A DNA stretch of 64,000 bases, taken from the NCBI GenBank assembly GCA_002269645.1, contig NIVC01001843.1, forward strand, positions 1 through 64,000. The letters are read 5' to 3'. Shown piece by piece: positions 1 to 64,000 of the stretch. The DNA is from Macrostomum lignano (taxonomy: Eukaryota). The translations under genes and the position numbers were made by a program. Numbering within the stretch: position 1 is the stretch's first letter; each line of letters starts with the position of its first letter. The notes below the pieces were generated by a model. It made no database searches, was not told where the DNA came from, and was given only the letters and a program-made list of their open reading frames with translations.

Positions 1-500
1 CAGTTTAGTACCGACCACCCAGTTTAGTATCCCCGGACACCAGTTTAGTAGCCCTTCGGACACCCTAGTTTAGTACCCTCGGACACCAGGTTTAGTACGC
101 GACACGCAGTTTAGTATCCTCGGACACGCAGTTTAGTATCACACCAGTTTAGTATCCCTCGGACACCAGTTTAGTATCCCTCGGACACGTTTAGTATCCC
201 TCGGACACCCAGTTTGGTACCCCTCGGACACCTAGCTTGTTACCCTTCAGACACCCAGTTTAGTACCCTTCGGACACCCAGTTTAGTATCCCTCGGACAC
301 CCAGTTTAGTATCCCTCGGACACCCAGTTTAGTATCCCTCGAACACCCAGTTTAGTATCCCTCGACACCCAGTTTAGTATCCCTCGGACACCCAGTTTAG
401 TATCCCTCGGACACCCAGTTTAGTATCCCTCGGACACCCAGTTTAGTATCCCTCGGACACACAGTTTAGTATCCCTCGGACACCCAGTTTAGTACCCCCT
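1..500. repeat. ~23-bp minisatellite (CCCAGTTTAGTATCCCTCGGACA)n, intronic upstream of the first visible TTLL exon
   Basis: Direct tandem units; many small indels in the first ~250 bp. Confidence 0.95.
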
Positions 501-548
501 ACTGACACTGTTTCCCCCCCCCCTCTAAAAAATCCATATCTCACAAAG

Positions 549-3500
549 GATCGAAGAGCTGATGTCGCACCTGCGGTGGCAGGACAGGACCAAGGTCAAC
601 CAGGTGGCCATCACCAAACGATCGCATCATTTAGTGTGGCGCTACGGCTACTCCGGCTTGTCGCCAACGCCTCTGCGGCAGCTTATCCAGGTTAATACAA
701 GCAGCGGGAGAGTGTGCACAAGCTTAATGAATAAAAGTTAATTCCCTATCTAACAGGTGGCATTACCTATCGAACATCTGACATTTCCTATCTAACTAGT
801 GACATTACCTAGTTAACATATTACATTCTCCCTACCTAACATGTAACATTCCCTATCTAACGGGTCACATTCCCTGTCTAACAGGGACATTCTCTATCTA
901 ACATCTGACATCCCTTATCTAACATCTGACATTCCCTATCTAACATCTGAAATTCCTATCTAACACGTGACATCCCTGTCTAACACGTGACATCCCTATC
1001 TAACAGTTGACATTTTCCCTGTCTAACAGGTGACATTCCCTATCTAACAGGTGACATTCCCTATCTAACACGTGACATCCCTATCTTACAAGAAAAGAGA
1101 AATTAATTTTTTCAATAAAAAAAAAGTTTGAAAGCAGAAACAGTCTAAAATCCATCCAGAGGACTCAATCCTGAGCCGAATCAACTGTCGCATTCGAATG
1201 TCCAGCAAGTGCGGCCTGTACAAGCTGCTGTGGATGAACCGAAGTCCGCACGCCCCGGACGAACTTCAGATGAACGCTCTGCTGCCCAAGTCCTACCTGC
1301 TGCATCCCATGAGCGACGAGTTTAGACGAGAAATTCGTGAGTGTTCTTGAAACTGAAAAACCTGATGGCTTGGGGATATTATTATGAAACTTTAATCAAC
1401 ATAACTTAGTCCTTTTTTAGAACCCTTTTGACTTCAATGGTCATAATGTAATTAAAATTATAGTTGAAACAGTAATTATTCATTAAATATAGAATTTTCG
1501 ACAATATTTCCGACTACACAGTACATGCTTACTTAACATGTGACATTCCTTATCTAACAGGGGACATTCCTAATCTAACATTTGACATTCCAGATCTAAC
1601 ATGTGAAATTCCTTATCTAACATGTGACATTCCATATCTATCGGGTGACCTTCCTTATCTAACAGATGACATTACATATCTAACATGTGACATTCCATAT
1701 CTATCGGGTGACCTTCATTATCTAACAGATGACATTCCATATCTAACATGTGACATTCCATATCTATCGGGTGACCTTCATTATCTAACAGATGACATTC
1801 CATATCTAACAGATGACATCCATATCTAACAGATGACATCCCATATCTAACAGATGACATTCCTTATCTAGCATGTGAATTTCCTTATCTAATAGGTGAA
1901 TTCCTTATCTAACATGTGCCATTCGTTATCTAACACGTACCATTCCTTATCTATCAGGTTATATTCCCAATCTAACAGATGACATTTTTTATCTAACATG
2001 TGACATTCCTTACCTGACAGGTGAAATTTATTGTCTAACAGGTAAAATCTTTATCGAATATGTGACATTCCTAATCTAACACTTGGCACCCCTATCTAAC
2101 ACGTCCACTTAACAACTGTTTGTCACTTTTATTACATCACTTATTCGGCAGTCCAACAGTGCATCAGGTAAAAGTACATTCCTCTGATGCACCCTAGCGA
2201 ATGCCTATTAAATATCAAACGATATTATGCAGAATTCACTGCCTCAGCCTCTCCAGCACGCCCCAGAGCTATACACGTGACACGGTTGCCAGGACACTGA
2301 ATGCACTAAATAACCTTGCATCATATAGACTCATTGCATTCAGGAGAATTTTCTCACAGATTCTCCAACCCACTCCAGAGCGACCGGGGACAACTTGGAT
2401 TCTGAAGCCTAGCAACTCAAGCCAGGGCTCCGAGCTCAAGCTCTATCGATCTAGCGGCGACTTAAAAGAGTTCGCCACTCTGGTTCAGGAGCAATTTAAA
2501 AATTTCAACGCCGGCGACATTCTGGTGCAAAAGTGAGCTCTCTGTTTGCTTGCAGAAAATCGAAGTTTCACATTGCCATAACTTCTCCATAATACCGATA
2601 ATTAAGGTATTAATCCCTTAATTAGAGATCCCATCATTCAGATATTAGTCCCCTAATTAGAGATCCCACTATCCAGGTATTAATCCCCTAATTAGAGATC
2701 CCACTATCCAGGTATTAATCCCCTAATTAGAGATCCCACTATCCGGGGATTATTCTCGCCAGTTGGAGATCTTATAGGATTCATCCTCTAAATTAGAGAA
2801 CCCATGATATCAATCCTATTAATTAGGGATTACCTGATACAGGTAATAACCACCCCCAATTAGAGATACTATTGATCCAGGTATTAATCCCAAATAAAAT
2901 CCTAATCTGATTTCGACATCGTGAAACGATCGAGCCCTCTAAACTTCTGTGTCGCAAATGAAGGTACATTGACGACCCTCTGCTAGTTGACAAGCGCAAG
3001 TTCGATTTGCGCGTATTCCTACTAGTAGTACCGCATCAGGAGAAGAACACTCTGTTTGCTTTCTACCATCCGGATACGTTCGGCTAACCTGCCGACGCTA
3101 CGAGAAGGACAGCACAACCCTGACTGTGCACCTGACTAACCAGGCCTGCAAAAACGCGATCCACGCTACCAGAGGGTCAAAGAGGCCACCACATGGTCGC
3201 CAGGGGAGTTGAACTGCTACTTTAACAAGCGTCACAGGGAGTTGGACATTGGTCTGGACTGGGTGCACAACCGGCTGCACCCAAGGATTAAAGCTATTCT
3301 GGGCTACATTGTCTCCCTCATGAACGGCATGGAGATTCGGGGGCGACGCTGCTTCGAAATATTCGGCTGCGACTTTCTTATTGACAGTCGAATGCAGGTG
3401 AGGCTCAATTTTAAATTGTTGAAATTCATTCGTCATTATTCAGGTGATAATCCCCTAATAAGAGATCCCATCATCCATGTGTTAGTCCCCTAATTAGAGA

Positions 3501-4176
3501 TCTAATTATCCAGGTGTTAATCTCCTAATTAGAGATCCCATCATTTAGGTGTTAATCCTCTAATTAGAGATCCCATCATCCAGGTGTTAACCCCTAATTA
3601 GAGATCCCATCATCCAGGTGTTAACCCCTAATTAGAGATCCCATCATCCAGATGTTAATCCCCTAATTAGAGATCTAATTATCCAGGTGTTAATCTCCTA
3701 ATTAGAGATCCCATCATCCAGGTGACAATCCCCTAATTGAAGATTCGCATCATTCAGGTGTTAATTCCCTAATTAGAGATCCCATCATCCAGATGTTAAT
3801 CCCCTAGTTAGAGATCGCATTTTTCAGGTATTAAGATCTAATTTCAGGGTCCCCACATTGTAAAGTGAAAGTTATCGATCGTCCAGCATGAACACTTGAG
3901 ACTTTTGCCCATGCTCAATAATGCCCTAAGTCTATTTAAACAAATTAAAACTGACAAAACTAACAGGTATGGCTAATTGACATCAACTCGAGTCCATCGC
4001 TATCAACTCACACCGAGGTGCTGAAACGCCTCATGCCTGGCGTCATCCAGGAGGCAGTCGGTCTCGCTCTGGAAGTGGTCTACAAATCGCGCAAATTCAA
4101 ATTCATTTATCCGCTGGTGTTTCAAAATAATTATTCGCTAATATTCGATGGCCAGACTTCAACCAGTCTGTACTGA
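549..4176 (+). CDS. TTLL10: TTLL10-like tubulin glycylase, paralog A (5' end upstream of window; apparent 1-nt frameshifts)
   Basis: Exons ~549-690, 1160-1336, 2379-2532, 2964-3397, 3967-4176 with GT-AG boundaries. TTL-domain motifs: WILKPSNSSQG, VQK|YIDDPLLVDKRKFDLRVFLL, HLTNQ, FEIFGCDFLID, VWLIDINSSPSL. TTLL10-like features: KEATTWS..LN.Y, DWV...L, EVL...PGVI.E. An open frame needs +1 nt at ~658, ~3072 and ~3145. Confidence 0.8.
735..2105. repeat. ~21-bp minisatellite (GACATTCCCTATCTAACAGGT)n in two blocks (~735-1090, ~1530-2105) flanking TTLL-A exon 1160-1336
   Basis: Same unit family in the same orientation in two consecutive introns. Confidence 0.9.
2595..3840. repeat. ~35-bp minisatellite (CCCTAATTAGAGATCCCATCATCCAGGTGTTAAT)n in two blocks (~2595-2890, ~3440-3840) flanking TTLL-A exon 2964-3397
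   Basis: Same unit family in two consecutive introns. Confidence 0.9.
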
Positions 4177-4514
4177 CTGACTTCAACCTGAGACTTGCAA
4201 TACCCAAACAGAACTTCAACTATAAGCGTATGCATGTTTAAATCGAAAATTGTAGTAAGGCCTTTCAAAAACAAGAGCATTCATTGAGTTCAATGTATTT
4301 ATTTTGTCATACATTTCTGCACTCATTAACAGATAGATACAAATTGGGTAAAACTGAAGCTTGCTTTTTTATGGCCTCGTATTAAGAATGAGTTGCCACG
4401 TGTTAGAAGACGAAACGAGATATCTCAATAAACCAGTAAAGAATTATCATTTCTGTGGCTTTCTGGCTTGCTAATTGTTTCTTTCATTGTTGCTTCAGAG
4501 TAGATTGACACTTC

Positions 4515-5385
4515 ACTTCGGTGCCAGACACTAAGGGGTGCCAGACACTTCGGCGCCAGACACTTAGGTGCCAGACACTTAAGTGCCAGACACTTCGGTG
4601 CCAGACACGGTACCAGACACTTAAGTGCTAGACACTTCGGTGCCAGACACTTCGGTGCCAGACACTTCGGTGCCAGACACTTCAGTGCCAGACGCTTAGG
4701 TGCCAAATTGTTTGGGACGTAAGTGTCTGGCCCCGCATTGTCTAGGACATAAGTGTCTGGCACCGAAGTGTCTGGCACTTAAGTGTCTGGTACCGTGTCT
4801 GGTACCTACGTGTCTGGCACCTAAGTGTCTGGTACCGTGTCTGGCACCGAAGTGTCTGGCACCGAAGTTTCAGGGACATTAGTGTCTGGCACCTTTGTGT
4901 CTTGCACCGAAGTGTCTTGCACCGAAGTGTCAGGGACATTAGTGTCTGGCACCTTTGTGTCTTGCACCGAAGTGTCAGGGACATTAGTGTCTGGCACCTT
5001 TGTGTCTTGCACCGAAGTGTCAGAGACATTAGTGTCTGGCACCTTTGTGTCTTGCACCGAAGTGTCAGGGACATTAGTGTCTGGCACCTTTGTGTCTTGC
5101 ACCGAAGTGTCAGAGACATTAGTGTCTGGCACCTTTGTGTCTTGCACCGAAGTGTCAGGGACATTAGTGTCTGGCACCTTTGTGTCTTGCACCGAAGTGT
5201 CTTGCACCGAAGTGTCTTGCACCGAAGTGTCTTGCACCGAAGTGTCTTGCACCGAAGTGTCTTGCACCGAAGTGTCTTGCACCGAAGTGTCTTGCACCGA
5301 AGTGTCTTGCACCGAAGTGTCTTGCACCGAAGTGTCTTGCACCGAAGTGTCTTGCACCGAAGTGTCTTGCACCTAAGTGTCTGGC
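4515..5385. repeat. Palindromic array of 15-bp units (GTGCCAGACACTTCG facing AAGTGTCT(G/T)GCACCG); MITE/foldback-like
   Basis: 4515-4705 units in one orientation and 4720-5385 in the reverse-complement orientation, with a 57-bp higher-order unit at 4860-5190. Confidence 0.85.
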
Positions 5386-5909
5386 TTCCCAACCCCAAAT
5401 GGTCAAGTGCTCTCAGATTGCATCAGCCCCAAGTGACGCATTTCATAGCACTGTAGGTGATTCAATTTCATAACTCAGGAGAGTTAATTATGCTTAGAAA
5501 CTGGATCAACATATCGACAGACGAGATTGAACTTTGCGTCTATGGTCACCACGAAGACTTTTTGTTTGCTGACTTCTTGAGTTTTTATTCCAAATGCCAT
5601 CAATACGGCAGAACGACACAACCTGCCGTTATGAGTACGACACGTTGGTGCTGCAATCAAGAAGAGAATTAGCTTATAGGGTCCGCCCAAGTCGCCTGCG
5701 GGCCATAGACAGTGCTTCTTAAATTCCCACAATACGAGGCGCCTAACCTTCAAACGAGAGAGCCAAGACCAGACGCGAACAATTTTTGCCCAGCATGGCT
5801 TGCCAAGCATAGCAAATTGTCGTTAAAAAAATAGCAGTTGTTTTTCAGGGCATCAATCACCACACCAGCTAATCCGGCCGGAAACAGCCGATCCGGCCGG
5901 AGGCGGCCA

Positions 5910-11099
<5,190 letters not shown>

Positions 11100-11704
11100 G
11101 TCGGAATTTAAGAGAGACACAAAGTCTGAACTGATTACTTCTAGTAGACTTTAAGCTCTTTATGATGCTCTGCATTTTTTAGGTTATCAAAAAGAAACAA
11201 CTCGCGCGTGAACGAATTTTAGAAATGGAAAAAAACAAGGGTTTGCAAGACAACTCAAAATAATGTTTGGAAAAATGTCCCACTTAGACTACTGATCTAA
11301 GTAGCGTCCTGGGGATGGGTCAAGTGGCTTTTTTCAGGGAGAATTTTGAGGCAAAAAATTGTATCTCCTAAAAAGTCGTGGCCTAAGAAAAGGGTGTTCA
11401 ATTTTTGTCAATAAGTTTCTTTTTTTGAATTTTGAATTCGCTATAACAAAGAAATGAAATTTACAAACCCGAACGCATATTTTCTATTTAGTTCCTGCCG
11501 AACGCTTTTCAAACATGGACGAATTATTCGAGTTCAAGGAGGAGACCGAAGTATACACCCAGTTACAAAAGGGCAAAGCAATGCAAAAATGATGCTTTTT
11601 TTGGTGCTAAATTTTTATTGTGACAATTGTTTCTTCTTGGCAGAGACGGTCGCTTTTGTTATAATATAGTCTAGCTATATACTTATGATTTTCATCTTAT
11701 TTAA

Positions 11705-12790
11705 TTGGTCAGGAGGCGCCAAGTTTAATTATGGCCAGGAGGCGCCAAGTTTAAATGGTCAAAAGGCGCCAAGTTTAAAGTAGTCAGGAGGCGCCAAGGT
11801 TAATCATGATCAGAAGGCGCTAAGTTTAATCATGGTCAGAAGGCGCCAAGTTCAATTGGTCAGGAGGCGCCAAGTTCAATTGGTTAGGAGGCGCCAAGTT
11901 TAATTGGTCAGGAGGCGCCAAGTTCAATTGGTCAGGAGGCGCCAAGTTTAATTGGTCAGAAGGCGCCAAGTTAAAATGGTCAGAAGGCGCCAAGTTCAAT
12001 TGGTCAGGAGGCGCCAAGTTTAATTGGTCAGAAGGCGCCAAGTTAAAATGGTCAGAAGGCGCCCAGTTTAATTGGTCAGAAGGCGCCAAGTTAAAATGGT
12101 CAGAAGGCGCCCAGTTTAATTGGTCAGAAGGCGCCAGTTTAATTGGACCAGTTTAATTGGTCAGAAGTTAAAATGGTCAGAAGGTGCCCAGTTAAAATGG
12201 TCAGAAGGCGCCAAGTTCAATTGGTCAGGAGGCGCCAAGTTTAATTGGTCAGAAGGCGCCAAGTTAAAATGGTCAGAAGGTGCCCAGTTAAAATGGTCAG
12301 AAGGCGCCAAGTTCAATTGGTCAGGAGGCGCCAAGTTTAATTGGTCAGAAGGCGCCTATTTAAAATGGTCAGAAGGCGCCCAGTTAAAATGGTCAGGAGG
12401 CGCCAAGTTAAAATGGTCAGAAGGCGCCAAGTTAAAATGGTCAGAAGGCGCCCAGTTTAAATGGTCAGGAGGCATAAAGTTCAGTCATGGTCAGAAGGCG
12501 CCCAGTTCAAATGGTCAGGAGGCGCCAAGTTTAATTGGTCATAAGGCGCCCAGTTAAAATGGTCAGGAGGCGCCAAGTTTAATTGGTCAGAAGGCGCCCA
12601 GTTAAAATGGTCAGGAGGCGCCAAGTTTAATTGGTCAGAAGGTGCCAAGTTAAAATGGTCAGAAGGTGCCCAGTTAAAATGGTCAGGAGGCATAAAGTTC
12701 AGTCATGGTCAGAAGGTGCCCAGTTTAATTGTTTAGAACTTCAGAAGGCGCCATGCACGTTCAAATGGTCATAAGGCGCCAAGTTAAAAA
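11705..12790. repeat. 24-bp minisatellite (GGTCAGAAGGCGCCAAGTTAAAAT)n
   Basis: Direct tandem units with a GGCGCC core. Confidence 0.95.
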
Positions 12791-13309
12791 TAGTTAGGAG
12801 GCGTGAGTGTGAAGTAAGAGAAGAGTCACGTGCTTGGGCCCTGCTCCATTTTTGCTGCCGTTAGCTAATACATCAAGGAGCCCGACAAAGCTCGAACAAG
12901 ATCAGAAGATACGCCTACTATAGACAAAAAACTCCATAAAGCCATTAATGTGTCAAACGTCAATAAAAGAGCTTCCGTTTCGCCACTATATGCAGAGTAA
13001 TCAATTAGCATTTCACTGATCCAATCTCTGATAAGAAAATGTTGAGCACGTGAACAAACTTAAGTGTGAAAAAATTCTATAATAATTAATATTACAGTGC
13101 ACGTATACGCTAGTAATAGCATATTCTTGTCTCGTAACCATGGAAGTGGCACATTTTCAAGCGCCTTCGATGTCATGCAATCTGAAGCAGAGTTCTGTAA
13201 TATAACGATATTGAATTATCTATGGCTTCTAGTGCCTCTCTGCATGTGACCGAATCTTAGGATTGCACACGTGGCTCCTTTCATCGCCCGGCTATAGCTA
13301 AAAGGGTTC

Positions 13310-13835
13310 TCTCCTCTACCTTCTCTCTCATGCCTTCTCAACTATCCTTTCATCCCTTCTCTCCTCTCCCTTCTCCTCTCTCCCTTCTCTCCTCTCCCTT
13401 CTCTCCTCTTCCTTCTCTCCTCTTCCTTCTCTCCTCTCCCTCTCTCCTTTCTCGCCTCTCCCTTCTAATCTCTCCCTTCTCCTCTCTTCCTTCTCTCCTC
13501 TTCCTTCTCTCCTCTTCCTTCTCTCCTCTCCCTTCTCTCCTCTCCCTTCTCTCCTCTTCCTTCTCTCCTCTTCCTTCTCTCCTCTCCCTTCTCTCCTCTT
13601 CCTTCTCTCCTCTCCCTTCTCTCCTCTTCCTTCTCTCCTCTCCCTTCTCTCCTCTTCCTTCTCTCCTCTTCCTTCTCTCCTCTTCCTTCTCTCCTCTCCC
13701 TTCTCTCCTCTCCCTTCTCTCCTCTTCCTTCTCTCCTCTTCCTTCTCTCCTCTCCCTTCTCTCCTCTCCCTTCTCTTCTCTCCCTTCTCTCCTCTCCCTT
13801 CTCTTCTCTCCCTTCTCACTTTCTCCCCTCTCCCC
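13310..13835. repeat. Polypyrimidine/polypurine satellite (CTCTCCTCT(T/C)CCTT)n
   Basis: Almost pure C/T on the + strand. Confidence 0.95.
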
Positions 13836-14289
13836 CTAATTCCATCTCCCAATCAAATTAAAAGATATCGTCTGTAAAACCAACAAAGAATTAAAATAAT
13901 ACTAGAATATTTTCAAATCTGACTGAGGATCCTTATACATCTGAACATTTTTTAGAACAATCCGGCAGATCCCTAAGCTCAACCCCTAAGTAGCGCAGGC
14001 CAATGAGCAGTCAGCCTCGTGGTCCGACTCCTCCGAAATCCGCAGCTACCGCAGCCAATGAGACTCGCCGCTCAAGAAGATTTCAAACAGTTCTCAGAGC
14101 CCGGACCAAAATCTGGACTGAGATCGCCAAGCAGCCGGGGTCCTATATAAAGTGGAAAAAGTTACTTTTGTTCGGGAAAAATCAGACGATTCGTTGAGCA
14201 GTAAATCGATCAAAACCAAAGCTAGGTTGGAACTCGATTTACCACAGCAAGCATCAGACAGCCATTGTTTTTTTCAGGTAAGTTTTATG

Positions 14290-15405
14290 TTTAAAATTAT
14301 TGCACGGTTGGGTAAATATAGTGGGTACTCTATCGGTGCCTCTATCAGTGCCTTTATCAGTGCCTTTATCAGTGCCTCTATCAGTGCCTCTATCGGTGCC
14401 TCTATCAGTGCCTTTATCAGTGCCTTTATCAGTGCCTCTATCAGTGCCTCTATCGGTGCCTCTATCAGTGCCTTTATCAGTGCCTTTATCAGTGCCTCTA
14501 TCAGTGCCTTTATCAGTGCCTTTATCAGTGCCTCTATCGGTGCCTCTATCAGTGCCTTTATCAGTGCCTTTATCAGTGCCTCTATCAGTGCCTCTATCGG
14601 TGCCTCTATCAGTGCCTTTATCAGTGCCTTTATCAGTGCCTCTATCAGTGCCTCTATCGGTGCCTCTATCAGTGCCTTTATCAGTGCCTTTATCAGTGCC
14701 TTTATCAGTGCCTCTATCAGTGCCTCTATCAGTGCCTCTATCGGTGCCTCTATCAGTGCCTTTATCAGTGCCTTTATCAGTGCCTCTATCAGTGCCTCTA
14801 TCGGTGCCTCTATCAGTGCCTTTATCAGTGCCTTTATCAGTGCCTTTATCAGTGCCTCTATCAGTGCCTCTATCAGTGCCTCTATCGGTGCCTCTATCAG
14901 TGCCTTTATCAGTGCCTTTATCAGTGCCTCTATCAGTGCCTCTATCGGTGCCTCTATCAGTGCCTTTATCAGTGCCTTTATCAGTGCCTCTATCAGTGCC
15001 TCTATCAGTGCCTTTATCAGTGCCTTTATCAGTGCCTTTATCAGTGCCTCTATCAGTGCCTCTATCAGTGCCTTTATCAGTGCCTCTATCAGTGCCTCTA
15101 TCAGTGCCTCTATCAGTGCCTTTATCAGTGCCTTTATCAGTGCCTCTATCAGTGCCTCTATCAGTGCCTCTATCAGTGCCTTTATCAGTGCCTCTATCAG
15201 TGCCTTTATCAGTGCCTTTATCAGTGCCTCTATCAGTGCCTCTATCAGTGCCTCTATCAGTGCCTTTATCAGTGCCTCTATCAGTGCCTCTATCAGTGCC
15301 TTTATCAGTGCCTCTATCAGTGCCTCTATCAGTGCCTTTATCAGTGCCTCTATCAGTGCCTCTATCAGTGCCTTTATCAGTGCCTCTATCAGTGCCTCTA
15401 TCAGT
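14290..15405. repeat. 12-bp minisatellite (ATCAGTGCCT(C/T)T)n with 60-bp higher-order periodicity
   Basis: Three unit variants (AGTGCCTCTATC, AGTGCCTTTATC, GGTGCCTCTATC); source of the [12 protein letters not shown] and IEAL spurious ORFs. Confidence 0.97.
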
Positions 15406-15409
15406 TCCT

Positions 15410-16735
15410 CTATTGTTGGGCCTGCCTCCCAGATCCTCAGTTGCTGGGCCACGGCCTTCCAGATCCTCAGTTGCTGGGCCACGGCCTCCCAGATCCTCAG
15501 TTGCTGGGCCACGGCCTCCCAGATCCTCAGTTGCTGGGCCACAGCCTCCCAGATGCTCAGTTGCTGGGCCACAGCCTCCCAGATCCTCAGTTGCTGGGCC
15601 AGCCTCTCAGATCCTCAGTTGCAAGCTGTGCCGCTATTCTGAAGAAATTCTCCAATTGCTTGTGGTAAAAATAGCAGAATTTCAAGCTGCAGACCATTGG
15701 GGAGGATTGGCAAGCCAAGTCTCTAGAAGGAATATGAGTTCCCCGTCTCGATGTGTGATGCCACTGGAGGCCTCTGGGCTTGAAAATTCAATTTGCGATG
15801 GCGATTAATCGGGTTTTACTTGGGCGATGGGGCCGGTCGGGAATATTTTCATCCCATGACTTAAGCCGGATTTCCTTTCCATCATCAGTTCTCAACCCGC
15901 GAACTCGAATAATTAAATCAATTCATCCTGGGTAAGGAATTTCTAAATCCATTTTTGCTACTAAAGCTATCTGTAAAACAGTGGAAGGAGCATACCTGCA
16001 TGCATTATGCATACCCGGATGTTGTAACATATTTATAACTATATAAGAGCTTCATCTGATCATTTTTGAATATGCTGAACCTGCACGGCTTTGAAATATT
16101 TATATAGAATTTAGTGCCATTTTCTGATAGAATAGCGGCTACAAAGTCAAGATATGAAATTCAATTAACACTTATGGCCTGCATGGTAGATAGCAGTTTC
16201 TCTGCACATAGTTCACAGGAGCGTCTGGGGATCTGGGAGGCTGTGGCCCAGCAACTGGGGATCTGGGAGGCTGGCCCAGCAACTGAGGATCTGGGAGGCT
16301 GTGGCCCAGCAACTGGGGATCTGGGAGGCTGGCCCAGCAACTGAGGATCTGGGAGTCTGTGGCCCAGCAACTGAGCATCTGGGAGGCTGGCCCAGCAACT
16401 GAGGATCTGGGAGGCTGGCCCAGCAACTGAGGATCTGGGAGTCTGTGGCCCAGCAACTGAGGATGTGGGAGTCTGTGGCCCAGCAACTGAGGATCTGGGA
16501 GGCTGGCCCAGCAACTGAGGATCTGGGAGGCTGGCCCAGCAACTGAGGATCTGGGAGGCTGGCCCAGCAACTGAGGATCTGGGAGGCTGGCCCAGAAGCT
16601 GAGGATCTGGGAGGCTGTTGTCCAGAAACCGAGGATCTGGGAGTCTGTGGTCGAGAAACTGACACTCTGGGAGGCTTTGGCCAACCAAATGAGAATCTGG
16701 GAGGCTGGCCCAGCAATCAAGGATCTGAGAAGAGA
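15410..16735. repeat. Inverted pair of ~28-30-bp minisatellite arrays (15410-15620 and 16225-16735) around a ~600-bp unique core
   Basis: CCCAGATCCTCAGTTGCTGGGCCA.. on the left is the reverse complement of ..TGGCCCAGCAACTGAGGATCTGGG on the right. Confidence 0.9.
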
Positions 16736-16821
16736 GTTATAAACCCAGCCGCAATGCCGCATAGAGCACGAAGAACTATATAGTATGCGATGTTTCAATT
16801 TCCAGAAGCCCGCAATCGGCA

Positions 16822-17193
16822 ATGCGCCTGGGACCCGAGTCAAACCCGGTGCTGATGAAGCAGAAGCTGCAGGACATGCCCTCTGACCATCCGGCCTATC
16901 TAAGCGACGCTCATCAGCAGAACCTGCAGTACCATCTGCAGCAGCAGCAGCAGCAGGATCATCAGTACCAGCAGAATCTCATGAACAGGAGCTTCTCCGA
17001 CAAGCTCAGCAACAGCAGCTGCAGCGGCGGCAGCAGCACCGATGGCATCGACTGCGGCGGCAGCGGATTTTACAACCCTTCCACCTTCCAGATGCAGTCG
17101 CAGCAGCAGTGCCTGACTTCGGCTGTCGATTTCAATAGCAGCGGCGGCACCGACCGGATGATGGAGGTGCAGCAGCCGGGGCTCATGCAGCCT

Positions 17194-17228
<35 letters not shown>

Positions 17229-17571
17229 GTCGCTGCAGTCTCAAAAATCGCAGCAGCAGCAGCAGCAGCAGCAGCGCAATCGCCCGGTATCTTCAACGCA
17301 ATCGTCCGAGTGCTGCTCAATCGACGAGGCCACGGAGTGGGTGCACCTGACTCGCGAGGAGCGTCGCAGGCGTCGCCGAGCCACCGTCAAGTACCGGACG
17401 GCGCACGCCGCCAGGGAGCGAGTCCGGGTCGAGGCGTTCAACGCGGCGTTCACCGAGCTGCGCAAGCTGCTGCCAACCCTGCCGCCGGAGAAGAAGCTGT
17501 CCAAGATTGAAATACTGCGGCTGGCCATCTGCTACATCATGTACCTCAACTACGTGCTGCAGAGCTCCTGA
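16822..17571 (+). CDS. NHLH1: NHLH/NSCL (HEN1/HLH4C)-family neural bHLH transcription factor, single coding exon
   Basis: C-terminal b[71 protein letters not shown] matches the NSCL family; N-terminus has polyQ/polyP tracts. NHLH1 vs NHLH2 cannot be distinguished for an invertebrate gene. Confidence 0.93.
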
Positions 17572-19074
17572 CCTTTGAGATTCTTGAAAATGCGACTCTG
17601 TGTGCGTGGGAGATTTGAAGCTGGCCTCCGCTCTTCATCTGCCGCTTCATCTGACCCAGGAAGTTGGCAGACTTTTACCTCAAGGGCCAAATAAAGAATC
17701 CGCGGGCCAGATGAGAGGGGAAAGAAGATGAGAGATGAGAGATGAGATAAGAGAGTAGGGGAGTCGAGGTACCCCCTTGAGCTAATCCTAGCCCTACCCT
17801 TCATCAATCTTCATCAAGGACCAGCTATATAGGATTCTTTTCCTTCAATAATCAACTTTTTACTTTTCTCTTGATTGCAATAGTCAGCTTGATTTGTGTT
17901 GTTTTTTTCTAGTTGTCTTGTCGGCCAATTTTATCAGCTTATAAAAAATAATATTTTTAATGATTACCTCACACTATACCTTATTGTTAATCATTGCTTC
18001 ATCAAATACTGTTATTAATTTTGAGCTGAAAAATCGAAAAGAAAAAATGCAAGTCGAGCCTTCAAAAGTTTGTTAAGAAACAAATGTGTCCCATAAACTC
18101 CTAGAGTCCTATTTAGTTGGTCCTTGATGATTCCTTGCATACCACAAATTGTTTACACAATAAATCCAGATTAAAGATTAGTGCTTATCTGTAGACTGAG
18201 GTGTTATTGCCAATCTCTTTGTTGTTTTGGTGCCAAAATTAAAGAAAGACACCATCGATAACTTGATTACGGCAAGTGACCTCACCAACCCCCTAGCTAG
18301 ACCCTCGGTGGCTCCCTGGCCAATGATTTTGCATAAAGATGCTTCATCTGGTTTGTGTGTCTGTCCAGCTTTTTTGTGATCCTACTGTTACATTTTATTC
18401 GATTATAATCTGCTAGCATTGCATCATACTTGTACATAAAAATAATTTCATATCTCAGCGAGTACAATTTCACTTTTCTGTCATTAACGTGGAAAATGAA
18501 TATTTTCTGAAACCCTAAAGTTTGCATAGATAGATGCTATATATAAATATGTTTATTTATTTATTTGTTTATATTAATCATTCGCTTTACAAGTTTACAC
18601 ACACGATGTGTAAATAAATCTGTTTTTTTTGTCACCTGTTAAAACTATATAGTTACAAAAATTGCAATAATAAAAATGGCTATAAATTCAAAGTTTCGTT
18701 TCGAAATTTCGAGCCATAAATATCTTTCTTTCTGTGTGAAGCAGAAGAAATCTACAGAGTAGACCAAGACAGATCATTGAGCAGCTCTTTCCCTCAACCA
18801 AGGGTTGTAAATCACACAGCAGAAGGGCGAGCAGCCTCGATCTCTGTTGAAGACTTTATGGAAGAAATTACGCTAAGAAATTCTTTAGATAACGCGAGTC
18901 AGTCAGTTTAAAACCGAAGTAAGATTGTAAATATATCAGAGAGAGTGTCGTTCCAGCCCGCTGAATTGCTTTATGCTCAAGCTCAGAATCTCCGCTGCAT
19001 CATTTCCTTTGTCTATCCTAACACAATCGGCAAATAAACTCGCTTTGTTCAACTTTCAACTTTTCTCTTTTTCC

Positions 19075-19322
<248 letters not shown>

Positions 19323-20453
19323 TGTCCTCGCCATCCCTTAATCACTTAAAAAGCATCCCAATATTTGTCATCAATTTGAGTCCCTATCAGACGAAATTCG
19401 CACCCCTTTGCGCCAATAAAAGGCCCCTATTAACCTGATCGTGCTCAACACTCATCTGCTCAAGCAACTATCACTTCAGCGCAGTGCCGGAATTAAAAGG
19501 TGACAATTCGTTTATTCCTTCCAGCGCTGTAAGAAAAAATCACGGGAATCCGAGTTTGGGTGAAGGGGGACCAAGCTCAAATCCAAGCTTCCTGCCGACC
19601 CTCAGGGAAGGTATAGCAAAAGGGGAGGGCACAAATGAAATCAAGCGAGTTGAAATTGTCTCAAATTATACTCATGGCCATGGGCGGCTGCCGGCCTTCT
19701 TAACCGCCTCCTTTGCCCCCTGATTCTCCCCTAAACCCCCAAATAGGCTCGCTGAAGCAGAAATATTGGGATTGTACCGAAGCCCCCCGTCTTACTTATA
19801 TTCTTCCACTTATCCACTCTCCGCTCCCCCTGGGCCTTCCAACTGGCGAATTGTCGCGGGGAAAATCTGGTTGGAGACACGTGCTACAATGGGGGTCAGG
19901 AGGGCTGGCTGCCCGGTCCATCCTTATGAAATATAAAGCCGGATTTGCTCACTGGAGCAGCCAGTCTCAATATTCTATCATAAACGCACAGTCTGTTGGT
20001 CAAGCCGAAGTCTTTTTCTGTAATGAGGCCAAAACGCATTTACCTTGACAACGCTGCTGTTATCGAGGGAACAAAGAATTGGATAACAGTTGTGTTCTCC
20101 CTGATTGAAATTTGAATTGAGTCAAGTTGGGGTTTCGGGGGTGATTCCGGGCTATTGAGTTCAAAACAGACAGGCAGACAGACAGACAGTAGAAAGTCTG
20201 CTTGAGGCTTGACTACAAACCCGAGCGAGAGCGAATGAGTGCAGAGAACTCCAGCTTCTGCCGCTTGGAGTTCGGCCAAGAAATTCGTTCTTGGGTTTCG
20301 TATGAATAGTGAAAACAATCTGGCATTAATAGCATCAACAATAGAAACAACATCAGCGACCATGACAACAACAAAAACAACAACAACAATAAGATGTTGG
20401 CCTCAAGCCCCAGATTCTACTCGAGGGCACCCCTGGCTGTGGACCCCAACCCA

Positions 20454-20485
<32 letters not shown>

Positions 20486-20488
<3 letters not shown>

Positions 20489-21280
20489 GGCCGGTGCCGT
20501 GGGACCACCACCCACCGCCTCGTCCGCCGGCTCGCGGCTTCGCAGCTCAGCGAAGTCTCCTGCAGTCCAACCTCGATCACCGCCAGCCTTTTTTCCCGCC
20601 GAGCGCTCCACTCCCTCCCAGCCTCCCCGATGCCTCCGCAGATTCTGCCGCATCCTCCCGCCGAACCCGACCTCTTCCGCAGCGCCGCTATCGACCGCAT
20701 CCGGGAGCTCGCTGCTTCGCTGCCCCCACCGGCCTGGACAATTTATACCGACGCTCCGCGACCGGGGTTAAGATTGCCGGAGGCCACGCCCGCCGCGGCT
20801 CGTCCATCACGTCCAGCTTTGACGGGGAGGTCGCAGGTCGCAAGCGAGTGAATGGGTGCAAGCGAGAGGCAGCAACCCCCCTCCCCCACCGTCTTTGGTC
20901 ATCTGCTCGGACAGCCCCAGCCTTATCGACGCGCTCGCCGCCAACAACCGCGGTATCAACCACAAAATGCACGCGCTGGACCTGATGAACGTGGATACCA
21001 TCGTCCAATGGGTGCCCAGCCACTGCGGCATCCCCGGCAACGAGCACGCCGACCACCTGGCCAAAGTCGGCGGAAGAGTTCTCTGCGACCCACCGGCGGC
21101 CCATGAGCGCATCCGGGAGGCCTACCGCAGTACGTCTCAGCCGCCCACGACCGCGAGGCCATCACCTCGCGGGCTGATCAAAAGCTGCTCGCCCAACTCC
21201 GCTCAGGCCGCACATCAGCAAAAAAGCAATAATAACAACAATATTAAAAAAAAACAACGACAACAACAACAACAACAACC
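20486..21280 (+). mobile_element. 5'-truncated non-LTR retrotransposon (I/Jockey-group-like) RNase H fragment with (CAA)n tail
   Basis: WTIYTD(G)S.. with a frameshift near 20752, then ICSDSPSLIDAL...VQWVPSHCGIPGNEHADHLAK (RNase H catalytic motifs). A/CAA-rich tail at ~21220-21280; starts next to a (CT)n tract. Confidence 0.8.
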
Positions 21281-21867
21281 TAGCACAACTCAGAGCACGC
21301 CTCAAAAGCTTGGACCGAATCTGGGACCCCGGCGTCAGCAGCAGCACCTCCTGAATTGACTGCGGGGCCAGTATAGGGCTCAAAAACTGCTCTAGATGTC
21401 AAAACTGCATCTTTATTTAGCTGTGCGAAGAAAAGTTTGGTTGTAAATGTAAACTGCGTTCGCTTCATGTGTTGCATGGCCTCCATCCTCTCCATATGGA
21501 CAGCCCTGACTGGAGACAGAGAAAGGCGCTGAAGACTCAGGCGTAGCCTGGGGGCTGCAGAAATTGTAGTTGACTAATAATTGCAGCCTTACCTACCGTC
21601 GTTTTTTATCTTAATTATGCCAACGCCAGGTGCGCCAAGGCACTCGCTGGGAAAGCTGGGGCGACAGAGAGAGATTAAGGAACAATTATTATACAATAGA
21701 CAAGGCTGGGGGCCGTCCAAAGCAGTCGAGATTTCGGCAACATTGGACGCTAGTTCGTTTTTTGTTTTTCTCAGGACCGTTGGGCCTCAGTTTTTGCTTG
21801 ATGTGACTGCATACTGGCCATTTGTGATTTGTGAACAGAAATAGACAGTTGTATACTTCTAGACGAG

Positions 21868-22880
<1,013 letters not shown>

Positions 22881-23149
22881 TTATTATCATTAAAATGAAA
22901 TTCGTTTCATTTCATCCGACCGTTCACCGTCACGGCTTGTTTCACGTGCAAAAAATTTCGCATCATAAAACCCGGGGAACCAACAGTTCGCCCACAGATT
23001 ATTCAGGCCATCCCGCTCTGTTCCCGCAGCTGGTGCCCCACAATTTGCGCACGACTTCTTACAGCTTCTTCTTCTTATAATTGCAGCCAGGTGTGCCGCC
23101 ATTTTACTTGTAACGAGGGACAGGGTTCGCTTGGAGAGTTTTTTGAATC

Positions 23150-23852
23150 ATAGATTAGCAACCATTATGTTATTACTAATATTCACTCGTACTAGATTAG
23201 CAATCCATTCCATTCCTTCACACATCGGCTAGATTAGCAACCCATTCCATTCCTTCACACATTGGCTAGATTAGCAATCCATTCCATTCCTTCATAAATT
23301 GGCTAGATTAGCAATCCATTCTATTCCTTCATAAATTGGCTAGATTAGCAATCCATTTAATTCCTTCATAAATTGGCTAGATTAGCAATCCATTCTATTC
23401 CTTCATAAATTGGCTAGATTAGCAATCCATTCTATTCCATCATAAATTGGCTAGATTAGCAGTCCATTCTATTACTTCATAAATTGGCTAGATTAGCAAT
23501 CCATTCTATTCCTTCATAAATTGGCTAGATTAGCAATCCATTCTATTCCTTCATAGATTGGCTAGATTAGCAATCCATTCTATTCCTTCATAAATTGGCT
23601 AGATTAGCAATCCATTCTATTCCTTCATAGATTGGCTAGATTAGCAATCCATTCTATTCCTTCATAAATTGGCTAGATTAGCAATCCATTCTATTCCTTC
23701 ATAAATTGGCTAGATTAGCAATCCATTCTATTCCTTCATAGATTGGCTAGATTAGCAATCCATTCCATTCCTTCACACATTGGCTAGATTAGCAATCCAT
23801 TCTATTCCATCATAAATTGGCTAGATTAGCAATCCATTCTATTCCTTCATAA
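23150..23852. repeat. 37-bp minisatellite (TGGCTAGATTAGCAATCCATTCTATTCCTTCATAAAT)n
   Basis: Direct tandem units. Confidence 0.95.
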
Positions 23853-24759
23853 GTTCATCCTTCAATGCACAATGAGTCCCTCTTTCATTACAAAAAATGT
23901 TTAACTTTTCTTCTATAAAAATGTCTACTCAAGCTGAAACGATCTCAGCAGGACTCAGCAGCACATGCAGCTTAATTCCCCCAACGGCTCAACGAACCCA
24001 GAGCTTCAACGAGAGCGAGAAAAGTGAAAGCGCGTACCAGCAGGTGGTGGAAGGCCGGCTTCAGCCGCGAGCTCAAAGACCAGATTGCCTATAATTGTTG
24101 GAATTGCGATGGCGGAAGCCCACCACCCCTCCCCCCCAGGGTGTTTTTTAGATCTCAGTATTATCCTATTCACGCAGCCGCGAGATAAAGACCTGAGAGA
24201 GTCGGGCGGTTCTTAGCCGGACACTGCGTGGGAATCGATAGTCAGCCTCACACAAGAGTGAGTTGTTTTCCTGCTAGAAAAAACTCTACTGCAGAAGAGC
24301 TGAACCTGAAACAGCCAATTATAGCTCAGTGGCCTCTGCAATAAGACTGACTTATAACGGCCAGTAATTATTAATATTTGTGAAAGACAAAACGCGGCAC
24401 CAACTAAAGACTACGGGGATTTGAGCATAGTAATTATACTGCTCAACTCTTGTTATATAAAGACAAAGATTTCGTTTCAAGCAGAGTGTGAGGAGTCAGA
24501 AAGAGATGGTCAGAGATTGCGATCTCGGGTAGGTGAACTGCACAGGTACTGAGAGTGCTGCCTCGCCTTGATGAGTGACGCAAGCAGATAGTATTTGTTC
24601 ATGCAACTGCACTAACCGCTGCCAACTCTGCTTAACCTTCGTGGCAGGTTTTATTTACTTCAACAGAAAAGTAAATGAAGAAAAATTACGACATGAAACA
24701 AAAAATTCCAGCTCTAACTGTTTACGTTACCCTGTTTGAAAATAAACTACATACTAGAT

Positions 24760-25505
24760 TCCTTCTACTCTCCTATCTACACTCTACTCTACGATCTACC
24801 ACTCTATCTACACTCTACTCTGCGATCTACCATTCTATTTACACTTTACTCTAAGATCTACCATTCTTTCTACACTCTACTCTGCTATCTACCATTCTAT
24901 CTACACTCTACTCTGCGATCTACTATTCTTTCTACACTCTACTCTGCTATCTACCATTCTATTTACACTTTACTCTACGATCTACCATTCTATCTACACT
25001 CTACTTTGCGATCTACCATTCTATTTACACTTTACTCTACGATCTACCATTCTATCTACACTCTACTCTGCGATCTACCATTCTTTCTACACTCTACTCT
25101 AATATCTACCATTCTATCTACACTCTACTCTGCGATCTACCATTCTTTCTACACTCTACTCTAATATCTACCATTCTATCTACACTCTACTCTAATATCT
25201 ACCATTCTATCTACACTCTACTCTAATATCTAAAATTCTATCTACACTCTACTCAACGATCTACCATTTTTTCTACACTCTACTCAACGATCTACCATTC
25301 TATCTATACTCTACTTAACGATCTACCATCATATCTAGAGTTTACTTTGCAATCTACCATTCTATCTATACTCTACTCTTCGATCTACCATTCTATCTAC
25401 ACTCTACTCAACAATCTACCATTCTATCTACACTCTAATCAACGATCTACCATTCTATCTACACTCTACTTAACGATCTACCATTATATCTACTCTACTC
25501 TACTC
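24760..25505. repeat. ~31-bp minisatellite (CTACACTCTACTCTGCGATCTACCATTCTAT)n
   Basis: Direct tandem units. Confidence 0.93.
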
Positions 25506-26499
25506 TTCTATCTATCATTCTGTCCACCTTCCACTCTGCTCTCTACCTTTTTATTCACGCCTTTACCCTGCCTGGCATTAATATCTTGCCTCCATCTTCA
25601 CCCTACACTCCCATGTACATACAAATTTATTTGAAATAATCTTTAAACTAAATTTGAACCGAACAATCTACACGCAAACAAAATCAATTACAATAGCATA
25701 TTCAACAATCAAAGTATAGTTACAGCTATAATTATCCCTAATAATTAATAATAATGCCTAAAGACCCCCGGCGAGTTGAATTAGAAAAACCCCATGGCTG
25801 GAATGCTGTGGGAGACAAAAAACTGAAAATAACTGCTGATAACAGTTCGCGTTGCAGCTACGCAGCTGCCGCTGAACTATCCCTACCAGGGCCTCATTAT
25901 AGCCAGCCCAGACTCCACAGTCTGCGCATCAATCACGCAACAGGATCTACAAAGGATTATCAAGTTTGAAAGGCCTATCCTAGATGAAAATAGGCTGCGG
26001 CTTCTGTGTGTGGCTGTGGCGTGTTTATACTTAGATTTGAAATATCGGGACCATATGGGCACAGATCCAGCCAAGTCTCAGGTATTGCCGAGATTTCAGT
26101 TGATGGGGGAGGTCGCAACGGGGGGTGTTGCGTGAACACATTCGGCTGAGAATAGGGAAGGCAAAGACGGGAAAGGATGCTCAACCGTCTGCTTCTGCAG
26201 CAGCAGCTAATTAGCACTCTAAGGATAGAAGAAGGCCGACATGATGAGGCTCTGCGAGCTCTCTTGAGATGGGACCAATCTGCTTTGCTCACCTGCAGCC
26301 AGTGCGAGCTTCCACTGCATGGCTTTAATATTCTTTCCATTTGTCTGCTAGGGCACTTGTAAGGCGATAGTTCCGGCTTTGCATCCGGGATGCGGGGCTC
26401 AGGGAGGGCTCTTCGATGCGCGGGGTGAAGAGGCTGCGAAGTGCTTGTCGGCATTCGATGAGGCTGCTGGAGGGGTGCGATTGCTGAGCACGCGTGGCA

Positions 26500-26563
26500 A
26501 CTATCTATCTATTTATCTGTCTATCTATCTATCTACCCATCTATCTATCTATTTATCTATCTG

Positions 26564-26595
<32 letters not shown>

Positions 26596-26598
26596 CCC

Positions 26599-26651
<53 letters not shown>

Positions 26652-26655
26652 CCTG

Positions 26656-26707
<52 letters not shown>

Positions 26708-26727
26708 CCCATCTATCTATCTACCTG

Positions 26728-26801
<74 letters not shown>

Positions 26802-26823
26802 GATCTATCTATCTACCTGTTTG

Positions 26824-26866
<43 letters not shown>

Positions 26867-26899
26867 ATCTATCTATCTATCTATTTATCTATCTATCTT

Positions 26900-26938
<39 letters not shown>

Positions 26939-27085
26939 GTCTGTCTATCATCTATCTATCTATCCATCTATCTACCTATCTATCTACCTATCTATTTGTC
27001 TGTCTATCTATGTATGTATCTATCTATCTATCATCTATCTAGCTATCTATCTCTCTATCTACCTGGCTGTCTACCTATCTAGCCT
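26500..27085. repeat. (CTAT)n microsatellite (reverse orientation to the 21.9-kb GATA run)
   Basis: Direct tetranucleotide run. Confidence 0.97.
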
Positions 27086-27564
27086 CATTCTGCTTACATA
27101 CTACTATACTACTATGCTTACATAATATCTATGTAGGCAAGTACTCGTACGAGTAGTTTGAAGCAGTTTTTTTCCACCAAAAATGCAAGTATATCTGCTT
27201 TCCCAAAATTAACCAAAAACTCAGCCATAAGCCAGGCAGTTTGCAGGTGTCAAGCCGGAACACAAAAGAAAAGACTGTTTTGATGACGAAGGCGACATTT
27301 TCAGTTGGGTGATTCTGGGCAAGTATTTAATTTTTAGGGTCGCAAACAGCCGCACTGGCTTAATAGCTGATGTTTTTTGACAACTGGCCCCAATTACTGA
27401 GCCCATGTTTATTGCCCAGACCAATTATTATACGAGTAATATTAGACACTATTAAGAAATAATTAGCAAAGTAATTTATCTAAATAGGCAATTTGCCTGA
27501 TAATCTGGAGAGTAACTGCATTATTATGGATTTGGATCTTCTGACGTCAGCTCTAAGTAAAAAA

Positions 27565-28475
27565 GGAGTCAGGGAGTGAAGTTAAAGAAGAGTCAGGGAG
27601 TGAAGTTAAAGAAGAGTCAGGGAGTGAAGTTAAAGAAGAGTCAGATGGAGCTTAAAGAAGAGTCAGATGGAGCTTAAAGAAGAGTCAGAGGGAGCTTAAA
27701 GAAGAGTCAGAGGGAGCTTAAAGAAGAGTCAGAGGGAGCTTAAAGAAGAGTCAAAGGGAGCTTAAATAGAGAGTCAGGGAGGGAGCTTAAATAGAGAGGC
27801 AGGGAGGGAGCTTAAATAGAGAGTCAGGGAGGGAGAGTCAGGGAGGGAGAGTCAGGGAGGGAGCTTAAATAGAGAGTCAGGGAGGGAGCTTAAAGGGAGA
27901 GTCAGGGAGGGAGCTTAAATAGAGAGTCAGGGAGGGAGCTTAAATAGAGTCAGGGAGGGAGCTTAAATAGAGAGTCAGGGAGGGAGCTTAAATAGAGAGT
28001 CAGGGAGGGAGCTTAAAAAGAGAGGCAGGGAGGAAGCTTAAATAGAGAGTCAGGGAGGGAGCTTAAATAGAGAGGCAGGGAGGAAGCTTAAATAGAGAGT
28101 CAGGGAGGGAGCTTAAAGGGAGAGGCAGGGAGGGACATTACATAGAGAGTCAGGGAGGAAGCTTGAAGAAGAGTCAGGGAGGGAGCTTAAAGAAGAGTCA
28201 GGGAGGGAGCTTAAATAAAGAGTCAGGGAGGGAGCTTAAAGAAGAGTCAGGGAGGGAGCTTGAAGAAGAGTCAGGGAGGGAGCTTAAAGAAGAGTCAGGG
28301 AGGGAGCTTAAATAAAGAGTCAGGGAGGGAGCTTAAAGAAGAGTCAGGGAGGGAGCTTAAATAAAGAGTCAGGTAGGGAGCTTAAAGGAGAGTCAGGGAG
28401 GAAGCTTAAATAGAGAGGCAGGGAGGAAGCTTAAATAGAGAGGCAGGGAGGGACTCGGGGAGCTCAAAGAAGAGT
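27565..28475. repeat. ~25-bp purine-rich minisatellite (GAGTCAGGGAGGGAGCTTAAATAGA)n
   Basis: Direct tandem units. Confidence 0.93.
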
Positions 28476-29314
28476 CAAGGAAGAATCTACTCTGATAGGC
28501 CCAGCGCTATCATGAGCACTTTGAACGTTGCTTTGCAAGGAAAATAAAGAACAGAAAATGGAGTCGTGTTTGATATTTTTTCTCCAAAGTAAATTACAGC
28601 CAACAGTCGAAAAAATCTTTCAATCGAAATTCATCCAGCCCATTTCAAACTGCTGAGTAAGAAGGAGTTAACAGAGCAGTTGTCAAGCTTCCGGGCTATC
28701 AACACTCACAACAGCAGCGGCGCAGAGACAAACGAAAAATCAGATTATATTTTTAGTTTATTAGAATACTCGGATACCTGTACCAACAAGATATTATTTA
28801 GTTATATAATAATGAGTAGGGGGGGGGGCAGAGAGGAGACGAGACGGACCAGAGCAATCGGACCTTATAAATTTTAAAGCAGAATCACAAAAATACTCCG
28901 TCATCAACTCTACTACTACTGCTACTAACAGTAGCTGGTACAAGGGAAGTGGTATAAGTGGCGAATCAAACAATTAAATAATAAATATTTCAATCCCAAA
29001 TCCTGACACAGTAAGCCCAGTTAACAGAGTTGCACAAAACACGACAGCAAAACAAAATCCAGTCGAATGGACAGTGACATTAAACACATTAAAATAACAT
29101 TAAGTCAATTCCATTTCAAAGACAAGCTGACAGTGTTGCTGATAACAAGAATTGAAACGGCCGTCAAGAAGACATAAATAGCATTAGTCTGAAACAAGCT
29201 GAATTTCTCAACAATTTCATTACTGTTTTGCTTGGGAAATTTTGCGAAAGTTGAGCAGGACGAGCAATGCGCAAACACAGCTGGTTAGGGATTAATGATT
29301 TTGTCTATGATTTA

Positions 29315-30480
29315 GATGGGATCTCAATCCTGTCTCTAGATATCGGATCTCGATCCTATCCTTAGATATCGGATCTCAATCCTATCCCTAGATATCGGAT
29401 CTCAATCCTATCCCTAGATATCGGATCTCAATCCTATCCCTAGATATCGGATCTCAATCCTATCCCTAGATATCGGATCTCAATCCTATCCCTAGATATC
29501 GGATCTCAATCCTATCCCTAGATATCGGATCTCAATCCTATCCCTAGATATCGGATCTCGATCCTATCCTTAGATATCGGATCTCGATCCTATCCTTAGA
29601 TATCGGATCTCAATCCTATTCCATAGATATGGGATCTCGATCCTATTCCATAGATATGGGATCTCAATCCTATCCTTAGATATGGGATCTCAATCCTGTC
29701 CCTAGATATGGGATCTCAATCCTATCCACAGATATGGGATCTCACTCCTGTCTCTAGATATGGGATCTCAATCCTGTTCATAGATATGGGATCTCAATAT
29801 TGTCTCTAGATATGGGATCTCAATCCTGTTCATAGATATGGGATCTCAATCTTGTCTATAGATATGGGATCTCAATCTTGTCCATAGACATGGGATCTCA
29901 ATCCTGTCCCTAGATATGGGATCTCAATCCTATCCACAGATATGGGATCTCACTCCTGTCTCTAGATATTGGATCTCAATCCTGTCCCTAGTTATGGGAT
30001 CTCAATCCTGTTCATAGATATGGGATCTCAATCCTGTCCCTAGTTATGGGATCTCAATCCTGTCCATAAATATGGGATCTCAATATTGTCTCTAGATATG
30101 GGATCTCAATCCTGTCTCTAGATATGGGATCTCAATCCTGTTTATAGATATGGGATCTCAATCTTGTCTCTAGATATGGGATCTCAATATTGTCTCTAGA
30201 TATGGGATCTCAATCCTGTTCATAGATATGGGATCTCAATATTGTCTCTAGATATGGGATCTCAATATTGTCTCTAGATATGGGATCTCAATCCTGTTCA
30301 TAGATATGGGATCTCAATCTTGTCTATAGATGTAGGATCTCAACTCTATCCATAGATATGGGATCTCAATCCTGTTCATAGATATGGGTTCTCAATCCTG
30401 TTCATAGATATGGGATCTCAACCCGATCCATAGATATAGGATTTCAATATATAGATATGGGATCTCAATTCTGACCCTAG
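29315..30480. repeat. 26-bp minisatellite (AGATATGGGATCTCAATCCTGTCCCT)n
   Basis: Direct tandem units; the ATCGG variant at the left end gives way to ATGGG at the right. Confidence 0.95.
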
Positions 30481-30712
30481 ATTAGATTAGAGTCTAAATC
30501 GTATCCAAAAATATTGAAGAGAGATGAGAAGCCATCTAAGGCGAGCCTTGGGTGTTCCTATGAAACAGCGATTAAAAGTTTAAGGATTGCAAGTTACTAA
30601 GCCCCAAACTTAATAATTCAGTGGCGATTAGAGCAGGCAGACAAAACCAAAGCGCAACAGTGCAGTTCCAAAAATCCAGGGAGAATCTCGGAAAAGCTTG
30701 AACAAACACTGT

Positions 30713-33700
30713 TTAGTCTTCAAGAAAGAAGAAGTTTCCAGTCTTCTTCTGTTCAGCATCCTTGACGCTGTTCAATTTGTTAATTCGAGGCCGGAAATTG
30801 TTGGGATCTCGGCGGAAGGTGATGCCCAGTAGACGGAGGAACCGATTCATGCCTGCTAGGAGCGTCTCCGGGCTGTTGGCTCGGGTGTCCACGCCTGGGG
30901 AGCCATCGAATACCACCACCTGCGGCGTGGGGAGCATTGGCAATTGTGAGCGATTTTTGTGTTTTTTTAGGGCGATTCTGGGATTTCTAAGGGCGATTAA
31001 AAGAATTATGGGATTTCTAAGGGCGATTTCAAGAATTATGGGATTTCTAAGGGCGATTTCAAGAATTATGGGATTTCTAAGAAAGGTTCTGAGAATTATG
31101 GGATTTCTAAGAAAGATACTGAGGATTATGGGATTTCTAAGGGCGATTCTGAGGATTATGGGATTTCTAAGGGCGATTCTGAGAATTATGGGATTTCTAA
31201 GGGCGATTTCAAGAATTATGGGATTTCTAAGAAAGGTTCTGAGAATTATGGGATTTCTAAGAAAGATACTGAGGATTATGGGATTTTTAAGGGATAATCT
31301 GTGGATTACAGGATATTTAAGGGTAATTCTGAAATTATGGGATTCTAAGGGCGATTCTGAGGATAATGGGATTTCTAAGGGCGATTCTGAGGATTATGGG
31401 ATTTCTAAGGACAATTCTGAGGATTATGGGTATTCTAAGGGCGATTCTGAGGATTATGGGATTTCTAAGGGCGATTCTGAGGATTACGGGATTTCTAAGG
31501 GCGATCCTGAGGATCTGAGGATTCTGAAGATTATGTGATTCTTAAGGGCGATTCTTAGGATTATGGGATTTCTGAGGGCGATTTTGAGGATTATGGGATT
31601 TCTAAGAAAGATCCTGAGGATTATGGGATTTTTAAGAAAGATTCTGAGGATTATGGGATTTTTAAGGGAGATTCAGAGGGTTATGGGATTTTTAAGGGCC
31701 ATTCTGAGGATTATGGGATCTCTAAGGGCGATTCTGAAGAAATTAGCGAACAGAGGAAAGTAGAACACACCTGATCGGCCAGATAGGTAGCCATAATAAA
31801 ATCGTGTTCAACAACAAACGCGGCCTTTTTAGCGTGCAATATGTAGCGTTTAATAACTCTGGCCGCGTGCAAACGCTGCTCGGAGTCCAGATAGGCGGAG
31901 GGCTCGTCAATCAGGTACACGTCGGCCGGGGTGCCCAGGCAGATGGCCAGGGCCACTCGCTGGAGCTCGCCACCAGACAGGTTCTGCACCTCCTGGTCGT
32001 ACAATCGCTCCAGCTGAAGTTAAAGGGGATTAATTTACTTTATTTATTTTGAGCTTTAAAATCTGTTTGAAATATTTCGAAAGAAGCAAGTTGGATGAAA
32101 ATGGCAGTTGAGTTCACACATTAGGATTTCACAATTCAGGAAAATCGGATAACAGTTCAAGACTAAGGGTTCACACTTTAGGGCTAAGGGTTCACAGTTC
32201 AGGGCTAAGGGTTCACAGTGCAGGACTAAGGGTTCACAGTTCAGGACTAATGGTTCACAATCCAGGACTAGGGGTTCACAGTTCAGGACTAATGGGTTCA
32301 CAATTCAGGGCGAAGGGTTCACAATCCAGGACTAGGGGTCACATTTCAGGGCTAAGGGTTCACAACCCAGGGCTAAGGGTTCACAGTTCAGGGCTAAGGG
32401 TTCACAGTGCAGGACTAAGGGTTCACAGTTCAGGACTAATGGTTCACAATCCAGGACTAGGGGTTCACAGTTCAGGACTAATGGGTTCACAATTCAGGGC
32501 GAAGGGTTCACAATCCAGGACTAGGGGTTCACATTTCAGGACTAATGGGTTCACAATCCAGGACTAGGGGTTCACATTTCAGGGCTAAGGGTTCACAATC
32601 CAGGACTAAGGGTTCACAGTTCAGGACTAATGGTTCACAATCCAGGACTAGGGGTTCACAGTTCAGGACTAATGGGTTCACAATCCAGGACTAAGGGTTC
32701 ACAGTTCAGGACTAATGGTTCACAATCCAGGACTAGGGGTTCACATTTCAGGGCTAAGGGTTCACAATCCAGGACTAGGGGTTCACAGTTCAGGACTAAT
32801 GGGTTCACAATCCAGGACTAAGGGTTCACAGTTCAGGACTAATGGTTCACAATCCAGGACTAGGGGTTCACAGTTCAGGACTATGGGTTCACATTTCAGG
32901 GCGAAGGGTTCACAATCCAGGACTAGGGGTTCACATTTCAGGGCTAAGGGTTCACAATCCAGGACTAGGGGTTCACATTTCAGGACTAATGGGTTCAGAA
33001 TCCAGGACTAGGGGTTCACATTTCAGGGCTAAGGGTTCACAATCCAGGACTAGGGGTTCACATTTCAGGGCTAAGGCTTCACAGTTCAGGACTAATGGGT
33101 TCACAGTTGAGACCAAAGGCACTAAGCTTCATTATGAGGCAGTCACAGGCTAAAAAAAGCGGAACCCACCTCCAGCGGTTTAATAACATCAGTCTGGAAC
33201 TGCGGATGAGTGACGGCGTCGCGGATTTTTTGCAGAAACAAATTCTGTACTGTCTTGTCCGACTTCGGGCTGATCTTCTGCGGCTTGTAGCTGACCCGCA
33301 ATGCCGGCATTTCGCAGCCACCGTCGGGTTCCAGCCGGCCTCCAAGCAGTCGAATAAACGTAGTCTTACCAGTGCCGTTCTCGCCTAGCATGACAACAAT
33401 TTGCGAGTCGGCAAATGTGCCGGATTCGACTTTGAGGCTAAACGAATCTCCAAGGCGTTTGGTCATTTCCGGGTAGCTGTAGCGGGTCTGACGCTTGGTC
33501 TCCTCCTCCATGGCTGTCTCCGCTACCTGAGGGTTTTAAAAGTGTTATAATTTATGATAAAAGGTCAATTAAGGTCATTACAATGAAAGGATCGAAGGAC
33601 ATTTAAGGACATTTAAATAAAGTCAATATTTTTGCTGTGTCAAGCGTTTTGCATTTACAACAACTCTATTCAGTCTAATTGAGTCACTGGCAACATTTTC

Positions 33701-35500
33701 AACTGGGATTTGAATTCACCTTAAACACCAGAGCGGTGTCGCGGAAACGCAGATTCTCTGTAGGAATGAAGCCGTCAAGAAAGATGTTAATGCCTTCGCG
33801 TACGCCGGACGGCAGAGTCACAACACCGTAGGCTCCTGGGACGCCGTATAGACAGCAGATGAAATCGCTGAGATAGTCCAACACGCTGAGATCGTGCTCA
33901 ACTGCTACAACATAGTTACTATCGGTTAGTAGAGCTCGAATCGCTCTGGCGGCGTTAAGTCGCTGTTTAACGTCCAGATAACTGCTGGGCTCGTCGAACA
34001 TGTACACGTCGGCCTTCTGGATGCACACCATGGCGCAGGCGAAGCGTTGCAATTCGCCGCCGCTCAACATTTCAACTTCGCGGTCGCGCACGTGCAGCAA
34101 GTCGAATTGTTCGCAAACTGATTCTTGAACGCCGCGATCGTCTTTCTTGTCCATCAGGCCTTGCACTGTGCCTTTCACAGCTTTTGGTATCTGATCGACG
34201 TATTGCGGTTTCACTACAGCTTTAAGATTGTCTTCCAGTATTTTGGTGAAGAAGTTTTGCAACTCTGAGCCGCGAAAATACTGAAGAATCTCCATCCATT
34301 CGGGCGGTTGGCTGTACCTGTGAGTTGGATTTGGGGTTTTGGGTAGCTAAAAAAGTTAGACCTAAAAAAGTTGTAGGTCAAGATTTTAGGTCAGGATTAG
34401 GAGTAGATTTGTTTCGGAGCTAGACTCAGTTTAAGGTCAGGATTAGGAGTAGCTTTGTGTCGGAGCTAGACTCAGTTTAAGGTCAGGATTAGGAGTAGCT
34501 TTGTGTCGGAGCTAGACTCAGTTTAAGGTCAGGATTAGGAGTAGCTTTGTGTCGGAGCTAGACTCAGTTTAAGGTCAGGATTAGGAGTAGCTTTGTGTCG
34601 GAGCTAGACTCAGTTTAAGGTCAGGATTAGGAGTAGCTTTGTGTCGGAGCTAGACTCAGTTTAAGATCAGGATTAGGAGTAGCTTTGTGGTGGAGCTAGA
34701 CTCAGTTTTAGGTCAGGTTTAGAAGTAGCTTTGTGATGGAGCTAGACTCGGTTTTAGGTCAGGTTTAGAAGTAGCTTTGTGATGGAGCTAGACTCAGTTT
34801 TAGGTCAGGTTTAGAAGTAGCTTTTTGATGGAGCTAGACTCAGTTTTAGGTCAGGTTTAGAAGTACCTTGTGGTGGAGCTAGACTCAGTTTTAGGTCAGG
34901 ATTAGAAGTACCTTGTGATGGAGCTAGACTCAGTTTTAGGTCAGGTTTGGGCGTAGGTTTGTGGTGAAGCTAGACTCAGTTTTAGGTCAGTTTTGGGCGT
35001 AGGTTTGTGCCGGAGCTAGACTGTTTTAGGTCAGGATTAGGAGTAGCTTTGTGACGGAGCTAGACTCAGTTTTAGGTCAGGTTTAGATGGTAGTTGTCCT
35101 ACCTGCCCAAGTTGGGCTTGAGCTTGCCAGCCAGGATCTTCAGCGCCGTACTCTTGCCGATACCATTAGTGCCGACCAGTCCAAGCACTTCGCCTGGCCT
35201 GGGCGTTGGCAGTCGGTGCAGCTTGAAAGAGTTCGGACCATACCGATGAGTAGTGTCCTTCTCCAAGTTGCTAGGCAAATTAATAATATTAATAGCCTCG
35301 AATGGGCACTTCTTCACGCAGATACCGCAGCCGATGCACAGCTCCTCGGAGATGAACGCCGTCTTATCAGCTGGCGTCACTTCGATGCACAGTTTGCCAA
35401 CTCGAACCACTGGACAGGAGCGTTTGCACTCTTGCCGGCATTTCTTCGGCTTGCACCTGTCGGAGCTCACTATGGCTATGCGAGTCAGCTTGTCCGACAT
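30713..35500 (-). CDS. ABCE1: ATP-binding cassette sub-family E member 1 (Rli1/RNase L inhibitor; ribosome recycling factor), 5 exons
   Basis: Exons 35500-35103, 34317-33720, 33526-33170, 32013-31771, 30919-30713 join in frame with GT-AG sites. N-terminal Fe-S cysteines (CKPKKC..C, CIGCGIC..KCP); Walker [10 protein letters not shown] and GENGTGKTT; LSGGELQ signatures; DEPS Walker B; C-terminal [14 protein letters not shown]...NFFFLED. Confidence 0.97.
30960..31740. repeat. 30-bp minisatellite (GGATTTCTAAGGGCGATTCTGAGGATTATG)n, ABCE1 intron 4
   Basis: Direct tandem units. Confidence 0.95.
32150..33110. repeat. 21-22-bp minisatellite (AGGGTTCACA(G/A)TTCAGGACTA)n, ABCE1 intron 3
   Basis: Direct tandem units. 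Confidence 0.95.
34385..35085. repeat. ~46-bp minisatellite (GGAGCTAGACTCAGTTTAAGGTCAGGATTAGGAGTAGCTTTGTGTC)n, ABCE1 intron 1
   Basis: Direct tandem units. Confidence 0.95.
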
Positions 35501-36983
35501 CTTCTGTTAGCTTCCTACTAGAAGAAAATTAACACAGTATCGCCTTTTTTATACTACCAGTTTGCTTTGTGTGCACTTTATTAGATATCTAATAGTGCTT
35601 TGACATGAATTGAGCAAATAGAAAGCTGTGTAAACATATGGTTTATATGAAATATTGTGTACTTTAATTAAGGGGAAATAGCCTAGTGGTCTAATGCAGT
35701 GATCCTTGCAAGCGACTCTGTAACTCTGCTTGTGCAATTAATGCAATTAAGTAACAACTTGGTGGCACCAGAGAGATTAAATCAAAGGCTAAAACTCCTT
35801 TAACATAATTAATATTTTTTCAGTTATAACCAATCTTTTCCAACTTTTATTTCAGGTATGATTATATCAAAAATAGCAAATTTTATATATAGCCCCCTAT
35901 GCATTTTAGGCCTAAAACTAACTTTTTAAGGCTTTAAGGTTTTGGCTATTCTGGCTATATTAAATTTATTCTTATCAATAGTAACAGATAAGGGATAAAA
36001 AAGCTAAAAAATGATAGTAGCATATATTAACTAGATAATTATTTAATTATTCCAATATATAATTGGAATAGAAATTAGTTATATAAAAAAGTTATAAAAA
36101 TATTATTAGCAAAAAAGTTTAAGGCGAAAAAAGTTATATTGCCTAATACTAATATGCAAAATTCACTTTAAAAGCCCATTAAAAAAGTCAAAAAACACTT
36201 CAGTATATCAAAAAATTAGGTTTCACAATTATTGTACATTTTACTCACTTTTCAAATCACTTCAAATCATCATTGCAATTGTAATCTAAACATAGCATAG
36301 AAAATGATGGAAGCATAGCTTATATTCACTTTTGTTATACAATTATTTAAATGATGAATTATATATGTGATTTTATTATTAAGATTAACCCAAAGGAGTA
36401 ATTTGTACATTTTGAATTACAATCACACTAATAGTAAAATTGTATTAGAGGGATCATATCACAAAATTGAATAGATTAATATGGACCCAAATTCATAGTT
36501 TGATTGTGTTTATTCTATAGACACAAAGTCCAATCTATATCAAATAGTATATCTTCATCAATAATCAATGCATGGTTGAGAATAAAATTTTTTATTATGA
36601 TAATTGTTTTTGCACCCTCCCTCACTTTCATCTTATGATCCCCACTCAATATAAATCATATATCCATTTTACAAGGGATTGTAAGATGAAAGTGAGGGGG
36701 CTAGAAGCAGGTGCATTATAAATGTCCAATTCTTGTTTCCGCAGAATATCTAAGACATAGCTAAGACAAAACAGCAGGATGTCTATCAGTTGATTAATAT
36801 ATCAATAATTTCTTAAAATTTTGAAATATCATCTCTCTAATACAATTTTATTATTGGTGTGATTATAATTTGAAACCAACAAGCTCTTTTGGTTTTATCT
36901 TACAATTACCTACATATAAATTTACCATTTAAATGATTATAGGACAAAAGTGAATATAAGCTACCTTCACAACAAAACACAAG

Positions 36984-37925
36984 TGTAGTGATCTGCTAGT
37001 TTGGTGTTGGGTGTTGCACTCTTGTCAGCAGATTCCTTTGCCCTTGTCCTAGGTTGCTGTCTGATGCTGGGCAGCCTCCCTTCCCTTTTGCTGCCTGTTC
37101 TCTGGCACCCCCTCTTCTCTGCTGTGGCCTGCTTTGCGGTTTGTTCCTGTCCTGAGGTCACGCTGCTGGCCTGTTTCCCTTGTCATGTGAGCAAGTCACC
37201 TGACAAGTCTTGTTTTCTTGAAGCCCTTTATATGACCCATGTTTACTGCACTTGTTGGCCCGTGTTTACAGGAGGAATCACATGCTTCGGGGCCCTTGCT
37301 TTCTCTAAGGTAATAGGTGACTCATGTTTCTAAAAATAGATACTGAGTCATGCAGCCCTGTGCACTTTACCCATGGACCCTGCCTTTTCTAAGGCAGAGG
37401 GTGACGTCAGTTCTAAAAATAGAACAGAGTCACGAGGTCCTGTGCACACTGGTGCAGCGGGGATATCCTGCCTATAAATATGTGCCCCTCACCGTTGGTT
37501 CAGTCAAGGATTTTGTCTTCTTAGTCTCCTAGTTTTCGAATTAGTCTTCTTATTGTCTTCTAATTCTTCTTCTTGTTGACTTTGTCCAGTTGCTCATTGG
37601 CCTGACTAAACTTAGATGCCCAAGCCTAAGGGAGGCTAACACTGCCTTCCCAGCCACCCCCTGAGCCTAGCAGGATCTGCTGACCAGGATACATTGTTCA
37701 TTAATCTGCAAATCTGCACGCTGTACTGAGTTTGTTGACTTGTTTATTTCGTTCCAATGGGAAGCTCACCTCATGCACTGAAGGCCGAGACCTGAAGGAA
37801 CTGGTGGCAGCACTACTTACACTACTAAGAGCTAATAGAAGGCTTCCGGTTGAGATGGAAAGCCCAAATCACTGTGCTAGACAGCAGGAGAAGCACAGGT
37901 ACATTGGTGGCAGCGGTGGGATTCA
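36984..37925 (+). mobile_element. Old LTR with adjacent tRNA-Leu primer-binding site; internal coding region absent
   Basis: Begins TGTAGTGA, has a TATA-like CCTATAAA at ~37470 and ends ..TACA before PBS TGGTGGCAGCGGTGGGATTC (37905-37924). Patchy similarity to the element at 57338-58405. Confidence 0.6.
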
Positions 37926-38679
37926 AAGACCTACTACGTTACCCCAAGAATTGATGCTACAATGCTTAGAAGTGGTTCTATTTGAAGTTTGATTATAAGA
38001 GTAATTTTAACTTGTAATTTTGCTATATTTCAAGGGGGATTGTATTTAGGAAGTCCCCAATTCTATATGAATAGTGGATAGTGCTACAGAATCATAAAAC
38101 AAAAAAATGCCATTAAAATAAAAAAATGATATATATATGATGCAGTGTTCAGTACCAGTATGTTAATAAGCATTAATCCATTAATAAACATTAAGATTTT
38201 TCATTAAAATTAATAGACTGCCATTCAGATTTTTTGTACTAACAAATTAACAAATTTGCATTAATAATTTTGTGAGTTAATGACAAATTCATCATTAATG
38301 CTAATGACAATGTTAATGACCAACAATGCAAAGGAACAAAGATATAAGTCTAATAAGAAGTTACAATATTATAAATATGTTTGAATTTACCAAATACCTA
38401 ATTAATCTCTTTGTTTATGACAATGATCATGCAGATGCATACATGCCCAACACCCGTCTGACCTATCCAAACTGGACAGATCAAATGGTTGCTAGCCAAG
38501 GTAAGTTGCAAAATTGAAAACATAAAAAAACTAAAAATTGGGGGAAGAAAGAAAGGAGAAGAAGAGAAAAGGAAAAGAAAGGAGGGAGAATAGAGGGGAA
38601 AGAGGAGAGAGAAAAAAAGAAAAGAAAAGAGAAAAAGGCAAGAAAAATCATATACAAAGTGAAAATAAAGTTGCAATTA

Positions 38680-38990
38680 GGAGGAACTAAGTCGCAATTG
38701 GGAGGAACTAAGTTGCAATCAGGAGGAACTAAGTTGCAATTGGTAGGAACTAAGTTGCAATCAGGAGGAACTAATTTGCAATTGGGAAGAACTAATTTGC
38801 AATCAAGAGGAAATAGCTTGTAAATGGGTTTGGGAGGAACTAAGTTGCAATCTGGAGGAACTAATTTGCAATCAAGAGGAACTAGCTTGTAAGTGGCAAT
38901 TGGGAGGAACTCAGTCGCAATCAGGAGGAACTAAGTCACAATTGAGAGGAACTAAGTTGCAATTGGGAGGAACTAAGTTGCAATTGGGAG
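38680..38990. repeat. 21-bp minisatellite (GCAATTGGGAGGAACTAAGTT)n
   Basis: Direct tandem units. Confidence 0.9.
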
Positions 38991-39049
38991 ATTTTTTGCC
39001 TGTCATCTAGGCATTATATATATGGCAAATTTTTGAAGGCATGATACAT

Positions 39050-39720
39050 AGAATATACCAATTTGTGTGCAGCACAATGGCATTGGAAGAATTCGTTTCT
39101 TGCTCATGGCTTTAGCAAACTTGTAAGTCCAACTTGACTTCCTGTCACAATACTATCTTGAGTAAATAAATTTTTTAGCATATCATGCTTTGTCTTGTTT
39201 CTATGACGGAGAGTTGCTTAAATCTATAGAAGTACATTATTGGTTTGCTCTTCTTAAGCATCCTGAAATATATCATTAGGTAACTATTTGTAACTTTTTT
39301 GGCAAGCACTCATGTTTTTGGCCATTAGTCTCAGTCTCACTCTGAATCCAAGTCCAAATAAATGGCTGTATATGGTCATTGGATCCATATTTCAAGTATC
39401 AGGATCAGTTGATGGGCAAGATTCTATGGCAATAGATTCAGCATGAGCATTGCGCCATCATACAAATTCTGTCTCAAGATGTCTAGTTTCTTCATTCATT
39501 TCAAAAACAGCTTTTATTTCAGCTGAAATTATTTCAGAAGAGCAATATGCATAGGTTGTTGCATCTCAGATAGATCTCTATTAGAAGCAACAAGATTTTG
39601 CATTGCCATTAACAGTCCTTATCTGTGTGACTGTGAGCTTGCTAAACATTGGGATGGTGGTGCTTCTAGTTCCCTTGAATATGCTGCAGCTGCACCATCA
39701 CCTGATCCCCAGTCTACACT
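39050..39720 (-). pseudogene. Degenerate hAT-type (ZNF862-like) transposase fragment
   Basis: Minus-strand reading with several stops ends ..VTGSQVGLTSLLKP*ARNEFFQCHCAAHKF, matching the hAT G..G....LK....HCxAH motif. Confidence 0.5.
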
Positions 39721-42029
39721 TAAGATTGCTGGTAAATTTTTTCTAATATCCAATGTGCACTAGAACAATCATTACCTTTTCCATTTCCATACCAATCATT
39801 GCCATTAATAAAAGTGAAAATTTTCATTCATGGTGCCCAATACTGATATGATGTGATCTAGCTTATAATAAGAATAGGCCCACTAGCTACTTTTAACATA
39901 GGCCCTGTGCTTTATCAAATAATGATATTTATCCATATACCATAGTCCGGATCATGATCATGCGGGTGCACGCCCGAACAAAAATTGAATAATTACAAAT
40001 GCACGCCGTGAAAAAATAGTGCACGCCCATTCTCAAAAAATGACCTTTTTTACGTTGTGACAATAAAATACCTTTTTAAATTGCGTAATAGACCCTTATT
40101 ATTAGATAATTTTGTTGCTTTTAAAGCTTTTTCGGCGATACTATTTACAACGGAAATTTTAAACACGCAAAGATTTGTTTAAATACTCGATTACGAGCTA
40201 AAAAAAACTGGAAAGCGGGTCTCCCTAAAACACGCCCCGCACCGCCCTGCAGCGCTACACATTAAATCAAAATGGACTATAACTGAAAACACTTCAAAAT
40301 GCATTTTTTGTTAAGCTTCAAAGTTTTTATTAAATTAAGTTTTTTTACTATGAAATATAAAATTCGGTGAATAATAAGTGATATTTTTGATAATATTATT
40401 AAAAGATTAATAATATAATTTAATAATAAAAAACAAGAATATAAAAAATAATAACAATATTTATCATAATAATCAAAGATATTTATTCTATTACTCGTAC
40501 AACAAATATTTTTCTTTGCAATCAAATACTGCATTGACAAAAAATGTTATAATGTGTAGCGGTTCGGGGCGGTGCGGTGCGTGTTTTAGGACGTATGAAA
40601 CATTCGCCGACACTTATTCAGACACTTCTACAGACACTTTAGTTTCTGTCGTACGGTTAGGAACAAGCATTAAATTTGTCTAGGACACTTCCTAATTCAT
40701 ATTTAATTAAATAAAGCAGTCCATGCATAGTTTTAATTTTGCAATTTTGTTTTTGTGCACTCGTTCCAGACTTTCAAATTATGGCTTTTATCGCGTAGCG
40801 TGCACATGCATCGTGTACAACGATTAGCTGCAGCGTGCTAAATAGTTCAATGAGGTATTAAAAGCGTACAAGGAGACGAACCTCAAGTATTTGTACATTT
40901 TAGTTGAAGTTAAAAGTTCAAGCTTTTAGTGAATCATTGGAAAATAAAACTATCCGTTTTAAATCGTGCAACATATTGTTTTGTCTCGGCCATTTGTCAC
41001 ACTGTCACTTTTGGTTGCAAGGTTTTTTAAAAGAGAAACTGTTGCTTTTCCAATGCTGAAGTATTTGTGTTGTATGGATCAGGGTTTTTCGTCAAAATTT
41101 GGATGCATGTATACATCTAAACATGTATATGCAGATGGAAATATAATAATCAAGATGCCATATGTATATTTGCCAACATTTTCAGATTTTGTATAAAGAT
41201 GATCAAGGTTGAAGATTACCCTATGGTATAACTCCATTTTACTATTTCAAAGTGCCCACGTGAAGTTAGATTTAGCATGCCAGCCTTAAAAAAATAAAAA
41301 AATCTACATAGTGTAGAATTGTATACTCTTTTATTTAAGGCTATATTATATTCCCAATATATTTGCTTAGATAAATCGAAAGTATTTACTTTAATTGAAA
41401 AAAATAATGTTCACTACAAATATTTTAATATAGAAACCAGGAAACATAAACCTATCAAGTGTTATATAGAAATGACGGATAAAGATATGGATAGAATATA
41501 ATAAAGCCATTGTAGGCATTAAATATAAAACAAAAGAATCACTTAAGGCAAAATTTGAAAAAAGTGAATTTTTGGCATTCTCCAAGAAAAAAGGCTTATA
41601 ATTTGAAATATTTTTGCTTTTGTTTGACAAAAATATGTATAGGTTTATACTTTTGGGCAAGGTTTATTTTCTCTTAAAATTCTAATTGTAAATTTGCCAG
41701 TAAGCCTAAAAATTGTTGTAAGTTGAAGCTCAAATAAAATTAGTCTTAACTCCAATCTGACTTTCCAAAGTAAATCCCTAAATTATTTGTTACAATTGCT
41801 TTTAAAAACTTGCCATTTCATTCATTCATTAATCAAAATTTTGTTCTAGAAACTGATACCTATAGAAGGTTTATAGTTTTTAAGAAATCTGGTAACTAGT
41901 GTCAGAGAAATATGTTTATGTAGGTTTTATATATATCAACCTTATATATAAAAATGGTTGCACACTGAGATTTAAATACTGCTTCTAACATGTGTGTCCA
42001 GAGGTGAGATTGTGGCCAAATGCACACCA

Positions 42030-42925
42030 ATAGCATACCAACTCCATACCAATATGCCAATTGCATACCAACTCCATACCAACTGCATACCAACTCCATA
42101 CCAACATGCCAACTGCATACCAACTACATACCAACTGCATACCAACTATATACCAACATGCCAACTGCATACCAACTCCATACCAACTATATTCCAACAT
42201 GCCAACTATATACCAACACCATACCAACTGTATGCCAACTGCATACCAACTACATACCAACATGCCAACTGCATACCAACACCATACCAACTCCATACCA
42301 ACTGCATACCAACTCCATACCAACATGCCAACTGCATACCAACACCATACCAACTGCATACCAACTCCATACCAACATGCCAACTGCATACCAACTACAT
42401 ACCAACTGCATACCAATTATATACCAACATGCCAACTGCATACCAACTGCATACCAACTATATTCCAACATGCCAACTGTATACCAACACCATACCAACT
42501 ACATACCAACTGCATACCAACTATATACCAACATGCCAACTGCATACCAACTGCATACCAACTGCATACCAACTATATTCCAACATGCCAACTGTATACC
42601 AACACCATACCAACTGTATGCCAACTGCATACCAACTATATTCCAACATGCCAACTGTATACCAACACCATACCAACTGCATACCAACTGCATACCAACT
42701 ATATTCCAACATGCCAACTGTATACCAACACCATACCAACTCCATACCAACTGCATACCAACTCCATACCAACATGCCAACTGCATACCAACTGCATACC
42801 AACTGCATACCAACATGCCAACTGCATACCAACATGCCAACTGCATACCAACTCCATACCAACTGCATGCCAACTGCATACCAACTATACCAACTGTATA
42901 CCAACACCATACCAACTCCATACCA
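42030..42925. repeat. (ATACCAAC(T/A).C)-based minisatellite in the left foldback arm; mirror copy at ~45690-46420
   Basis: Tandem 11/19-bp units; array length differs between the arms. Confidence 0.95.
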
Positions 42926-43136
42926 AGAATGTTAAATGGCGAAACTCGTAGGAACTTTTAGGTTCTCTTTTTGTACAACTCTTGGGATACTTCTGCCATG
43001 TTGCCATCTTTCGTGACTCTTTTGATGACTAAAATCGCACTCTTCCATATTCCAGGACCAGTTATTACAAGGCCCACCGGATGCTGTTCTGCCTTGTGTA
43101 GGTGCGGTCCTACCATGCCCTTCTCTTTTTGTCATT

Positions 43137-43826
43137 GTGACGTTCAACAACAGCGATGAACTATCGATTCAGTCGGTTTGCCAGAGACTTTGCGTTTGCA
43201 CACGTTCATTTAATCATTCTAATATCCGTGTGCGAGACGGATTTCGTAGGTGCGGACGTGATCGAGTGTCTGTTGTCCAATTAATAACCGATCCTAGCAA
43301 GGTTGCATTTTTGCACGGTGTGTATGGTTGTGGAAACAAAGGCCACCGTGGTAATGGCATTGCTTGGCTGCAGCGTGTAACTAAGCCACATCTGACGCAG
43401 TCAGTTGTCCTACGTCGAGAGATTCTGGGTCACCATTTTCAAAGTTCAAAGCGACTGCGGAAGCAAGTTTTGCAGAGCTTTCGGCTCCTTATTTCTTCAT
43501 GTGATGTGTCTGTTCTTCGTTCTCTGCTCGTTGTCTCGCGCGGCTTCAGTCAGCTACAATCGACTGTGCACCGTCGGCGTTTCATGCAGCGGCGATCACG
43601 CCCAACTGATGAGGAGCAGCGGCAGCACGCGCTGCAAGACGAGCAGCGGCATCTCGAGCTGGATGAACAGCGGCATCTCGAGCTGGATGAACAGCGGCAT
43701 CCGCAGATACGTATTCTGTGGCCGCACTATAGCTACTGTGTCAGTGATTTGACTGTACGAAAAGTATCTTTGTCAGCGGCATTCAATGACGTGAAGCGAA
43801 ACTGCTGCGCTCTTTTTTACGGCTAA
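43137..43826 (+). CDS. Unidentified ORF in the left foldback arm (C-terminus diverges at the arm/spacer junction)
   Basis: 229-codon open frame, identical in sequence to the right-arm ORF until the DEQRH repeats; no family recognised. Confidence 0.35.
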   Translation: MTFNNSDELSIQSVCQRLCVCTRSFNHSNIRVRDGFRRCGRDRVSVVQLITDPSKVAFLHGVYGCGNKGHRGNGIAWLQRVTKPHLTQSVVLRREILGHHFQSSKRLRKQVLQSFRLLISSCDVSVLRSLLVVSRGFSQLQSTVHRRRFMQRRSRPTDEEQRQHALQDEQRHLELDEQRHLELDEQRHPQIRILWPHYSYCVSDLTVRKVSLSAAFNDVKRNCCALFYG

Positions 43827-44653
43827 CGTGTTGGTGATCTCCGTGTTATTAACATAATGTGGAACGTTTACTTATTTTCTTGAGTTTATTCGTGTTTGTA
43901 ATGGTCTCATGCCGTTGAAAGTATAAATTCATAACTGATGATCGTGCTGTGTAATGTATTTATAACAAAAACTTTTAACTGTGTTGAATAGGTCTACATA
44001 TGTACATGTACGGATTTGCATTTTATAGTTTACCGCCATTTTAATTCTCTATTTTTCTGTATGCGCTAAAAGCTGGGACTAAACGCCGTTAGTAAACCGT
44101 TTGGACAACGTGAGTTCTAAAACTTAGTGTCTACTATATACTCTTTTCTTGCAGCTAAATACTCTCCACTTGAGTATAATCGTAATTGTTTTTGGCCTGT
44201 GAAACCTTTACACCTGTCACTTATCACTTAGGCCAATAAATGTCACAAAAGAAAAAATTGTTCCAATCAACGAAATACATGCCATGAAACATTCCTTTGC
44301 TTTATTTATCCGAAAGAATTTATTTCAACACAAGGACTGACAACTAATAGAAGTAAAGGAAATGAAACTGTTCAAATATAAGTATAAACTACAATTAATC
44401 GTTCAAGGAAGTATAGATTAAAAACCACATAAGGTACTTGTCTCATAGTTACTACTACGCTGAAGTCATTCAACTACATACTTTGTTGCAATGAAAATTG
44501 TTGCATGGTACAATAGATAAGCCAGTAAGCTATACGAACGGTATGACTTTGTTTAATGCTCGAATACCAGCGTTCTTATTTTCGTGCAAAAGAAGCTGGA
44601 CAAACTGTTATTCAACACGCATCCGATATTCCGTCACGCATCATCCTAGTCTG

Positions 44654-45511
44654 TTACTCATGCCTCGTTCGCGAGCGCAATGACATCGCTGGTTGGACCG
44701 ACCTTGAAGATCTCTGGGGCCTCTGCGATCTCTGACGCATTGGTTTTAGTGGTCCAAGAGCGGGACACTCGTACTGTTGGGACTGCCGCTGTTCATCCAG
44801 CTCGAGCTGCCGCTGCTCCTCTTGCAGTGCGAGTTGCCGTTGGCCGTCCTGTATCTGCGGATGCCGCTGTTCATCCAGCTCGAGCTGCCGCGGCTCCTCC
44901 TGCAGTGCGAGTTGCCGTTGGCCGTCCTGTATCTGCGGATGCCGCTGTTCATCCAGCTCGAGATGCCGCTGCTCGTCTTGCAGCGCGTGCTGCCGCTGCT
45001 CCTCATCAGTTGGGCGTGATCGCCGCTGCATGAAACGCCGACGGTGCACAGTCGATTGTAGCTGACTGAAGCCGCGCGAGACAACGAGCAGAGAACGAAG
45101 AACAGACACATCACATGAAGAAATAAGGAGCCGAAAGCTCTGCAAAACTTGCTTCCGCAGTCGCTTTGAACTTTGAAAATGGTGACCCAGAATCTCTCGA
45201 CGTAGGACAACTGACTGCGTCAGATGTGGCTTAGTTACACGCTGCAGCCAAGCAATGCCATTACCACGGTGGCCTTTGTTTCCACAACCATACACACCGT
45301 GCAAAAATGCAACCTTGCTAGGATCGGTTATTAATTGGACAACAGACACTCGATCACGTCCGCACCTACGAAATCCGTCTCGCACACGGATATTAGAATG
45401 ATTAAATGAACGTGTGCAAACGCAAAGCCTCTGGCAAACCGACTGAATCGATAGTTCATCGCTGTTGTTGAACGTCACAATGACAAAAAGAGAAGGGCAT
45501 GGTAGGACCAC
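44654..45511 (-). CDS. Unidentified ORF in the right foldback arm with Gln/Glu/Arg-rich tandem repeats
   Basis: 285-codon open frame whose antisense frame has many stops; EQRHPQIQDGQRQLALQEE repeats; no family recognised. Confidence 0.4.
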   Translation of the reverse strand: MVLPCPSLFVIVTFNNSDELSIQSVCQRLCVCTRSFNHSNIRVRDGFRRCGRDRVSVVQLITDPSKVAFLHGVYGCGNKGHRGNGIAWLQRVTKPHLTQSVVLRREILGHHFQSSKRLRKQVLQSFRLLISSCDVSVLRSLLVVSRGFSQLQSTVHRRRFMQRRSRPTDEEQRQHALQDEQRHLELDEQRHPQIQDGQRQLALQEEPRQLELDEQRHPQIQDGQRQLALQEEQRQLELDEQRQSQQYECPALGPLKPMRQRSQRPQRSSRSVQPAMSLRSRTRHE

Positions 45512-48500
45512 ACCTACACAAGGCAGAACAGCATCCGGTGGGCCTTGTAATAACTGGTCCTGGAATATGGAAGAGTGCGATTTTAGTCATCAAAAGAGTC
45601 ACGAAAGATGGCAACATGGCAGAAGTATCCCAAGAGTTGTACAAAAAGAGAACCTAAAAGTTCCTACGAGTCTCGCAATTTAACATTCTTGGTATGGTGT
45701 TGGTATGGTGTTGGTATGGTGTTGGTATAGTTGGTATGTAGTTGGTATGCAGTTGGCATGCAGTTGGCATGTTGGTATGGAGTTGGTATGCAGTTGGTAT
45801 GCAGTTCGCATGTTGGTATATAGTTGGTATGCAGTTGGTATAGTTGGTATGTAGTTGGTATGCAGTTGGCATGCAGTTGGAATGGAGTTGGTATGCAGTT
45901 GGCATGTTGGTATGGAGTTGGTATGCAGTTGGTATGCAGTTGACATGTTGGTATGGAGTTGGTATGCAGTTGGTATGGAGTTGGTATGGTGTTGGTATGC
46001 AGTTGGCATGTTGGTATGTAGTTGGTATGCAGTTGGCATACAGTTGGTATGTAGTTGGTATGCAGTTGGCATGTTGGTATGGAGTTGGTATGCAGTTGGT
46101 ATGGTGTTGGTATGCAGTTGGCATGTTGGTATGGAGTTGGTATGCAGTTGGTATGGAGTTGGTATGGTGTTGGTATGCAGTTGGCATGTTGGTATGTAGT
46201 TGGTATGCAGTTGGCATACAGTTGGTATGGTGTTGGTATATAGTTGGCATGTTGGAATATAGTTGGTATGGAGTTGGTATGCAGTTGGCATGTTGGTATA
46301 TAGTTGGTATGCAGTTGGTATGTAGTTGGTATGCAGTTGGCATGTTGGTATGGAGTTGGTATGCAGTTGGTATGGAGTTGGTATGCAATTGGCATATTGG
46401 TATGGAGTTGGTATGCTATTGGTGTGCATTTGGCCACAATCTCACCTCTGGACACACATGTTAGAAGCAGTATTTAAATCTCAGTGTGCAACCATTTTTA
46501 TATATAAGGTTGATATATATAAAACCTACATAAACATATTTCTCTGACACTAGTTACCAGATTTCTTAAAAACTATAAACCTTCTATAGGTATCAGTTTC
46601 TAGAACAAAATTTTGATTAATGAATGAATGAAATGGCAAGTTTTTAAAAGCAATTGTAACAAATAATTTAGGGATTTACTTTGGAAAGTCAGATTGGAGT
46701 TAAGACTAATTTTATTTGAGCTTCAACTTACAACAATTTTTAGGCTTACTGGCAAATTTACAATTAGAATTTTAAGAGAAAATAAACCTTGCCCAAAAGT
46801 ATAAACCTATACATATTTTTGTCAAACAAAAGCAAAAATATTTCAAATTATAAGCCTTTTTTCTTGGAGAATGCCAAAAATTCACTTTTTTCAAATTTTG
46901 CCTTAAGTGATTCTTTTGTTTTATATTTAATGCCTACAATGGCTTTATTATATTCTATCCATATCTTTATCCGTCATTTCTATATAACACTTGATAGGTT
47001 TATGTTTCCTGGTTTCTATATTAAAATATTTGTAGTGAACATTATTTTTTTCAATTAAAGTAAATACTTTCGATTTATCTAAGCAAATATATTGGGAATA
47101 TAATATAGCCTTAAATAAAAGAGTATACAATTCTACACTATGTAGATTTTTTTATTTTTTTAAGGCTGGCATGCTAAATCTAACTTCACGTGGGCACTTT
47201 GAAATAGTAAAATGGAGTTATACCATAGGGTAATCTTCAACCTTGATCATCTTTATACAAAATCTGAAAATGTTGGCAAATATACATATGGCATCTTGAT
47301 TATTATATTTCCATCTGCATATACATGTTTAGATGTATACATGCATCCAAATTTTGACGAAAAACCCTGATCCATACAACACAAATACTTCAGCATTGGA
47401 AAAGCAACAGTTTCTCTTTTAAAAAACCTTGCAACCAAAAGTGACAGTGTGACAAATGGCCGAGACAAAACAATATGTTGCACGATTTAAAACGGATAGT
47501 TTTATTTTCCAATGATTCACTAAAAGCTTGAACTTTTAACTTCAACTAAAATGTACAAATACTTGAGGTTCGTCTCCTTGTACGCTTTTAATACCTCATT
47601 GAACTATTTAGCACGCTGCAGCTAATCGTTGTACACGATGCATGTGCACGCTACGCGATAAAAGCCATAATTTGAAAGTCTGGAACGAGTGCACAAAAAC
47701 AAAATTGCAAAATTAAAACTATGCATGGACTGCTTTATTTAATTAAATATGAATTAGGAAGTGTCCTAGACAAATTTAATGCTTGTTCCTAACCGTACGA
47801 CAGAAACTAAAGTGTCTGTAGAAGTGTCTGAATAAGTGTCGGCGAATGTTTCATACGTGTTTTAGGGAGACCCCTGGAAAGCTTGAAATTTGCGCCTAAG
47901 AATGAACTTTTTTCATCTTTTTTCTACTTTACAATAACTCTTACGCGTGATTCTATAAAGTGCACGCCAGGTGTGCACACATACTTTTTTCTCAGGAGTG
48001 ATGCACGCCAACTGTGCACGCCTAATTTTGGCGTGCAAGGCCAATGCACGCCCGAATTTTCGGGCGTATACTACATGATCCGGAGTGTGGTGACGATATA
48101 ATGCCATGGTAGTAATGACCGGCTGAATTGCATGGCAGCTAAATTACAAAAATAGAAAGTATAAATAATATCACAGAATATATTAAAAAACAATTATAAA
48201 AAATTAAACAAGTAATAGCCCATTGATACAATGACAATATAGTTAGGAAACTTTGGTTTGGCAAGAAAATTTCATAATTTTATTAAGGCCTATTTATCAA
48301 ATAAAATCAAAGAATAAGACCAAAACTAAATATGCTAATTGCTAAATTAAGACTAGCACTTGCAGTAGTAGGCCCCATTTTTACATGTATTATATTTTAG
48401 TTACTATACAAATAAGCAAAGCATTTGGGCTTATTGACACATCACACAATGTGGATAATATTTGTGGTTATTGGCATAAGACTATAGGCTATAGCCTAAG

Positions 48501-48639
48501 ATTTAAAAAATTTAACTCTACACCTAACAACTTGACTTAACTCCATGTTGATTAGGTCAGCTGCTAATGATATTTTATTCATCCAATACTGGACAGAGTC
48601 ACTGCCATATGTATATAATGTCATTCACTATGTATGCGC

Positions 48640-49012
48640 ACGTATGGTGTAAAACCAAGACCGCCACACACCAAGAATGCCACACTTGGGAAGCTAAGGG
48701 AGAAATTTGAATTTATGTGTTATTAGATGGTGCTAGAGAGGAAATGAGTAGGTAGGAAAGCCAACAGCAAGAAAAGAACCTATGATTATGAAAGGAATAG
48801 CGGCTATCTTCTAGTTTCGTTTGTTTAATTCCAATACCCACCCCCCACCACCCTTGAATAGAGGGTGAAATAATTCTGGAAATAATTATACGAACGAAAC
48901 TGAAGGATAGCCGGAATAGCAATGCTAGAAAATTGGTAGTTCCCCCTCAATACCAGTAGCCAGTAATAGCTGTAGTGGTCTTGGTGTGTGGTGGTCTTAG
49001 TCATACACCATG
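48640..49012. mobile_element. Degenerate MITE-like inverted repeat
   Basis: ATGGTGTAAAACCAAGACCGCCACACACCAAGA vs the reverse complement of TCTTGGTGTGTGGTGGTCTTAGTCATACACCAT. Confidence 0.5.
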
Positions 49013-50312
49013 CATACATTCCAATTGATATTGGCGAATAAAACAGGAATTCTCATTTGCTTGTTGCCAAAATGGCTTTTACCAAAATGGCTGTTCTTGA
49101 ATTGGTCATCATTTGTTACCAAAGTAGACTATTGAGAGCATACTCCCTGCTCTGCTTGCAAGAAAGATTGCATTATAAGTGTCGTAGGGCTTACTTCTGC
49201 CTCTACTAATATTCTCCCACTATTGCCACCAAAGTTGACATAGGGCTCCGTCTTTCTATACAATTTCAACCGCTGACACCAAAGTTGTACCAGGGGTGTT
49301 CCTTCTTGTCAATATTGCTGGGTATTACCCGCTTTTTACTCGTAGCGCATGTACTTCTATTGGTAGCGTCTGTACTTCTATTGGTAGCGTATGTACTTTT
49401 ACTGGTAGCGTCTGTACTTCTATTGTACTTTCGGGCCTGAGCGGTCCTTTTAGGCACTGTCTATCTTATTCCTATATTCCTCTAAAGATATTATTCTCAG
49501 TCCTGGGCGTTCCCGGGATCAGAGGGTCACAGCGCACTTCGCTGGGTATTCTGCCCTGAGGCGGGTTTCTCAGACTCTAAGCCTGGATTTCTCTACCCTG
49601 TGGTAGGATCTCTGCCTTTTAAAGGCGGGTTACTAGACTCCTAAGTCTAGATTTCTCGTTCTCTGAGAACGGACTGAACTCCCAATTTTGGGGCAACTCC
49701 TAACTACTATCTACTACTAAAAATGAGTAATACTGGAACAACTCTTAAACTCAGTTTGAATTTGTCTGGTTAAGCTTGTAATATTCAAGCGCGAGCTCAA
49801 AGCAGAGCAAAGAGTTTATTATTCTTGGCCTCTAGTGGGCTTCCTTTTATAGCAAAAATTTTAGAGTGTTTTAAAACAAACTATAATATTCGTAATATGC
49901 AAAATATACAATATATAAAAAATATTCAACATATTCGTACAGTAAAACAATAGTTATGTTTTCAAAATAAAATTTTCCTAGAAACTAATAAAATGCGGCC
50001 TATTACAACTGCCTTCCCTAATTGCATGTTTTTGAATAAAAAAATTGTTTACTATAAAAAAATTTTGCGTGATAAAAATGCGATATAAATTGTGAAGCAT
50101 AAAAGACAACAATGCATAACATATGAAAGGTATCAAAGTAGACTATGTTGAAAAAGAATAGACAATGCAACAACAAAAATATTAAGGCAATAGTAAAGTA
50201 AAATATAACTAGCACATAGTGAGATTATATCGAAAGGCGTTTAGTACTAAAGAAAAACTACTACAAAGGAAGATTATAGACAGCAAGTTAATTCAGATAG
50301 ATCATTAACTGT

Positions 50313-51266
50313 TCAGAATTCACATGGTCCGGGTAGTTCTCGATAAGCTGGCCAGTCGAATTGGCTTAGGATCCACCGTAGCTCGATGCTCAATAGCTGC
50401 CTGTGGATCTCTTGACCGGCACCAGCATTGGCGAAGTGACGATGCAGCCTCTCGGCGATGTGCTGCACAACGGCAATGGCCTCGCCGTTGCGGGCGTGAC
50501 GCCGCAGCAAGCACAAGAAAGGCCATACCTGCGCCCTCTGAGGTAGCGGTTGGTCCAGGCGAATGAAAGCAATGCGCAGCAAGTATTGCTGGATCCCATG
50601 TCTGGCTCGCTCGATTGGTTCGCCTCGAACGACAAGCAGGTGCTGGGCCATCTCGTTGTAACCTGGGCGCTGCTGTTGTGGCTGCCGCTCCTGCCTGGCC
50701 GCACGTCCTTCTGGCTGCTGTCTCACTGGACGTTCCACCGGCGGCTGTTGTCTGGCCGGGCGCCGGCGCGGATCAACTGGCGGTCCAGCCAGTTGGATGG
50801 CTCGTCGTTCGTCCTGGGCGCCTTGGGCGGCGCCTCCAGCAGGGGCTACGTAGACTCGGACTGGCGCTACCGCCTGAGCCTGGAGAAGCGCGGCTCTCTT
50901 CGCAGGGGCCTGTTCGTCATTCCGAAGCTGACGATTCACAACTGGTGAACGATCACGTTGCCTCTTACATCCGGGCGGCTGTGGGCGTGTCGGCTGTCGT
51001 AGCGGCGCCTCTTCTGGCTGTTGCGGCTCCGGTGGTGGTTGCTGCTGCTGCCGCTGCTGCCGTGGTTGCCGCTGCTGTTGTTCCTGCGGTGGTCGCTGCT
51101 GTTGTTCTGGCTCAGCCGGTGGCTGGGGTTGCTCAGCCGGTGGCTGGTGTTGCGGCTCAGGCTGAGGTGCAACACCCTCAGGCTGACCGTTGTTCTGCCT
51201 TTCTGGCTGTTCCAGATCGGCGGCGTCTATATCAAGAAATTCCCTAAGAAAGTCAAAATCGTCCAT
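50313..51266 (-). CDS. Intact orphan 317-aa ORF inside the LTR element (acidic tip, Q/P/R-rich linker, ~115-aa predicted helical C-domain)
   Basis: Uninterrupted ATG-to-TGA GC-rich frame within AT-rich surroundings, in the sense orientation just upstream of the PPT. Confidence 0.7.
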   Translation of the reverse strand: MDDFDFLREFLDIDAADLEQPERQNNGQPEGVAPQPEPQHQPPAEQPQPPAEPEQQQRPPQEQQQRQPRQQRQQQQPPPEPQQPEEAPLRQPTRPQPPGCKRQRDRSPVVNRQLRNDEQAPAKRAALLQAQAVAPVRVYVAPAGGAAQGAQDERRAIQLAGPPVDPRRRPARQQPPVERPVRQQPEGRAARQERQPQQQRPGYNEMAQHLLVVRGEPIERARHGIQQYLLRIAFIRLDQPLPQRAQVWPFLCLLRRHARNGEAIAVVQHIAERLHRHFANAGAGQEIHRQLLSIELRWILSQFDWPAYRELPGPCEF

Positions 51267-53289
51267 GCTTGCTTATAATTAGCTTATGTTTAGCGGGCCT
51301 TGAAATAGGTGCTATACTCGCTTCTTGGGGAGCCTCACGGGTCTTGGTTTTGTATCTGAAAAACTGGACCGCATCTTCGTGTTCGCTCTCGGGGAGGGGT
51401 CTGAGCTTCACTTTTGACACTTTGGCTCCGTGGAGAACTTCGAATCGATTTTCACATGCATGTAATTTTCTTAATATAATAGATACAATGATGAGCAATA
51501 TACCATTTTATAGATAATTATTTACAGATTTATATGATGTTTTTGTATTTTTTTGTAGCTTTTATAGTTTTTATTTTATTGAGCTTTTTGTAGAGTCTAT
51601 TTACAAATGGAAACATTTTTACACTGATTCTAATGGGGTTTTGGTTCGCTGATTACGTCATCTTTACTTTCGATAGTGAGAATAGCGCCTCCGGGGAACA
51701 AAGCCTGTGGTGACTAAGCTCTCTCTCCGGGGTCTCAGATTATAGTGATGCCTTTGTTCGGCCTTCTCGTTCTCACTTCTATCTTGATTTGGCTCTGATG
51801 TGTCACCTATTTCGGCTGGCTCGGTTCTCTCACTGTCTAATGATTCATGCTCAAACTCTCCTTCATTCTGCTCGATTCCTTCCTCATTTGGCTCGTTCTG
51901 TTCAACTTCTCGTGCTCTCCATTGAATTCTTTCGTCCTCCGAACTATCAGTTTCTATTATTGGCTCTAAATGATTTTTCTTACTAATCTGTTGCCTTCCC
52001 TTATTTTTCGGCTCTCTCTTTTTCTGTTGTTCTCTCTGCCTTCCCCTATTTGTAGGTTCCGTCTCTTTATTTGGTAAGTTGGTTTAATAAATTTTTTGAA
52101 CATCTACCTTCCGAAATTACACTGCTCTTAGGATCAGGCTGAAATTTGGCTGCCAATGGGCTACCTTGCTTTCACCATAAGGCAGAGTATTCTTTCAGTA
52201 ATTCCATCTATCAAATTTCTCTTTCAGCTTTCAGGATCCTTGAGAGAGGACTTTAAATGATTAAATCATGCCTTTCTAAGCGGGATCAAGAAATTTCACT
52301 CTTGGCTTTCTCAATTTTATTGGATGATCTCTCTTTCTAAAAGAGGACTTTTAAATTATCTCTGACAATTTCGTGCTTCGACTTTCTCTTATTTCTACTC
52401 AGTAGTGGCACACAACGTTTTCTAGCTGCTAATTTCTCGATGCGGAATCTCCTCGTTTACGTCTTTTCAACAATTTCTCACAACGATTTTCAACATGCTC
52501 TACTTAGTTCGGTCACTCAGTAGTGCCTTTGACATTTTCGAGCTTCTATCTACACAGTCTTCTCAAATTCTGCTCTATTTTTGCTCTTCACAGACTATCG
52601 CATCCTTTTAGAAAGCAATGAAGTCTTTATCTAAAGAGGGACACACGAAGATAGCTGATCAGAATTTTCTCAATTTTCTCATCAAATTCTCAACTCTTCT
52701 CCAATTTCTCTTCTTCAAATTCTCTTCTTGAATTCTTCTCTTGAATTCACTTCTACAACTTCAACAGCTTCTATCGCTCCTTTTTAAGTGTCTATCAGCG
52801 TTTCGAGGGTGCGGCTAGGCTTTCCCTAGTCTACCTCTGCTTCTAGTACACTTGCTTCGATTTCACTTCTCGTCTCAATTCTCTTCAAAACTTCTCAACT
52901 TCGCAACTCTTATCTCGCTTCTATTCCTGTTTGTCAGAGTTATTCTCAATTATTTCTTTCCGCAGAGCCTTTTATTAATACTCTGGAAGGACTTTGGCTA
53001 ATTAGTTATGCTTCCTATCTTCTGAGCAGCTTCACTATAACAAATTAGGCCTATATCTGATTTTTAGTAAAACGGCCCTTCTAAGGGTTAATTTGCAAAA
53101 CGGCCCTTTTGAGGGTTCCAATAAACAATTAAGTGCATTTTATACGTTATATGGTGCTAATTCAAACGTTTTTATTTTCTTTTTCGAAGCTTTTATAAAT
53201 TTTTATATTTTTATGGATACTATGTACACTTTTCTGAGCTTAACTGAATCGTGCTTACATACTCAACTCTCATCCTTTCTCTTGGGCTC

Positions 53290-53855
53290 GCTGTCTGGCT
53301 TTTCTGAAGTCTATCCTACACTTGTGGCCTGTCTGTGGTCTTATTGAACCTGGCTGCCCACAGAAGAAGCAATGGCCGGGTTTTGGCTCAGGTCTGGCGC
53401 CACTAAATCGGTGCCTGAACTGCATGGGGACGCGGCTTTGGCATTGACTGCTGCTGCTGTTCTGGGTTTGAGTTCACGTTGATACTAGTGAAGATAGTTA
53501 TCAAGGTGACCAAGCACTCTACTAGGGCTTCAGTTCCTCCTTTCTGGTTCTGCTGTTTTGGCTCAAACTCCTCAATGATCTGCCTCCTAATCTCCTGATA
53601 ATGCTGCTGATCTTTCCTATGGCTCATCCTCCACTTTAGTCCTTCTGGGATATCCAGATTGGCGAAGAGGGCTTCCTTCCGCTCTTCTCCGTTAAATCCT
53701 TGCATCCTGCATTGCTGCTCGAATGCGTTGAGCCACTGCCTGATGTTCTTGTCAGGCGTGTACTTTTCTACTTCTACCTGCTTTAGTGATCCTAGTTCTA
53801 ACCTGTTTCTTAGTTCTTCAGCTAGCATCGCAATCGCATCATTTGCGTTGGCCAT
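53290..53855 (-). pseudogene. Gag-like ORF with frameshifted, degenerate zinc knuckle
   Basis: 150-aa ORF after the PBS (..KYTPDKNIRQWLNAFEQQC..; gypsy gag-like 'WL..FE'); in another frame downstream CFFCGQPG...C, resembling a CCHC knuckle. Confidence 0.65.
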
Positions 53856-55333
53856 CTCTGATCTTGTCAGGTTCTGCTATTTCTCTAGTCTTCTAACCGT
53901 TTCTCTAATTCTGGCCGTTTCTCTGATCTAAATCGCGCCGTTTCTCTGATCTAAATCGCGCCGTTTCTCTGATCCTTTACGCTGCCACCAAAAGTTGTCG
54001 TAGGGCTTACTTCTGCCTCTACTAATATTCTCCCACTATTGCCACCAAAGTTGACGTAGGGCTCCGTCTTTCTATACAATTTCAACCGCTGACACCAAAG
54101 TTGTACCAGGGGTGTTCCTTCTTGTCAATATTGCTGGGTATTACCCGCTTTTTACTCGTAGCGCATGTACTTCTATTGGTAGCGTCTGTACTTCTATTGG
54201 TAGCGTATGTACTTTTACTGGTAGCGTCTGTACTTCTATTGTACTTTCGGGCCTGAGCGGTCCTTTTAGGCACTGTCTATCTTATTCCTATATTCCTCTA
54301 AAGATATTATTCTCAGTCCTGGGCGTTCCCGGGATCAGAGGGTCACAGCGCACTTCGCTGGGTATTCTGCCCTGAGGCGGGTTTCTCAGACTCTAAGCCT
54401 GGATTTCTCTACCCTGTGGTAGGATCTCTGCCTTTTAAAGGCGGGTTACTAGACTCCTAAGTCTAGATTTCTCGTTCTCTGAGAACGGACTGAACTCCCA
54501 ATTTTGGGGCAACTCCTAACTACTATCTACTACTAAAAATGAGTAATACTGGAACAACTCTTAAACTCAGTTTGAATTTGTCTGGTTAAGCTTGTAATAT
54601 TCAAGCGCGAGCTCAAAGCAGAGCAAAGAGTTTATTATTCTTGGCCTCTAGTGGGCTTCCTTTTATAGCAAAAATTTTAGAGTGTTTTAAAACAAACTAT
54701 AATATTCGTAATATGCAAAATATACAATATATAAAAAATATTCAACATATTCGTACAGTAAAACAATAGTTATGTTTTCAAAATAAAATTTTCCTAGAAA
54801 CTAATAAAATGCGGCCTATTACATAAGGATTCGATATCTTCATAATTAGAAGTAGATGTATTTTTAAACTTTATTTAAAGTTTTATTTCTTAGCTATTAT
54901 AAAAATGTGCTTTAATTTATTCTAAGACCTATGTTATTTTGTTTAATTTGGTTTAAATTCTAAGATATTTGATGAATTCATAATATTTAAATAATAAAGT
55001 CTTATGAGTACATTACAGATTAGCCTGTAAGGTTTTTAGTTGATTTGTCTGCTGCCAATTCGTATGCTCAGCATATTTAATTTAAATTAAATATCAAAGT
55101 CAAAATGGTATCTATTCTTAAAAGACCAAGGCTAAGGAAGCCCAGATTTTTAATAAGATTAAGATTGAAAAATGTTAGATATATTCTTAGATATGCTAAT
55201 AGTAATAGGCTATATTAAATATAAATGTTGATATAAATTTAAAAAGCCCTAAGCCTAGTTAGTGTAATTGTGCTATATTGATATAATTTAATAATATATA
55301 AGTTTGCAAAGTTTCAATTTTGACTATTCAAAC

Positions 55334-55853
55334 CTCAGTAATATCAGACGAAGTAGAGCTGTCGGAGCAAGATTTGCCCTTGTGCCTAATGATCAGCTTG
55401 GGTGTCACATGGGTAGTACAATATTCCAAAGGAACCTTGCACTTGGGATTGCTCCTAGCATAGCTCCGGAACATCTTTGTCACTTTTGCCGCTGTCTGCT
55501 GCATGTTAATGGCCATGGCACCCTCACCCTACTCTGTCAGCTGCTCTTACTCAATAGCCATAATTGGCTAATACCACAGAATCTCATCTTTAGATTTAAT
55601 GTCGCTGGGTATGCGAAGCCAACTAATGAACTGGCAGAGGAAGAAGCAGTAGTTAAATTTGTAATTGCCCCTTTCATTCACAATTCTGGATAGTCTCTGC
55701 AATAAGGCCATCCTAGCATTTCCAAACAAATCCATAGACAAACAGCCTGTAAGGCTGTATGTAGTATACTCGTAGAATGGCTTGTTGGTGACATAGGCCA
55801 TATACTCCAGAATTTGATAGGCCAACTTATGTTGCTCTCCTGATACCAGCATC
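55334..55853 (-). pseudogene. Exon-like coding remnant of unknown family with three in-frame stops
   Basis: Acceptor ..CTTCTAG and donor GAG|GTTTGA; one ~170-codon frame interrupted by TAG 55570-55568, TAA 55549-55547 and TAG 55531-55529. Confidence 0.4.
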
Positions 55854-55870
55854 CTAGAAGCAGAGACATA

Positions 55871-57179
55871 CAGGGTGAGCATAAAGTAACTCCCTATTTT
55901 GATTAATAAAACAATGTACATTATATTTATTTATTCTCAAAAAAATTATCATAAAAGGTAGGCATATATGGAAAGTTATCTCTAAAATTCAATATGTGCC
56001 CCAGATCTTTCCACCAGCTGCTGCAAACGTTCAGGAATAGTATCCACTGACTTTCTTAGAAACTCCATTGGGATGGTGGACATGACACATGACTCCCCTT
56101 ATTCGATCCTCCAGTTCTTCGAGTGTCGGTTTGGAGCAGTAGACTTCTTCTTTTACCCAACCCCAAAGAAAAAAGTCGCAGGGTGTCAAATCCAGGCTCC
56201 TGGATGGCCATTCATGTGGGCCACAATGTCCCAACCAACGCCCTGGAAAGCGAGCATCCAGCCATTCACGGACAACAAGAGCAAAGTGTAGTGGGGCGCC
56301 ATCTTGCATAAATATTAACTTGTCAATGTTCTGACAACTGGCCAGACTCTATCACGCAACATATCAAGGTATCATTCACCCCCCCTGGTGTTGCACAGAA
56401 GAAATGGGCCCACAACCTGATCTGAGATGATACCATACCACACCATTACTTTGGGTTGATTTAGCTGTTTTTCAACTGTCATCATAGGACCCTCTCCTGC
56501 CCAGTAGTGGCAGTTGTGACAGTTGACAAAGCCTCCAATGTGAAACACAGCCTCATCAGTCCAGAGGATGTTGCAGAAAAGATGGGGCCCCTCTTCATAC
56601 CAAGCTAGCATGATTTCTCCAAACTCCATGCGAATGTCACAGTCTTCATCCGAGAGAGATTGGCAGTAGTGCAGCTTCCACGCACGCCAGTTCAACTCTT
56701 TCTTGAGCACAGTTTGCACTGTGTAGTGGGTGAGTCCACTTTCCCAAGCTGCCTGGTGAGTTGATTTTCCTGGATTATGCTGAAACATTGCTTGGACTAT
56801 GTGCACTGTTTCCTAGGTCGTGGATGTCTAAGGGTGTCCACTTCTGCGAACATCTACCACAGATCCTGTGGTCATGAGCTTCACGTAAAAGTTTCTTATT
56901 GTTTTTGGATCCACTTGTGCACGTGGTCCATGAATAGTCCGCCACCATTGTTGAACTTGTACGACAGATTGCCAAACTTCATATTGTGACGCCAACTGGG
57001 CACGCTCCTGAAGTGTTAACTGCTGAGCCATGTTACAGTTTTATCTGAAATCAAGTACAAAACTATCAATAAAATTGTACTATTTGAGAGAATTAATCAT
57101 AAAAACATGACAAAGCAGTAACAAATTATATACAATTTATTAGTAATTTAAAATAGGGAGTTACTTTCTGCCCACCCTG
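55871..57179 (-). mobile_element. Decayed Tc1/mariner element of the rosa (DD41D) group
   Basis: TIR CAGGGTG(A/G)GCA(T/G)AAAGTAACTCCCTATTTT with TA TSD. Transposase has an HTH region, WTDEAVFH, QDGAP and PCDFFLWG, with 41 residues between the 2nd and 3rd Asp (counted by hand). Stops and a frameshift are present. Confidence 0.92.
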
Positions 57180-57337
57180 TAGTTTGCATTAATCTTTTTA
57201 ATTGAATTCAACTCTACCAATTAGGCAAAGAGCCCAGTTGAACACTTGGATTAATTCCGCAGGTTTACGCTTGAAAAGTGAAGTACAGTTGTTTGCTAGT
57301 TTCTAGTTTGTCTTGGGTGGCCTAGCTGTAGGTCTTG

Positions 57338-58405
57338 GAATCCCACCGCTGCCACCAATGAAGTACAGGCTTCTGCGCTGTCAACTAGAGATGGCCTAGT
57401 AGGTCTCCTGGTGCAGGGCGAAGACCTCTAGCTGCCAGTTTCTCAGAAACTACTTGTAGCGTAGGTAGCGCTGCCACCAGCTCGCTCGGATCTTGTCCTT
57501 CAATGAGGGAGACTCCGGGCTGAGCAAAATAAATGAGACACGCAAACTCAGCACGCCATGTAGATTTGACAGCTCGCACTGGTGCACACCTCGTCAGCGG
57601 TCCTGCCGGGCTCAAGTGTGGGGATAAAGAACTGTGCTAGTTTATTGTTAGCTTGGTCGGGAGTCTAGCACAAGCTTAGACACACAGTCAATGATAGATC
57701 AGAAGTCAGAATGGAGTTTGCAAAGACTAGCGCGAGATGCATGAGTCTTAAAGTTTGAGCAAAACTTAGCCCAGCCTCATACACGAAGGCGGATAAGCGA
57801 GAGGTTGCCAAACAGAGGCACAAGAGGCTCGTACTTATAGGATAGCAGATCAATTTCACCATACCAGGCAACACTCCATTGCGCCAGAGTGCGCAAGGCT
57901 GCTCTCACTGCGCCCCTCAACCTGGCGTGATTCAGTTCTATTTTTAGAAACAAGCGTGGAGCCCCACCTGAGAGGCAAGGACGCTATTCCTAATTTAGAG
58001 ACTGACACCCAAGATTACACAAGGCTGCATAAAAAAAGGACAGAACACCGGGGGCACGTGATCCGCTACCATATAGGCTGGACAGAGAGAACAAACGCAG
58101 CCACACAAGAAAGGGGGGAGAGAGGCCAGACAGACAATGAATCAAGGACAGGCTGAGCGGAGAAGCTCAGACACTGGGAACAAAAATGAACCAGAAAAGG
58201 GGGGAAGGAGAAGAGAGCGCAGGCAGACAAAAGGACAACAGGAGGGAGAGGGAGAGAGGGAGCGGAAGAGGGGGAAAGAAGGGGAAAGGGAGAGGGAGAA
58301 GGAGAGGGGAAGGGAAAGCTGCGGCTAGCGGCAGCCAACAGCTCAGAAGGGCGCAGGGCACAGCTGACAAAGGGGGCACCTAACACTAAACTAGTGCTCA
58401 CTTCA
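57338..58405 (-). mobile_element. LTR with tRNA-Leu PBS, related to the element at 36984-37925; no internal coding region
   Basis: PBS TGGTGGCAGCGGTGGGATTC (57357-57338), TATA-like CCTATAAG, AATAAA, and shared blocks such as GAGCTGGTGGCAGCGCTACCTACGCTAC. Confidence 0.65.
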
Positions 58406-59229
58406 AAAGTAAAAAGTGTTTTTGCAGTTCTAGCCTTGTCCTATGATAGTCCGGACAGTGAGGACTGATAAATATCTTATCAGTTAAGATTCAGATTTAC
58501 AATGCTGCTGGAGTATTTAGAAACCACTTTTTTAACTATACATGAAAAATCACCCTACATATATGGGAATTCACCCTAAATGTTGATTTACCACATTCTT
58601 AGTAGGGTAAAATTGTATGTGTGGTAAAATTGTGAATTCAGTCTTAGAATTAAATTAATGAAAACATAATAATCAAATTTAAATTAGGACTATACTCTAT
58701 ACTATAAATATACTAGAGCTAATAGATTTTGAATAAGCTAGACCTATTCAAAGCTAGAAGCTATTGCAAACTTTAATAAGTGCTCCTTATTAATTAATGC
58801 CAATGGCAATGGCTAAGTAGTAAGTCAAATATTTTATTTCAGTGCTTGATAGTTTGAATTTTATATATTAGACTAATTTGTCAATATTCACAGTAATACT
58901 TTTACTAAATGCTAGGTCTATACTCTATATTTATTAAATAAAGGTCAATATCAACATTAAGTATTAGTTATTTATTTGAGTTGCTAATGCATTTTGTCCA
59001 ATATTGGACATCTTCAGGATCAAAATTTATTTGAGCCAAATTATTTAATGCAAACAATATATATAGTAAGTGGAGAGAAATATGAAATTAGATGTAATTT
59101 TGATGGTTTAAAAGCTTGTACATATTAATCGAAAGTGGAAGCATTATTGGTAGGGGGAGAGTGCATGTTGGTTTTATTCTAGTCCAGTTATTAGCAAGGT
59201 AAACTAAAATCTGCAGAGTTGACAGCTAG

Positions 59230-60015
59230 CCCCACCTATTGCAAGTTGATTATTTAACATGGGCTGTCTCATTTTAATGTACAAGGCTTCTAATAGACAG
59301 AGCATGTGATCTCTATTGCAAAAATCAATAGCCTTAATCATCTCATGTGGATCAGCATCACAACAATTGTTGCAAGTTAGTAGGTGTTTGTTAATGACAA
59401 GAGTTTTTTAGCCAGTGCTCTCTAACCCTTGTGTACAGGTGTCATTTAGTTTTCCCAATATAGGAGATGCTCTGGTCCTCAGAGCAAATAAATTTGTACA
59501 CAATACCTGCCATGAGAAGACAAGGAACACTAGATTTCAGCCTTTAGACAAACTTAGCAACCTTTTCAATGCTTTACAATACCTTAACAACCTTTACAAT
59601 ATGGATTTGAGTGTTTAAGTCTTGATGGAATAGCTTTTCAATCTTCTTTTTGAACTCAATAGAAACAAACCCCAAAGAAAGCTAAAGTGATCAAGGGACA
59701 ATTAGAGGTGGATTCATGAACTTTAATCTAAGTAGGTTCAGTCAGTTTGTCATTGAGAAAAGTGTTGACGATGTTCAACACAAAGTTTTTAGGGTAGCCA
59801 TTATAGCTAAGCTAGTTAGTGAGGATTTCAACTTCATTGTGAAAGAGCCTCTAGGAACTGCAGATGGAAAAGGCCTGATGAAGAACGCAGTGAACTAATC
59901 CAACTTTCCATTGTAGGGTATAGGGTATCAAACCTAAGCATAAGCCTGGTAAAGCTAGGTTTCCTAAACACACTGGTAGAAATAGTTTCTTTGGTGGCAT
60001 CAATGTCAATATCAA
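59230..60015 (-). mobile_element. Decayed Penelope-like element (RT C-terminus plus GIY-YIG endonuclease)
   Basis: VFRKP, FHNEVEIL...NGYPKNFV, then GIVYKFICSEDQSISYIGKTK*HLYTRVREH and LEALYIK..QP.LN, with stops and frameshifts. Confidence 0.8.
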
Positions 60016-60769
60016 TTGACCTTTAGCTAGCTAGGCCTAGGCCACTTGCCCTTTCCCCCCTTTACATATATGATTGTATTGCTAATTGGAGCTAAATTAG
60101 GCTTCAGAACAGCAGAAGCTATAGGCTTAGAATTAGATACAAGACCTAAGAATTAGCTGTCAAAGCCTATATCAATATATCAAACCAAGGGCAAAATTAA
60201 ATGTCTGTTCTAATTGCTTTCTATGCTTTGTAAATTGAAAAGACCTATATACAATATACCCTATATAGTAGGCCTATATAGGTGGTTAGGCCTGCTTTTA
60301 TTAAATATTTTAAAGTATTATAAATAGACTGTTCCCTGAAAACAGTAATAAACAGTTCTTATTCTGAATTAAACACTGTACAGTTTGCAATGCAACTAGT
60401 AATATTGCAATAACATTTAAACTTCTTTCCACTATTTGAACTTATCTATCAATCTATATTAAAAAAATTTTAATTATGTGTAAAAATTTTTTCATTGGAC
60501 TTATACATAAGCCCCCTTTTAATTGAATAGAAAACATGTCACTGTGGCACATGAAATAACATTTACCTGATCTTATACACTCATTTTTGTACCTTTAGTC
60601 TGGGTTTTAATCAATGCCACTTGGGTGGTTGGGCAGCTCTCCACCCCACCCCACTCTTTATCCCCACCACATTTCCCAGCAAATGAATAGTTTTAGAAAG
60701 AGAAACTGTCAGCAGACAAAACAACTCTGGCATCCCCTAAACCCTATATCTTTTCTAGGCTATCCTATA

Positions 60770-61050
60770 TTCTATGTCCCTTCTAGGCTATCTTATATCC
60801 TATATCCTATACTCCTTCCTAACTATCCTACAAGTATATCCCTTGCTTTTGCCCCTTTCTATTCTAGGGTATCTCATATATCATATCCCTTGGGCCCTTC
60901 CCCCTCTCTAATCTAGGCTATCCTATACCCTATGCTATATGCCCCTTTTAGGCTATCGTATATCCTATATCCTTTATCCCCAGGTTATCCCATATACTCC
61001 ATGTCCCCTATAGGCTATCCTATATCCCTTGCCCTCTTCAGGCTATCTTA
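60770..61050. repeat. Degenerate (TAGGCTATCCTATATCC..)n tandem repeat
   Basis: Recurrent TAGGCTATC cores. Confidence 0.7.
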
Positions 61051-61454
61051 TCCCTGGTATAGGTACCTGCCTATATTAGTCATTAGTAAGTGATTATGCA
61101 AACATTAGAAATCAACTTACAAGCATACAATATAATTTGGTAGCTTTCTCTTATAATAGACTCTCAATATGGTTTTAGAAAAAGATAATTTAGAAGCAAT
61201 ATTTTGAAAATTGTTACAAGTGAAAATATGTTCTCCAATATACATATAGAATAAATGTCCTTTGCCTTTTATTAAGTAATAAAGAATGATGAATGCAGCA
61301 AAAAATCATTGTTCAGCAAAATAAAACCAAAAATATACCAATAAATGTGGTTACAGATTGAGATGGTATCTTTTTTAGGTGCAAATGAAATGAAAATTGC
61401 TATCATTGTTATTGACCATCATTAGTAAAAATTTAATATTGAGCAATTTCTTAG

Positions 61455-61598
61455 CCAAGATGCATGTACCGTCCCAGGAAAATTTCTGATCGAATGGTGC
61501 AAGTTTGAAGAAAATCGGTTGAGCCATTTTTTCTGAAATCTATCGCATACCTACCTACCTACCTACCCACAGACAACTCATTTTTAGTATATAGGATT
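61455..61598 (+). mobile_element. Short Helitron/Helentron-derived (Lep1/DINE-like) interspersed fragment
   Basis: AAGTTTGAAGAAAATCGGTTGAGCC..(CCTA)n..CAGACAACTCATTTTTAGTATATAGGA resembles this class of non-autonomous elements; recognised by pattern only. Confidence 0.4.
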
Positions 61599-64000
61599 TC
61601 TTGTCATGCTTGCAAAGCTAAAAATATTATTTAATGCTACATAACTATTGGGCTCATTCCATATAAGCACAGTCATAACGTGACAGGCTATATTTACTTA
61701 TAAAATGAAATATAATAATAGATTATACTAAACCAATATTTCAAATGAAAGATTATTTTGTCTAGAATATATTTATAGAGTTTCATATAGATATCATACT
61801 TAGTATAGATGCTATTAAACCTTAAATGACACTTATGGTCGTAACAACAGGATTTTTGACATATAGAAACTAAAAGGTAAAAGTCTTATAACATTTTTCA
61901 TTTTGGATATTTTACAATACATTTTTAAAATTTGACTAAGAACATCTTTAGAAATCATACTCTTTTATTAGAATATATAAACTCAAAAGGCAACAAAGAT
62001 ACAAAAGAAAAGGCAGTACTTTGAGGTACTAATACATTAAAAATATAATAGATTATTTGGTCACCAATGCTTTTATCTGATGATGCAAGTACTATACTTT
62101 TATCTATAGTTTGTTTCAACCTTCAAAAGCTTTCTATTTGTTTTTAAAAGGTACAAAATCTTAATGATGTCTTTTGCTTCAAAAAATGTCAAAAATTTTA
62201 CAAAAATGACTTTTTGCCAATTGATAACATACTAATCCAACATTTTACCTTTCCTTTATTCTTAGATTGTATATATTGCACATAAAAAACATTTGGTAAA
62301 AAAATAGGCTAATAAGGCAATGGCAAGCAAAAATATTGACTTTTTTCTGTTTTCCAAACATGTCCATCTTATATGGAATGAGCCATTGGTTTTCTTCTCT
62401 TTCATATTCATAAATATCTAATATTACTTCATACTTGAAAGCTAGATGATAGTACAAAGTGGCAACATAGTAGCCAGATAAATTCTCTTAATACAAACAG
62501 AAAAAAAACTATTTTCACTTGAAGATGCTTTTTTATACAGCTAATAGCAAGCCCTATCTCACAAATTAACTTATTTCCTGAGGCCAGTTTCTCTAATGAC
62601 AGGCTATTTTGCTGCTTCCAAGTTTAAGTTGGAATTTCTCCTTGGATTTTTCTTTATATGTAGCAAAACCAAATAGTTGGCAATGTAAATGAGGTTTTAT
62701 ATACAGAAACAAAAAAAAACGAAATTTCAACATCATAGCTATATATAGAATAAAGGCAAATACAATACATATTGATTTTATAAAAACTTTTGGTAAATGC
62801 TATATAGCTATTGATTAGCATGGTATTGTTGAAAAAATATTTGTCTTGAGTATATACACATTTAACATTATTTATATTTTAAGCTAAGTGTGGTATCATT
62901 TACTTAATGCTTATACTTACTAATACTAATACAGTGTACAAGCAAAAAGCATAGGATAGTCTATATAAATACACAACCTTGAGAATCACTTAGTCATTTC
63001 TATTGGCAACATATATATAAATATATATATATATAAATAAGTTGCTAATGGCTAAAAGTAGTCATATAACTACTATTTTATCCATGCAACAATTGACAAC
63101 TAGGCTTAAAAAGTCTTTATTAAAGAGCTACTCAATAATATACAAAGCAATTTAAATTGAATAATTATGTATATTTAATAAATGTTTTATAAGATAGTAT
63201 TTCATTCTTAATCTTGATTCTTAAGAAGATTGGAAAATTGCATTCTATTTTATATTTTAAATTCATGTAACTTTGCCTAGGAAGAGCCTAGTTAGGGCTT
63301 TAAATCTATATATTAACCTATTACCTAAATGTTGCTATATTACCTATGTTATTAGATAGGCCTCTAGCTCAATTGCTTCATTAAATGTTAAGGCTTAATT
63401 GTTGGTTTTAAAATTGTTCTAAAAGTTTTCTAATTCTAATACCAATGGTAATGCTAATAGCTTATTTCTAATAGCCAAATTTCTGAAAAGTTTTTTCATA
63501 ATGTTTTCATAATAGTTTGAAAACTTATTTTTATGGCAATGTGACATTTTGGCTACTGTCTTTAGCTTCATCATCTTTTCTGTTATTATCAGTTGTACTG
63601 CTTATCAGTGTCCATTGTCACTGACTTTGTTGCCATTGCTAGGCAAAAGAGAAAGCTATATTTCTTTTAAGTAGTTTTGTTGAGACCACTTTGGAGTCTT
63701 GGTCTGGCCATCACCCAAAGTGCTATGTGCAGACATTTATAATTAAAATTATGCCTTTTGTATGCCATTTTAGGGGATAAATATTGCTGCTTCATTTTAT
63801 ATATGGCTTGAAACACTGGTTGATGCAGTAACAGTGGGATTGAACAAAACAATTTAGTCTTACTTGAGCTCTTGGTTGACAAAGCAATTGCAACTTTATG
63901 CATCTAAACCATATATTTATAGGGGATTTTAGTAAAATGCTGATTGCTCTTAGTCATCCTTTGAAAAATGCATATGCTTTACAAAGGCAGAAATGGAAGC

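What the first reader, a model, noticed from the sequence alone, without database searches (positions are those of the whole stretch)
49180..54823. Very young pol-less LTR element carrying an intact orphan gene
Near-identical LTRs, TSD, PBS and PPT are all intact, so the element moved recently. Yet gag is frameshifted and pol is replaced by ~1.8 kb of A/G-skewed non-coding sequence. The only intact ORF is a 317-aa protein at the env/accessory position. It has no evident signal peptide or TM helix, so it is not a typical Env. Its acidic N-terminus, Q/P-rich linker and basic KRQR/KR motifs suggest a nuclear regulator, for example an anti-silencing factor or a captured host domain spread by a parasite of an autonomous gypsy element.
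Basis: partly seen in the sequence, partly recalled or inferred. Interest (0 to 1): 0.75.

Follow-up and report, generated by a model that had tools for sequence, protein, structure and literature searches.

The report
Pol-less flatworm retroelement with accessory gene
A freshly inserted, enzyme-less retrotransposon of a Macrostomum-type flatworm carries an intact extra gene from a small, undescribed protein family that may act as the element's own nuclear regulator, though its function is untested.

Summary
The structure is confirmed: 828-bp LTRs with 1 mismatch, 4-bp TSD, PBS, PPT, broken gag, no detectable pol domain, intact 317-aa ORF. Three corrections.
(1) The ORF is not a singleton. It has 5 relatives among 1.84 billion representatives (E to 3e-23), 4 of them Macrostomum lignano proteins. 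Three full-length members share an acidic N-terminal motif, an invariant EAPLRxPTRP motif and basic clusters; the ~110-aa helical domain folds confidently (pLDDT 82).
(2) The 'non-coding' 1.8 kb ends in a 139-codon Met-less open frame with gag-like codon bias, two PPT-core copies at the element's midpoint and a YNLRPR motif. This is probably the 3' end of pol.
(3) About 118 nt upstream of the ATG lies a block conserved with a relative only 39% identical, a candidate internal promoter or 5' UTR.
Best reading: a non-autonomous Ty3/gypsy-like derivative that kept its parent's ORF3 transcription unit, encoding a nuclear regulator (inferred, about 0.45). The untranslatable pol tail is open too, so the ORF's intactness does not prove selection. 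Known architecture (rotifer TelKA2n), new cargo family.

The parts
49176..49179 (.). Target-site duplication TAAG (left)
49180..50007 (-). 3' LTR, 828 bp, TG...CA
   Evidence: 1 mismatch to the 5' LTR at 49240/54056
50009..50020 (-). 3' polypurine tract TAGGGAAGGCAG
50021..50312 (-). U-rich 3' UTR of the ORF (T 0.46 on the sense strand)
50313..51266 (-). Intact 317-aa ORF3: acidic N-terminal motif (about aa 1-12), variable Q/P linker, conserved block aa 86-135 (EAPLRxPTRP, KRQR, KR), helical domain aa ~203-317
51337..51387 (-). Conserved block about 118 nt upstream of the ATG, shared with the 5' extension of M. lignano P0002 (123 nt upstream of its equivalent Met); candidate internal promoter or 5' UTR element (function inferred)
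51424..51663 (-). AT-rich spacer with AATAAA (51580, 51575) and TATA-like words (51566, 51534, 51512)
51664..52083 (-). 139-codon Met-less open frame with gag-like A-rich fourfold sites and YNLRPR at 51744 near its end; probable 3' tail of pol/integrase (inferred)
51991..52047 (-). Two internal copies of the PPT core GGGAAGGCA (52045, 52000) at the element midpoint (52001.5); central-PPT-like
52084..53269 (-). About 1.2 kb of A/G-rich filler; stop density as expected by chance in all three frames; no pol domain found
53270..53473 (-). Degenerate Cys/His knuckle region, in a different frame from the gag 5' part
   Evidence: knuckle reading recalled, no Pfam match
53403..53855 (-). gag-like 5' frame, 150 codons from ATG, ending at a stop
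   Evidence: label from recalled motifs and position
53978..53990 (-). Primer-binding site TGGTGGCAGCGTA (tRNA-Leu-like; tRNA identity recalled)
53996..54823 (-). 5' LTR, 828 bp; TATA-like word at 54667, AATAAA at 54636, long U5 with a 21-bp tandem repeat and two degenerate extra [LTR end + PBS] units
54824..54827 (.). Target-site duplication TAAG (right)

Best explanation
SHOWN: a recently inserted LTR retroelement with all cis signals (LTRs, TSD, PBS, 3' PPT, internal PPT copies), no detectable pol domain and a broken gag, so it must have been packaged, reverse-transcribed and integrated in trans. Its 3' part holds a complete ORF of a Macrostomum-restricted protein family. INFERRED: (1) it derives from an autonomous Ty3/gypsy-type gag-pol-ORF3 element whose pol decayed or was replaced, leaving the pol 3' tail, with its central-PPT-like sites, directly upstream of the ORF3 unit; (2) ORF3 is its own transcription unit, using the conserved block about 118 nt upstream of the ATG; (3) the protein is nuclear and modular (acidic amphipathic N-terminal motif, invariant docking motif, basic NLS-like clusters, compact helical interaction domain) and raises expression of its own family's LTR or internal promoter, as a transactivator or anti-silencer, the way foamy-virus Tas or plant VANC do. 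Step 3 is the weakest.
For: Cis anatomy. No pol. Family: 5 hits at E 2.8e-23 to 2.2e-12; 4 of 5 clusters named M. lignano, 1 unnamed Logan cluster. Modular conservation against P0002 / P0006: aa 86-135 62% / 42%, aa 204-317 44% / 43%, linker aa 21-85 15% / 12% on few aligned sites. EAPLRxPTRP followed by basic clusters in 3 of 3 full-length lineages. All three have a Met directly before an acidic F-[LI]-[RK]-x-[LF]-[LM] motif. The 7-sequence model has pLDDT 81.6, pTM 0.77 and five helices. No TM-grade window in 4 of 4 proteins checked. Tail frame: fourfold-site A 0.44 against gag 0.52 (p=0.52) and host exons 0.16 (p=1e-4). PPT-core copies: at least one in 19 of 3000 simulations, two in 0 of 3000. 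Upstream block: 18 of 27 identical, only 1 further positive, out of frame with the ORF here, which fits DNA-level rather than protein-level conservation. Precedents: rotifer ORF3s are separate units and TelKA2n lacks the gag C-terminus and most of pol but keeps ORF3 (PMC5408684, passages); foamy viruses have a central PPT, an internal promoter and the nuclear transactivator Tas (PMC6669568, passages).
Against: No function, localisation or expression was tested. Whether any relative sits inside an LTR element could not be seen; they are annotated simply as hypothetical genes. The Met-less tail is as open as ORF3, so intactness may reflect recent descent rather than selection. Two or three relatives (P0005/P0007, P0003) are annotated as the helical domain alone, without the acidic and basic parts. 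ORF3 fourfold-site A (0.28) differs from the gag+tail backbone (p=0.0015) as well as from host exons (p=0.0012), which fits a foreign origin. The gag and pol-tail labels have no profile support. The two PPT copies may stem from one 45-nt duplication, and their central position was noticed after the fact.
Confidence: 0.45

Rival explanations
1. LTR-mediated retrocopy: the ORF with its 5' UTR was captured by template switching from a Macrostomum-specific host gene and rides as passive cargo (Bs1-like).
For: The ORF is intronless and less A-rich than the backbone (A 0.24 against 0.35-0.41). Relatives are annotated M. lignano genes. The shared upstream block could be a captured UTR. The mechanism is common in animals and yields non-autonomous elements (PMC5131818, passages).
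Against: No near-identical parent was found; best identity is 36-49%, though the window may be from another Macrostomum species (0 of 9 window translations in the collection). The cargo follows an apparently natural pol end and a spacer rather than interrupting an ORF. One relative occurs in a chimeric gene model between a non-LTR RT/RNase H remnant and an LRR gene, which hints at a mobile context.
Confidence: 0.25
2. ORF3 is a genuine accessory gene of the autonomous parent but acts outside transcription (particle assembly, RNA trafficking or cytoplasmic piRNA evasion), or is simply hitch-hiking in this deletion derivative.
For: The untranslatable pol tail is equally intact. Domain-only relatives lack the nuclear-type motifs. 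Rotifer ORF3s include enzymes and membrane proteins (PMC5408684, abstract and part 1).
Against: Basic clusters and the acidic motif recur in 3 of 3 full-length lineages. The middle 1.2 kb is fully scrambled while ORF3 is not.
Confidence: 0.22
3. The helical domain is a diverged second Gag capsid (SCAN-like) domain or an Env remnant.
For: By eye, an LPxxxQxW stretch recalls SCAN and gypsy capsid C-terminal domains (recalled, no call). Zebrafish BHIKHARI single ORFs are Gag (PMC12067270, passages).
Against: No similarity to the element's own gag (hhalign probability 0.1). No signal-peptide-like N-terminus or TM-grade window. No Pfam match at E up to 5 to such families for 7 of 7 members.
Confidence: 0.08

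Closest known systems
TelKA2n, non-autonomous LTR family of bdelloid rotifers (PMC5408684; part 1 of 5 and 3 passages read)
   Same: Lacks the gag C-terminus and most of pol yet keeps an ORF3; ORF3s described as separate transcription units; young LTRs.
   Different: Its ORF3 is env-like; here ORF3 is soluble, with a domain known only from Macrostomum-type sequences.
LTR-mediated retrocopies and maize Bs1 (PMC5131818; passages)
   Same: LTR-flanked, pol-less unit carrying a non-retroviral ORF, mobilisable in trans.
   Different: Those cargos are fragments of identifiable host genes replacing internal ORFs; here no parent is identified and the ORF is whole, downstream of a probable pol end.
Foamy virus Tas, internal promoter and central PPT (PMC6669568, PMC12125541; passages)
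   Same: 3'-located ~300-aa basic/acidic non-Env ORF with a candidate internal promoter; internal PPT copy; the YNLRPR hexamer equals the core of the PFV Gag nucleosome-binding peptide.
   Different: No sequence link to Tas was found; here YNLRPR is in a probable pol tail, not Gag; invertebrate host; analogy only.
VANC21/VANC6 anti-silencing proteins of VANDAL DNA transposons (PMC6719617; passages)
   Same: TE-encoded accessory protein proposed to act on its own family.
   Different: Plant DNA transposons, with the activity shown by experiment; no homology or activity shown here.
Retand/Tat extra ORFs between pol and the 3' LTR (PMC11963269; abstract only)
   Same: Extra ORF of unknown, possibly regulatory function in the pol-3'LTR interval, also in non-autonomous copies.
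   Different: Plant lineage, antisense ORFs, TRP28 domain; here a sense ORF with no Pfam domain.
BHIKHARI (Bik-1/2) of zebrafish (PMC12067270; passages)
   Same: Young pol-less LTR element with one intact ORF.
   Different: That ORF is Gag; here gag is broken and the intact ORF does not resemble it.

Membership tests
Non-autonomous LTR retrotransposon | Paired LTRs with TG...CA ends and a TSD | tested here: met
   828 bp, 1 mismatch, TAAG TSD
Non-autonomous LTR retrotransposon | PBS and PPT | tested here: met
   tRNA-Leu identity recalled, not tested
Non-autonomous LTR retrotransposon | No RT, RNase H or integrase domain | tested here: met
Non-autonomous LTR retrotransposon | Multiple dispersed copies and a helper sharing the LTR ends | not testable with these tools
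   No eukaryotic genome collection; no other copy in the window
Ty3/gypsy (Mag, CsRN1, Gmr1/Osvaldo or Mdg3 clades reported in M. lignano) | RT phylogeny and pol domain order | not testable with these tools
   No RT left to place; clades listed in PMC12801592
Ty3/gypsy (Mag, CsRN1, Gmr1/Osvaldo or Mdg3 clades reported in M. lignano) | Gypsy-type Gag profile match | tested here: inconclusive
   No Pfam or PDB match; resemblance by recalled motifs only
Env-type ORF3 | Signal peptide and transmembrane anchor | tested here: not met
   Acidic N-terminus, max KD19 1.1; simple hydropathy only
LTR-mediated retrocopy (Bs1 type) | Identifiable host parent gene with microsimilarity at the junctions | not testable with these tools
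   Closest relatives 36-49% identical, no genomic context
Gag-only elements (BHIKHARI/MaLR type) | The intact ORF is Gag, at the gag position | tested here: not met
   The ORF lies next to the PPT; a separate broken gag-like frame follows the PBS; no similarity between them
SCAN / capsid-derived domain | Profile or fold match to SCAN or capsid | tested here: inconclusive
   Shallow 7-sequence profile
Tas- or VANC-like TE regulators | Sequence or fold homology | tested here: inconclusive
   shallow profile
Tas- or VANC-like TE regulators | Nuclear localisation and activation or de-silencing of the cognate element | not testable with these tools
   Needs an experiment

The most novel reading that the evidence does not exclude
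A flatworm Ty3/gypsy lineage has independently evolved a foamy-virus-like 'complex' organisation (central PPT, YNLRPR nucleosome tether at the pol end, internal promoter driving a dedicated nuclear transactivator or anti-silencer with an undescribed helical domain), and pol-less copies such as this one are kept as regulator donors in a two-component system with a gag-pol helper, rather than as pure parasites.
Probability: 0.12. Interest if true: 0.82.

Novelty: new variant of a known kind. Interest (0 to 1): 0.5.

Why it matters
A TE-encoded anti-silencing protein is best documented for plant VANDAL elements (PMC6719617, passages); I know of few tested trans-regulators in animal Ty3/gypsy elements (own knowledge). 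This family is a concrete candidate in a genus with transgenesis, RNAi and an LTR reporter assay already in use (PMC12801592). That paper's survey starts from the RT domain, so pol-less elements like this one fall outside it. If the ORF is only cargo or a hitch-hiker, the value drops to a new lineage-restricted domain and an element annotation.

Tried and rejected
Fold searches of the confident model gave no clear match: Foldseek PDB 0 at E<=0.001, BFVD 0, VIA-align best Z 7.5 (rmsd 3.9, 100 aligned) among 48,161 chains with none at Z>=8, second look best Z 7.0. Globin-like sensors, B12 cap domains, cullin repeats and KaiA are tied at the background level for helical bundles; this shows neither kinship nor a new fold. 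The single-sequence model was unusable (pLDDT 45).

Homodimer prediction gave no answer (score 0.00, alignment not used); it is no evidence either way. The weak PDB profile hit to the Nrd1-Nab3 chimera 7prd (E 0.018, 51 positions) was judged chance. ESM Atlas gave nothing usable. NCBIfam gave 3 weak, unrelated hits. Word-index searches: 0 of 67 candidates with the single sequence; with the profile only the already known P0001, P0002 (of 8000 scored) and P0005, P0003 (of 7712).

Rfam 0 hits; ARAGORN 0 tRNAs. No three-unit heat-shock element in the element. No significant RNA structure upstream of the ATG (z -1.6) or at U5/PBS (z 0.0). No SL relic was seen by eye before the ATG against the SL printed in PMC8629364.

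The four Mlig gene ids were absent from the full-text library and from the supplements of PMC12801592, PMC5730564, PMC5816591 and PMC7806878, so no expression data were found. 'Macrostomum + retrotransposon + non-autonomous' gave 0 papers. 'YNLR + retrotransposon' gave nothing relevant, so the link of that motif to gypsy pol ends is recalled only. PMC2774666 and PMC13534243 passages added nothing used. Exact look-up of 9 window translations found 0, so the species stays open. Unchecked: viral and metagenome contig collections, bioRxiv supplements, and any eukaryotic genome.
Full report
OBSERVATION. The element is real and lies on the minus strand. Its LTRs (54823-53996 and 50007-49180) are 828 bp with TG...CA ends and differ at 1 of 828 sites. 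A 4-bp TSD (TAAG) flanks it. A PBS (TGGTGGCAGCGTA; tRNA-Leu-like by recall) starts 5 nt inside the 5' LTR, and a PPT precedes the 3' LTR. No other copy or solo LTR is in the window. A gag-like frame runs 150 codons from ATG 53855 to a stop at 53403, and a degenerate Cys/His knuckle lies in another frame. The gag label comes from position, recalled motifs and codon bias; Pfam and PDB sequence searches do not confirm it. No protease, RT, RNase H or integrase signal was found in 6 of 6 whole frames, 12 of 12 shorter segments, or 3 of 3 sense frames against PDB, all read with X at stops. The 317-aa ORF (51266-50313) is intact, and a stop-free run that long arose in 7 of 2000 composition-matched simulations.

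HOST AND FAMILY. A search of the C-terminal 125 aa against 1.84 billion representatives gave 5 hits, E 2.8e-23 to 2.2e-12. Four of the five clusters are Macrostomum lignano proteins (Mlig016073/008906, Mlig008543, Mlig026206 and a chimeric 1495-aa model); one is an unnamed Logan cluster. Two profile searches added nothing new. The host is therefore inferred to be a Macrostomum-type flatworm; the species is open because 0 of 9 window translations were in the collection. The ORF is thus a member of a small lineage-restricted family, not a singleton.

PROTEIN ANATOMY. Conservation is modular. Against P0002 and P0006, aa 86-135 are 62% and 42% identical and aa 204-317 are 44% and 43%, while the Q/P linker is 15% and 12% on few aligned sites. 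All three full-length lineages have a Met followed by an acidic amphipathic motif (net charge -6 to -7 in 25 aa), an invariant EAPLRxPTRP motif and two basic clusters. The C-terminal domain has 10 invariant columns in 7 sequences and folds as a five-helix bundle with pLDDT 81.6 and pTM 0.77. It matches no Pfam family convincingly; fold-search results are under Tried and rejected. No TM-grade window was found in 4 of 4 proteins, so it is not Env-like. P0005/P0007 and P0003 are annotated as the domain alone.

First, the 'non-coding' region has two parts. About 1.2 kb (53269-52084) has chance-level stop density. It is followed by a 139-codon Met-less open frame (52083-51664; 2 of 2000 and 16 of 3000 simulations). 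That frame's fourfold sites are A-rich like gag (0.44 against 0.52, p=0.52) and unlike five host exons of the window (0.16, p=1e-4). It contains two copies of the PPT core GGGAAGGCA at 52045 and 52000, at the element midpoint 52001.5 (one copy in 19 of 3000 simulations, two in 0 of 3000); the two may come from one duplication. It also contains YNLRPR, identical to the core of the foamy-virus Gag nucleosome-binding peptide GGYNLRPRTYQ (PMC12125541, passages); the looser pattern YxLRxR occurs 3 times in the window's six frames. I read this frame as the 3' tail of pol; that is inference, with no profile support. Second, a block at 51387-51337, 118 nt upstream of the ATG, matches the annotated 5' extension of P0002 (123 nt upstream of its equivalent Met) at 18 of 27 residues, with only one further positive and out of frame here. 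That pattern fits a conserved promoter or UTR element. It includes a YTNCAG word at 51356, the top trans-splice acceptor motif of M. lignano (PMC8629364, passages), but the P0002 residues at that spot do not allow the same word. Third, the U5 part of each LTR holds two degenerate extra copies of [LTR end + PBS].

HOW IT MOST LIKELY WORKS. Shown: intact cis signals with no enzymes, so mobilisation in trans. Inferred: the order pol tail, AT-rich spacer, conserved block, ORF, 3' UTR, PPT is that of a gag-pol-ORF3 parent whose pol was lost, as in rotifer TelKA2n (PMC5408684). ORF3 would be expressed as its own unit, enter the nucleus and raise expression of its family, as Tas does from the foamy internal promoter (PMC6669568) or as VANC proteins do by anti-silencing (PMC6719617). 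I put the whole chain at 0.45; the structural part alone is near 0.9.

RESULTS AGAINST. The untranslatable tail is as open as ORF3, so ORF3 may be intact only because the 3' half came recently from a helper. ORF3 fourfold-site A (0.28) differs from the backbone (p=0.0015) and from host exons (p=0.0012), leaving capture of a host gene open (PMC5131818). No relative could be placed inside an LTR element, no copy number or dN/dS could be computed, and no expression data were found.

COMPARISON AND NOVELTY. The architecture is known (TelKA2n, Bs1-type chimeras, Retand extra ORFs, BHIKHARI). It is not an Env element and not a Gag-only element. Membership of a Ty3/gypsy clade cannot be tested without RT; M. 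lignano has Mag, CsRN1, Gmr1/Osvaldo and Mdg3 families, found by an RT-first method, and the paper text has 0 occurrences of 'non-autonomous' or 'ORF' (PMC12801592: parts 1-2 of 6, passages, supplement 1, term search of 5 supplements). What is new is the cargo family and the foamy-like combination of features. My searches for prior description were made; subscription journals, Repbase and bioRxiv supplements were not visible and may describe it.

VERDICT. New variant of a known kind; interest 0.5. The boldest open reading, a complex-retrovirus-like regulator supplied by pol-less partners, has probability about 0.12 and would merit about 0.8.

Noticed in passing
window 54117-54028 and 49301-49212 (-): Each LTR's U5 contains two degenerate extra copies of the LTR end plus PBS (about 50-nt spacing), suggesting that the LTR grew by repeated end duplication; the single LTR mismatch falls in one of them.
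   Followed up: partly
window 51744-51727 (-): YNLRPR in the probable pol tail equals the core of the foamy-virus Gag nucleosome acidic-patch peptide; a possible chromatin tether of the parent's integrase.
   Followed up: partly
window 40591-43677 and 44938-47858: Large inverted duplication (arms of 1879 nt at 99% and 904 nt at 96%) containing an 11-bp minisatellite and 265/310-codon open frames without a Pfam match; foldback element or assembly artefact.
   Followed up: partly
window 53914-53974: Perfect 23-bp tandem repeat (2.7 copies) in the leader just after the PBS, a possible packaging or dimerisation signal.
   Followed up: no
window 33699-35506 (-), 16765-17571 (+), 10581-11099 (+): Host exons: an ABC ATPase with an N-terminal Cys cluster (ABCE1-like by recall), a bHLH gene and a tubulin-tyrosine-ligase-family exon.
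   Followed up: partly
window 56031-57040 (-) and 20823-21359 (+): Broken Tc1/mariner-like transposase (recognised by eye, no Pfam match at E 0.01) and an RNase H remnant (E 5e-4).
   Followed up: partly
P0004 residues 743-763 and 844-921: The chimeric M. lignano model holds a weak match to the domain's last helix upstream of a Q-rich linker and then the domain proper, hinting at tandem copies (E 0.15).
   Followed up: no
window 1500-47000: Very dense array of unrelated micro- and minisatellites (periods 4 to 46 nt).
   Followed up: no
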